The notes under the pieces: model-generated
The model's input: the letters and a program-made list of their open reading frames with translations, nothing else
Told to the model about the DNA's origin: nothing
Database searches by the model: none
Made by a program: the position numbers and the translations under genes
DNA from: Microbotryum violaceum
Lineage: Eukaryota
Assembly (NCBI GenBank): GCA_001244265.2
Contig: CDLV01000004.1
Location: 3,162,001-3,226,000, forward strand
Length of the DNA: 64,000 nucleotides
Direction: 5' to 3'
In this document: positions 1-64,000 of the stretch, in pieces
Numbering within the stretch: position 1 is the first letter of the stretch
Layout: each line of letters begins with the position of its first letter

Positions 1-351
1 CAAGCAAAAGTCCGCCGATGTCGAAGCGTGAATTATTAGAATCTGTATCCTTGCTCGATCTCTATAAACTGTTCTTCGTGGATGAGAGAAGCGAGGGACC
101 GGTGCCAATTCTGGTCTAATCCCAGTCGGCGCAATCACGTTCGGGAGCGTCGGCCTTGGCGGTTCGGGCGCCGGACCGCTGACACCACGGGCGCGGAGAG
201 GCCAAGCGGGGCAGAACATCGATGTAGTAGCTACTGCTTCGTCCGCCTCGTCTCACCGGCCAGAAGTACTATAGACCTATACATGCATCAAACTACTGTT
301 CCCAGAGTGATACATCACACATTGCAAGAGATACAGGCGTCTATACTATGT

Positions 352-480
352 GGTACCAAAGTCCCCATGAACGTGGTACAAGAATGACCTCGGATGTGAT
401 CCCAAAGTCCGCATCGATGTGATCCCAAAGTCGCCTCCGATGTGGGACCAGAGTTGCCATCCTCGTGACCAAAGTGCCCT
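352..480. repeat. Short array of ~22-bp spaced (G)ACC/CCCAAAGT motifs, possibly subterminal repeats of a DNA transposon
   Basis: GGTACCAAAGTCC, GATCCCAAAGTC x2, GGGACCAGAGTT, GTGACCAAAGTGCCCT; the last resembles the GGACCAAAATGCCCTC motif in the MULE TIR at 30.3 kb. Confidence 0.4.
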
Positions 481-688
481 GCTATTCGCGGGATTAACCT
501 AATTCCGTTTCGGCTTTTGCTGCAAGGATTTAACGCGCCGATTCAGGCTCGCGCGCACGGACCCTCTCTCTCCCGTGAATGTTGTGGATCTAGTGGCTAT
601 GACACTTTAGATAAGTCCAACCCCCTTGTCAAGAAACATTGATTTTGCGGAGATAACCGAATATGTGATATCTAATCAGGCTTGATAC

Positions 689-896
689 AAAAAAAAAAAA
701 AAAAAAAAAAACTGTGCTTCCCACACACGCGGGCTCACGGGCGGTACTCGCAACACACGTTCCCTTTTGGGCCTTCACTGCGTTGTCGACGTTTCCCCCA
801 GTGGATGCTATAGCTGTGCTTCCCACACGCGAGCTCACGGGCGGTACTCGCAACGCACGTTCCCTTTCGGGCCTAAACTGCGTTGTCGACGTTTCC
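689..896. repeat. A23 tract followed by two ~85-bp direct repeats (712-796, 814-896)
   Basis: CTGTGCTTCCCACAC...CTCACGGGCGGTACTCGCAAC...CTGCGTTGTCGACGTTTCC occurs twice with a few substitutions. Confidence 0.85.
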
Positions 897-1653
897 TTAC
901 CAGCTTCTATGGCTGCGTTCACCACCTGTAGGGACAGGTGCGTTCCTCACTCCCAAGACTACCTCCCAGCTGACGAGGTCGCTGATCGAGAGTTCCATCT
1001 TGCCGGACGTTCACAGCTGCTAGCAGCTCGGTATGAAACCCTCGACGTGGCTCGCTTAGAGTAGCTCGGGGTAAGTGCTTTGATACACCCAAGCTTGTTG
1101 CACAGTGTACTTTGCACTTGGATCCCTGCAAATTCTTTGTGGGGGCATTTTGTTCCGAGTCCTTGTTGGGCAACGAGCTAAATCGCATATCTCTCAGCAG
1201 ACCCTTTGCCGTCCTTTGCACCAACCGCGCCACAACTGTCTTCATACAGTGTCTTGACTTTGTCGCAAAGGTATGCTGAGACGATCAGTGGACTTGCTCC
1301 ATCATCAGTTGCAGCCGACTGACATCCAGAAGCTTGGGTCGCAAAGCTCCCAATTGTCATCCCGCCCACCATCCCTGTGTATCACCAAGAAGTTCGGACT
1401 CTCCTCCGTTTAGATCAATCTCTTGCAGTTTTCCCCAGAAGGCTGGGTTTTCACCGCTTGAGGTATTTGTTTAACAACTCCTACACCAATGTTGTCCTTC
1501 GTCTTGCTGCAACTCGAACCACTATTCCGCTACAACTCGCGCGAGTGGTCAGTAGAGTCGACCTCCCAGGCGCGCGCGGAGGGTTAGCGCAATGGGCCTG
1601 AGTTGGCGCAGGCTGGCTGACACGCGGCGCGAGCTGGAGCGTGTCGTCCCTTC

Positions 1654-3510
1654 TTGTGTTTCTTACCTTTTGTGCAATGCAGCTGGCACTCTCATTCTGG
1701 AACCTGGAACCGAACCGGCTCTGTCGCTTCCGCTACCTCTTCTCCGCCAGCCTCAACATCAAGTCAAGGCAGCGGGATCGGTTCCAGTCGCGACACTCCC
1801 GACAGTGCAACCTCATCTCGGGCCGACAAGCGTCGCATTAACGAGCTTTCAAGTGATGGGCAGGATTCGGAACCAAGTGCGGCCAACCCGCTGGGCAAAA
1901 AGCCACTCGGCCGACTACCCAATCGTCCACCTGCATCCGCACCTGCACCGAAACGAGCTCAGGGTCGTCCGAGAAAGACAGACGAGGAGAAGGAGAAGAC
2001 GGCCAAAACACAGGCAAAACAAGCAGAAGCGATAGCAGAAGAGAAAGCGGCGAAGAAACGACAAGAGCAAGGTAACGAGAGGAGGCGAAACGAATCAGGC
2101 TGGAAGTGGAGCCCCACAGCGCCAGATCGTCTTGGACGAGCAGACTCAGAGGAGGCTGGTCAGTTGTTCAAGCTCGATGTGTGGCAGCCTAGTGTGATGG
2201 CGAACCTTCAATCCTGTTCCATTTCGGGCTGACCTGGGGTTATTTTAATATTCCACCCTCGCAGTTTCCCCCTGCAAAAACGTACACCGTGAGTTGCGTA
2301 GACCTGTGTCCCGCACGACGTCTTTCGCATATCAATGGCTGTCAACTCCAGAGACAGACAATTTTCAGCTTTGCGCAAGCATCCAGTTCAAGTTCGTCTT
2401 CAGCTTCAAACCCTTCGTTCGCCGTGCCTTCCGGATCCGGTGCCTCGCACTCGACCGACCCCAGTCTGCCCTCGATGCCGGAATCGGCGAGCTCGGCAGT
2501 GCCCAGCGGCCCCGAGTCTGTTGACTCAATTTCAAAGTCAATGCCAGGTGTATCAATTGTCAACCCCCGACTCACACGCCCCCCGACTACTCCTCTCGGC
2601 GAACCAATCATCGATGCCGATGAGATTTTATGTGATGGGGGAGAGGGTGATCCGTTCGATGGCGATGAGGACGACGGGGTCGTCTCCGCCAAGAGCGAAG
2701 GCCGGCGGGAACATCCCAAGTGACTTACAGAGCTCTACAATTCCAAACGCGAGATGATCAAAGGCGCTAACGGATCCGGGACGAATCATTCCACCAAGCC
2801 TTTTCACCAATTGCTGCATGGTTGGCTTCCGACCAAAACTGTGTGGGCTCGATATTACGACACTCGACGCTCTCGCAATAAGATCCAGGTCTTCGATCCG
2901 TCTTTTTTATTGAAGCGGACTGAAGTGCGATAGCAGCCAGCAAACGGAATCGACCCTGAAAAAAGGCGCCTTACGGCGAGACGGCTTTATCGATCGGCCT
3001 TGCCGGGCATGCGACCTCAACAAGTCAATGTTCCTCATCGGCGTCTCATATCGATGCAACAACAAGAAATTCAACAAGAAGTGTCGGTCTTGGTCGCCCG
3101 AGGTGCTCAATCAAGTGACATCCTCGCTTCGGTCGATGTTCCCTTTCCACCTTTCACATCGCTGCGCAATCACCTCAGTCGTCTGGAATAGCATGCGGGC
3201 AGTTCTCCAACGCGGCTTCGGATCGAAGCAATACGCCCACGTCTTGGTCACAGCTCATCGCGCAGCTCGTGACTGGCTCGAGTTGGACTATCGACCGGCA
3301 ATCGAGTCGCGGAACCCATCGCGCGACTCGAACTCAACTTACGTTTATCCCGATTTTGGAGACTGGGAAGATCCAACGGGCAATTGCGGACACGTGCCGA
3401 ACTCTCAAGTCCTCCAAGCGTTCTACGACTCTGCGATGGCAGAGTGAGTATTTATTCACATTGTATACGGCCGAGAACGACGTCAAAGCGACCCAAGCGA
3501 TGATCACCGA
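1654..3510 (+). pseudogene. Frameshifted remnant of a DUF6729-like, transposon-associated protein with an N-terminal AT-hook-like GRPRK
   Basis: Fragments QVFDP..GLKC..LRRDGFIDRPCRACDLNKSMFLIGVSYRC..RSWSPEVL..FPFHLSHRCAI..MRAVLQRGFGSKQY..GHVPNS resemble my recollection of fungal DUF6729 proteins; no catalytic DDE part visible. Confidence 0.5.
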
Positions 3511-4298
3511 CCCCTCCCGCGGTCGCAATGTCAGCCCGCCGCCCGCCAAGCCGTTGCTCGGCCACAAACCTCCGGTCTCGGGGATGCTCACGGATACAGA
3601 GGTCGAAGCGTCCAATCCTCAAAATTCATTCATCCCCATCCGGGGCGATGGACACAAGCAACAATGGTCCGCGTGCAGGGGTTGCTACCAGTGGCAGTTC
3701 AGTGAGCGCAGTCACCAGGAAAGTAATGCGGCACTGTCGGTTCGGCGGTCAAGCCTCTTGCAAGTTCAAGGGATCAGCGTCAGCCCAACAGGGATCGGAG
3801 ATTGGGTGTGAAAACCCATGTGTGTGTGGATTGCGGGAAGATGTATGGCCTGAGTGAAGAGAGGGATCCGAATAACCCAGAATCCCCGAAATTTTGCAAG
3901 GGGCTGACCACGGCTGAGATGGGTGGTCGAGCTCGGTATAAGAAGGAGTGTCATAATTATAAACCACTGTGACATTCTGATGCAATTGTATATCATGTAC
4001 CGCTTATTTTTCATTTCTTCTCCTTCCTTTCCCCTTCGGACCCTCCCCTTTTTTTTCTCCTTCCTCCTTTTTACCCTCCCTTTCTTTTTCTTTTCTTTTT
4101 TTATTTTATTCTTTTCCTCTCCGCCCCACCCCCCGGCATGGGTACGGGCCCCGATATTAGGCCGACTCACGGGAGAATGTCAAAATTTGGACATGCGCCT
4201 CAGGGGCGAAATGTGTGTTTCGTTCCAAAATGTCAGTTTCTTGCAATGCGTCTCGACGATTTTCAGGATTTTGGGTCCTCAAAATGTCAACAAAAAAA

Positions 4299-4329
4299 AT
4301 GCGCCTCCGGCTGGGCTTTCGGGGGTCCT
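4299..4329. mobile_element. Right TIR of a 31-bp-TIR DNA transposon (copy 1; left end not seen in window)
   Basis: ATGCGCCTCCGGCTGGGCTTTCGGGGGTCCT matches the TIRs at 8099, 42319 and 49946; AAAATGTC-type subterminal motifs at ~4175-4290 as in 49840-49935. Confidence 0.85.
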
Positions 4330-4610
4330 AGGCGGGCCCAGGCAGGCCAGGGCAGGCCATGGTATGCATGGTACGGTAGTACGGTAGTACGCTATCGTAT
4401 ATCGTACGGCGCGGTTGCCACGCAAATTCGATGAGAGTGGGAGGGAAAAGGCCAAAATTAGAGAGAGTAGCGCGGAAGTGTTCACAGCGCCTGGAATCTC
4501 ATGTTGTTGTTGAGCCCCTGAAACCTGTTGAGTTAGGCACTTGAGGAGTACACTCTGCAGGCTACATGAGCGCAAGCGCACGCGGGCTTTCTCTTAGCTT
4601 CCTTCTGATT

Positions 4611-4715
4611 TGAGCGTTCTAACGTATTGAACCACCTCGAATCAAGTCAGTAGTACTCACGGTATCATTGCAATAGTTAACTGAGCGTTCTAACGTATTG
4701 AACCACCTCGAATCA
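4611..4715. repeat. 34-bp perfect direct repeat (4611-4644, 4682-4715) with 37-bp spacer
   Basis: TGAGCGTTCTAACGTATTGAACCACCTCGAATCA x2. Confidence 0.9.
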
Positions 4716-5705
4716 GACGCCGAGATTCCAGAAAACCGGCATCGGGATGCCAGAAATACGTCACGTGATCGACGGGGCATCGCGCGGCGTAGCGGCGTCC
4801 GCGTCCGCCGCGCGTCAACGACAGCGAGACCACGTCTGAGCTCTGTAGAAGAAGTGTCATGCAAATCCACGCGCTTACTATACGTTAAATCACACACAAA
4901 CTATTCAATAATTGCGCACCCCGCCAAAAATCGACAAAAATTGTAGTCGGGCTGTAGCTCGACTTTTATGGTCCAGAAAATGCAGAAAGGGTTGTACATG
5001 ACTTCTGGTCGGGACACTGATACCACAGGCAGGTGCGGCAGATTCAACAGTGAGCTGGTACATTCACCCCAGGCGGCCCTCCGGCCCGCAACACAGACAA
5101 AAACAGCGATTTTAGGTACATGGTCGCGGATCGACACTTTTTATTTATTTACCAGTTAGGGTAAAGTTCGACGTCTATAACCCCCTTGAATTCGGGTTCG
5201 GGTCCGAGAAAGGGGGGGGTTGGTCCAAGTCGGGTGATGACGCTTTTCACAGAAATATCGCTCTTGGATGGAAAGGGTTCGTTTCTCCTGGGATCGAAGA
5301 AGGGGGTTGGAGCTTGCTCTGGCCCTAAAGAAGAGTACGTGGGACGTGTTGGATCAGGACCCGCTGTGGGGGGAGTTCGTAGCGAACCAGTTCGTGCAGT
5401 GAGACACAGGAACGGGACGGAGTAACATGAATAGTCTCATCACAACAAATGAAACAACACAAGGATGTCTAGAGGAGAGAGTAGAGTGAGAAGGCAGGTT
5501 TTGGTCGTTTTGGGTAGGGTGGGGTAGGGTAGGGGGGCGTGGTAATCGTGATACTTCTCCGGGCGAGAGGATGAGAGAGAAGCGAGGAGAACCGGAAGCT
5601 TGGGAGAACAAGGGATACACTACGATGATGTCGATAGGTTGGAATCGAAACTTGGCCGAGACATGTGTTTGTTAAAGGGTTCTGTGCCGAGCGATGTCTC
5701 TTGCC

Positions 5706-7792
5706 TCATCGACCTTCCAACCTCGACCTCTTGGGCTCACTTCCACCATGTTGACCACCCCCATCGACCTCACCCCTCTTCTCGTTCTGCATCCTTGCGG
5801 TGCTTAACTCCTCCCTCAGCTTCTCCACCTCCCTCTTGAGATCGCTCGTCATCTGATCCGACAACAACTTCTCCAAGGTCCATTTCTCGATCAGGGTCGC
5901 CTCCTTGTCCTTGAGTGTTGCCTCCCTGTCCTTGAGTTGTTGGATGTACTGCACCGCGCGGGAGAGGATCGAGCCCTTGTTCTTCTCGCAACCGGGGACG
6001 ATGTTCTTGAGCTCGTTGATGCCTTCGTTGATCGTTTCGCGTCGGCGGCGTTCGACTTCTTTCTGTGGACGGCTCGGATGAGGGTTGGATGTGGGTCAGT
6101 GTTCAGTCACTTTGCTTCAAACGAGAAAGGCAGAGAGAGCAGATGAACATGGTTATCTTTCCTGGTTCTGTTCCACTCCTGCTCGGTATGCAGCTTCTCC
6201 CCACCTTCCTCATCATCCCCATTCGTCGCTGCCGCTCCATTCCCATTGGCGGCCGCGCCGGCCGCACTTGTCGAAGCATTCGCATTGCCCGTCGAAGCTC
6301 CAGTAGTGGAGGCCTCCTTCTTGGCGGCCCTGGCCTGGTTCTTCTTGCCCTTGCTGTTCCCATTCGTAGTCGCAGGGGCTGTAGCATTCGCCGTGTAGGA
6401 CTCGCCGTTGTCCTCCGAGTAGTCGGCATCAGAACCGTTCTCGGAAGACGCTCGCGAGTCGTTGCGTTCCGCAATATTAGCGCTCGCATTCGTCGTACCG
6501 ACCGTAGCGGAAGGGTCGATAGTCGTCGAAGCCTGTGCGGCTGAGCCTGTTCGACCGTTCCATGTCGGAGGCTGGGGAGCTTGTTGATGTGGCTGCGACG
6601 CGATGCTCGCAGAGAGGTTGCGCGTAGAAAGACCGGTTCCGTTGGTCTTGTTGCCGTCGGCTTTACCCTTGGCCGTCGCGGAGGAGTCGACATTCTTGTC
6701 GGCCGCGGCAGGGGTTTCGTCGGCGTTCTTCTTGCCGCCCTTTTTCGAAGAGGGCGCAGCAGCGGTGCGTCTGTCCGCGCGGATGTTGGCCGTCAGTCAT
6801 GAAAGCACATACTCGGTCGATGCCTGGGGTGCCTGACGAAACTCACTCGCTCGAGCGTGCACCCGCAGCGTTCGATCCCCTCTTCTTGGGCAAAGGTTGT
6901 TGTTGGGCCATCTATCACGCGAGAAGAGAGTATTGGTCAGTGCATGGCTCGTATGAGTTGATGTCAAGGCCAGGTCACGTGTTTTCAGTTGTCTAGCTCC
7001 TATCACGAGCAACTCCTGTACCCCTGAAAGGAAGTATCGCCAAGGTGGGGTAAATCCCTGACCCCTGAGCGAAAGCGGCAGCGGGACCGAGAGCCGCCGC
7101 GGCAGCTGGCGGCAGTGGCTGGGGCCGCCGCCGCCGCCCGTGCGCCCCGCTGCTGGGCCAGAGGCGAAAAGCGGGTCGTCACGTGGGAAAAAGCCCGCCC
7201 CGGCTCGTGGGCACACGGTCCAGTCCGCCCAGGGGTTGTGAGAAGTATCGGTGGGTTGGCGAGGGACTCATACACCAGTAGCAGCTACAGAGTGTACTCT
7301 AGACGAATGTGGTGGCGGTCGCGGATATGGATGGCTGCAGGGAGCGCAGGAGGCCGAGGTCACGCCGACGAGTGCGTCGTTGTCGAGGGGACTGGGTACG
7401 GGGTAGGGCGAGAACGCTGCCGCAGCACACATCTCGTGACCTGATGTGGGCGAGACCTTGGAGACGATGGTCCATCCCCCCCCCCCCCCCGAAGCCCGGT
7501 GGCAGGCCGTACGAAGCAGCATCACTGGCGAGTGTGAACCCAAGAAAGAACACTAGACATCGGAGCACGGCATTCCGGTGGGTTCGAGGTGCAGCAGCAG
7601 CAGGGAGCAGCACCCTTGGACACCGACCGAGGGACGCGTTGGAGCAGCACACCCGCACGGGAGAGCGAGACAGCGACAGCAGAGCCGAATACAGAGGCCA
7701 AGAAGAGCACTGACCGTGGTGAGCAAATTGGCTAGGGTATGATCATCCGCAGTCGGGGCGGATCCGTTGCCGTTCGAGTTGTAGGGAGCCAT
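5706..7792 (-). CDS. CBF1: Cbf1-like bHLH-zipper transcription factor (spliced)
   Basis: Exons 6847-6911, 6149-6770 and 5706-6062 join in frame via GT-AG introns and give RKDNHKEVERRRRETINEGINELKNIVPGCEKNKGSILSRAVQYIQQLK..EKWTLEKLL. A branch point/TAG acceptor precedes ATG 6911, so exon 7715-7792 (MAPYNSNG..) is a probable first exon (less certain). Confidence 0.9.
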
Positions 7793-8059
7793 AGTCAAGC
7801 GTAAAGAGAGGTCGAGAGAGCGCCGGGGAAAGAAACCCGTTTTGAGGTGCACAAGGCGTGGTGATGGGCGGCTACCGGGTGGCGATCTGTTGTAGTGGAT
7901 TTCTGCGCGGTAGACAGGATCGACGTCGCGCGTAGAAAAAAGGACGACGAGTAGAGTAGGACGGTATCGAAGGTGTCTTCGGGCGGGAAGAAGAGGTAAA
8001 GATAGAGTCCGGCGGCGGCAACGCGGGCGGGCGAAGCCGTCTTTGATTTGAGCCCGCTT

Positions 8060-8067
8060 GTCACGTG
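8060..8067. promoter_or_regulatory. GTCACGTG E-box (Cbf1/CDEI-type site) upstream of CBF1; further copies at 7178-7185, 6974-6981 and 4760-4767
   Basis: Exact RTCACRTG consensus, clustered around the CBF1 gene. Confidence 0.45.
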
Positions 8068-8098
8068 GATGGCGTACGGCTGAGCGGGCAGGCACCTC

Positions 8099-9565
8099 AG
8101 GCCCCCGAAAGCCCAGCCAGAGGCGCATGCGAAAAAACGCCCTTTTTTGACCTTTTTGTCAATTTTTTTTACCCTATTTTGGCCCCAAAATGTCAAAATT
8201 TCGCATGCGCCTCGGAAATATTATCATAATGTGTTCTACATGCTCCAAACATCGCTCAAAAGTCCTCGAAAACGCGTTCCGAGCGTTTGCAGGCGCGCGG
8301 CGGCCTATCGAAAGTGACTGGTGTTGCGCGTGGCTCCACGCTTCAAACAAGCCTTCCTTGCTTTGCTGGCTGGCTCGCTGCTTCGTTGTCAGACTTCATT
8401 TTTGCTGAAGTTGAGCTCCTTGTTTCCGCGGTGGCATTTGTGCGGCTTGTAGAGGTTCTGCCGGCGGCACCTCGCAGGCCGGGCACGCTCCGAAGGGCGG
8501 CAAAGCTTTGCTCGGCATGTGCGCTCGTGCTGATTAGGCGCTCGTCCGGGTAACATGAGGTAAGGTCCGTGGTTGAACGATATGTAGTCGTTGACGGGCC
8601 TAATGACTCGATGACCTGTCGACCATCAATCATGCGGAACGGCGTAGTGCCATCAATGAGGTGTGTGGAATAACATGTTTTCTTGATGAGGCGAAGCTCC
8701 TGTACGACGACATTTGAGAGTAGAACCAACGAGGCGAGCGTGTCTTGGTTGCAGTGGTTTGTTGTCACTCTGCTGTAGATGTGTCGCACTGTAGGACACA
8801 AGACTTGTGTCAAACGAGAACTTCCTCAACTGCCACTCAAAACAACGCGCGTACTAACTCCGATAGACAGCGCTTCTTCTCCATAAACAGTTTGATCGCA
8901 GCTGAGTGAATGCATGCCACACTTGAGGCAAAGCAGATTAGAGATCCAATCTCCAATGGTGTGGCAGCGGTTACAGCTCCGTCAAGCGATCCAAAATGAG
9001 GATAGCGTTGTGCTAGCGCTCCATACTGCTTGTCTCTCTCAGGGAGCTTTTCCTAAAAGTATAGGACCGGCAAAACATTAGATCCAGTTGCCTTCGTTCC
9101 TAAATTCAGCAACAGCTCACTTGAATGCGGCCATCCTCAATATAGGCGTTCTTCTGAATCTCGTTCAAGCTCCTCGTCGTGCCCGCCATGTCTTCGCAGC
9201 GAGATGGTCCCATGGACTGTACCAACCCTTTCAAGACGCATGAATGTGTTGTACTGCGTCCTTTCTCTGTATTGCTAACCCCTACGCCTGCCTCTCCGCG
9301 AGTTGGGTCGCTCGATTCCATCCGCCTCCCTTGAGTAGAACAGCTTGATGGGCAATCAGGTTGGCCAGTTCAGCGAGAAATTGGTATCGCGAGCATCGAC
9401 AACTTGAGGCGGAAGTTTCAAGTGTGTGGGCTGTGTAGACCCAAATAAGCGTGAGCTTAGACCAAAATTTCGATAGTTGAGCTTGGTAGACGCACGATTG
9501 GTCGTGAGAAGCTGTTTGCCTTCTCAACGGCCTCGAGTAGATGATAAGGTCCAATAGTGGGTGAC
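8099..9565 (-). mobile_element. Left part of the 31-bp-TIR DNA transposon (copy 2) with C-terminal ORF remnants
   Basis: TIR AGGCCCCCGAAAGCCCAGCCAGAGGCGCAT at 8099-8128. ORF 8343-8813 (VRHIYSRVTT..LASLVLLSNVVVQELRLI..RMIDGRQVIESL) aligns with ORF 42685-42999, and 9106-9321 (HSCVLKGLVQSMG..GTTRSL) aligns with 43355-43759. Right end not found. Confidence 0.8.
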
Positions 9566-9594
9566 ATAGCCAGAAATGGGTACCCAGCGCTCCC

Positions 9595-9940
9595 GGCCTC
9601 AGACCCCCTCAGACCCGCTCAGCGCGATCTCAGACCAATCTCAGACCGATCTCAGATTGAGCGCCGGTCCTGATTGACTTAGAGCAAGGGCCCGCGGAAT
9701 TCAGACAGTGCTTTGCTACATTTGCTGTGATCACCAGTTTATGCCCGCTCAGACTGAGCTTAATGCTTAATCATAGAGTAATCACCATTACAGACCGGCT
9801 CAGACTGAATTCTGTAGGGTATCATAATGTATTCACTCTTTGCAGGCACAAAGGAGGACCCATGCCTGAACTCAGCTTAACATCAGAGCGCGCTCGTCAC
9901 GCGTTGCAGTTTCAGACAGGCCCAGACCGATCTCAGAGAG
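9595..9940 (+). repeat. Same-strand array of >10 (C)TCAGAC motifs, likely subterminal repeats of another DNA transposon interrupting copy 2
   Basis: CTCAGACC at 9598, 9608, 9629, 9640; variants at 9650, 9701, 9748, 9799, 9912, 9922, 9933. Confidence 0.6.
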
Positions 9941-10425
9941 CGCACCGAGCTTCTCCTGTGCCCGCGTGGAGCCCGCTCCGGATCCTCACGCGTGCGTCTG
10001 AGTCATCCCTGAACCATCAACCCCAGGGTGAGGTGAACCAACAATCGGCTTGGAGTTTTCAGGGGCTTCAAGGTCTTCTCCCTGGGTAGGTATCACTACG
10101 ATGTGCTCTCCTCTCTGTCTATTGACGGTGCTGATATGCGCACCCGATCTTTTCGTTCCTATTGATAGGTATAGCTCCATCGTTCATTCATCATCTCACA
10201 GCGTGACCCGAACTCTGTCAAGGCCCGGCTACAGACGTGTTGCGACGTACGTGTTTTAGACGAGATTGCGTTACCCAGACTAGATTCAATTACACCTTTA
10301 CACCTTTACAAGCACTTTCCCACTGCCACTACTACGTCCTGTCCATTGCCCACTGCATGCTCCCCCACTGCATGCTCCCCACTGCATGCCCCTGCTTCAG
10401 CGCTGCCACCCCTCGTGCTCGGCCC

Positions 10426-11790
10426 CTAATCCGAATCGGCGGCCCTTTCTTGAGTTTCGGGGCGGTCACCATCAAAAAAGGCCCCAACGGCTGAGGCAAG
10501 CGCCGTAGTTTCTTGCTCGAAGTCTTGTTCCGAGCATCCCGTGCCGGCTGCGCGACGCTCGACCGGATCGGGGGCGGGTGGGAGGTCCGGTTTGGCCTTG
10601 ACTTTTTCGAACGCCGTGCCGTTCGTCATGTCCCAACACCACACCAGCCCGTCCGATCCCTCCGGGTCATCCGGTCCGCTGGCTGTTCCGCCCGGGAGTG
10701 GATGCGCCATGTATCTATTGACGGTGTGAACGAGGTAGCTGGTATCCACGGAGCTGTGGGTATACTGCGCGTTTGCCTGCTTGTTGTTGGCATCCGGATT
10801 AGCCCGCTAATCTCTGAAACTGATTGATTTGATCCCAAGCACATACCTTAAGCTTTCGGCCCTCGTATTGGGTGACCCAGCACGCTACTTCCCACCCAAT
10901 CAACGCGACGACGGTGGTGATCCAGCGTCGACGGTAAGGAAGGTCGACCTTTCGATGTGTTGAGGCCTTGGTGCCTCCAAGCAAAAGAGGACGCAAAATA
11001 TTCTCCACAGTATCGTCATTCCCGTAGAGGGTAAAGAGCGTTTCGAGGTTCGGCAGACGGGAGGCAGGTTGCGGCGCATCGTCATTGCCAGCCGCGCGCG
11101 CTCTGCAGTGCATGCATGCAGCGCCTCGCTCAGCATCCACTCGGCCGAGAATTTGACAGGCGCAGGGGTACTCACAGGTGCTGTTCCAGGTAAGGATTGC
11201 CATAGTCGCTCTCCAGGAACATCTTGGCTCGAGTGGCCGCTAGCTTGCGCACGTCCTTGAGATTTGTCGAAACATAGGTCTTGGCCATCGAGACAAGCTC
11301 GGACTGCCAGTTCGGAGATGGCGAACAATTTGATGGTCATCGTGGCATCACAGTAAGAGAAGCGGGTCAGAGGGGATCGCGTTTCTTGCCGAGCGCGTTC
11401 ACTAGCGCTCACCTCGTAGTTCTCCAAGTACTTGGGGTCTTGGCGCAATTCAAAAGGAACGACTTCTTGAAAGCCAGCACCACAGTGCATGCGCCACAGG
11501 ATAAACCGAAAGTCGCCACGGTGATCCGGCTGAATCTTGAAGAGCTGGTACTGTCGTACCAGGGCTCTCAGCTCATCCCGGGCCTCCTGTTGGTCGATCG
11601 GCCCGCCATTGTACGACGTTAGCTCCTGATGCGATACTCCGCACCAGCTCGTCAGTGTACCTTACCATCTTCCATTGTGGCTCTTGATTTGTCTTCCTTC
11701 GCTTCCGAGAGGTACAAGGGTCCTGAGGATGGTTCGCAAAGTGGAAGACGATGTCAGCCTCCTTATAGCTCAATCTAGTGGGAGTTGACA
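10426..11790 (-). pseudogene. Degenerate gene of unknown function (consecutive frameshifted ORFs)
   Basis: Overlapping minus-strand ORFs 11573-11845, 10900-11490, 10799-11203 and 10426-10749 with protein-like composition; no family recognised. Confidence 0.35.
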
Positions 11791-12049
11791 TCGCGTTGGG
11801 GTTGGAGTGGTCGCAGGCACGGCCAGCTTGCGGTTGAGCGTTCACTCCGAGCCGCCACGCTGCAGTATAGTTTCACACCACTGAATAAAGTTCACTCACT
11901 TCCGTATCCTCTCGCTCGTTTTCGCTTGCTTGACTCATCTGTTTTGTTGGAGTTGTTGGGGTTGGGACCAATTGAAGGCTCTGAAGCGAGGTGGCGGAAG
12001 CAGAACCTGACAAACGCGCGCGCGCGCTGTGGACATCGTGCTGATGTTC

Positions 12050-15826
<3,777 letters not shown>

Positions 15827-16020
15827 GGGGAGACGGACGGCGTGCACCTGCATCTACGCGCCATGGACATCAGGAGAGCAACTGAAAATAGTTGAACAGT
15901 GGGACTTTCTAATACCCATTCTGGCTTCACAGGAAGATCGGCTTGATCAAAGTCGAAAATGCACAGCCATTTCGCTTTGTTGTTGTAGGAGCGTCTCTAG
16001 TTACGTGGCGTCGATAGATG

Positions 16021-20483
<4,463 letters not shown>

Positions 20484-20655
20484 TTACGTGGCGTCGATAG
20501 ATGACCTATTGTGAGATAGTGGGTCGCTAAAGGTCAATCGACTGTAACAGAGCGACTAGGCGAGATGTGATATCGAGTGCGTGGTAATGTATTTCAACTA
20601 ACCTATTGTGAGATAGTGGGTCGCTAAAGGTCAATCGACTGTAACAGAGCGACTA

Positions 20656-20820
<165 letters not shown>

Positions 20821-22199
20821 CTAATTTCCCACAACACGCTTGGTCTCTCACAAGGCAAACTGGGTTTGAGAGGATCATGGCAAGGTATTAAGGTGTACAT
20901 TGGATGAAGTTGGAATTGAGTGTCTATAGGATATGAACGTTGCGTGGGGAACGAACAGGGTAAGCAAGATGCTCGGCCTTAAGCGCGCATAGGGGCCAGC
21001 AGAACTCACTGGGACAATGCCGTTCGAATGGCCGCTCCTGATAAGAAGGTGGTGCATGACGGGAAGGAGGGCAGCCGCTGGGAACTGGATAACCTCCAAT
21101 GGACAAGCGTCGAGACGAACGAGGAGGTGCTTCTTCTGGGGTCTTGCAGCTTGTCTCTCGAACCCTCGATAATCTCTTGGTCGAGCCTGCCAACCTGACT
21201 CTCGCTCGCCCCTAGGTTCAGTCGACCGATCGAAGCTTCAACTTGGGCGCCTTGACCCCCGAGCTCCTTGCGGTCAAAGTCGGAGCGAGTGGCGATTTGT
21301 GAGTTGTCCTCGGTGCACGCCACCGTCATGCGCAACTCAATCCTGGCAGTCTTGGTTGCGCCACCTCTCACCGTAACCGTTGACCCGCTGCAATGTGAAT
21401 AAGAGACTGAAAAGCGTGTACTCCAACCGTGGAGAGAAGACAATGGTTGGTGCGCATCGTCAGGCTTCACTAAACAGGCAAGCACTTCTAGACAGATTAC
21501 CAATGAACGCGCCATTCCTAGCCCTCATTCCCAACACACCAACTCGCCCCTTCACGCAATGAATTGATAAGCCCCATCGCGTGTACAAACTGATAGTGCT
21601 TCTGAGTTCCGAGCCCTTTGGTGAGGATGTCCGCAGCCATGGTGCCCGTGGGCACCCAGACCATCTCGATTGTGCCCTCCACAATGTGATCTCGGATGAA
21701 GTGGAAATGGATACCGATGTGTTTGGTGCGAGCATGGAAAGCCGGGTGTTTGGCCAGAGTGATAGCCAATTGGTTGTCACCCCTCAGACGAGTCAGCAAT
21801 GTCTGCTCAAAACCAAGATTGGCCAGCAGCCGACGCAACCAGATCCCCTCACGAGCGGCGTACGACATGGCCACATATTTGGCCTTGGTGCTCGACAGAG
21901 TGACAAGAGTCTGAGGTTTGGCGATCCAGGAGATTGCCCTGCCAGCGCACGTGAAGACGTAACCCGAGACGCTGCGGCGGGTCACAGGGTCGGCACCATG
22001 GTCCGCGTCAACAAAACCCTCCAAAATGGCCGACATTGGCTGATGGGTTTTCTGGTATTGAATGCCAAAGTTACGAGTGCCGACGAGGCACCAGAGAATG
22101 TGCTTGAGCGCCTCCCAATGTTCTGCCTCGAAAGTTGTTACAGAAACGAGCAGCCTTGGACACGGCAAAAGCGATGTTGGGCCGAGTAGTGCCGGACAG

Positions 22200-22385
22200 T
22201 GGAAGCACCGCGTGCAGCGGTGCTCCAGAATGATAGACAGGATCAAACAATAGTAATTCACTAGAACCTCGGGTCAGTGAGCTGGCGAAAGCCAAGGGAG
22301 GTTCTAGGCGCGCGCAAGCTATTCAACTAAGCCAAAAGTTCTATCGCCTTCCATTGTACCTCGGGCAAAGGCCTCAGGCCTTGCA
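22200..22385. mobile_element. Solo LTR (186 bp) inserted in the Copia #2 RT
   Basis: TGGAAG...CTTGCA ends, 5-bp TSD GACAG; removal restores [12 protein letters not shown]. Confidence 0.85.
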
Positions 22386-23922
22386 GACAGATACAGAAGC
22401 TTGCGGACAATGGCACGGTACGGTATGGAAGCGGGGTTGAAATCAGAGTTCACACGGTTCCTCAGCATCGACGGTGCCGCAAGCGGGGTGGGACGCGGGG
22501 AGGCGTTGGCCATGTTGTATTCCTCGAGAATCACATCCACAAAATAAGATTGAGTAACAATGGCCACACCCGTTTTGCCCTCACGGATTATACTCTGACC
22601 CAGGAAGAAAGACGCCTCGTCCGTGCTGCGAGCCTCGAAATGCGCCTTAAGCTGAGTGAGAACACCGTCGAGGTTGCCATCACCCGTGAGCAGTCCGTCG
22701 TTGACATGAATGGAAAGGAAACAGCGCTTATCCCCTTCCCTGCAAATGAAGACGGCATGATTGCTGTCGGTACGCGTGAATCTGATTGACAAAATCCACT
22801 CAGTGAAGACCTTGTACCACTCCCTACATGCCTGGACGAGTCCGTACAGCGCGTGCTGAAGGCGCACGACTGACCCACTGGGCAGACGCATGTAGATCTC
22901 TGTCCCACCAAGATTGCCGTTGAGGTATGCCAACGAGACGTCGAATTGCTGGGTCTCCCACTCGTTCTCAACGGCAAGGGCGAGCAGCAGGCGATGGGAG
23001 GCGGCACGGCCAGTAGGCGAGAACGAGTCAATTTGCTCAGCCTGACGCCTCTGCATGTCCCCACGCGCAATAAGGCGAGCTTTGTACTTTACAATTTTGC
23101 CCTCGGCGTTGCGCTTCACCATGAGGACCCACATACTGCCGATTACAATAGCCCCGCAAGGGGGACAAACCGGCTTGGAAAATGTTTGCTTCGCTGCCAG
23201 TGCGCCCTCCTCGGTTGCCATGGCCACCAGCCAGTAGTTGCGGAACGGACCAGCGAGTGCCGCGCGAACGGAAGGGGAGTCATCCTTGTTGACTTTGGCA
23301 AGAAAGGCAGTCGCTTCCTCGTACAAGTACAGCTGGACGTTGGGATCGTCCTCGTCAAAATCCTTGATCAAGACGGAGGCGTGCGCGGCAAACTCCAAGT
23401 TGTGAGCCGCGCGGGCGAAACCCAGGTAGTCAGGGGGGTGACGAGCACGAGTGGAACGATCACCCACAGGAGGGGCGTTTGCCGGACCTGGGTTGGAGAA
23501 CACGAGGGTGGGCGGGACAGGTGGGGCCACAACATTGACCGGACCAGCCACGGGCAGGACAGCAACGGTGGGGGCAACAGCGGGAGCGACCGCGACGGCG
23601 GGTGCGACGCCCGCAGGATTGACAGTATCGTCGTCGTCAGGGGGAAGGTCGGGCGGAGGAACTCTGCGCGGGACGGGCGGATAGGACAGAATGGCGGGCG
23701 CAACAACAGTAGGTACAGGGTTTGCCGCGGCGGGGAAGAAGCGATCTTCGAAGAACTTGACCTGAGACAACTTGAAGACCTTGTTGCCAACCGGGTCGTA
23801 GAAGCGCCAGGCTTTAGAGCGCAAAGAGTACGCAACAAAGTAGCACAGGCGCAAACGCGGAGCCAACTTGTTGGAACGTTGTTTGGGAGCGAACGGTACC
23901 TGGGCGGCGCAGCCCCAGATTT

Positions 23923-24126
23923 TGTCACGATTGATGCTGAAAGACACGAGATTGCTCTCGAGCCTCACTGGTTCCGAGTCCAAACTGAAAAGATCAAACG
24001 GTGTAATTCGCAGGCGAAGAAAGACTACTAAAAGGACTAAGGTCAAGAGGCGCCCGTGGCGCCGCGCGCAAGTAAGGCTTCGGCCGCTGAGGTTGTCGTG
24101 AGGCGTAAGCGGAGCGGCACCTTACA
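23923..24126. mobile_element. Solo LTR (204 bp) inserted in the Copia #2 integrase
   Basis: TGTCA...TTACA ends; degenerate TSD (GATTT/GATGC); removal restores RPRIWGC. Confidence 0.7.
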
Positions 24127-27100
24127 GATGCGGGGACGACGGGTGGACGTAACGGGACTCGCAGCGGCGTGAAGAACGGCATCAGGGGTGCGCTGCTGCA
24201 GAGGCGACGACGGGAGGAGGTTGATAACGTAGATGGCCGCCTGCGCAGCCTCTTCCCACCGTGATGACGGCAGTCCCGAACGATGAAGCCACGCCCGAAC
24301 AGAGTTGAGAATTGTACGCCAACTCCGCTCCTGTATGCCCATCTGACCGTGCTCGTATGCCGTGGATAGCTCGTGAAAAATGCCCCGATCAGCAAGCCAA
24401 TCCCGGAGGGTGTTGTTGATGAACTTCCCCCCCCCCCCCCCCTATCCGTGCGCAAGGTCGCCACTCCCGGGCCAGGATACTGGATCTTCAACATCGCAAC
24501 GAAGCCCTTGACTACGGACAAAGCCTCGCTCTTGAGCCGAATGCCGCGAGCCCAGTGGAAACGCGAGTGTTCATCCGTGATACCGCACAGATATTGGACG
24601 CCGGACAGAGCAGGGACAGGGGAAGGCCCCCACACGTCGGCAAAGACCCGAGCGAAAGGTGCGTTGGCGGGGTGGTGGGCAGCCTCACAACTGGGGGCAG
24701 ACACGGCCTTGCCGGAACAGCAGGCATCGCACTGATCAAGGAGACGAAGTTGATCCCGGGTTAAAGCAGAGATGTCGAGGGAAATGTTGCCCGACTTAGC
24801 AAGTTCTACCAAACGACCCCAGGACAGATGTCCCAAACGCTGATGCCAAAGCACTACATCTGTAGGCAAGGAGGTGGCTGTCAGCGCTTGGTGATCTGCC
24901 AGAGGAAGTGAGGCCGGACTCGCCTGGAGAACGTACTGGTTGCGATCGAGAGCGAAGGTGAGACTCGAAGCCGGACCCGAGACGGTGAGACCAGAGTGTT
25001 CGCCCGCGGCGTCGCAAATCGCAGACAGCTGGTACCCAACCTTCATAAGACTGGCAAGATAGACGAGCTCGGCAGACAGACCCGAGACGAGAAGGACGTC
25101 ACGGAGCTTGAGAGGCGCACCATTGGCGTCAAGCGAAGGGTGCCCTTGCCGACAGCCATGGCGCTGGACTTGAATGCGCCGACTATGCGCACCCACTCCG
25201 TCATGAAAGGCTGGAAGTCGACCAAGAGATCCCAACGAGTGGTCATGTGGCGCGTCGCCCCCGAGTCGAGGAGGTAGCGGGGACCGTCGTGCAAGTACAG
25301 CGCAGAGACTTTGGTGTCAAGGGCGATGTCGACAAAATAGTTATCGTAAGACTCGTCGTCAACCGATGGGTCAGGGCTGTACTCAGCCACGAGTGCCATT
25401 GTGTTGGCCGCGTCGATGGAGATGTTGTGCTTGGCTAAGACGGCAACCCGAAGACGGGACAGTTCGGTCGAGGGGACGGTACATTCGTTGCCAAGATGAC
25501 CGTGCTCGTAGCATTTCCGACACTGTGAGGGGCCCAGCCTCAGGCGACCTTTCTGCGCAACCCCGTGCGGCCACTTGTCCACGAGACCCGGTACCTTCGA
25601 AGCCAAGAGAAAACTGGACTTCGGTTTGCCTGACGAACGAGCGGGGCGCCTGCAACGACCCTGAGTCTTCGCCACGAGGGCTTTGGCGACATTGGTGCCG
25701 GAAGAGCGAGACATCGCCGCGCGACGAATGCGCGACGAATTGCGCCCTCCACATCACTGAGCGAGGGGATAGGGCCGAGGGCGCCAATAACCGTAACAAT
25801 AGGCCGTGGCATCCTCGCCTTCAAGAGGTCCATGCGGATACCTTCCGACAACGCAGGCGGCGGAATCCACTTGTCAAACTCAGCTTGCGTGTACTTGACC
25901 CCGTCGATCTTGGCGCGCTGGTAGGCCTTGTTGCGGGAAACATGCGCGGCGTTGAGATCGATGAACAGCCGGTTGAAGCGCGACAACCAAGGGTCGAGAG
26001 GATCTCCATCGACATAGGCTTGGTACTGAAAGAGCGCATCGAGTTTCCCCAACCACGCGAAGTCGTGTGATGCGGCGCCAAGATCCTTATCGAGGGCTGC
26101 CCACAGCTCGTGCGTGAACTGATCGGCGATGCGCGCGAACGTGGCTTCCCCCAGGCACACGAACAAGATGTTGCGGGCCTGCGCCAGGGCTTGATCGAGG
26201 TCGTCGACGTCATGACGGTAGTTCCGATGTTGTGTACGGAATGTGGCTACGTCGGCCACAGTGGAGCCACCCAGCGTACGGGTGAACTCGGACTGTTCGG
26301 GCTCGGGGCCCACGCTGAGTTCGGTCGTGACATGCTTGAACTGGCCATCGCCCTCCAACACCTGTTGGAGTCGATCCTTGGCCGTTCCCCAATTTGTGGC
26401 GTCGACATTGCCATACAGGTTGCCCATAAGGCCGCGATGAGTGGCGGACCCGGAATCCACCGTGGTCGTAGCCATCTTGGATATGCGCTGCGTCTTTTCT
26501 GCGTGCGGATCTGTGCCTTGCGGCAATACAGACGCTACCAAATAAGAGACTGACGAGCGTGTAATCCAACCGTGGAGAGAAGACAACGGTTGGTGCGCAT
26601 CGTCAGGCTTCACTAAACAGGCGAGCGCTTCTAAACAGATTACCAATGAACGCGCCATTCCTAGCCCTCATTCCCAATGCACCAACTATGTGATGTGCTT
26701 TGCTGCAACAGCTGCGGTACTGCTCAGTAACGGAAACCTAGTGGTTGAAGTCGGGAGAGAACCGCGCGATGACGATCAAATGCACAGAGACTTCATTTCA
26801 TCACTGAACTACTTTTTCGTTCTCTGGGAGCCCGATGATGGGCTTAGACCGTCGTCGAGACCCGCGTCGATTGTAGACCTTTTCACGGGTGTCTGTCAGG
26901 TTCAAACTTTATCTCAGTTATTTTAGTAAGACTGGAGCCCTAGCCGACTAGGCCACCAAAAGGGAACAGTAATCAAGATGAAAGTTGATCACGAACTGAG
27001 CCCTTTAGCTGTCATGGGCTCCTAACCATGACAGTGTCGCAAGCTGACTTGCAAGCTGCCACGGGATGGTGAGCCGCAATTCAGTGAACCAGAGGTCTGT

Positions 27101-29164
27101 TTTTTGCGTGATTCGTTTATTTCAACTATCAGTATTTTTGCTGTTGTCCATCTGTAGCGATGGCAGTGAAGGCTCACATTTAGTGTCCCATGGACCCGGA
27201 TTATCAGCGGTACGAAGTCAATCCTTCCGCCGTCTCTACCCGTGGCCTTATGACTGCACATACGTCCCCCACCCTTAAAATGGTGTGTGCGTACAGCTCA
27301 ACATGCCCGTCAACGTTTACAGGTAGCGGCGTAGCGTTAGACCTTGCTCATTGTAGCTTCCTTCATGAGCGTTGTTGTAGAACATGTGGTATTTGTTGGC
27401 ATCGATGTCGTTTTCCCAGGCAGGCCACGGTGGGTGCCCCCCCCCCCCTTTTTCGGGGATAGGATCACCTCCTGTCTGAAGCCCGATGTCTGCTTTTATC
27501 TCACTTTGCGTCATACTTAAGACTGCACAGCCAATGCCAAGTGATAACTGACGCATGTAGTGTCACCAGCGGATGGCGAAGAAAAACAACTCGAGGGTTG
27601 ACATTCAAAGAAGACGTGTTGAAGGGACTTGCTGCTTTGTAGTTTTCCATTAGCTCCTCAACAATCCCACACCAAGAGCACATTTCATGAAGTCACTTAC
27701 TCGAATCCGTAGCTATGCTGCATGCGGCAGCCGTTTCTTGGGAAAACCTGTCCCGTATTCGTTGCAGAGTTCCACGACGACCGCTTCGGGTGTCGCGAGC
27801 TCGAGGCTTGTCTCGAGGACAGTTCGGGTCGGCCCACGCATTCGGTGTCCGCATCTCTGAGGCTGAATGGGTGGTTGGCTGACATTATGAAGGTATATCA
27901 ACGGGCTGCTCCCCTAAACGCTGTTCGCGTCACTTACTACACGAGAGGCATCCCTGTTGAGGGATCAATCGACACAATCTTCCCAAGCATTGTGACAACT
28001 ACTTGAGCCGTGTCGTGGGCCAGGACCGCATGACCAAGTTACCTTCGAGTAACTTGACTACATATTTCGTGGCCGTCGGCCTTCATGGAAGAGACGGTCG
28101 TGCGTTGTTTCGCGTACATTGCGGCAAGTTGATCGACGTCATCGACTGACAGAGTTGTTCGTTTTCGGTCCGCGAAGTTGTAGGATGGTTGTGTTGGGGC
28201 TTCTTCCATGAGTGGCGATGGGATGAGGTGCGATGGGTAAGGTCTGAAGAGCAGCTGAGGAGGGAGAAAGATGGAGAAGCCTGCGCCTCAATTTAAACCG
28301 GGTTCATAGAATGTCGCGGTGCGTGGTTAAGAGTCTGAAGACTTTATTAGGTTTTGTTTCCTGTTTCTGTTTCTGATGCTAAATGGGAGATATCCTTGCT
28401 TTATAAATCTTGCCCTGGCCTTACAAGTCACTAGCTTGAAAGTATGTTTAGCGCATGGTTAACACTTTACTTCTTAGTCTCTTCCCCGTTCGCTCTCGCA
28501 ACGGTGCTGACTGAAGTGTCATTCAGTGCGAGATACATAGCGTCCCAAACCTGGTGCTCGGTTCATGATTGATCAGGCAGGTCTGTTCAAAGTCGTCTTG
28601 ATCGCAGCAGGTTCTCCAGGCTTCGGATTAACGTTTCCTGAAGTGAGCTAGAGTCTCGCTCCTTGTTCAGCATTTTACGTCTGAATTTTCGTGTGACTTC
28701 ATTCGCAACTATCATCAATCATCTATCATCCTATCGACGAGCCTCGTGCCCGTCTTTCATCTCCCAGGCTCCACGTCTTGAGCTTCGAAAGCCTCTGTTG
28801 CGCTGGGAGCTCTGACCGGAAAGCCAACAAACCGATCATCTGCAACTCCACATGCACATACACCATCTCTCTAACTTCTATTCTTTAATGAGCGCCTTTG
28901 AAGAAATCGCCTTGTATATCTTTAGGGTTTTGCTCTCGTTTTTATGGAGGGACTAGTTCGAGATCCTTCGAATAACTCGAATCCTCTCGACCTACTATAC
29001 GTTCGACAGTCTCGGCATCGTACTCGTTCCAACCACCCCAACAGCCATCCTTCAACTCCTCGACCTAATCCAAGGGTTCCATCCATCAAAGTCTTCTCTT
29101 GGTGTGTGTGTGCTCAGCGCATCCTCCGTCTCGGTCGGGGTTGTTTTGTGTTCGAAGAACGTCT

Positions 29165-29804
29165 CTAGTGGTATCGATAATAGTCCATCGCGAGGTGGTA
29201 CATCCGATCTTGAGCGTCCTGTAGGGCCGGGGACAACGAAAAGAAGATAAGAATTTCTCCATTTATAGGCAAGGGGCTCGGCCGGCTCGGTACTCACATC
29301 TCTCATCTCGGGGAACTTGGGGTTCTTGTAAAAGCCGTTCAGGCCTTGGATGACCTGTATGAAGGAATCAACAACGTGGGGAAAGATGAGTTAGTTTTTA
29401 TATGGGCGATGAGGAGAGCGACTCAGAATTGTTGTGAAGCCCGAGGCAGGGACAGCGTGTGAACCCTCTCTCCGGCCGAACACGCCGACTCCCCGGCGTC
29501 TCACTATAACCAGCGGTGGAAGTCGTAGGTCAGGTCAGAGACGATAGCGCAGTTAATGTGGTCCAGCGCCCGATAAGGGTCGTCTCTTTGTAGACTAGCT
29601 GGAATTCAAATTCTCATTCTCACTATAACCAGTCCCATAAGGCCCGACCGGCCTGTTTATTAGTTCACGTTGTTGGCAATCATCATCCCGACTCACATTG
29701 TTGTAGTTCTTCTCCGTGACCGTACCATCATCCCTGACCTGAATGACGAACTTGCCGTTGTAGTACTCCCTCACGATTTGGGCCTTGGGGGGTCGACGAG
29801 CCAT
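29165..29804 (-). CDS. 72-aa microprotein, Con-6-N-module family, copy D
   Basis: Exons 29697-29804, 29298-29354, 29165-29218, phase-0 GT-AG introns: MARRPPKAQIVREYYNGKFVIQVRDDGTVTEKNYNN/VIQGLNGFYKNPKFPEMRD/DAQDRMYHLAMDYYRYH. Confidence 0.8.
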
Positions 29805-30258
29805 TGGGAGCGTCGGCGGAGGAACCGAGGGCGGGAAGGCACAAAGGAGAAACGAGAGGAGCATCCATACATAATGCCGCGAGTAAATGGTGCATTTACA
29901 AATTACGCGCGCGCGTTTACCTCCGAAGCTTGACCCATCTACCCCGGTAAGTAAGGTGCAAAGTTCACTTACAAATGGTGCATTCTTCGCCCAAGCTGGT
30001 GCGTTTGCTCCCGAAAAAAGGTGCGTTTACCAATTAAGGATGGTGCATCTACCACGTAGCGGGGCAATCCGCTGTATCTCGTATAGTATGCCATGTATCA
30101 CCCTGAAACTTGACGAGCCCTTTTACATGACCACGAAGTACGTCCACCCTTGGTAAGAAGCACTCTCACCCGGATCTCATTTCGTTGGAAATCGGGGGAA
30201 ATCGTGCCTGCACCCCGGCTCTCGTCCCAGCGGCCATCATCCGGAACCCCGGACCGAG

Positions 30259-31918
30259 TTTTTTTTTTATTTTTTTATGAGAAGAGGACAAAAATGCCCT
30301 CGAAAGATAGCGAAAGGACGAAAATGACCTCGCTTCTTTTTATGAGGACAGAGATGCCCTTCTCTAAAGGACCAAAATGCCCTCGGATTCTCGACTTCTG
30401 TAATACTTGGTATATCAGCTCATAACCAAGAGGGTAGCTTTTTGTAGTCGTTGTGATGCTCATAACCAAGAGGGTAGCTTTTTGTAGTCGTTGTGATCAG
30501 CGCCGTATACTCAGAATCCCCAGAGATGCCGTGAGAATTCATATATCACGGTTGCAAAGTCAGGGCCCTATCGCGACTGAAGCGAGTCCAAGTCGAAAGC
30601 GAGCGATGAGTATAGACCGAGTGAATTCCATATGAAAAAGGTCAGCAGTAGAAGCATTGACAGTTTTGACGCCTTATGCTCAAATTCAAATGGTCTATCT
30701 ATCTATCGCATGTAACTCGGTTGTGTCCGGGGCCTTTGCAGAGACCACAGATCGTGTCGCGCTTGGACCTCTCATCCGCACCTCGGATCCTGCGTTTGAT
30801 CGGACGTCGTATAGGCTTGGAGAGATGTGACGGAATGATAATGACACCCTCTTCTTCGCCAGTTGAGTCACTATCGTCAACTTCACCATGACCTCATGAC
30901 GCTCACGAGGAAGACGATGCAACTTCCATTCGGCCCGAGATGAAACAGGTTGGAGCGGTGTCGCGTAAGTCTGCTCTTGCTGTCGCCGGTGTGCAGCAGC
31001 GATCGGTGACTGTGGGCTTCATTAAGAACAATGATGGTCCAAACACTGCATTCTCCTTTGGAGATAGCAGTGGCAGAGAAGGAGCACGGAGGATCTTGGA
31101 CACTCTTGCTCACGACGCGTGTCAGTCTTGCGAATGTCGAGCTGAAACTGGTGATCAAGCGCATATTGATGGCCCGCATCTGTGAGCTCCTTCTTTTCGT
31201 AGAGACTTTCCCCCTCCCTGAAAAAATGTTCCATTGTCGAAAGTCGGTGGTGACTTCGATGTCGAGGCGAGAATGCGGAAGGTGGCCAACCTCGATTCGC
31301 GAACTCGCGCGCCTCGACGCGTCGACGATCGATGAGGACCCCTGACTTTGCGACCGTGATATATGAATTCTCACGGCATCTCTGGGGATTCTGAGTATAC
31401 GGCGCTGATCACAACGACTACAAAAAGCTACCCTCTTGGTTATGAGCTGATATACCAAGTATTACAGAAGTCGAGAATCCGAGGGCATTTTGGTCCTTTA
31501 GAGAAGGGCATCTCTGTCCTCATAAAAAGAAGCGAGGTCGTTTTCGTCCTTTCGCTATCTTTCGAGGGCATTTTTGTCCTTTTCTCTTTTTTATTTGATA
31601 GACTTCATTAACCGCATAACTAGAAATCTTCGGAAAAGTCGGAGGGAATGCTGTTACGCACACTGGCAGAAGCTAGTAGTGTAGGATTCATTGACCCTGA
31701 ACCAGGATCAACCATACCCACTAAGACCCCCTTTGCAGTGGTGGCTTACAGAAACACTAGGCGACCCTTGGACTCCTGAATAGAGGCTCGAAGCCCCTCG
31801 AAGTCCGTTTCGGTGATCGGTTCCAAAAGATCCGACGAGAATCGGCGACGGCGACAGAGCTTCCAGATCGAGTGAAAGAAGAGGACTCGTAGTTCGACAA
31901 GTCGACGTTCCGAGCGAG
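30259..31918 (-). mobile_element. 3' fragment of LINE family B (~330 bp plus tail), split by a MULE in its tail
   Basis: 31587-31918 is the reverse complement of ~49428-49770; the T-rich tail continues at 30259-30278. Confidence 0.9.
30279..31586 (-). mobile_element. Internally deleted Mutator-like element (MULE)
   Basis: ~245-bp TIRs (30279-~30565 including a 40-bp duplication; ~31340-31586) starting GAGAA, TSD TTTTTTAT; internal FREGESLYEKKELTDAGHQYALDHQFQLDIRKTD..C..C.VWTIIVLNEAHSH resembles the MuDR N-terminal zinc DNA-binding domain. Confidence 0.85.
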
Positions 31919-32379
31919 TAGCCACCCCCCCCCCCCCCCACACCCTAGGCTGCAATACAATGACTAAGATGATCAATCATCTCGGAGCTGCTGGATGTCG
32001 GAGCTGCTGGATGTGTCCATATGGGGTGCGACACTTTGTATAGCATTCCTCGCCGTATTTCCTGCCTCAGCAACTTGACGGACAAGGAAGATCATTGACT
32101 GCCTTTCCAAACCATCCGTGAACCTGTCCTAAAAAAGCTAGTAGCACATCACCAAGTGTTCTCGCAAATGTCACTAGCCGCGATCATTATATCATTATAT
32201 ATATACATCCTTCCGTTCTACTCAAAGTGGCACGGCTTAGGATCGACGACCTCATTCCTCTTCTTGCAGCTGCTCCAAATAAACCATGACCAATGTGAGT
32301 GTTCTGGTGACAAGGAAGGATCCGATGCAGGTTGGGAGAGCCCATACCTTGAATTGACTCCAACATCAGATTCGTCTTG

Positions 32380-33985
32380 CGAGCCCGGCATTGAGTGCAA
32401 GGCTTCAGCTTCAGCGAAGCCGCGCAGCTTTGAAAAAGGATTCTTCCCTCTTGCGCTTCGATCGGCGAGGGCTTGGGGTGCTTGTGGATATAGCGGCAAT
32501 TGACCGAACGGCCAATGTACGTGTTTGATACCTTGGCAAGCAAGCAACGACCTCGAGTGCCTCAGACACCGGCAGAGAGTTGGTAGGGTCGAACTTTACG
32601 ACCCTCTGGAGTCTCATCGGCGGCGCATCTGGCATCGAACCAATCGTTGCAATTGATAGTGCCGGGTTGGGCCGCGGGCTTCGCGAAATTAACGGAGCAG
32701 TACATTGAGCGTCGGGATTGGACTCAGAGGTGTACATTGTGCCGATCGAAGGGTCAATCAGAACAAGGGTAGGCGCGGAAATTTCAATGCCGGGCGATCC
32801 CAAGGGCTTCTCTTCGAGCTCCGGCGAACTCTCCTTGAGCGCGAGTGGTACAGATTCTGCATACACAAATGTCGGCCTCAATATCAAGCAAGCTTGAACT
32901 ATCACTAAGATTAGATCGTTGAGATCAACAGTAGAATGACTGACCGGGAACCGGCGGAGGAGCTCCAGTCGCCCCTCGCAAATCGAGGGGAGGGGGGTCA
33001 AAATTTGCTTCCAACTCCGTGTCACACCGCAAGCGCGCATGAACAACAACGTCTGACATGTATGCGCGTTGGTCAGCATATAAGTTGTCCTGTAGTGGCT
33101 TGGGTGGGCTCCAGCTCCAGTCTAATTCAGACTGAAACGCAACCGCCGCGACCAATTTTCCATCGTTCGACAAATGAAGACGCCGCAAGCGTTGCCATCG
33201 GGCTGTCGCATAAACTCTGACCTAGGCATCAAGTCTACCTTCTTCGGTGCTCGCGGTTTCACGATCACTCGCTCCCGCTCTGCGTACGGGATTGTGGGCC
33301 GGTCACTGCCTCCGGTGACACGAGGGATGGGTCCTTCTGCCCGAGCCGTGAGGAAAGCAACGATGTTCTGCGATCATCAGCTCGGCGGATTATAGTCAGC
33401 CTATCAGGTAAGCGGGATCCACACAAGTCTCTTCTCCCTCTCACCTTCAAACAAGTGGCAAAATCTATTTGCAGGCTGTTTATTCGTGCTCCTGTTCCGG
33501 TTGGTTTCGCCAATGAAGGATAGGAGGAGGATCGGTGAGGAATAATTTTGTCAGTTTTGCTTCCTAATCAGCAACTTCAACTAGCCATCAGTGACTGCTT
33601 ATGCTTGGAACCAGTATCGAAATACTTCGGTAGCCATGCACAAAGGAAGCTTGAGAATTGATATGGTGTCCTTGAGCGTCCATTCATCTGCTTTCCTTCG
33701 GTCGCCAAGAATCAGCGGCCATTGCCCGTAGTCGGCTTTCTCTTCCGCCGACCAGAGGCGGTTCGACGACATGATCGCTTGACGTTTGGCTTGCATTGTG
33801 TCATACTCCAGCGGTATATGGTTGGATACACAATTTTCGAGGAGGTTGACGACTTGGCGCAGTCGATCCATGGCTTCTTCGCCGCCATCGGAGGAGCTGG
33901 CTTCGGAGTCGTCGACGGCGGGGTCTGAGTCGGCGTTCGAGTCGACATCGTCGGAGCAGTCCTCACTCCTCAGGAGTCATTGAAA
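32380..33985 (-). pseudogene. Degenerate cargo gene(s) of unknown function inside the TA-flanked element
   Basis: ORFs 33599-33871 (acidic upstream extension with a stop) and 32411-33079; no family recognised. Confidence 0.35.
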
Positions 33986-34795
33986 TTTGGGTGGAGTGCG
34001 TCACTGCGGGAGATTGGTCGATGATATCGGGCTCCCGCTGGCCCAAGTCTTTGTTCTGGGTAGACGTAGTCGAGGATAACTGGGAGGTGCCACGTGCAGG
34101 TGGGCTGGCATGTCGATTGGTTGGGTCCCAATGCGGGGGGGCCACCCTTATTCTGGAGTGTTGCATTCATCTGCTGACTGGACATGACGTATGCGAAACG
34201 AGTTTTGGAACCAAGGCAAGTATCGGTCGATGGCAACGGATGGCAGGAACTGGCGTGGCGCGGTGAACATGAGTAGAAAGTAGAAGTAGGCGTTGGGCGC
34301 GACGCGACGCGTCAAGCAGGCTACGTGCACCCAGACAAAATTGAGCAAGGTCGCTGGCGGCGATGCGCGGCTGTGCAGTGGATGCAGGGCCTACTTTGCT
34401 TGGGCACTGACACGCATGATCGGATCACCTGACCCGTTGTAGTACCCAGTAAAAGAAAGAGTGAATATTCGATGCCTGGGGGTCTTCGTCGAGCCCGTGG
34501 GCGGGGGCCCGAGTACGGGCACGATTTTCAACTACATGAGATCCGGGTGAGAGTGCTTCTTACCAAGGGTGGACGTACTTCGTGGTCATGTAAGAGGGCT
34601 CGTCAAGTTTCAGGGTGATACATGGCATACTATACGAGATACAGCGGATCGCCCCCTTACGTGGTAGATGCACCATCCTTAATTGGTAAACGCACCTTTT
34701 TCCGGGAGCAAACGCACCAGCTTGCGCGAAGAATGCACCATTTGTAAGTGAACTTTGCACCTTACTAGTACCGGGGTAGATAGGTCAAGCTTCGG

Positions 34796-35122
34796 TATAT
34801 TGATACAACCCGGACTTTTGAATCACCCACAAGAAAGGTGGCGTCGGTGACTCGGTCCGGGGAAAGAGAAAGAGGCACGAAGCTGAGTGTTGGGAGGCGA
34901 CTCGGGATCAATAATAATGACCACGGAGTCGCTCTTCCATAGTATGGCAGTATTGTTGAAAGGAGTGAAAAGAGCGGAGAGCTCAAGTCTTGGCACTCCT
35001 GCGTCCACTGGGCCACCCTTTCCGGGAAAGGTCGGCCAGTTTCGCTCAGGAGAAAGACGTCGGCGTTGTGGGATCGGAGACTGGAGAAAAGAGAGGCACG
35101 CTTACGGTCTTCATTGATTGAC
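34796..35122 (-). mobile_element. Internal endonuclease-domain fragment of LINE family B inserted in the right TIR
   Basis: Reverse complement of ~46081-46403; no tail, no TSD. Confidence 0.9.
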
Positions 35123-36228
35123 GGGTAAACGCGCGCGCGTAAATTGTAATTGCACCATTTGCTCGCGGCATTAACCCATTTTCTTTACCGATTACCGATT
35201 ACCGATTAGGCAGGCGGGCGAGTGAAGAGCGCCGTCGAACAAGCAGGTTGGCCGCCACGTATGATCGGGGCTCGAGAGCAAGCGGTACTGCCATGATTCA
35301 CGGCAGCAGGGACCCAGTGATAAACATGAGGGTACTCACCCGAGTGTAGTTGGGCTGGCAGAGCGATGAGGTGGTGTGCGAGCGATGAGGTGGTGTGCGA
35401 GCGACGAGGTGGTGGGAGAGGCGACTGGGAGAAGCATGCTGGCTCGTCAGAGGTCTTGGGGGACAAGATAACCCGCAAGCTGTGGATGTGTAGTTCGAGG
35501 ACGAGGTACAGGACCTAGCGTTTTCGAGGAAGGTAAGGGGGAAGGACAACCGCGGGCTTTTGGAGCGAGCTTGCAGAAGCAGTGAATGGTAGGAGGGAGA
35601 GAGGCGTTCGTCCTCTTCCGTCCTTTTATACCCCCCTCCATAAAACCTTTTCGAAGCCCATAAAACAAAAGCTACGACAAGTCGCGTAGGCCTCTTTTTC
35701 GAGGATCGTGCTTCCGGTATCACAGGCCGAGTTGGAACAAATTGGAAGTTGCTGGAAGACTGTTTGTGGAATGTGAAATACGTATTTTCCAATGGAGAGG
35801 AGGGGTCCGCGGCGCAAAGTCCGAAAGAGAGCGCTGTCGATCGAGGAGAAAGTCGGAAGCCGAGGACAAAGAGAGGAAATGTGGGGAGAGCGGACGAAAA
35901 CGAGTTAGGGGTTTTGTTCCCCTTGCGCGGGCCCAAACCATAGAGCCTCACCCGCCTACGGCTCGTCTACAAACAGCTCGCCCTTAGGTGGAGCTGTAGT
36001 CAAAGATGAAATTTTGGATTGGCCACAAAAAGGGCTTTTCGATTGATTAAACATTGCATGTGGTGTTTTGGTGCAGCAAGATGCTAAATCGGAAGGTGTG
36101 TGCAATGACAGCGAAAACGCTCGCCCAGTCGTCGCGCTCGGCGATTCTCGAGTGCGCGCACGACATAATCACCATTGGTGCAGTCTTTGGTCACCCTTCA
36201 GCGAGCAAATACGCTATACCGCAGGCCC

Positions 36229-36294
36229 CAACGTCGAGAGATAATGTTGTCAATATTTCGACAACGTCGAGAGATAATGTTGTCAATATTTCGA
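36229..36294. repeat. 33-bp perfect tandem duplication
   Basis: CAACGTCGAGAGATAATGTTGTCAATATTTCGA x2. Confidence 0.9.
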
Positions 36295-36438
36295 AAGTCA
36301 AACCCGGTCCATTGCAGCAAGGGACCGAACAAAAGCTTAGGAAACGAAACCCCTGACTCCTCTTCACATTCGTCGATGCCACGTCTGAGACGCCCACTTA
36401 ACCCAACTCCGAATATCAACGCAGCCAAAGCTCATCTT

Positions 36439-36858
36439 TCAGCGCTTTCCCTGAGCCGAGTTGCTTCCTTGGTGCTGCGCGTGGTGCTGTTGACCGAGTT
36501 GATGAGCTTGAGCTTGAGCGTACTGTGATCAACCAGAAGCCGACAGGAGTGTTCCCAGTGCGGGACACCATGAGCTCGAACCGAAGGTCCCTCGAAAGTT
36601 CTCGTCAAGCTTCTCGAAGACTCACGTCCTTCTGCTGAGGTTGTTGGGGGTTGTTGTAGAGGCCATTATAGCCATTGAGGACCTGTTGTGAGGCGAGCAA
36701 GGATGGGCAAAGCATGAGCCTAGACCACGCTGTCGGTCGGATTGAAGTGGCTCGAATAGTCGGCAGTGACTTACAGCGTTGTAGTCTTTCGTGACCTGGT
36801 TTCCGTCACCCTTCGTCTGGATGACGTTGTTGCCGGAGACGTGTTGATTCTTGGGCAT
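36439..36858 (-). CDS. 74-aa N/Q/H-rich microprotein, Con-6-N-module family, copy A (intact)
   Basis: Exons 36775-36858, 36626-36682, 36439-36522: MPKNQHVSGNNVIQTKGDGNQVTKDYNA/VLNGYNGLYNNPQQPQQKD/YAQAQAHQLGQQHHAQHQGSNSAQGKR. Confidence 0.85.
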
Positions 36859-37647
36859 CTTGGGCGGTTCAGTTGAGCGGGTGGACGGGGGAGTGAAACT
36901 TGAGGGCGTCGCGTTTGGCTGAGGATTGTAGGGAGGAAGAAGAAAGCCTGCTGTTTCTCGAGAGGTGAGAGAGCATTGAATGGCGTGCGTGGGGTAACCG
37001 AGTAATTTGCCCGTTCATTTGCCCGATTGGTGGCTACTGAACTAGCGACTCCCACGGCTTGCTCTCGGCGCTTCCGAGTTCACGTCCGCGTGGACGGGCC
37101 AATACCCCTATTTCGAGGTATGTGCGTCGTCATTGCTGCTGCTCCATGCTATGCGGTGGTCGTGAGCTAAAGCATGAGCTAAACTCTCTTGTGTCATCAT
37201 ACCAGACGACTTATAGAAAGAATGGACTCTGTAACGCGGTTCGCCTTTGACAGCGCAGCTCCATGTTTAATGGCGATGCAGCTAACCGCGGCAATGACGC
37301 TATCAGGCGCATCACCTTCCCCTTATTTCCCTCGGCCTAAGCGTATCCGACCCTATTCCGTTGCTTCTCCTGAACTTTAATACCGATGAGGTGAGGAAAC
37401 ACTTCTAGCAAGGATCTCCGGGCCCAGCTGCAGCACGCGGTTCCGGAAATCGACCGCGGACTTGGGGCTCCTGAGCATTAACACCAAGTAGCGAACAGGC
37501 AGGATGAGAATCATTTTTCAGCTTATATCCGGTTCTCCCTGGATTGGTCAACTACCGTGACTCATTCAGAAGGAGTCACGAGGTGTGTACCGAGAATCCC
37601 GGCCGCCGTCTCAGCCCCGAGACCTGTCTCCGTTGTTTTGGGTTGGC

Positions 37648-39090
37648 CTAAACGCTGAGTGTACTGTGATCAACCAGAAGCAGAAACCAGTTTTTCCAGG
37701 GCACTGGCAGGGACACCAGTAACTCATACCCCACGACTAAACGTCGCCGCCCTTGTACTTGACTTGAAGATCGCGCAGTACGATGACATTGCGGCGAGAC
37801 CGGATGTCCTTGGATATGTCTCTGGCAGGTAACGACTGAATATCGCCCAGTCACTGACGAGTATCTCGGGACCGCTCACAGGTATGCCGATCGAAGCAGT
37901 CAGCAGTCCTCTTAAACCTGACAACGTCATCGAAGATAGCGAGGAGCGTTCCATCGCCGATGAACGAGACTGGAATCTCACGTGACTGATACTTGGACAT
38001 GGCTGGTGCAGTTGGCCGTGGGAATAAATTGTCCAGCGACTAGCATGTCAGTCGCAGGACACTCGCTCGCTTTTGTCAGTGCTACTACAGACAGGATGCG
38101 AATGTGCCTGTGCACACAACGGTCACGAGGTAGAAATCTGGATGATTGATGTTACAGCACGGAAAGCGAGTGTGGGTGAGACGTAGACAGGTTGCAAGCT
38201 TTCATTATCTGGGATTCAGTGAGACAAGGCCTACTAGCACTGCAGGCGTGCCCTTTAGCAGCATGACTGGGGACACGCCATGTTACAGCACGGGAAGCGA
38301 GTCTGGGTGCGACGTAGACAGTTTGCGAGCTCCTACTGCCTGGGATTCACTGAGAGCCCTAGCAGGCGTGCCCGTTGGCAGCATGACTGGGGACACGCCT
38401 TAGTTCCAAAGCTCCACTGCAATCGCGCGACTAGTCGAGGCGTGACAGTACAGAGGTTATGGACGGTGAGGCCTTGACTCTGTATGAGCGTGGAACTGAT
38501 GTCAGGATGTCGAGGACAGCTCCCTTCGGAATCTACAGGTCGATACTGGAGGTGCACGTTATGAGCTTGGCGTGCCGGGGGATTCATGATGACATCGCAT
38601 GGCAGCTCGATGAGCCAGCCAGTCATACTGACGGCGAGTTCATGGAAGCTGACAGTCTCGTACTTCAACGCCTCTGTAGGGCTGACGTGGTGTGATACCT
38701 CTGATGGCTTTAGCGTCTCGTGATATAGTGACAGTTGTGGTCATCTCGATTGAAGTGACATGACGGGAGTGGTATTCTGATGCGGCAATGCAGTGGATTT
38801 AGAATGAGCTCGTGCCCGAGCTCCCCGAAAATTCTCGTCAAGCTGCTCGAAGACTCACGTCTTTTCCTTGAGGTTGTTGGAGGTTATTTAAAAGCCTTTC
38901 TAGCCATTGATGACCTGGTGTGAGGCCAGCAAGGGTGGGCAAAGCATGAGCCTAGCCCACTCTGTCGGTCGGATTGAAGTGGCTCGAATAGTCGGCAGTG
39001 ACTTACAGCGTTGTAGTCTTTCGTGACCTGGTTTCCGTCACCCTTCGTCTGGATGACGTTGTTGCCGGAGACGTGTTGATTCTTGGGCAT
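37648..39090 (-). pseudogene. Microprotein copy B (pseudogene)
   Basis: Exon 1 identical to copy A; exon 2 has TAG/TAA stops; intron 2 is interrupted by an ~1.1-kb insertion; exon 3 remnant at ~37650-37668. Confidence 0.8.
37719..38803. other. ~1.1-kb insertion in intron 2 of copy B, containing a ~131-bp-period imperfect tandem duplication (~38148-38400)
   Basis: Copy A intron reads GGGACACCA|TGAGCTCG contiguously; in copy B these halves are separated by 37719-38803. Confidence 0.7.
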
Positions 39091-39685
39091 CTTGGGCGGT
39101 TCAGTTGAGCGGGTGGACGGGGGAGTGAAACTTGAGGGCGTCGCGTTTGGCTGAGGATTGTAGGGAGGAAGAAGAAAGCCTGCTGTTTCTCGAGAGGTGA
39201 GAGAGCATTGAATGGCGTGCGTGGGGTAACCGAGTAATTTGCCCGTTCATTTGCCCGATTGGTGTCTACTGAACTAGCGACTCCCACGGCTTGCTCTCGG
39301 CGCTTCCGAGTTCACGTCCGCGTGGACGGGCCAATACCCCTATTTCGAGGTATGTGCGTCGTCATTGCTGCTGCTCCATGCTATGCGGTGGTCGTGAGCT
39401 AAAGCATGAGCTAAACTCTCTTGTGTCATCATACCAGACGACTTATAGAAAGAATGGACTCTGTAACGCGGTTCGCCTTTGACAGCGCAGCTCCATGTTT
39501 AATGGCGATGCAGCTAACCGCGGCAATGACGCTATCAGGCGCATCACCTTCCCCTTATTTCCCTCGGCCTAAGCGTATCCGACCCTATTCCGTTGCTTCT
39601 CCTGAACTTTAATACCGATGAGGTGAGGAAACACTTCTAGCAAGGATCTCCAGGCCCAGCTGCAGCACGCGGTTCCGGAAATCGA
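38962..39685. repeat. Near-identical direct duplicate of 36730-37453 (offset 2232)
   Basis: Covers exon 1 and the upstream region of copies A and B; only about two differences seen by eye. Confidence 0.92.
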
Positions 39686-40086
39686 TTACGGACTTGGGGC
39701 TCCTGAGCACCAACACCGAGTAGTGAACGGGCATAGTGCGGAACTCATTTCTCGGGTCTCTGGATCGGCCCACCTTTACTCTCATTCAGAGACAGTGTGC
39801 ACCAGATTCCGCCTTCTCAGCCCCACACCGTGGCATTGAGTTGGCTTGACCGCCGAAGCTCTCCTGTTCAAGGAGGGGTCACCCGGAAATGCTTTCTATT
39901 CCAGCACGTCCCCTCTCAGGTGAACACACGAGTAACTGATCGAATCAACTGATTTCACTGCACTTCAATCAAATTCATTTGAAAACGACACTCCCTGACC
40001 TTCAAAACCCTCACCACGTGCGAGTTGAACGTATGACTTAGTCGACCTTGCGCCGGTCGCAACGAAGCGCAACGAATGGGGATTCC

Positions 40087-40550
40087 TCATTTGCGACCGG
40101 ACGAGTTACCACCTTGTTGATGTTGCTGGTAGTATTGTTGCGACAACAGGTGACTTTGCGCTTGGGCGTACTGACGGATCCGATAGATATCAGGAACGCG
40201 TGAGCTCTCGGGCTCACAAGAGAATTGGATCCCAGGCACGCAACGTGGGAAACGACTCACGTCCTTCAAATCCGAGTGTTGAGGGTTATTGTACAAGCCA
40301 TTGTAGCCTTGTTGGACCTGTCAGGACGAAACCTGCATCATCGGTCAGCTCACCTGATCATAGATGGCTTCCAGCACTGCTGGCTAGAAGTTAGAACCCG
40401 GGCCTATGCCACGGGTATGACGAGTACGAGACGTGGAGCGGGCGGAGATGGGCCACCTACGTTGTTGTAGTCCTTGACGACGTACGAACCATCCCCCTTG
40501 GTCTAGACGACGTGATGACCGGAAACGAACTGGTTGGGTTGGTTGGGCAT
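40087..40550 (-). pseudogene. Microprotein copy C with a single premature stop (TAG at 40503-40505 where copy A has CAG)
   Basis: Exons 40461-40550, 40261-40317, 40087-40170: MPNQPNQFVSGHHVV*TKGDGSYVVKDYNN/VQQGYNGLYNNPQHSDLKD/YAQAQSHLLSQQYYQQHQQGGNSSGRK. Confidence 0.82.
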
Positions 40551-40973
40551 GGTATGGTAGTAGTTGAGTGGTGTTTGTGTGCGTTGGAGTGGTTGAGCTT
40601 GGTGGGTGCGATGTGGTGGAGAGGAGAGTAGGCGTGAGCGTGGGCCACCTCGAAAACCCGCCGCCGACTTGCACGCGCCAAAAGTGACACGCGCCACCAC
40701 GTGTGGGGCGCCGCTCGTGTCTCGCTCTCGAGCCCGGCCAGAGGGAGTCGATTCGTGAACGCGTATCACGCGCAAGATTATGTGCGGTGTAGCCGTCTGA
40801 TCACATCAAACTATTCAACCCGCTGAGAACCGAACTTTCAGGGCCTACGCGTATTCTATTTAGTCTCATTCGGATGGGGCAAGCTCGCGATGTCAAAAAG
40901 AAAAACACCCGATGGATTTCGATTAAGATGGCTTCGGTTAAAAGACTTGTGACTTGCATTGCACGGCTTCATC

Positions 40974-42162
40974 TCACACAACACTCAGCGGCTCTATATC
41001 AGCCATACTAATGAGCACCTCATATGCGTCCCCTCCAGCCTCCTCATTCATCGCCTTGGCCAACCGAGGGGCAAAAGGCTTGAGCCACGGTCGTTCAGAC
41101 GCCGAGTGGTTCGTCAAGATGACATGGATGCCCTTGGCGTTGCAGAGCAGGGTGGCGTGGTGGTCGAGTTCACCACTGAGGTAGAGGTCCGCTTTGACAC
41201 CGGAGAGTACGGAGGAGCCTGGATGTGAAGAGGAGACAATGGGGCTCGCGGATCAGTCTCGAGCAAGTCTAGTCGCAGGATCGAGAAGGTCCGAACTCAC
41301 CGCTACCGGCGCAGATGGCGATCGTCTTGATCTTTTCAGCTCCATTCGGTGCCCATGCCGCTTGCGCTGTGAGCGAACAGAGTGTGAAGAGGGCTCCATC
41401 AGGATCAGCTTTTGCACCTCCACTTCGCAAGCATACACTTCGGAATGAGATGGCCCGGGCTGGCAACTCTGCACTCACCGTGATCCAAATTTAATGTGTG
41501 CTTGATCCTCTTCACCACTTCGTGCTTATTCAACGCGTGATCGAGCGTGACCAATCTTCCCAAACCGCAACCCTCGTGCCCCTCAGGTTGTTCCTTGCTC
41601 TCCTCAATCGCCTTGCTTGTCGCTCGTAGATCCAACGTGAAGGCGCTGGCAATATGATCGTTGACGCCTCCGATCGACGAATCGGAAGCGGTATGGATGC
41701 AGACGACGGGAATCCCGTGTGTTGAAAGTCGGAGGAGGGATGCTTGGAGAGGTACGGCGAGCGTCATGGATTTGAGGCCAGAGAAAATGGGCGGGTGGTA
41801 CGTCAGTACCGCCGCGGTTGATGACGACGCCAGAGCTTCTTCTGTCACGGCTGTTGTCACTGTAGACGATGGTGAGATAGCTCAGCATGCTGTGCGTGGG
41901 AAACTGACAGGAGGCATGTGCGAGCGATAACGGCCAGAGTTCACTCACGGTCGATACAGGTCAACACTTGCTTCTTTCCCTTGATTTCCTGACGAGGATA
42001 AGGTGCCTCGATCATAACGCCGACATTGTCCCATGATCTCGCGAGTTGTAGAGGCGTCAATCGCTCGACAGCAGCTAGAAGATGATTAAGCACGGGCGAC
42101 CGAACGGTGCTGAAGCTGCTCGAGCTGAACGAGCTGAACGAGGCGGCGGAGGTTGACGACAT
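40974..42162 (-). CDS. NIF3: NIF3/YbgI family protein (spliced)
   Basis: PLQLARSWDNVG, LTCID, TYHPPIF, IHTASD..GGVND, IAICAGSG, SGELDHH, TNHSASER motifs across GT-AG exons. Confidence 0.93.
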
Positions 42163-42684
42163 GGTACGGTAGATATTTGTCAAGCCACGATGCATGCGAT
42201 TCGAGGAAGTAGAGGTGAGTCAGTCTTTCAACGGACCCTTTGTTAATTGGATAGCGAGGCCAAGGAACCTAAAAATAGCTTGCATCGCCGTCACGCTCGG
42301 TCCGGCTGCGGAGCCGTGAGGACCCCCGAAAGCCCAGCCATAGGCGGCCTTCTAAAAACGGCCTTTTTCGAGGCAAAATGATCAATTTTTTTCCAGATTT
42401 TGACTGAAAATGTCCAAATATGAGGGCCGCCTAGTGCTGAATAATTTTTGAAAACTACTCTCCAAGCTCTACAATGCTCAGAATTTTTTCTGCGCTGCGC
42501 GCAGACTGCGTTTCCGCCCCGCCGCGATCCACTGCCGCGCTTGATGGGCCAAGCTCTGACAAAGCTTACCGCCATACGAGCATGAGCCAGGCTGACCTTC
42601 ATTCTTCATCATTGTTGACGCCCTTCGTCTTCGTCTGAACGGCCTCCTGGTGCAAGACAAGCAAGGGATGCTGCTCAAATTTCT

Positions 42685-44872
42685 TTAAGGTTCTGCAAAA
42701 AGCCTGTACCGTTGTTCTTGATTGACGGTGATGTGAATTTCCCCTTCATCACGCCAGTTAGATCGTGTGGAATCCTTGACCTCGTAGTTGATGCTTGACA
42801 AGTCCGGTTTGAGCGAATTTATGATACAGCGCCCATCGACTTGACGAATGCGCGTGTTGCCCTGATGAGACAGGTTGGAGTAAACTCCCGGAGCGATGAC
42901 ACGCAGCTCTTGTATCACGGCATTTGCGAAAAGAGCAAGAGAGTCAAGACTTTCAAAACTTTCATAAGTTGTGCTTGACTTCTTGTAAATGTTCCTCACT
43001 GCAGGGAAGGTGACAAGTAAAATGCGCAGTCACGGTGCTAGTCAGTCATGTGAAGTTTCCCCACACAAGTAGTAGTTTGGCATACCTATCCGATTGCCAG
43101 TCGTTCCCCGCATTGTTCACCCGAAGGCAAACCCATAGGTTCTTCTGGGATTCCATACACGACCAGTGTGTCCACCTTGAGAGGACGGGGTGCAGACACA
43201 TCACCATCAACAGCTCGGACGAGTACGTGGTTCGACATGATCTGACCATAGACCTCTTGTCGTCCTTTCATTTTGTCCTGTAACGTCGGAGTCAAACGTC
43301 AGCGCAGGAAAAGGCACGCCCCAGCTTGGGTCATGATACATCACGAATCAGCGACTAACGTGAGATCGTCCCTCGGTGATGATCGCAGTTGTCGCTTGCT
43401 CGTGCAACGTCTTCTCCCGGATATTTGCCCCTGAAGCGAAGGTTCCTCTCGTTCCCCACAGACTGTCGATACCTGTCCATTCCCATTGTCTCGACTATCC
43501 GTCGAAGTGCGGCAGAATGCACGTTGCCGCGGTGCTCGGTTCGGTTTTGGGCAAAAGGTTGATCTGACGCTACGTTCTGCGCGCCACCTTTAAACTTGAT
43601 CTTCTCGAGGTGTCGGCATTGGTGTGCACGTCGTCGAGCGAGCAAGCTGTCCAAGTCGAGTGTGGGGACAGAGTAGAGGGCCCCCTTCTCTAGAAGATCA
43701 CGCGGGTACGGGGGCGCTTCCCACTGGTTGGGAACACGGGTCTGTATCGGTAAATGCATCGATCAACCGATAATTGCGCTCACTCACGGATTGCTCATGC
43801 TCATGGCATGCTTCGGCCAGGATCGTTTGAAACTCTCGATCTTCTTCTTCTGCATCGGCTTGATCGAAGCCAGCATCAACAGCATCGCTGAGGGTTCAAT
43901 ATACGGTTGTTAGTGATCGTTTGTTGCTCTCAAACACCAAGCTACGTACATCGGAGCTTCCTGGTCAATGTCAAGCGCAGTCACCAAAAGAAGCGCGTCG
44001 CCTTCCTCGCGTCGCCTTCCTTGCGTCGCCTTCCTGGCGTCGCATAATACACGGTAATGGCTCCGATCCGACAAGACGGAGACGATCGAGGACTTGGTTC
44101 AGACCAGCCTCGTTCACGTTCGGAGGGACACCTTGGCGAACGGTCGACTCGGATGTGTTTCGGAGTACCAGGGGGAGCCTGCAGACACACGCAAGATTCT
44201 ACCCACATCAGTATCCAAGATCGACTCATGAATGAGCCCAGAGGATGCAAACTCACTGAGGATCTGTAGAAAGTCTTGGAGGCGTGTAGATCGACCTCGA
44301 AGATTGACGCGGTCGACAGCTGTCCAACGTATGCGAGTGAGGTGATGACGAGCACTCGCAAGCTCACGCTCCCGAATCGCGTCGGCGTTAGCTAATCGAG
44401 GAATCCATTCTTGAATGTTGTGGATGATATATCGATTTTTTTCTGCCTTGTCGAGATGGGCCCATAACGCCGAGGCATTAAGAGGAAGGCGCATTGACCG
44501 ACGACCCCGATACGGCGAATGCGATAGATCGATAGCCATCGAGATAAGCCAAGGATAGAAAGCTTTGATCGGAAAACTTTCGATAGATTGCTTCAAGGGG
44601 CGTGGCAGCGCGTCAAAATGTCGAGGGACATCTTTCGATAGAGCAAGTCGGAGAGAAGCGTCGGGCGCAGGTAGGTCGTACGCGAGTAGGTCAACGAGGC
44701 GTAGGTCGGCAACAGGGCTCAAGATTGCAAATTTCTCGGAGGTGAGAGCAAAGCTCGGTTTGATATTAATGATCACAGGCATTTTGAACACCTTTGTAGA
44801 CACCTTTGTAGAGTATAGAGTGCCAGTGATTGGGTGCCACGACCGCGGTCGGTGGCGTGTCGCGCGGGTCAA
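42685..44872 (-). pseudogene. N- and C-terminal remnants of the element's large ORF; catalytic core not visible
   Basis: ORFs 44114-44872, 43355-43759 and 42685-42999; the latter two are homologous to copy 2 ORFs; a 14-bp x3.5 tandem repeat at 43995-44043 lies near the apparent deletion junction. Confidence 0.65.
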
Positions 44873-44981
44873 ACTGAAATGGACTCGAATAGGATCTCAT
44901 GATTAATCGCAAATGCAGCACTTACCAACGCGCTCAAATCGCAAACAGCGCGACTGTTACCCGCGCGCAGCTGGGCCGGCT

Positions 44982-45074
44982 ACTCACTGAGCGGTGTATC
45001 GACCACAGAATCAATCTTACGCCTTTTACTTAAAATTGCCGTTGTTGATGCACGCCAACGCTCTTACTCCAAAT
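44982..45074 (+). ncRNA. U5: U5 snRNA-derived sequence (5' stem-loop I, truncated at the Sm site)
   Basis: Loop I CGCCTTTTACT (45020-45030) closed by CAATCTTA/TAAAATTG, then CCG internal loop, stem GTGTATCGAC/GTTGATGCAC and stem GAGCG/CGCTC; no intact Sm site or 3' hairpin follows. Confidence 0.88.
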
Positions 45075-48000
45075 CTTTCTCCTTTCCCTCTCCCCCTCTT
45101 CGGGGTGACTTAATTTTGACGCCGATTTGGCCGACTTGAAAAAGGAAACTCCTATTGGATGGACAACAACAACAACACCAACAACGCCAGCCATGCTGCT
45201 ATACCACCTCTTCGCCCTGACCCTCCCGATCCTCCCGGCCAAGCCCCCGCCACCACCACCAAATCATACTCCGCCGCGGTCGGCGCCCGCTCCGCTGCGA
45301 AGCACGGAAACGCCACCGTTCCGCGGCTCACATCCGTAAGGATTGCCCCGTCGCCCCGGCGTGCAAGTCCTGCGCGAGCACCTCGCACGCCACCCAGCAC
45401 TGCCCGGCCCGTCATGCGTCGAGCCCCAGGGACCCCCCACGTCACGTGCCCCGCAAGCCTCCACCGTTACCACCGCCGCCCCCGCCGCCGTGTCCAAGTC
45501 GATCTCCCCGGCCTCCGCCCACGACCGCACGACCAAAGAATGTCGAGTGGAACAGGATCTGGCTGCCCAGACTGAAGATCTGTCCAACAGAGCTCAGCCC
45601 GATTCTCTGTCAAAGAATGCCCGCCCCGAGTTCTCCTTCAATTTCCCTTGCAAAACTGCCACTCCTCCTGCCCCCCAGCCTGCCTCCAATCAGGGAATTG
45701 CCTACTCCCTAGTTGGAAAATCCTCCGAGTCCCCCAGCTCAGAGACCACCTCTCCATCCCCAAGCCCTCCTCCGGCCACGCCAAAGTCGATCATAACTCG
45801 ATCCAAGTCGATTGCCGCCCTCTCCAAGCCAGCCACTCGTGAAGCCCCTCCCACTGCGCCTGCCCTCGAAGCCTCCGAGCCGAGCCCCGAGCCGTCTTTG
45901 CCCACGCCGTTGCCCTCGGCCGCGCCCAAAGCCCAACCCGATGACGCCGACACTGACGACGAGGCCGACGAAGAAGCCAAAGACCAAGAAGCACCTCCTA
46001 AGGACGTGGAAGACGCTATGGACCAAGATGATGAGCACAACTAAAATCCCAAACGTGTCTTTTGTTGCTGCCAACGTGCAGTCAATCAATGAAGACCGTA
46101 AGCGTGCCTCTCTTTTCTCCAATCTCCGCTCCCATAATGCCGACGTCTTTCTCCTGAGCGAAACTGGCCAACCTTCCCCGAAAGGGTGGCCCAGTGGACT
46201 CAGGAGTGCCAAGACTTAAAGCTCTCCGCTCTTTTCACTCCTTTCAACAACACTGCCATACTTTGGGAGAGCGACTCCGTGGTCATTACTTTTGATCCCG
46301 AGTCGCCTCCAAACACTCTTCGTGCCTCTTTCTCTTTCCCGGACCGAGTCACCGACGCCACCTTTTGTGTGGGTGATTCAAAAGTCCGGGTTGTATCAAT
46401 ATACGCGCCTTCCTCCGACAAGCCAGACAAAAAACGCTTCCTCTCACACCTCAGCACCGCCCTCCGACAAGTTGTACGTGACAAACCCTCGCCGCCTGCG
46501 CTCCTAGTCGGGGGGACTGGAATTGTGTTGAGTCCCAGCCCCTCGATTCGGAGAACCAAAACGGAACGAATTATGGGGGTCAGGAGATGCGCGACCTTGC
46601 CACGGCCAACAATCTTTTCGACACCTATCGGCTCCATCATCCCAAAGGACGAGCCACGACGAATCACTCAGCGCCCGGCACGTGCCGTCGCCTTGACCGC
46701 ATCTATGTCTTGCCTGATTGGGTCAACCTCTTCCATGATCACAAAATTTGGGCTCCTGTCCTCAAATCGACGCACTCAATGGTTGTGGCACGGTTCCAAG
46801 TGCCGGGCGCAATTGACATCGGTCCGGGCAAATTCAAGCTGGGTTTGCACGTGATCGAGGGCGACGCGACCTGCGAGTACCTCACCTCCATTGTCCGCAC
46901 CCTTTACAACAAAGCCCTCCTCCAGACGCCCAACGATCCACCAGCAGCTTGGACGTCCACCAAACACCGCCTGCTGCCCGAGCTGCAGGCTCTGGCCCGG
47001 ACTTTCGCTCGGTTCCGTCGTGGCGGGTCGGAGCAAGAGAGGGCTGACCACTCGCGCTACGGCGCGGCCCTGCGGTCCCGCCTCGACCCATCTCTGGCGG
47101 GTCCCTCCTCCATCTTCATCCGCCTGCGCAAAGTGCGAGCATCCGACCTGATCCCTTCGCTCACGGTCAACGATGTTGTTCATTCCGGCCCTGTTTCGAT
47201 GCTTGGAGCGGCCAGCGACTACTTCGAGCGGGTCTATGAGGACCGCCCATCGATGACGCGGCCCTGAAGGCGATCATCGACGGCCTCGCTTCAACTCGCC
47301 TCTCCCCGCGGACTCACTCAAGCTCGAGGAAGCGTACCCGTTGGAGGAGATGACAAAGGCTCAAGCGGCGTGTAAGTCGAACTCTTCGCCAGGGCCTGAC
47401 GGCCTCCCGGTTGAGTTTTATTGCGCTACGTGGCCGGCCACTGGCCCAATTCTTCGAGACGTCATCAACTCGATCCCCACCGAGGCCCGTCAGCCTGGAC
47501 CTCTTCCCCGCAACACCGCCCACATCCATCTTATCCACAAACGCGGCGAGAGGGATCAGCTTTCGAACAAACGCCCCATATTGCTCATCAATGCGGCCGA
47601 GCGCATCATCTTGCAAGCCCACAACCAGCGCCTCGCTCCCTTGCTCGAGTCCCTGATCGGCCCAACCCAACGTGGCTTTGTTCCGAACCGTTGGATTGGC
47701 ACGAACATTGCTGAGGTCCAATGTCTCATGGACCCTGGACTTCCGGGCTCAACACCCGTGTCTGGCATGCTAGCAGTGATGGGCTTTGAAAAGGCTTACA
47801 ATCGTCTTTCCCACCCGTACCTTGATGCAGTCCTCTGCGCTGTTGGCCTCGGCCCAAAGCCCGCCAATGGTACCGAGCGACCTACACCAACCAATCTGCC
47901 TCGATCTTCCTCAACGGTTGGCTCTCTGCCACTTTCGACATCCTGTCGGGCGTTCGGCAAGGTGATCCTTTGGCTCCGTCTCTCTTCGTCCTGGCAATCG

Positions 48001-49777
48001 AAGGTTTTGCCTGTCAGATTCGATTGAGAGTCAAGGGCATCGATATTGCGGGCCTCCAAAACGTTTGCGAACTCCTTTTTGCCGACGACGCTTGCTGCGC
48101 ACTCCACAACCTCTCGGACCTCGACCACCTCAATTGGGCGATCGAGCTTTACGAACGGGCAAGTGCCAGCAAGCTCAGCAAAGTCAAATCTTTCCTCTAC
48201 CCCCTTGGAGCTTTTCGGGATCGGCCGATCGCCCCAGAGCTCGGGACCTGGCGTCTCAGCGATTCGCAGTTTCGCTACTACTTAGTATTCAGGTCGGGGT
48301 GGAGATCGCCGAGGATGCGGGCTGGGAAGATGCAAGGCCTCGACCGTCGCTCGGATACGCTCAATTCCGATGTACGATCTCCCATATGCAGCCAAGTGTT
48401 CGATCATTAACATCTACTGCTACACAAAGATCTTGTACTACAGCCGATTCCTCCCCGCGCCCAAGAGCGTTGTCAAGGAGATCGAGGAGGCCGTCATGCT
48501 CGCCATTCACGATCGGGCTTCGGATGGTACTCAGCAACGTCCGAAGGTCTCCCGGTCACGCCTCTGCACCCCTCTTGATCACGGCGGCTTCGGTTTGATT
48601 GATCTGCCTCAGCGTCTAGCAATCGATCACGCGAAGTGGGTCTTCCAGCTCCGGGCCCCGGACGGCTGCTTCACACACCACCTCTTTGACATCCGCATCC
48701 GCCTCCAGGCACCAAACGAACCAACCCCTTTCACCTTGTCCAGACCGGCCCCCGACCAGCATCGTTGCCCTTGGACTTGGATCTGGTGGGCTTACTTTTG
48801 CCATCCTCCCCCAAAGTGGGACCATGCGGTGAGAAAAACGACAAAACTTCTTCCTGCTCGTTGGGTCCGATACTTTGAAGCCTGGGCATTGGTGACCACG
48901 CTCAATCCCCCGGAACTCTCCAAGAGCCAGAACCTCGAGCAATGGGCGACGCACGTACTCTACTTCCCAGCGGGCCACGGAATACAACTCTCGGTAAACC
49001 CGACGCTTTTTCGAGGGCCCGATGGCGAGGTGATGACCCCGTCTTCGTTTGTGAACGCGTTCAAACGCCACCAAGTCTTCATCTTCCCCCCTATCTTCCC
49101 CAAGGGACACCAGAAGGTATTCGATCTGCCTGAGCAGCGCTGGAACGCTTGGTGGAAGGCTTTGCGCAAGGTTCGCCGGGTTCACTCGGACGCCGAGGAT
49201 ACCGGCCACCTTCTCTCCCTGGGGTCCCTCCATCCGGGAAGCCAAGTCGCCTCCCCAACCAGCCCACATCCCAACAATCGATCTACCTCCTGTGTGATGT
49301 GCCTCTCGGAAGCACCCGAGTGCCTGGTTCACCTCGCGGTCAGCTGCCCATTTGCCCGGCGCCTCTGGTCTGCTCTGTCCCCGACCCCCCACCCAGTCTT
49401 TGTGGACTTTGTATGCCCGGTCGTGTCTCGCTCGGAACGTCGACTTGTCGAACCACGAGTCCTCTTCTTTCACTCGATCTGGAAGCTCTGTCGCCGTCGC
49501 CGATTCTCGTCGGATCTTTTGGAACCGATCACCGAAACGGACTTCGAGGGGCTTCGAGCCTCTATTCAGGAGTCCAAGGGTCGCCTAGTGTCTCTGTAAG
49601 CCACCAACGGGGGTTTTAGTGGGTATGGTTGATCCTGGTTCAGGGTCAACCAGTCCTACACTACTGGCTTCTGCCAGTGTGCGTAACAGACAGCATTCCC
49701 TCCGACGTTTCCGAAGATTTCTAGGTATTAATATAATCATGCTGTTAATGAAGTCTATCAAATAAAAAAATAAAAAA
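45075..49777 (+). mobile_element. Near full-length L1/Tx1-type LINE (family B), frameshifted
   Basis: ORF1 (PPDPP, SYSAAV, CKSCASTSHATQHC knuckle; 45159-46044); ORF2 46028-49599 with APE (ANVQS, LSET, RRLDRIY), RT (PGPDGLPVEFY, QRGFVPNR, RQGDPLAP, LFADD) and C-terminal C..C..HL..C; tail AAATAAAAAAATAAAAAA. Confidence 0.95.
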
Positions 49778-50073
49778 TGCCCCGCGCCTCCAGCCTCCCG
49801 CTACCCTGGTCTGCGCTTCAAAGTTTGACCGGAGGGAGGAAAATGTCCATAAATGAGGTGAGCCTCAACCCATTTTGAGCCAAAAATGTCTAAATTTGCG
49901 GGCTGCCTAGCCGATTTTCGGGTCCCCAAAATGTCCAAACTTGCGGGCCGCCTCTGGCTGGGCTTTCGGGGGTCCTGAGCCGTGCGGAGCCGTGCGGATA
50001 GGGCACTCCGAGCTACGAGACCTGCGCATGCATTTAGTCAAATCGACCGCAGCGGCGGAATGCAGGGATCAAA

Positions 50074-50340
50074 ACCTCGTGAACGCCGTCCAAAGCATGA
50101 GACTAAACTTTCTTGTGCTCCCCTGTTATCCGGTTGGTAAACCCCTTTCGCTCCTCCGCTGATCCCAATTTGCCAAAGTCGAAATCGGAGGATGTCGTGT
50201 GAACGCATACAGCCAGGTGTGAGGCCAGACGCCGGCGGGGCCTTCGGGCCTTCTCTGATCTCGTCTAGTTTATCTCGTGGTATTTAGAGAGAAGAGGAAA
50301 TACCACTCAGATAGGAATTGGCTCGCGCACGGCGCTCCTC
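50074..50340 (+). ncRNA. Candidate structured ncRNA (unidentified)
   Basis: Nested helices with G-U pairs and a C(UUCG)G tetraloop read by eye; no family motif recognised. Confidence 0.3.
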
Positions 50341-50746
50341 ACCCCACGGGTGCCGGGCGCTTCCATCGAGTTATTACATTCCAATTCCCTTTCGTCCGGA
50401 TTGTCTGTATCTCGAGCGGGGTGGAAGGGGGTTGGTAAGATCGAGTGTCAATCGAGGTGTCACACACTGCAACACACCAGTTGCACTGTCGAGTCTACTC
50501 CTCTCTCGCAATTTCCTCCCGTCCCGTTCGATCGAATAGAAAGTCCCCGAGTGACCATGCTGACATGTTACAATCAAACAAGTTGAAGGACGTACACAAA
50601 GAGTTAAGTCCGCAAAAGTTGGAGAACATACACTAGAGAACTAAGTCCACAACATTACTTAAGGACGGAGGAAAAAAGAGAAGCAACAGACTATTCCTGG
50701 AATCGAATACCACGTTCCCATCTCAAACGACTCTTCCGTTCCCTTC

Positions 50747-52163
50747 CTAAACCTGGCGATCCATTCGTTCGAGTGTCTCATCCCTTCGTTGGCATGCCAT
50801 CGCTCCTACCAAAACGGCCCATGCGAATCTCATCGTCGCCCAGAGAAGTTTATCGTTGATGCTGAGCGCGACGACGTCCTGCCACAGCGCATGAACGAGT
50901 GAAACTCGGTGCAAAAGCAACTTTTCGGGACACGAACAGAGAGCCTCGGCGAGCTCGGTAGCCGTAGTGGGGGATGAGAAGGCCTCGGATGCGGCGCCCA
51001 TTGGTTTCGGAAGTAGTGAGGAGAGGAGCAGGCTGTTGTTTTGCGTATAGATGAAGGTCAGGAGCAGAGTGAAGGCAATCGCGGACGGGAGCTTGAGCTC
51101 GACGACAGGCAGGGCGATTCGATCGGGATTGTCATCGGCACTTGTGGGGGTTAGAGACGAGGGCAAGGCGGGGTGGTCGGGGAAGCCAGGTTGGAATTGT
51201 GGCGCAGACGACAGGATCGACAAGGACGAGGATCGCGAGGCGAAGAGGAGGCCATGCACAGGTACGAGGAGGACGCGTTCGACGTCGGGGGCACGAACCG
51301 CGAGGATGTGGGTCGGCGGAGGGGGCAGGCAAGTCGGCGTTCGCGACGAGGAATGTGCGAGCTCGGATGCGATCCGATGACTATCACTGGTCGCCCAAAG
51401 GTAGGCTGGCAGTTGAAGCGCGTTCGGGATCTCGATCGAGACATGGGTCGCAGCATTGAGGAGGAGGGCACCTATTCGAGGCGAATGAGAAGGAATTTCC
51501 GGTGAGAGGGTACAGCCGACACAGCAAGGTAGGTAGGAAGGAAGAGGGTCAGCTTGGGTTATTCCAACTCGATAGCGGGGCCTCAGATCCCAGGAAGTGG
51601 CGATCTGCAGTAGCGTCATCAACATGAGCCTCGCGACACTCGCGAACTAGTTCGCCGGGGCCACTATCAGAGTTTCAGATCCCGAAGTGGAGACTCGAGA
51701 GCCGCCGTCCAGTGCTGGCAGGAAGACACAGAAGAGAAGAAGAGCAGCACTGACCCATGGCACGCATCTGCGCGAGAACGTATCCGATGGGTACATCCGC
51801 GAGCTCGGCATCGACGACCAATGTTGTGCAGTCGACGTCGGCCAGTGGCCGAGGGCTGGCAGGCAGTTGAAGCGGGAGATGGACCGTTCGTGCCTTGAAG
51901 GCAGGCATCGCGTCCGGCGTCGACGCAGCGTTCATCGATGCTCGGACATGCTCGGTATGATGTTGATGATCACTCGGCAGCATTGCAGACGTTGCTTGGG
52001 TGCTCGACGACTCGACTGAGTAGCGTGATCGGACCGAGCGAGGCTGCGAGCTGCTGTCCGAGGACGACGAGGACGAGGTGGTGTATGAAGACACGCTGCC
52101 AACAGCCATGACGGTCGACTTGTTGGAGTTGATTCGGTGAGATCGACGCGATAGAGCAGGCAT
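50747..52163 (-). CDS. CLP1: Clp1 (clampless1)-like protein
   Basis: DAELADVPIGYV, PPTHILAV, LVPVHGLLFA, LPVVELKLPSAIAFTLLLTFIYT, VHALWQDVVALSINDKLLW..AW; the intron acceptor near 51630-51660 is ambiguous. Confidence 0.8.
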
Positions 52164-55100
52164 GGTGACAATTCAGAGTGACTGGCGACGCGACTACGGG
52201 GGTGTGAGTGGCGGGGTGTGAGTGTCGGCGGGGATTCCGGATACCGCGGAGTTTGGAAAAAGCAACGATCGGCCGAAGCGCGTGATCGGGAGTGGGCGAG
52301 GGCGGGCAACTTGAGCGATGGGGTGTATCAAGACGACAGCGAGACGTAGCTAGACGTGGGGATGTCAAGGTTAGGAATGAAAGAGAAAGAGAGACAGGAC
52401 GGTCGAGCTTTCTTCTCGCCGCAAATTAGGCCAGAGACAGGGGAGGGCAGAGTAGTGAGTGAAGGATGAAGGAATGAAGGGGTCGAGACGACCGTTGTCA
52501 GCGCAAGTGCCGACCCGCACCGTGCTGCGCCTAGCAGCGCAGCGCAGCGCCGACACGCCCGCGCAGGCCTGTCCGTGCGCGGGCCTTGTTTCTGAACCGA
52601 CGAGGTAGCGACAGGCATAAGCTCCTGAAAGTCGTCTCGATGAAGCCCTGAAGGGGTGCTCCTGTCTCGTCTGAGCCCAGCCATTGTGCGCTGAGTGCTT
52701 CACCGTTAACTCATCGTTAATCCACTTCGCTCCTTCATCCTGTTACCCCTACAGGGCAAGGTTTGAGCCGGCTGCGCTCAGTGCCTATTGTATTTGCATC
52801 GTTGCAGCTCCTTACGAAGGAGAGCGGACGCGCGCGAGGGCCTTTGGGACAAAATTGCAAGCTCATGCGCTGAGCTTGGCACGGTACGGGCGGTACCGAC
52901 CGACTTTCACACGGCGCAGACGGATGTCCCCGGGCCTTCTCCCTCGGCAGCTCATCTGCGCTTCAACACTCGTTCATGGTTGAGCAGACACTTGAAATGA
53001 GACTGAGGGTCATCAACCATCCTGTATTGCGTACACTGGAAGCAAGTGCTCGCCGACTTATCGACTCTTCTTCCAGCCAACCGGTGAGTCGCAGTCGCCC
53101 CAACGAGGACGGGAGAGTTGTGAAGTGAGGACACCCTAACAGGTGAGGCCAACGCGGTGGCAGCAACATAGAGAATCGACTCTCCATCTTGCGGTTCGAT
53201 CCTCGATCATGCCGCAGCCCATCTCCGACTTTCCGACGCACGGGCGTCGGGCGTCGGGCGTCCCGCCGATTCGAAACTCGAAGGGCTGTAAGCGATGAAA
53301 AGCACGTGACCTCTAGCCAGACGCTCGCGCACGGTCCTTTGATTAAGCTTGCTCGAGGCCTAAAGTGGCAAATGCGAGAGCATGCACTTAAGAAACGCTG
53401 AGATAGTGACTTGGTGTTTGATTCAAACACTTGCTCCCCTGCTCAATGCTGCATGGAGCGATCCCTTGACCATGACAAAGCCACTGGCCCGGACGCGCCC
53501 GCAGAAGATACCCAAAAACCAGCGGCAGCGGCTCGTATATCGCCGGTAGTCAGGACTGCCCGTCTCATCGCAGGCTAGTAGATTATCTTCCTCCCTTACA
53601 GCACGCACCTACCAATACACTTGTCCTTCGAGTCCAATACGGGATCTGGTGTCCCTTGCCTTGCTTCCAATCAAAAAAGTGCGACGCGCCGCGGCGAACC
53701 GCGCCGAGACTTCTCCGTCATGATCACGACTTGGCGCGCTCGCGACAGCAAGAACTGGGGGATCAGAGGCCATCCACTGGATCAATATCACAATATGGCG
53801 CCACTTCTCCAAGGTTCTGCCATGCAAATACGTCCTCTCCCCCCGCCAGATCCCGCACCTGTACTCGACCTCGAGCAGTGATGGCGCGGCCGATGCCGGG
53901 GATCGTTGTTTGGTGTGCATCCGATACTCGCACCATCCGCCTTCAAGCAGCCTACGTATAGCCCAGCCGGGGCCTTCTCGTGTTGAGACATGGCCATACA
54001 TTATGTGGCTGTAGTGCCAATGATGTCAAGGAGTCGTGTAGCGATATTGCCCCAATCTCTCGCTGACCAAGCTAGAACTCCCTTCAGCTCGCGGCGGAGC
54101 TCCACAAGGCGGCGTGCACGCCATGGCAAAATTATCGAGCAGGCAAGTGTGCGCATGCGAGCCCGCAGTGTGCAAGATGAGATGAATAATCATGTCAAGA
54201 TGCCGCACCGTCAGTAGTTGCATAGTGGAGCCCGGCAGCAACGAGCAGCAGCGGAGAGCAACGTTGACGGTCCTTTGCTGTCGTCCGCTCCGGCTCCAGG
54301 GGCGCGGTGGCCCCGCCGCGGAGCTGCCAGGGGCGCCGCCGGCGTGGGTAGTTCCGAGATCTTTTCGTTTCCTGTACGCGCGCAACCCATCTCCATGGAG
54401 CTCAACCAACCTGCTCCGAATCCGCTCGATCCTCGTGAAACGACCGCGTCCCACACTGGGGACCTGTAGGGACCTCTAAGGCCTCTACATGAAGCTATTC
54501 GGTTCGTGCCCGAAGTTAGGTGCGGGGCCCTGGGCCCTGGGCAGTCGGGTCGGGAACTGCCGAGTGTTCGACGATCCAAAAGCGGAAGCGGCCGCAAGCC
54601 AGGGATCACCTATAGGCGAAGCACACCCAGGAAACAAAGCGGGACGCTCATGTGCGAGTGCCGGAGTGTGAGACAAATTGAGATGCAAAGAGACACTTGT
54701 AACTAATGTGACCACTCAATCGCCCGACCGCGTGTCGGATTGCTCGCTGTGGAAAGACATGATCGTCAACTCTTCACAACGTTCAGGCTACTAGTAGGCT
54801 TGAGCGAGACGATACCTAGGCCTCGCTGCTCGTCGCACGACCATCTTCTCCTCCACGAATTTCAGCATCTTTCGCTCTCAACCCAGGTCGAGTAGCTTTG
54901 GTTGTGACCTGACAAGGTGCGCACCGGAGTGAATGGTCGTAGGCCCCTGTCAGAGCTTGGCATATAAATCGAGCTTTGACCTTCCCCGGCATTTGCGGAG
55001 CGAGCCGACCCTCGTGGCGCACACGGTCTCTTCCCGTTGATGGCCGACGAGATGTATGTCCCTCGTGGACTTTTGTTGACAAGGGTAATTGGATCTCGTC

Positions 55101-55338
55101 TTTCTGACGTTCACAACTTTAGGGTGATCTGGAATCTCGGGTTAACTGGTGAACCGGCTTCGCAGGGCAGTCTCGCACAGCTCTCAATGACAAGTGACGT
55201 AGCGCGCAGGATAAAGTGAAAATACAAATCTCATTTCACCAAGACCTATCGTCATAAAAGCAACTCCAACCCCCTCAATCGTAGCATCAAAAGCAGTTAA
55301 CCAGCCGGGCCTCGCGTGCAGCCGGGGGGATGCAGCGC

Positions 55339-57712
55339 TCACACCACCTCGTACTTGTCGACAGCAAGCAAAGAGTCGATCGAGAAGTCGACCTGGCTTT
55401 GGTCGGCTGGGTTCGTAACGGAGAGAATCTATGGAATGGAGTGGAATGAATGAGCGTTAGAATCACGGTGTGGATCGAGAATCATAGCCGCCGCGTGCAA
55501 AGGCCCGGGCTAGGATGGGGGGGGGGGCGGGGGGCGAAGGGGACTGCGATGCTCACCTCAACACCACTGAGACCCTTTTGGCTGACAAAGTCGACAACGA
55601 CGGGGAAGAAGGCATCGACATCATCACCGTCGACCTCGAACTCGAGACTGCCACTTGTTGTGCCGGCCGCAACCGAGACCTCGTCGATGACCCAATCGAG
55701 ACGAGATGTTTCGGGGTTGAGTGAGTAGGAGCCGTTCGAGGGGGCCTCCGACAGCGCAGGTTGCGACCCCGGTGGCAAGGCGATCGAGATGAGGACGTTG
55801 TGCAATGAGGTGGAAGTGTTTTCGAGCTCGTACTCGAGGTTGACGGTGCAGATGCCGTTGTCGGACGACGGCCAGCAGTTGACTGTGCAGCGGGACGGAT
55901 CGCAGAAAAGGGGCTTTAGCAAACAGGGGTGCAAGTTTGGGAAGCGAACGAAAAATGGGCTCTTACTTGAGATAGGAATGACTGACTCGTCGGTTCCGGT
56001 CATGCGCCACTTGAGCACGCCAAGACCCTGGCCGACGGGGAAACCCTTCTTGCCCTCCTTGAGCTTGATCTCGCCTTGCTGAGCCCATGCGTTTTTGTCG
56101 ACGTTCGGGTGGGTCTTGAACTGCAAATCGTTCGCCTTGTCGTATGATGATGGCGGGGGGAGGGCGATCACGAGAACGGCCTTGGCGGGGTCCGCAATGC
56201 GCAGATCAAGATCACCCCTGAGCGACAGAAAATCGACGCCCCCATCTCGGTTCAGCTCGAGTGTGAGGCTTTCCCGTACGACGAGGTGGACACTGTGGAA
56301 GCAATGAGATCAGCATAAGCTCCAGTAATCGCTCGAATGTAGACCAGCCAGGCGTGGACTGACTCTTGTTGCTCTGGCACCTCGAAAGGTGAAACGTCGG
56401 TGAGTGCAGGCGCGGCAACCGGGGCAGGCGAAGGTGCGGACGAGTAGTGCTGCTCTTGCGGTTCCTCGTGCCGCTGCATCAAGAGGGGTTCCTCTGCATC
56501 AAGGCCATCCAAGGCCTGTGCAAGGCCAGTATTGTTCTTGCCACCTTTGGCGCCCAACTGCATTCCCTTGGTCTTGAACGGCTTGGTCGTCGGTGCCGGC
56601 GCATGTTCCTCGTTGTATGATCGTTGCGGTGCCGGTGCGTCGTACGAGGGGGCCGAGGGCGTGTACGAGTTGTTTTGAGAGGTGAAGCCCGAAGACGAGT
56701 TGGTCGAATAAGGGTTTTGGCCGCGGCGAGTCATTTCGCGGCGCTGCAGCTCGAGTTGCTTGGCACGTCGCTTCAATTCTTCCTTTGCCTCGTGTTCCTT
56801 GTTCTTTTGTAACACCAAGTACGTTCTCAAAAGTTGTTGAGCACACATTCCCGGCTTCGTATGAGTGAAAACGGCGAGCAAAAGGCAAACTGACCCTGGC
56901 AATGATCTCCTGGATCTTCTCCTCGTGGGACTCCATCTCGAGTATACTCCGCACCTGCTGCAAGCTCACGTTCTCGCGCCATCCCAACGAAATGACCTCG
57001 TCCCACGCACTGAGGATCTCAAAGCTGACGCGCATCACGTCCATCTCGCCGATCGCTCCGCCGCGCCCGCCCGAGCCGAGTTCGGTCGCGATGCGGGTTA
57101 CAAGCGACAAGGTGCTGAGGTCGAGTAGGATGTTGGACTGGGTGTTGGTGATGAGGAGGACATAGAGGTCCTCGAGGGGCGCGTAGACGAATCGTACGCC
57201 GGAAGCTTCGAGGACGGTGTGCTCCGAGGTCGGCGACACCAGGCGAGGGAACGACGCGAGCAGCGACTCGAGCCTCGATCGCGGCAAGCCGAGGAACTGC
57301 CGGGACAATAATGCTGTGGTCGATAATGGGAATGTCGAGAAGATTAGTGCAACGAGCTTCGTTCGTTAGGGTGCAAAGATGTGGTTCCTTCGGGATGAGC
57401 GAGCCGAGCTGGGGGCGAGGTGGGCACGCGCCATCGTCCCAGTACGCCTGTTACTATGCGGACACGTCAAGCTGACCACGGCCAGGACATCACTGCTCCA
57501 TATGCTAGAGGATCCGATGGATCGAGTGAGTGTGCGCTTGCAGGCCCTGGTCGCCGCTGACCGCGTCCACGTCCACGTGCCTCCCCAGCGCAGGCCAGCT
57601 CCTCGCACAACCGGTCGAAACCAGTGGGGACAAGACTTACGTTTGCCCCCTTTTGTGACGATTGATGCGGCGAGAACGACCTAAAGGCGGAAGAGGTGGA
57701 GCGATACGACAT
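55339..57712 (-). CDS. RET2: Coatomer subunit delta (spliced)
   Basis: LLSRQF..RLESLLASFPRL..VRFVYAPLEDLYVLLIT..SNILLDL, MESHEEKIQEIIAR/NKEHEAKEE, FKTHPNVDK, VLKWR, VNCWPS; probable 5-nt first exon 57708-57712. Confidence 0.95.
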
Positions 57713-58750
57713 GGCGTCGATGGGAGACGTGAGGCGCAGGGGCGCGGCACAGGACGTAGGCGTGTTTCGAACGCGACGAGCGGTACAGGGCGAACGCACG
57801 ACAACGAGAGGTGGACACCAAGGCATCAGCACATGTCCAGAGTCTTTCCGGTATACGATGAACTCACCATTTCGACGTTCGGTACGACGTGACACGGCGC
57901 GGGCTGGGGACGGGCTGGGAGAAGGCCACCCGCGATCACACACGACGTGGCCCCAAAACAGGCGAGAACTCGCACGGACCCCTTCTCACCTTGCTTGGAC
58001 CCCCCAAAAGTTGAGCACGTCAAGTTGCTGCGCGAGTACTTCAACTCGAGGGATTACCCCATTGTGGTAGCAGAGTCGAATATCGGGAAAAAACCTCTCA
58101 TTTGAATCAAAATGTAACTCCCACTGCGGAGAGTTGCAATGGCATAGCAGCACTACCAGCAGGGTAGCTTTAGGACTCAGAACATTCGCGGCCACTTGTT
58201 GCCACGAGATGCACCGTGTTAACACACTGCATTGCGGGATAGAGTGCGAGTTCGATGCCGCTCAGGCCAAAGGAGGTGAGAAATCCTGGAATCATGGACA
58301 ATGCAAGAGCTTTTGGCTCATCGCTCAATCGGACAAGTTGCTTAGGGGCCAAAAAGAGTCGGAACCTAAAAGAGGTCACCGCCACTGCTTCCAACCGAAA
58401 GCGACGCGCTCAGCTCGCTCTCCTCTTGCCTTCCTCTCTCCATCCCTCCCTCCCTCCCTCCCTCCGTCCTCCATCTCAGACTTGCGACAGACCAGCATCC
58501 AACACGAACGGAGTACCAACACCTCGATTGCTTCGACCAGCTGTCACATCACTCCGAGCCCCCCTATCACGCCAATGTGAGTCCGTGATCGATGATCGAG
58601 CTGCTTGGAGTCAGGAGCTGTGTGGGGGCCGATCGCCATCAGCCAACCGCCCTCCGTTGTCGGTCGCACCAATAGCTGATCGGCCCATCCTGCCTTCTTC
58701 TTTAACATAATCAGAGCACCCAGCCCACACCCCACACCCCACAGCGCAAC

Positions 58751-59351
58751 ATGTCCGCGGAGCACACCACTTTGGTCAAGGGCGACAAGGTCCTGGAGAA
58801 GGTCGGAGACCAAAGTCAGTTCCCTTCAAGGGCCCTCGCAGTCATCAGCGTATCAGTCTCGCGTCGTTTAACCGATCTCGAGCTTGAAGGGCGGAGGTAT
58901 TTTGTCAACGTGCTGACCTATCTACCGCGTCTTGAACATCCCCAGTCGTCGCCGAGAAGGACTATGTCCGTGTTCTCAGTGGCTACAAGGCCACCGCACA
59001 CAAGCAGAACTTGCCCGAGGAGACCCGCAAGATGCATTCAGCCTCTCTCTCGGACATGGGCAGATCGCATTCTTCCTGACAGTAGTGACACTCGATCGAT
59101 AATGTGCTGACCCGATGTTGCGCTCATCCTCACAGCGCGCCGAAGAGATGATTCAGAAACTCGAGGAGTCGCACGCGGCCTCCGTCGGTGAAGGAGCAAG
59201 TGGTGGAGCAGGTGGTGGAAGTGGTGCAGACGAGGACCAGCATCAGCACCGCGTCGCCGGCGGTCTCAAAGCTGCGATCCACAACCCCAACGTGTCCGAG
59301 GAGGCCAAGCAGAGTGCTCAAGAAAAACTCGAGAAGCTAGGCGAGGCTTGA
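58751..59351 (+). CDS. Con-6 (conidiation-specific protein 6)-like protein, 121 aa if spliced; second donor reads AT instead of GT
   Basis: Exons 58751-58814, 58946-59031, 59136-59351; RVLSGYKATAH..PEETRKRAEEMI and HRVAGGLKAAIHNPNVSEEAKQSAQEKL Con-6 repeats. Confidence 0.85.
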
Positions 59352-60526
59352 GGGCTCGGCAACCACCCGCTCAAGATGGCAGAATTTACCTCCTCTCTCG
59401 AGTAACCTTCGCACATGAGGTCCAAGACTTGCATTCTCCCTTCCCATTTCACACGTCTTTCTTGCTGAACTGTGTGTAGCATGATGTCCTCCTCCGCAGT
59501 CGAGTGCTCGAATCTGGGTACTTCCCTTTGTGCCTCAGATTATCAGAACCGATCATATTTCATCGATCAACCTTCTTAGAGTTAGGTTGGGGCTGTATCA
59601 CGAGGTATTACAGCTCTTGAGCCGCCTTTGTGGGCCGGAAAACCTTCACTCTGGCACAGGACTGGAACCGCTCTGTCCTGCTCACCCCAGATAGTTGAGA
59701 CCCGAGCACACTGGATTCTACAGTACTCGATCGTCGTGTTTCACCAAGAAAATTTCAACCACCAAGTTAATATACGAGGCGAGGTGTTTCGGTGAGGAAA
59801 CAGCAACGAATCGATTCGCAGATCTCTCCGTCCATTTCTTTTTTCTCGCTGGCGTAAGGTGCTTGGCACACCCAACAGCCGTTGCATGGGTTGGAGTCGA
59901 CTATTTGCATTTCTAGCTCGAGTGAGAGTATTCTCTTTTTTTACTATGAAAAGGGGAGACAGAAGGAGGCTAGGGCTAGATTGTCTCAGCTCGGCGAGGA
60001 AAAGCGCTGCGTCGGACCCAAGGAACAGAGTATGCAGTGATGCTCGAGGATTGGACTCCTGGTGCATGCCTCGTAGGACGGCGGAGTTCGTGCTTGATGT
60101 AGTGATCACGAGCTGACATTGCAGAATGTGTGGAAGAGTGCGAGAACCGTCAACATCCTATCGGCGGAGTCGGACCAAGTCTAGCCTTTTCAGAGGTCGC
60201 ACAGCACTGCCGCTCGGACCAGGCAAGCTCGTCGCCCGTCGGCTTGCCTTGCCGGTGTGCGCGTCAGGCGGCGGCGGAGCCCAGCCGTTGCGCTGCTCAT
60301 CTCGGCAACCTCAACCGCAACTCTCAGGTACGTCACCCGTTAATCTCGCCGCTCTTACCGAAGGTATGCAGCACTGTCCATTCCATTCATCTTCCAGGTG
60401 CTTCCCCGCCCGGACTTACTCAGACTCCACACTTTGCCTCGTCTCGACTTCGCAACCGATTCGAACCTCGCAACCGTTCTCAGCTCTTTCCTCCCTCACC
60501 AACCACACCACACTTGACTACGCACC

Positions 60527-61196
60527 ATGTCGTCCTTCCTCTCCCGTTCCACTGCGCCCGCAGCCTTGTCGCCGCAAGAGTCTGAACAACGCAAACAGCA
60601 GGTGATGCAGCAAGTCAGGGAACAGCTCGCGCTCGCCAACGCCCAGGAACTGATCAACGTACGTCACTTGGATACCCTCCATCGGAGGAGGTGCTATTTC
60701 GTCGAGGTCGAGTTGCTAAAGCTCTTTTTTATTCGATGCTGCTGATCCTACGCAGAAAATGAACGAGAAATGGTGAGCAAACCACCGCATTCCGTACTCG
60801 CATGGTTCATCCCACCAACGACCAGACTTGTCCTTCGTCCCATCCATGTACCCAGTCCTAACCCTCCCTTTCATTGCCCCTCCCCCCCTTTTCAAAAACT
60901 CCCAGCTTCGCCAAATGCATCCTCAAACCTTCGACGAGCCTCGGCAGTTCGGACGAGAGTTGTCTCACGCAATGCACGGACCGATATTTGGAAGCTTGTA
61001 AGTGTTTCCCTTCTTCTTCTTTTTCTTTCCCTATCATCTCATCTTCAAATCTTCTGATCACCAAATTTTTATCCGTATTGTCTTCCCGATAGTCAACGTC
61101 GTTTCGAGATCGTACACCACGCGCTTGAACAGGGAAAGAGAGAATGCGCAGATCGGGCAGTTGGGGGACGGGATGGGCGGGGAGGGGTTGAACTGA
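60527..61196 (+). CDS. TIM13: Mitochondrial intermembrane-space chaperone Tim13 (4 exons)
   Basis: VMQQVREQLALANAQELIN/KMNEKC/FAKCILKP..CLTQCTDRYLEA/FNVVSRSY twin CX3C motif. Confidence 0.93.
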
Positions 61197-61365
61197 TCAA
61201 AGCCACGGAGATTCATGTAATCCATAAAACGACCCATCGCGTCAGAGAGTGGAAAGCAAGGACAAGTGTCGACTCGTCAGGAGAGAAACTTCCTCCCGAG
61301 CCAGGGAAAGGTAAAAGTATCCGATCAACGATCGAAGCACATAAACAGAGTGATGTCATTGCAAC

Positions 61366-64000
61366 CTATGCAGCAAAATCCCTCAACTTGGCATACTGCG
61401 TCGGTGCAAACTTGCCCTTCAACAACTTGATGATCCACAAGGGGGCAGCGGAGACGGCGACAATGAAGCCGACTTTCCAAATGAAGGGGAGCGACATGAC
61501 AAAGTTGAGATCTGTCAATCCAAATAAGTTTAAAAGAGGTCAGTATATCTGCACATTTGGAATGGGCGAACGGATAGCAAGACGCACCAAAGTATTCCGG
61601 AAGGAATAAGATCGACGTAACGTAAAGCCCCAACGTGATCACCTCGGAAAGAATCATCAACGTGTGCCATGTCGTGACTTCCACACCGACCATAATCAGT
61701 TCGTTCAACACGAGCGCGGTGAAGGAGATGGAGACGATATTGAGGAACTCGGATTCGAAGAGGACGAGGGAGGCGATCATAATGGTTCCGCCTGGGACAA
61801 GGAGTGGGAGACGGGTTAGTCTGCAAACGCAAGGGGTATATGCGTGTCGATGTCTCTCACCTTGGTAGATGGAAATCATGAGCCAGGTGAAGAAGGTTTT
61901 GTACGAAAGGGCTCGACCCTGACAAGATGGGAGGATGAACATCAATCTGTGTCCATGCACACCGTTCCCGCCAAGTCATGGACTCACCTTGGTCAACTCC
62001 TTGTACAACTCGGGTACAACAACGCGACGTCCTCATTCACATCCCGATCCAATACGAGGGAAAACACTGGCAACATCGTATACGCCGTCGCATACCCAAC
62101 CATCAACCAACCTTGATAAATCGCGATAGGCGAAAAGTAAAACACCGACGAGAACACGGCCTGAACGACAGAAATGATTAAACCACGGTGAATGACGAAT
62201 TGGGCCAATTTGGCCGAGCGTTTGTACGAGTTTCGACCGTGCCATACGAGGAGTTTGGTGAGGTAAGAGAATTGGTTGATGGAGAAATCGGCGGCGAGGG
62301 AAGCTTGACGACCTTCTTTGCCTACGATGCCGACGCCGACGTCGGCGGCTTGGATCATCGAGACGTCGTTACCACCGTCACCGATACAGCAGACGCGTTT
62401 CTTGGTGTAGGCTCGAATGAGACGGGCGACATCGGCTTTTTGCGTAGGTGAACAACGACACGCAACGACGGTCGACAGTTTCGTCGAGAGGGCGATGAAG
62501 TCTTCCCTGAAGTGTTCGATGCACAACTGCAAGGATTCGCCATCGATGACGAGGCAACAATCCAACTTGGTCCGAAGGAAGTCCAATTCGTCCCTCGCGT
62601 CCGCAGGTGACTTCAATTTGGCGACTTGATGAATGAACTGATTCCTCGAGACAAGCTTGGTCGAGATGGCAATACAAGTCGCGGTCTCGATCTTGTCCCC
62701 TGTCAGCATCCAAATCTTGATCCCGGCGTTGCGCAATAGCTCGATCGTCATCTTGACGTCGTCCTGCAACTTGTCCTCGACACCGGTCACCCCGAGCAAT
62801 TCCAAATCGCGTTCGAGGTGTTCGCCAATGACACGCTGAATCGAAGCCGCTCGATCGCCCAAAGCGACCTTGGCTTCCCGATGCGCCTCATCGAACCTCG
62901 CCCATGCCTCTTCAGACAACCTCTTGCGAGCCATCACGAGTGTCCTCAACCCCTCCCTCGCCATATTCCCACATTCCTCCTCGAGCCAATCGTTGTATAC
63001 GACGATTTTGGCCATCACTGCATCAGCACCCTTTTGGTAGAAAAAGATCTCGCCCGTCTTTCGATCACGAATGACGATGCCCATGCGTTTGGATTCTGAA
63101 GTGAAGGGGAACACTTCGAGGATATCAAAGGAGAAGGCTTGGCCTGTCGAGGTGCGGAGGGACATGGAGGTTCGGTCGCGGTTGGAGAGCGTCAGGCCGA
63201 CGGATTCGGTCCAGCGCACGATCGCGACTTCGTCAGGTGAGGAAGCTTGATAGGTGATAGAGCCGTCGTCGTCGACCGCGGGGGTGACCTGCAGAGAAGA
63301 AGGGCCGCATTAATGACGCCCGTTGACAGTAGCATGACGTCGAGGGACTGACGTTATGACACAAAGCCAGCGCCAGCACGACGTCCTTGACTCGCGAAGA
63401 CATATCTCGCCGTCCCCTCGTCGCCAACGCCACACCAGTCGTCAACGTGGTTCCCGCACGTCGTTCTGTAAGGCAAAACCAAGAAGGTTCAGACTTCATG
63501 CACAGCAAATTCAGACCCGATGTCCCTTACCTTCATCAGTCAGACCCAAGGCCATCGACAGTTGATGCGCGACTTCATCCATCGAGTCAACAGCATACGA
63601 CATGGTACCCAAGTGCAGCTTCTTCAACTCCATCTCTGCATTTCCCACCCCACCAAAAAGAGCCAATCAGCACTCACTCTAGCTCGAGCTCGAGCACCGA
63701 ACCACTTCCCCAACTGACCGTTCTGCGTCAACGTTCCTGTTTTATCACTGAGCAAATACTCGATCCGGCCCAACTCCTCCGGCAGCGTCGACGTGCGTAC
63801 GATCGTTTCAGGTATTTCAGAGTCGTTCATGATTTGGTGCGCGTAGACGGTCTTGCCCATGTCGAGGTTGACGCGGAGACTGTTGGAATCGGGCCTCCTA
63901 AAAGTCAGCTTGTGATGATCGTGAAGTTGTTTCGAGGCAGGTTCACTTACGAGATGGGAATGATGGAGGAGAAAAGAATGAGGAAGCGAAAGACATAGAT
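61366..64000 (-). CDS. NEO1: Neo1/ATP9-type P4-ATPase flippase, 3' part (5' end outside window), with apparent 1-bp deletion at ~62012
   Basis: [79 protein letters not shown]. Confidence 0.95.

What the first reader, a model, noticed from the sequence alone, without database searches (positions are those of the whole stretch)
29165..40550. Hidden tandem cluster of four three-exon microprotein genes related to the N-terminal module of the Con-6-like gene
Seen: four minus-strand genes (29165-29804, 36439-36858, 37648-39090, 40087-40550) share a three-exon layout. A, C and D have phase-0 introns and an exactly 57-nt middle exon; B's is degenerate. Proteins are 72-76 aa with V/Y.G..VIQ...DG....K(D/N)YN.V..G.NG.Y.NP. 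This aligns with the N-terminus of the Con-6-like protein 18 kb away (LVKGDKVLEKVGDQIVAEKDYVRVLSGY vs HVSGNNVIQTKGDGNQVTKDYNAVLNGY). Two copies are intact, one has a single nonsense change and one is decayed. The ORF track shows only unspliced fragments. Inference: an unannotated, birth-and-death family of hydrophilic N/Q/H-rich (LEA-like or prion-like) spore or stress microproteins.
Basis: partly seen in the sequence, partly recalled or inferred. Interest (0 to 1): 0.75.

Follow-up and report, generated by a model that had tools for sequence, protein, structure and literature searches.

The report
Divergent Con-6 small-protein gene cluster
These are real, spliced small genes in an anther-smut fungus: shortened, much-changed offshoots of a known fungal spore protein, one of which is switched on about 30,000-fold inside the host plant while two other copies are decaying.

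Summary
Three of the four gene models are exact, and public RNA contigs show 6 spliced joints at these genes. The DNA is from a Microbotryum anther smut, in the non-recombining mating-type region; a second allele lies on contig C1. The proteins are single-repeat, divergent offshoots of a Microbotryomycetes Con-6 (PF10346) subfamily with an N-terminal beta extension, represented by the neighbouring gene E (58751-59351). They share one intron position with E and match a non-Microbotryum profile far above shuffles, but miss Pfam's cut-off.

Corrections: the cluster is not unannotated. A and B are the hypothetical proteins MVLG_05352 and MVLG_05353, and A, B and D have annotated orthologues in other Microbotryum species. 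C is a chimeric, frameshifted transcript. Prion-likeness is unsupported.

Published RNA-seq shows B about 2^15-fold induced in planta, high in young buds and stems and falling late. E is expressed only late, and has lost a splice donor. Best reading: birth-and-death plus a shift in expression; B is an abundant intracellular Con-6-like stress or maturation protein of the dikaryon. Function is inferred.

The parts
29165..29804 (-). Gene A (allele of MVLG_05352): exons 29804-29697, 29354-29298, 29218-29165; 72 aa, intact
   Evidence: Model; intron 2 joint; 70/72 identical to MVLG_05352, 67/72 to M. saponariae, 49/72 to M. intermedium
36439..36858 (-). Gene B (allele of MVLG_05353): exons 36858-36775, 36682-36626, 36522-36439; 74 aa, intact; poly-A near 36289
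   Evidence: 73/74 identical to MVLG_05353, 71/74 to M. saponariae; allele dN/dS 0.09 on 3 synonymous and 1 non-synonymous change
38859..39090 (-). Copy C, B-derived 5' part: exon 1 (39090-39007) and a 56-nt exon 2 (38914-38859) with stop and frameshift; transcribed pseudogene
   Evidence: the stop is present in both haplotypes
37703..38776 (-). Foreign segment inside C's second intron; it supplies the spliced third exon (38776 to about 38173). Homologous to a locus on C6 and to the C-terminal part of a 183-aa M. saponariae model; carries stops
   Evidence: Joint 38776/38859; C6:1733832-1734239 at 73%; tblastn 43-61% to P0009. The lower boundary is inferred from the remnant at 37656-37702
37648..37702 (-). 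Remnant of C's original intron-2 end and exon-3 start
   Evidence: 47 nt at 83% to B 36515-36561
38804..39733 (-). 932-bp duplicate of B's upstream region, exon 1 and exon 2; recently converted from B in this haplotype
   Evidence: 96% to 36570-37501. Beyond column 100, B and C differ at 1 column in this haplotype and at 43 in C1
40087..40550 (-). Copy D: exons 40550-40461, 40317-40261, 40170-40087; TAG at codon 16 (Gln in orthologues); transcribed, recent pseudogene
   Evidence: intact orthologues P0007 and P0013; the C1 allele has the same stop plus a 2-nt deletion and an 8.5-kb insertion in intron 2
58751..59351 (+). Gene E (MVLG_05358), N-extended two-repeat Con-6 gene, closest relative of the cluster. 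Its intron-2 donor at 59032 reads AT in both haplotypes; the annotated 99-aa form uses a donor at 58966 and drops most of repeat 1
   Evidence: Pfam Con-6 19 and 69 bits

Best explanation
Origin (shown, about 0.9): an ancestral Microbotryomycetes Con-6 gene with a short N-terminal beta extension and two repeats (type E) gave rise, before the sampled Microbotryum species split, to a one-module copy (extension plus repeat 1, no repeat 2). That copy triplicated into A, B and D. B later spawned short-lived copies: C here, and several truncated ones in M. saponariae. In this lineage D took a nonsense change and C became a broken chimera, on a non-recombining mating-type chromosome.

Expression (shown in published data): E is late and spore-stage; A is moderate in all samples; B is near zero in mated cells and extremely high in planta before spores mature.

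Working (inferred, about 0.5): B is a very abundant, non-secreted, hydrophilic protein (small beta sheet, two amphipathic helices, short disordered tail). It does in dikaryotic and sporogenous hyphae what Con-6 does in spores: it stabilises cell contents and helps set the osmotic and dormancy state during entry into teliospore formation. A is a low-level, more charged version.
For: A profile from three non-Microbotryum N-modules scores 8 of 8 family proteins at 5.5-21.6 bits; 0 of 1000 shuffles reach the score for 7 of them, 1 of 1000 for the eighth. Profile-profile E = 1.2e-4 and 9.4e-6. Intron 2 sits at the aligned position and phase in E and in A, B, D. A/B/D form one side of a 100/100 branch against E-type modules. 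Consecutive gene numbers in M. intermedium (6917-6919) and M. saponariae (03712-03717). B-D dN/dS 0.14. FPKM in Toh et al. Table S2: B mated 0.4-1.2, stage 8 23,200, stage 9 25,900-27,400, stage 10 5,000-10,600, late 680-830, stem 5,900-10,900; E 0-5.6 until late (46-176); A 124-515. GRAVY -1.46 and Gly 11% meet the hydrophilin rule for B.
Against: No A/B/D protein hits Pfam Con-6 even at E 10. A profile of 51 generic Con-6 repeats separated only 1 of 6 family proteins from shuffles. The K-A and SEEAK parts of the repeat are lost. Intron 1 differs from E. The three outgroup sequences were found with a profile that held the family, so that test is not fully independent. B-D dS is near saturation (2.5), and the A comparisons give dN/dS about 0.57. 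No protein-level evidence exists. FPKM of a 225-nt CDS may be inflated (inference). Con-6 is not a proven protectant: the A. nidulans conF/conJ double mutant is more desiccation-resistant, via polyols (PMC4169166).
Confidence: 0.6

Rival explanations
1. Same origin, but B has a new, specific binding role (a partner protein, nucleic acid or membrane) in the dikaryon or in teliospore development, using the beta extension.
For: The folded model is confident (pLDDT 80). Invariant G9, V12, Y26, V29 and G32 hold across 15 sequences. B is 71/74 identical between species. The charged Con-6 surface is replaced by N/Q/Y.
Against: Transcript abundance suits a bulk protein more than a regulator (inference). 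No meaningful structural match. No partner is known.
Confidence: 0.22
2. B is a transient nitrogen-storage or filler protein of sporogenous hyphae.
For: 34% N+Q, very high transcript before spore maturation, then a fall.
Against: Tight sequence conservation and a retained fold are more than storage needs. It is also high in stems.
Confidence: 0.1
3. B is an unconventionally secreted effector acting on the host plant.
For: Small, genus-restricted at single-sequence sensitivity, log2FC about 15 in planta.
Against: No hydrophobic leader by inspection and no cysteine. Its relatives are intracellular spore proteins (recalled).
Confidence: 0.05
4. The proteins are prion-like or condensate-forming.
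For: B and D are 28-34% N+Q with Y and G.
Against: A is 14% N+Q. The proteins are only 72-76 aa and are predicted mostly folded. PLAAC was not available.
Confidence: 0.03

Closest known systems
Con-6 / conidiation protein 6 family (PF10346; Neurospora CON-6, Aspergillus ConF)
   Same: Small hydrophilic fungal proteins; homologous repeat core (V-x-x-G-[YL]...N-P, then a helix); developmental induction.
   Different: One repeat instead of the two or three seen in the hits. The K-A and SEEAK motifs are lost, and Pfam is not matched. There is an added N-terminal beta extension. B is expressed in planta before spore maturity rather than in mature spores.
N-extended Con-6 of Microbotryomycetes (gene E / MVLG_05358; Microbotryomycetes sp. 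JL221 and JL201; Rhodotorula taiwanensis BMF94_3900)
   Same: Same N-terminal extension plus repeat 1; the intron-2 position is shared with E; 18 kb away in the same block.
   Different: No linker or repeat 2; a different intron 1; N/Q/Y instead of E/K residues; different timing of expression.
MVLG_05352 and MVLG_05353 (M. lychnidis-dioicae hypothetical proteins) and orthologues BQ2448_6917-6919, Chr12-2g03712/03713/03717
   Same: These are A and B (C1 alleles identical, window alleles 70/72 and 73/74) and the orthologues of A, B and D.
   Different: They are listed as hypothetical or UNKNOWN without a Pfam family. C and D have no MVLG model in the published coordinate list.
Hydrophilins / LEA-like proteins (e.g. 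yeast Sip18, Hsp12)
   Same: Gly above 6% and strong hydrophilicity for B and D.
   Different: No sequence link was tested or found. Stress induction is untested. The model is mostly folded. A misses the Gly threshold.

Membership tests
Con-6 (PF10346) | Pfam Con-6 match at the 25-bit cut-off | tested here: not met
   No Con-6 hit at E 10 for the window's single-exon references (6 for A, B, D) or for full-length P0001-4, P0007-9, P0011, P0125. E's repeats score 19 and 69 bits.
Con-6 (PF10346) | Detectable homology to Con-6 proteins by profile | tested here: met
   An A/B/D-only HMM scores 110 collected Con-6 proteins at median 10.7 bits, against median -0.8 and maximum 8.7 for 1100 shuffles (part of the set came from a profile that held the family). 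The reverse test with generic repeats was weak, 1 of 6.
Con-6 (PF10346) | Two or more tandem repeats with the G-G-[LHY]-K-A...N-P-N-V-S-E-E-A-K pattern | tested here: not met
   One degenerate repeat, G-[YL]-N-G-L-Y-x-N-P.
Con-6 (PF10346) | Expression tied to mature spores | tested here: not met
   From published tables: B peaks at bud stages 8-9, is high in stems and is about 30-fold lower late; A is flat; E meets it. The family pattern is taken from PMC3431228 passages. Protein levels are untested.
Microbotryomycetes N-extended Con-6 (type E) | N-terminal extension V-x-G-x-x-V...K-[DN]-Y-x-x-V joined to repeat 1 | tested here: met
   The subfamily is my own grouping of P0014, P0016, P0051, P0052 and P0060, not a published one.
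Microbotryomycetes N-extended Con-6 (type E) | Shared intron positions with E | tested here: inconclusive
   1 of 2 shared: intron 2, phase 0, at aligned K-D|Y versus R-K|H. Intron 1 differs. Introns of the other genera were not seen.
Microbotryomycetes N-extended Con-6 (type E) | Second, C-terminal Con-6 repeat | tested here: not met
   Absent in A, B and D.
Hydrophilins | Gly above 6% and hydrophilicity index above 1 (PMC11277543) | tested here: inconclusive
   Met by B and D (Gly 11%, GRAVY -1.40 to -1.46). A has Gly 4/72 and GRAVY -1.09. GRAVY was used as a stand-in for the index.
Hydrophilins | Induction by osmotic stress or water deficit | not testable with these tools
   No such data were found.
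Prion-like proteins | Disordered N/Q-rich domain by PLAAC and amyloid behaviour | not testable with these tools
   PLAAC was not available. N+Q is 34, 28 and 14%. The AF2 model has 61 of 74 residues at pLDDT 70 or more.
Small secreted effectors | Signal peptide and cysteine richness | tested here: not met
   No Cys in A, B or D proteins except one in the M. intermedium A orthologue. The N-termini are polar, by inspection; no signal-peptide predictor was run.

The most novel reading that the evidence does not exclude
A dormancy-protein module (Con-6) was truncated and redeployed as a dominant product of the infectious dikaryon, with a new role in life inside the plant or in entry into teliospore formation. 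The parent gene E has lost the same module by a splice-donor change in this lineage, so the single-module copy may now be its main carrier. This would be a genetically testable handle on what Con-6 proteins do at the molecular level.
Probability: 0.2. Interest if true: 0.62.

Novelty: new variant of a known kind. Interest (0 to 1): 0.4.

Why it matters
It gives a family to a gene listed as UNKNOWN that has the largest fold change (log2FC 14.9) among the 31 rows of the one published table that names it. It shows that Con-6 has Pfam-invisible, single-repeat offshoots with changed timing. It is also a compact case of gene birth and decay in a non-recombining mating-type region: a nonsense copy, a chimera, gene conversion and a lost splice donor within 30 kb. 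It is not a new kind of system. The genes were already modelled, and their function remains inferred.

Tried and rejected
A-to-I rescue of D's UAG. I considered it because editing is reported in Microbotryum (PMC13608869). Rejected as unlikely (about 0.03): orthologues have Gln there while editing would give Trp, and the C1 allele is also frameshifted and interrupted. It could not be checked in reads: only 40 of 497 difference rows were shown.

More family copies elsewhere. P0001 gave 14 matches, all in this cluster on C1 and C2. PF10346 gave only E on C1 and C2, plus one weak C9 match (14.8 bits) that looked unrelated.

Relatives outside Microbotryum by single sequence: none credible among 7 hits; two long proteins of 4949 and 2798 aa were not followed.

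Structure and Atlas. The Atlas feature search of P0001 was blank. Foldseek gave no match at E 0.001 and the best VIA Z was 5.2, so these are uninformative. The PDB sequence search gave nothing below E 0.9. The homodimer job gave no answer.

dUTPase-like origin of C's foreign exon (a recalled resemblance). No Pfam or PDB hit, and the single-sequence model had pLDDT 33. Left unproven.

MVLG_05354 as copy C. Rejected: its coordinates map into the 8.5-kb insertion of the C1 D allele (my arithmetic).

A's intron-1 repeat as part of that insertion's family: no blastn match.

The look-up of sequencing runs listed no holder on record as RNA.

Literature. 'MVLG_05353' is in the main text of 1 paper. 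Searches for Microbotryum with Con-6 terms gave only two rust papers. Searches were background. Subscription papers are not covered.
Full report
Setting. The window is G000:C2:3162001-3226000 of a 33-Mb, 20-contig genome. Contig C1 holds a reversed second copy of most of window 20.8-64 kb at about 95-99.9% identity, with several kilobase-scale insertions private to one side. Named hits identify Microbotryum anther smuts. The C1 alleles of A and B translate exactly to MVLG_05352 and MVLG_05353, which the genome paper's table places in the non-recombining mating-type region (PMC4469406, supplement file 2). I infer that C1 and C2 are the two mating-type chromosomes. Labels run in + order: A, B, C, D, with E for the Con-6 gene at 58751-59351.

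Observation. A, B and D have the stated three-exon, phase-0 layout with a 57-nt middle exon. A and B are open, and D has a TAG at codon 16. C has B's exon 1 and a 56-nt exon 2 with a stop and a frameshift. The exon-2 splice pattern occurs 4 times on the minus strand of the window, exactly at these exons, and twice on the plus strand. Of four runs laid, X6 and X7 (one study, kind not on record) behave as RNA. They show joints at both B introns (depth 955 and 731) with a poly-A tail at 36289, both D introns (7-19), C intron 1 (73 and 32) and A intron 2 (31, X6 only). Contig depth is a poor measure of expression. A intron 1 was not among the 15 of 38 joints shown, and one contig retains part of it.

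C is spliced by an 82-nt second intron into a foreign segment. That segment matches a locus on C6 at 73% and the C-terminal part of a 183-aa M. saponariae model, with stops here. So C is a broken chimera, and only a 47-nt remnant of its original exon-3 boundary remains. In this haplotype the upstream region and exon 1 of C were recently converted from B: 1 difference beyond column 100, against 43 in C1. D's stop is in both haplotypes, and the C1 allele also has a 2-nt deletion and an 8.5-kb insertion. [quoted passage not shown] C and D have no model in the published MVLG list.

Homology. Pfam sees nothing in A, B or D, but it sees a Con-6 repeat in the second half of the E segment to which they align. 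E-type proteins with the same N-terminal extension occur in two Microbotryomycetes yeasts and in Rhodotorula taiwanensis. A profile from those three alone scores 8 of 8 family proteins at 5.5-21.6 bits; 0 of 1000 shuffles reach 7 of them and 1 of 1000 reaches the eighth. An A/B/D-only profile scores 110 collected Con-6 proteins at median 10.7 bits, above the maximum of 8.7 for 1100 shuffles. Pairwise, the family against the first 62 residues of the two E orthologues was reached by 0-4 of 2000 shuffles in 12 of 12 tests, while repeat 2 was reached by 30-1588. hhalign gave E 1.2e-4 and 9.4e-6. Intron 2 lies at the aligned position and phase in E and in A, B, D; intron 1 does not. Against this: a profile of 51 generic repeats separated only 1 of 6 family proteins from shuffles, and the outgroup sequences came from a search whose profile held the family and E. 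In a 12-row tree A/B/D fall on one side of a 100/100 branch, unrooted. A whole-library single-sequence search found only Microbotryum relatives among credible hits.

Selection. B versus D gives dN 0.37 and dS 2.5 (ratio 0.14, near saturation). A versus B or D gives about 0.57. The B alleles differ by 3 synonymous and 1 non-synonymous change, the A alleles by 1 and 2. B is 71/74 identical to its M. saponariae orthologue. No DNA of other species was available, so orthologue dN/dS was not computed.

Expression. Table S2 of Toh et al. (PMC5919739; rows read, FPKM by RSEM on coding sequences) gives B 0.4-1.2 in mated cells, 23,200 at bud stage 8, 25,900-27,400 at stage 9, 5,000-10,600 at stage 10, 680-830 late, and 5,900-10,900 in floral stems (log2FC 14.9, FDR 2.6e-168). 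E is 0-5.6 until the late stage (46-176), when teliospores are visible. A is 124-515 throughout. I did not rank B against all genes, and short coding sequences can inflate FPKM. These values are for the reference gene, not for the window's allele.

Gene E. Its intron-2 donor reads AT in both haplotypes. The M. silenes-dioicae model reads Val-His there where the window reads Met-His, which implies GT in that species. The annotated 99-aa MVLG_05358 is reproduced exactly with an upstream donor that removes most of repeat 1. I have no RNA for this junction.

Structure. AF2 on a 15-row alignment gives three short strands (5-8, 11-15, 21-25) and two helices (26-37, 45-65), mean pLDDT 80, with a disordered tail. 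The Atlas's own model of the same protein is poor (pLDDT 0.44). No solved structure matches.

How it most likely works. Shown: the origin from an E-type Con-6 gene, splicing, the decay of C and D, and the stage shift. Inferred: B is an abundant intracellular protein that plays a Con-6-like part in dikaryotic and sporogenous hyphae, stabilising cell contents and tuning osmotic and dormancy state before spores mature. What Con-6 does is itself unsettled. Single mutants lack phenotypes, and the A. nidulans conF/conJ double mutant has more polyols, delayed germination and higher desiccation resistance (passage of PMC4169166). Neurospora CON6 and a rust homologue are spore-enriched (passage of PMC3431228). 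The primary papers were not read. Rivals are a specific binding role (0.22), nitrogen storage (0.10), an effector (0.05) and a prion-like protein (0.03).

Membership and novelty. A, B and D descend from Con-6 but fail its Pfam cut-off, repeat number, motif and timing, so I file them as a new variant of a known kind, not as members. No paper found links them to Con-6 (open-access library only). The scan's earlier notes hold nothing on this family.

Papers seen. PMC13608869: abstract, passages, sections 9 and 22, part 1 of sections 4 and 31. PMC5919739: abstract, section 10, part 1 of section 3, passages, six supplement rows. PMC4469406: part 1 of supplement file 2; 12 of 24 files were not searched and may mention these genes. 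PMC4169166, PMC3431228, PMC11277543, PMC10253035 and PMC10282164: passages only.

Verdict. Real, expressed and partly annotated. The new parts are the family assignment, the extreme in-planta induction of B against late expression of E, and the decay history. Interest 0.4.

Noticed in passing
window 36805-36807 (B codon 18) and its C1 allele: PMC13608869 Table 1 lists MVLG_05353 'Asp18Asp' as an A-to-I edit unique to mated cells. Codon 18 is GAC in the window and GAT in C1, so it may be an allelic difference between mating types. The authors say they filtered such SNPs, and a T/C change in the coding strand is not A-to-G.
   Followed up: partly
window 59032-59033 (gene E): The intron-2 donor of the only Pfam-positive Con-6 gene in this genome reads AT in both haplotypes; the annotated form uses a donor at 58966 and loses most of repeat 1.
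   Followed up: partly
window genes A and B, coding exons: The window alleles carry changes at positions where the C1 allele and the M. saponariae and M. intermedium orthologues agree: A Phe44 (shared with M. silenes-dioicae) and His64, B His60. Possibly degeneration; the numbers are tiny.
   Followed up: partly
window 29861-35173: A multicopy element with long inverted repeats (29872-30194 with 34522-35173) starts about 60 bp upstream of A's ATG; an inner segment 30458-31587 is inverted in C1.
   Followed up: no
window 29549-29622: A short multicopy repeat fragment lies in A's intron 1 (high depth and loose ends in DNA-like runs), making it 342 nt against 92-143 nt in the paralogues.
   Followed up: partly
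G000:C1:2588450-2596951: An 8.5-kb insertion in intron 2 of the C1 allele of D, with long ORFs that look like reverse transcriptase and RNase H by eye. MVLG_05354 maps inside it and is induced at bud stage 8.
   Followed up: partly
window 21398-26688 and 42318-49977: Retroelement-like blocks (judged from the ORFs) present in the window and absent from the C1 allele. Window 1-15830 has no match in the fetched 100 kb of C1.
   Followed up: no
window 59469-64000 and 40223-42318: Allelic identity to C1 rises to 99.9% and 99.7% here, against 97-98.5% in most other blocks: a younger stratum or gene conversion.
   Followed up: no
G000:C6:1733832-1734840 (L020): A single locus homologous to C's foreign exon, itself broken across frames. 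It looks dUTPase-like by eye, but gave no Pfam or PDB support.
   Followed up: partly
window 32856-32945: A CT..AC spliced joint in both RNA-like runs inside the element between A and B: a transcribed minus-strand gene or element.
   Followed up: no

What the first reader, a model, noticed from the sequence alone, without database searches (positions are those of the whole stretch)
44982..49777. LINE retrotransposon with a U5 snRNA-derived 5' head, joined at the Sm site
Seen: directly upstream of the LINE 5' UTR is a complete U5 stem-loop I (11-nt loop CGCCUUUUACU, CCG internal loop, three nested stems with G-U pairs). It continues as CTTACTCCAAAT and switches to LINE sequence where the Sm site (AAUUUUUG) should be. 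The rest of U5 is not found after the LINE tail, and the whole unit lies inside a DNA transposon, so this is not a native U5 locus. Known: Tx1-clade LINEs include snRNA-targeting families in animals (e.g. Keno at U2), and snRNA-L1 template-switch chimeras occur in mammals. Inference: either a fungal U5-targeting LINE whose source copy sits in a U5 gene and is transcribed from the U5 promoter, carrying the head along, or a template-switch chimera. I am not aware of a fungal example.
Basis: partly seen in the sequence, partly recalled or inferred. Interest (0 to 1): 0.9.

Follow-up and report, generated by a model that had tools for sequence, protein, structure and literature searches.

The report
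U5 snRNA–LINE chimeric retrocopy in fungus
A dead copy of a fungal jumping gene (LINE) carries a complete copy of the spliceosomal U5 RNA fused to its front end, most likely because the element's reverse transcriptase jumped onto a U5 RNA; this kind of event is known in mammals and one other fungus.

Summary
The U5 is real. Rfam finds one hit at 44988-45107 (56.6 bits, cut-off 40), and it covers the whole model (1-117). So the head is not cut at the Sm site: a fungal-type Sm-like site (45071-45080) and a 3' hairpin (45089-45107) are both present.

Contigs from four public runs contain LINE-free copies of the surrounding DNA transposon. These copies skip exactly 44983-49777, so U5 and LINE entered as one unit starting at the U5 5' end. 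It is neither a native U5 locus nor transposon cargo.

The transposon has 31-bp TIRs and a perfect 8-bp TSD. The LINE is an L1-like family (APE, RT, C-terminal zinc knuckle) that is abundant in Microbotryum. This copy is dead: a ~650-bp ORF1 deletion and several frameshifts.

At least one other full-length copy lacks the head (P0009). A second, roughly single-copy joint links the U5 3' end (45117) to the last ~80 nt of the LINE.

Best reading (0.6): end-to-end template jump from full-length LINE RNA onto a 3'-extended U5 RNA. Rivals are read-through from a LINE sitting just downstream of a U5 gene, or a U5-headed sub-lineage. No genome was held, so head copy number is unresolved. Moderate interest.

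The parts
42311..42318 (.). Left target-site duplication (GAGCCGTG) of the host DNA transposon
   Evidence: Identical 8-mer at 49977-49984, directly outside the TIRs
42319..44982 (.). Left part of the DNA transposon, with the 31-bp TIR at 42319-42349. Minus-strand ORFs (44114-44872, 43355-43759) have no Pfam match
   Evidence: Inverted repeat 42319-42349 vs 49976-49946, 96.8% over 31 nt. Multi-copy in all 4 runs laid (table 2). Pfam gave 0 families for both ORFs
44983..45117 (+). U5 snRNA-derived head. 5' leader 44983-44987. Stem-loop I about 44988-45065, with loop 1 at 45020-45030 and the CCG internal loop at 45039-45041. Sm-like site AAAUCUUUCU at 45071-45080. 3' hairpin at 45089-45107. 10-nt trailer ACTTAATTTT at 45108-45117
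   Evidence: Rfam RF00020 at 44988-45107, 56.6 bits, model 1-117/117. The 5' limit comes from the empty-site joints. The 3' limit comes from the second joint at 45117 (table 5c) and from P0009 homology fading at about 45129-45132. The Sm variant matches L050
45118..49777 (+). Decayed full-length L1-like LINE. Short 5' UTR at 45118-45158. ORF1 ATG at 45159, with two CCHC knuckles and a ~650-bp internal deletion at 45317/45318. ORF2 with APE about 46090-46740, RT about 47530-48190, C-terminal zinc knuckle about 49282-49369, and stop at 49599. 3' UTR and A-rich tail end at 49777
   Evidence: tblastn of the intact family protein P0011 maps aa 1-1628 across 45159-49554 with repeated frame changes. 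Pfam finds RVT_1 and zf-RVT weakly in the window ORFs, and APE+RT+zf-RVT in the intact relatives. The deletion shows as loose ends at 45316/45318 (table 7) and as residues missing relative to P0004 and P0011
49778..49976 (.). Right part of the DNA transposon, with the TIR at 49946-49976
   Evidence: Empty-site contigs join it directly to 44982
49977..49984 (.). Right target-site duplication (GAGCCGTG)

Best explanation
This is a dead chimeric retrocopy made in one retrotransposition event. An L1-like LINE of Microbotryum nicked a TA-containing site (GGCTA^TGCCC) about 200 bp from the end of a DNA transposon. It reverse-transcribed its own full-length RNA from the A-rich tail to its very short 5' UTR. 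On reaching the 5' end of that template, the reverse transcriptase jumped to the 3' end of a U5 snRNA molecule, probably a 3'-extended form ending in ...ACUUAAUUUU. It copied that RNA to its 5' end, and the composite cDNA was integrated.

Shown: the U5 identity and its completeness by the Rfam model; insertion of U5 and LINE as one unit; the unit starting at the U5 5' end; same orientation and direct joining; other copies lacking the head; a second U5-3'-end/LINE joint elsewhere.

Inferred: the template jump itself, and that the 10-nt trailer belongs to the U5 RNA. The retrocopy has no snRNA promoter, because the insert starts at the U5 5' end. Its Sm-like site lacks the G, and its LINE ORFs are now broken. 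I therefore expect no function for the head here.
For: (1) The U5 match is full length: RF00020, 56.6 bits, model 1-117/117. Its Sm-like AAUCUUUC matches the AAUCUUUG Sm site of a true fungal-type U5 (L050, 69 bits).

(2) Empty-site contigs show a single insertion. The joint 44982->49777 (with TAT between) is seen in 3 of 4 runs laid (X1, X10, X11). A diverged empty form, 44966->49793, is seen in 3 of 4 (X6, X10, X11). So the inserted block is 44983-49777, beginning 5 nt (or 6, counting an ambiguous A) upstream of the first Rfam-aligned base.

(3) The head and the LINE are directly joined in the same orientation, and the block ends in an A-rich tail. These are features (i) and (iv) of the published chimera definition (PMC2104539, Background read).

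(4) The head is not intrinsic to the family. P0009, the 1 of 15 ORF1-N-terminus hits with an upstream extension, reads from copia-like sequence into the last ~30 nt before the ATG, with no U5. The depth bin holding the head is 0.12-0.52 of the LINE 5' bin 45372-45652 in the four runs (table 2).

(5) A second joint in X1, at about single-copy depth (198.8 against 218-233 for unique flanks), links 45117 to the last ~80 nt of the LINE with 1-2 nt of possible microhomology (table 5c). A random deletion end would fall in the 22-nt zone between the Rfam U5 end (45107) and the P0009 limit (~45129) about 0.5% of the time. A fixed U5 3' end is therefore the simplest reading. This second chimera has the classical form: full small RNA plus 5'-truncated LINE.

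(6) From established knowledge (recalled): R2 and L1 reverse transcriptases jump most efficiently from the 5' end of one template to the 3' end of another.
Against: Two of the five published defining features are not met. The LINE part is full length rather than 5'-truncated, and no target-site duplication longer than 1 nt is visible at GGCTA|...|TGCCC.

Human U5/L1 chimeras are 3'-truncated in U5, at positions 78, 83 and 98 of 116 (PMC4476161, passages read). Here the U5 is complete and carries 10 extra nt.

AAUUUUGA, straddling the joint at 45112-45119, is by itself a perfect Sm-consensus match (consensus recalled). That leaves open a reading in which the real Sm site is there and the U5 is cut within it.

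The native Microbotryum U5 gene could not be examined. No genome was held, and the metagenome scan for the joint found nothing.

The head's copy number could not be separated from that of the transposon in the depth bins. A sizeable minority of head-bearing copies is therefore not excluded.
Confidence: 0.6

Rival explanations
1. Read-through, or 5' transduction. A full-length copy of the LINE sits about 10 nt downstream of the 3' hairpin of a native U5 gene. Transcription from the U5 promoter runs through into the LINE, and this U5-LINE RNA was retrotransposed in cis into the DNA transposon. The 10-nt trailer would then be the 3' flank of the U5 gene.
For: The insert starts at the U5 5' end, as a promoter-defined transcript would. 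The LINE has almost no 5' UTR of its own, about 27-41 nt before the ATG, so dependence on upstream promoters is plausible. The trailer ACTTAATTTT is AT-rich like this LINE's insertion site. It also resembles T-rich boxes seen just downstream of true U5 genes in metagenome loci, but those loci were selected by a pattern that demands such a motif, so this is only a lead. In humans, chimeras that carry near-full-length L1 come from 5' transduction rather than from small-RNA switches (bioRxiv 10.1101/2025.02.02.635956, passages read).
Against: The second joint at the same U5 position, with a LINE cut to ~80 nt (table 5c), would need a second independent insertion at the same nucleotide beside a U5 gene. 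That implies site specificity, which the family as a whole does not show: P0009 lies in copia, and fragments lie at 31580-31926 and 34782-35169 in other contexts. No such master locus could be looked for, because no genome was held.
Confidence: 0.17
2. A propagating U5-headed sub-lineage, or a nascent SINEU-like family. After a founding fusion, elements carrying the U5 head were themselves copied. This gave several head-bearing full-length copies and short derivatives made of the U5 head plus the LINE tail.
For: A second head-to-LINE-tail joint exists in X1 (table 5c). A further joint, 45183->49731, would be a 5'-end-plus-tail deletion derivative (table 5; side only 22 nt). Rough arithmetic on the mixed depth bin 44810-45090 allows a head depth of several to about 20 times single copy in X1, X10 and X11, if the transposon depth there is taken from table 3. 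Precedent: the SINEU families with U1/U2 heads, thought to be founded by template switching (PMC4494074, Discussion read).
Against: The depth arithmetic is unreliable. Bin means and per-site depths disagree by 2-4 fold, and native U5 genes also contribute. Both extra joints are at about single-copy depth and are seen in only 1 of 4 runs. The head gives no internal promoter, so a head-bearing copy has no obvious transcriptional advantage. No annotated or predicted protein carries a translation of the head, although that search is weak.
Confidence: 0.12
3. The U5 is cut at its true Sm site, which is the reader's idea moved 40 nt downstream. The native U5 would have an extra pyrimidine-rich linker and small hairpin, with its Sm site at AAUUUUG (45112-), and the RT would have switched internally within that site.
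For: AAUUUUGA at 45112-45119 fits the Sm consensus perfectly, whereas AAAUCUUUCU lacks the G (consensus recalled). Human U5/L1 chimeras are truncated around the Sm region (PMC4476161, passages read). The 3' hairpin contributes only about 4 bits to the Rfam score.
Against: Rfam aligns the Sm position and the 3' hairpin at canonical spacing, with high posterior probability across the Sm stretch. True U5 genes with an AAUCUUUG Sm site exist (L050; L044). Of the 30 loop-plus-stem U5 candidates recovered by a pattern designed to catch a long-linker architecture, every sequence printed had its Sm site at the canonical place, and the distal AATTTT lay beyond the 3' hairpin (by eye).
Confidence: 0.08
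4. A native U5 locus hit by a U5-targeting LINE, or U5 carried as cargo of the DNA transposon.
For: Tx1-clade LINEs that target snRNA genes exist in animals. Keno targets U2, and a figure legend in PMC4494074 lists U5 among Tx1 targets (passages read).
Against: LINE-free transposon copies lack the U5 as well. The joints skip 44983-49777 as one block in all 4 runs, in one form or the other. The U5 therefore lies inside a TSD-flanked transposon only in the copy that also has the LINE. No U5 remainder follows the tail.
Confidence: 0.02

Closest known systems
snRNA/LINE-1 template-switch chimeric retrocopies of mammals (U6/L1, U5/L1, U3/L1)
   Same: A small nuclear RNA copy is fused directly, in the same orientation, to the 5' side of a LINE sequence and inserted as one unit ending in an A-rich tail. 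The small RNA starts at its own 5' end.
   Different: In mammals the L1 part is 5'-truncated, and U5 segments are 3'-truncated at positions 78, 83 and 98 of 116 (PMC4476161 passages; bioRxiv 10.1101/2025.02.02.635956 passages). Here both partners are full length, the U5 carries 10 extra 3' nt, no TSD is visible, and the host is a basidiomycete fungus.
Magnaporthe grisea chimeric retroelements (WEIRD/Mg-SINE fused to MGL LINE; MINE)
   Same: A fungal LINE makes bipartite chimeras by template switching, with a full-length non-coding RNA at the 5' side (PMC2104539, abstract and Background read).
   Different: The 5' partner there is WEIRD or a SINE, not a spliceosomal snRNA. The MGL parts are 5'-truncated at hot spots, and those chimeras are flanked by direct repeats.
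SINEU (U1/U2 snRNA-headed SINEs of crocodilians) with Tx1-Mar LINEs
   Same: snRNA-derived heads are added to the 5' end of retroposons, probably by template switching, and the partner LINEs and SINEs sit preferentially inside a DNA transposon (PMC4494074, abstract and Discussion read). Here too the chimera sits in a DNA transposon, and one short joint of U5 head plus LINE tail exists.
   Different: SINEU are multi-copy, short, non-autonomous families. Here only one full-length chimera and one ~single-copy short joint are documented. A preference for the transposon is not shown.
Target-specific Tx1-clade LINEs (Keno in U2 genes; Tx1L in Tx1D)
   Same: A LINE of L1/Tx1-like architecture (APE, RT, C-terminal zinc knuckle) is found next to snRNA sequence and inside a DNA transposon.
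   Different: There is no fixed insertion within a native snRNA gene, no snRNA remainder after the tail, and most copies lie elsewhere. Clade membership was not tested by phylogeny.

Membership tests
U5 spliceosomal snRNA (Rfam RF00020) | Covariance-model score at or above the curated gathering score | tested here: met
   56.6 bits against 40; E=1e-06 for the window; model 1-117/117
U5 spliceosomal snRNA (Rfam RF00020) | Invariant loop 1 (GCCUUUUAC within an 11-nt loop) on stem-loop I, with the CCG internal loop | tested here: met
   CGCCTTTTACT at 45020-45030 and CCG at 45039-45041
U5 spliceosomal snRNA (Rfam RF00020) | Sm site between stem-loop I and the 3' hairpin | tested here: inconclusive
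   AAAUCUUUCU at 45071-45080 is at the right place and matches the AAUCUUUG variant of the true U5 L050. It lacks the G.
U5 spliceosomal snRNA (Rfam RF00020) | 3' terminal hairpin | tested here: met
   CCCC/GGGG hairpin at 45089-45107, aligned to model 97-117. It adds only about 4 bits.
Functional (native) U5 gene | Own upstream promoter in a stable genomic locus | tested here: not met
   The sequence starts at the insertion boundary inside a DNA transposon. Empty copies lack it.
LINE template-switch chimeric retrocopy (five features listed in PMC2104539) | (i) The 5' part is a full-length copy of a cellular RNA | tested here: met
   Full Rfam model. The insert begins 5-6 nt upstream of model position 1.
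LINE template-switch chimeric retrocopy (five features listed in PMC2104539) | (ii, iii) The 3' part is a LINE that is 5'-truncated at variable positions | tested here: not met
   The LINE here runs from ~41 nt before the ORF1 ATG to the tail. A second joint in X1 does carry a LINE cut to ~80 nt (table 5c).
LINE template-switch chimeric retrocopy (five features listed in PMC2104539) | (iv) Both parts are joined directly in the same orientation | tested here: met
LINE template-switch chimeric retrocopy (five features listed in PMC2104539) | (v) Flanked by short direct repeats | tested here: not met
   Empty site GGCTA|TGCCC (or GGCTATATATGCCC). No duplication longer than 1 nt is seen at the filled site. 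The other family fragment in the window also shows none.
snRNA-gene-targeting Tx1-type LINE (Keno-like) | Insertion at a fixed position of the native target gene, with the rest of the gene or its flank after the LINE tail | tested here: not met
   The tail is followed by transposon sequence. There is no further U5 hit at E<=1 in 30000-52000.
snRNA-gene-targeting Tx1-type LINE (Keno-like) | Most copies of the family are associated with the target | tested here: not met
   P0009 lies in copia-like sequence. The two other fragments in the window have no U5. The head bin is 0.12-0.52 of the LINE 5' depth.
snRNA-gene-targeting Tx1-type LINE (Keno-like) | RT groups within the Tx1 clade | not tested
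   No reference RT set was available. Only the architecture (APE+RT+zf-RVT) and the best solved relative (human L1 ORF2p at 4.8e-36, against R2 at 7.1e-11) are known.
SINEU-like snRNA-headed retroposon family | Many copies share one head-body joint at different sites | tested here: inconclusive
   One extra joint at about single-copy depth in 1 of 4 runs. The depth bins cannot resolve the head copy number.
TIR DNA transposon | Terminal inverted repeats, a target-site duplication, and multiple copies | tested here: met
   31-bp TIRs at 96.8% identity; 8-bp TSD; multi-copy depth, and an internally deleted form (joint 42480->49928). No transposase domain was found, so the superfamily is not assigned.

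The most novel reading that the evidence does not exclude
In Microbotryum, a 3'-extended U5 snRNA ending in an oligo-U run is a recurrent acceptor for template jumps by this L1-like LINE, much as U6 is for human L1. The jumps yield coding-capable U5-headed full-length elements at birth, and also short retroposons made of the U5 head plus the LINE tail. That would be the raw material of an snRNA-headed (SINEU-like) family, and a route by which a LINE with almost no 5' UTR acquires new 5' sequence, seen for the first time in fungi.
Probability: 0.2. Interest if true: 0.65.

Novelty: new member of a known kind. Interest (0 to 1): 0.35.

Why it matters
Small-RNA/LINE chimeras record reverse-transcriptase template jumping in vivo. 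Nearly all documented cases are mammalian and pair a small RNA with a 5'-truncated L1. This case has a complete U5 joined end to end to a complete LINE in a basidiomycete. If it is a template jump, it shows the same mechanism at work in a distant L1-like lineage, at the template's very 5' end as the in-vitro work predicts. It also points to a possibly 3'-extended U5 species as the acceptor. If the head proves recurrent, Microbotryum, with its many sequenced species, would be a good system for watching the birth of snRNA-headed retroposons. On present evidence it is a single dead retrocopy of a known kind.

Tried and rejected
- The whole genome of the window is not held, so the decisive genome-wide census of U5 heads and LINE 5' ends could not be done.
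- Expression: the look-up of sequencing runs listed no holder on record as RNA. The run labelled 'RNA?' (X11) is a guess, so I draw nothing from it about transcription.
- A metagenome scan for the exact 23-nt U5/LINE joint gave 0 hits.
Only 30 had 6 or more of 7 base pairs flanking the loop; the rest look like chance matches in unrelated contigs. None resembled the window's U5 closely enough to stand in for the native gene. Rfam was run on 4 of the 30, and all 4 were U5 above the cut-off.
- I looked for predicted proteins that read through the head. The 78-aa plus-strand frame gave one hit, a spurious repeat protein. The 77-aa minus-strand frame gave none at E<=0.001.
- Proteins carrying the ORF1 N-terminus: 14 of 15 start exactly at the ATG and say nothing about the 5' flank.
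- Depth-based copy number of the head was rejected as unreliable. The bin mixes transposon and U5, and bin means disagree with per-site depths.
- In-window test of other 5' ends: the two other family fragments (34782-35169 and 31580-31926, minus strand) are both 5'-truncated.
- Both insertions have a 5' flank ending in GGCTA. This is noted as a possible target preference, but the 3' side of the second copy is ambiguous and other tails are followed by different sequence (table 7), so I make no claim.
- Supplementary tables of the papers were not consulted. They may list human U5/L1 chimeras in more detail.

Full report
WHAT IS THERE

The stretch 44983-49777 is a single inserted block inside a DNA transposon.

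The transposon runs from 42319 to 49976. It has 31-bp terminal inverted repeats (42319-42349 against 49976-49946, 96.8% identical). A perfect 8-bp target-site duplication, GAGCCGTG, lies at 42311-42318 and 49977-49984. Its minus-strand ORFs have no Pfam match (0 families for 44114-44872 and 43355-43759), so I do not assign a superfamily.

THE U5 HEAD

A scan of the whole window against Rfam gives exactly one hit above gathering score. It is U5 (RF00020) at 44988-45107 on the plus strand: 56.6 bits against a cut-off of 40, E=1e-06, covering model positions 1-117 of 117 and not flagged as truncated. A permissive scan of 30000-52000 (E up to 1) again gives only this hit, so no further U5 piece follows the LINE tail.

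- The 11-nt loop CGCCTTTTACT is at 45020-45030 and the CCG internal loop at 45039-45041.
The alignment continues instead. AAAUCUUUCU (45071-45080) is aligned to the Sm position with high posterior probability, and a CCCC/GGGG hairpin (45089-45107) is aligned to the 3' stem-loop.
- The hairpin is worth only about 4 bits: the hit scores 52.6 bits when the scan stops at 45088.
- The Sm-like site lacks the usual G.
- A metagenome scan recovered bona fide U5 genes of fungal type whose Sm site is AAUCUUUG: L050 (69 bits, full model, aligned by cmscan) and L044 (54 bits; sequence read by eye). The window's linker and Sm stretch resemble L050's closely.

I therefore read the head as a complete U5 copy with one change in its Sm site, not as a U5 cut at the Sm site.

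ONE INSERTION, NOT A NATIVE LOCUS AND NOT CARGO

No genome is held for this window. I therefore laid Logan contigs of four public runs (X1, X6, X10, X11; 4 of 4 laid, at 85% likeness) on 42000-50400.

- Unique flanks have depths of about 218-233 in X1. The transposon body is many-fold higher and the LINE higher still, with the 3' bias typical of LINEs (table 2).
- Contigs that join 44982 directly to 49777, with TAT between, occur in X1, X10 and X11.
- A diverged empty form, 44966->49793 with an equivalent bridging sequence, occurs in X6, X10 and X11. X1 has a 44982->49793 variant (tables 5, 5c).
- LINE-free copies of the transposon therefore read GGCTA(TA)nTGCCC at this point and lack the U5 as well as the LINE.
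- The inserted block thus begins at 44983, or 44982 if the ambiguous A is counted. That is 5-6 nt upstream of the first Rfam-aligned base, at about the 5' end of a U5 RNA. It ends with the A-rich tail at 49777.
- No target-site duplication longer than 1 nt is visible.

THE LINE

The intact ORF at 48370-49599 finds 54 proteins at E<=0.001. Forty-four of them are named as Microbotryum proteins (M. silenes-dioicae, M. saponariae, M. intermedium, M. lychnidis-dioicae), at up to 97% identity. The other ten are unnamed metagenome or Logan proteins at 31-41% identity.

- Intact relatives have Exo_endo_phos, RVT_1 and a weak zf-RVT match, with no RNase H.
- The best solved relative is human L1 ORF2p (4.8e-36), against R2 at 7.1e-11.
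- ESM-Atlas neighbours have the same three families.
- ORF1 (MDNNNN..., ATG at 45159) has two CCHC knuckles.
- The window copy is dead. Relative to P0011 and P0004 it lacks roughly residues 54-250 of ORF1. This ~650-bp deletion at 45317/45318 also shows as loose ends on both sides, table 7. The copy also changes frame repeatedly along ORF2, in agreement with the single-base indels, table 4.

WHERE THE LINE STARTS, AND WHETHER OTHER COPIES HAVE THE HEAD

Fifteen proteins carry the ORF1 N-terminus. Fourteen start at the ATG and are uninformative. One, P0009, has a 58-residue extension that reads from copia-like sequence (ADILTKPL...) into ...RRRLEKGNSYW before the ATG.

- Codon by codon, its agreement with the window fades at about 45129-45132. 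That full-length copy therefore has no U5 head, and the LINE's own 5' UTR is only about 27-41 nt.
- The depth bin that contains the head (44810-45090) is 0.12, 0.46, 0.52 and 0.41 of the LINE 5' bin 45372-45652 in X1, X6, X10 and X11. The head is therefore not on most full-length copies.
- That bin mixes transposon and U5, and bin means disagree with per-site depths. The head's copy number (one, or some tens) is unresolved.

A SECOND JOINT

In X1, one contig at about single-copy depth (198.8) runs up to 45117. It then has 14 letters that match the family's sequence at about 49697-49710, as also seen in the window's second copy, and continues from 49715 (table 5c).

This is the U5 head, including the 10-nt trailer ACTTAATTTT, joined to the last ~80 nt of the LINE, with 1-2 nt of possible microhomology. 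A random deletion end would fall between the Rfam U5 end (45107) and the P0009 limit (~45129) only about 0.5% of the time. I therefore take 45117 as a real, reused U5 3' boundary. I could not see the flanks of that contig.

MECHANISM

The best-supported explanation (0.6) is an end-to-end template jump during target-primed reverse transcription:

1. The LINE's RT copied its full-length RNA.
2. At the 5' end it jumped to the 3' end of a U5 RNA and copied it to the cap-proximal end.
3. The composite was integrated at a TA site in the transposon.

This accounts for several observations:
- the complete U5;
- the insert starting at the U5 5' end;
- direct same-sense joining;
- the A-rich tail;
- head-less sister copies;
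- the second chimera, which has the same U5 3' end and a truncated LINE.

The trailer suggests the acceptor was a 3'-extended U5 ending in an oligo-U run. I recall that such La-bound pre-snRNAs are known in budding yeast and that the 3' end of U6 is similar. This is recalled, not tested.

Three points weigh against this reading. Two of the five published chimera features (PMC2104539, Background read) are not met: the LINE is full length and there are no flanking repeats. Human U5/L1 chimeras have 3'-truncated U5 (PMC4476161, passages read). In humans, near-full-length L1 chimeras come from 5' transduction with mRNAs rather than from small RNAs (bioRxiv 10.1101/2025.02.02.635956, passages read).

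RIVALS

- Read-through from a U5 promoter into a LINE lying 10 nt downstream of a native U5 gene (0.17). This fits the tiny 5' UTR and the trailer, but needs two insertions at the same nucleotide.
- A propagating U5-headed lineage or nascent SINEU-like family (0.12). It is not exclusive of the founding jump. The precedent is PMC4494074 (Discussion read).
- U5 cut within a true Sm site at 45112-45119 (0.08).
- A native U5 locus, or transposon cargo (0.02). The empty-site joints refute this.

COMPARISON AND NOVELTY

This works like the mammalian snRNA/L1 chimeras and the Magnaporthe WEIRD/MGL chimeras. It differs in pairing two full-length partners, in being U5 in a basidiomycete, and in lacking a TSD.

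It is not a Keno-like snRNA-targeting LINE, since two defining features were tested and not met. Tx1-clade membership was not tested.

My literature searches listed no report of an snRNA-LINE chimera in Microbotryum (listings only). Supplementary files were not seen.

I file it as a new member of a known kind, of moderate interest. The interest would rise if the genome-wide census shows recurrent U5 capture.

Noticed in passing
window 31580-31926 (-) and 34782-35169 (-): Two further fragments of the same LINE family (90-93% identical to 49427-49775 and 46081-46404). They are separated by 2.9 kb of unrelated sequence. The 3' fragment is 5'-truncated, preceded by a G-run, and has a 5' flank ending in GGCTA, the same five letters as the main insertion's 5' flank. 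This may hint at a target preference.
   Followed up: partly
window 31480-31600 (-) and 49860-49950 (+): Short repeated motifs of the type AAAATGCCCTCG and AAAATGTCCAAAYTTGCGGG lie next to both LINE tails. They look like subterminal repeats of DNA transposons.
   Followed up: no
window 12300-15400 (+): A second, different LINE-like element. It has ORFs at 12688-14244 and 14424-15377 with no Pfam hit, and only weak tblastx/tblastn similarity (about 35%) to the RT region of the family studied.
   Followed up: no
window 16644-20456 (-): A copia-type LTR retrotransposon: RVT_2 at 1.9e-59, plus Retrotran_gag_2, Pol_BBD and gag_pre-integrs.
   Followed up: no
window 61993-63165 (-): An ORF with P4-type (phospholipid-translocating) ATPase domains. 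It is the only clear host gene seen in an otherwise transposon-rich window.
   Followed up: no
window 4267-4329, 8096-8125 and 42319-42349: Further copies of the transposon's terminal repeat. Public runs also hold an internally deleted form of the transposon (joint 42480->49928, X1), and the terminal ~100 bp are far more abundant than the body. This suggests MITE-like derivatives.
   Followed up: partly
metagenome loci L003, L006, L026, L031, L037 and about 20 others: A large group of near-identical-loop U5 genes shares a conserved AGTTYAAATTTTT-like box about 10 nt after the 3' hairpin, probably a 3'-end formation signal. The loci were selected by a pattern that requires AATTTT there, so its frequency cannot be judged.
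   Followed up: no
L087:186-2772: A metagenome contig with a U5 gene (929-1031, 55.5 bits) embedded in a dense cluster of 11 tRNA genes plus a tRNA-Sec.
   Followed up: no
window 44983-49777 against public runs: Differences between this copy and the run contigs are dominated by transitions, with the window carrying T or A where the contigs carry C or G more often than the reverse (in X1: T>C 45 and A>G 39, against C>T 34 and G>A 25). This is consistent with C-to-T hypermutation of this copy.
   Followed up: no
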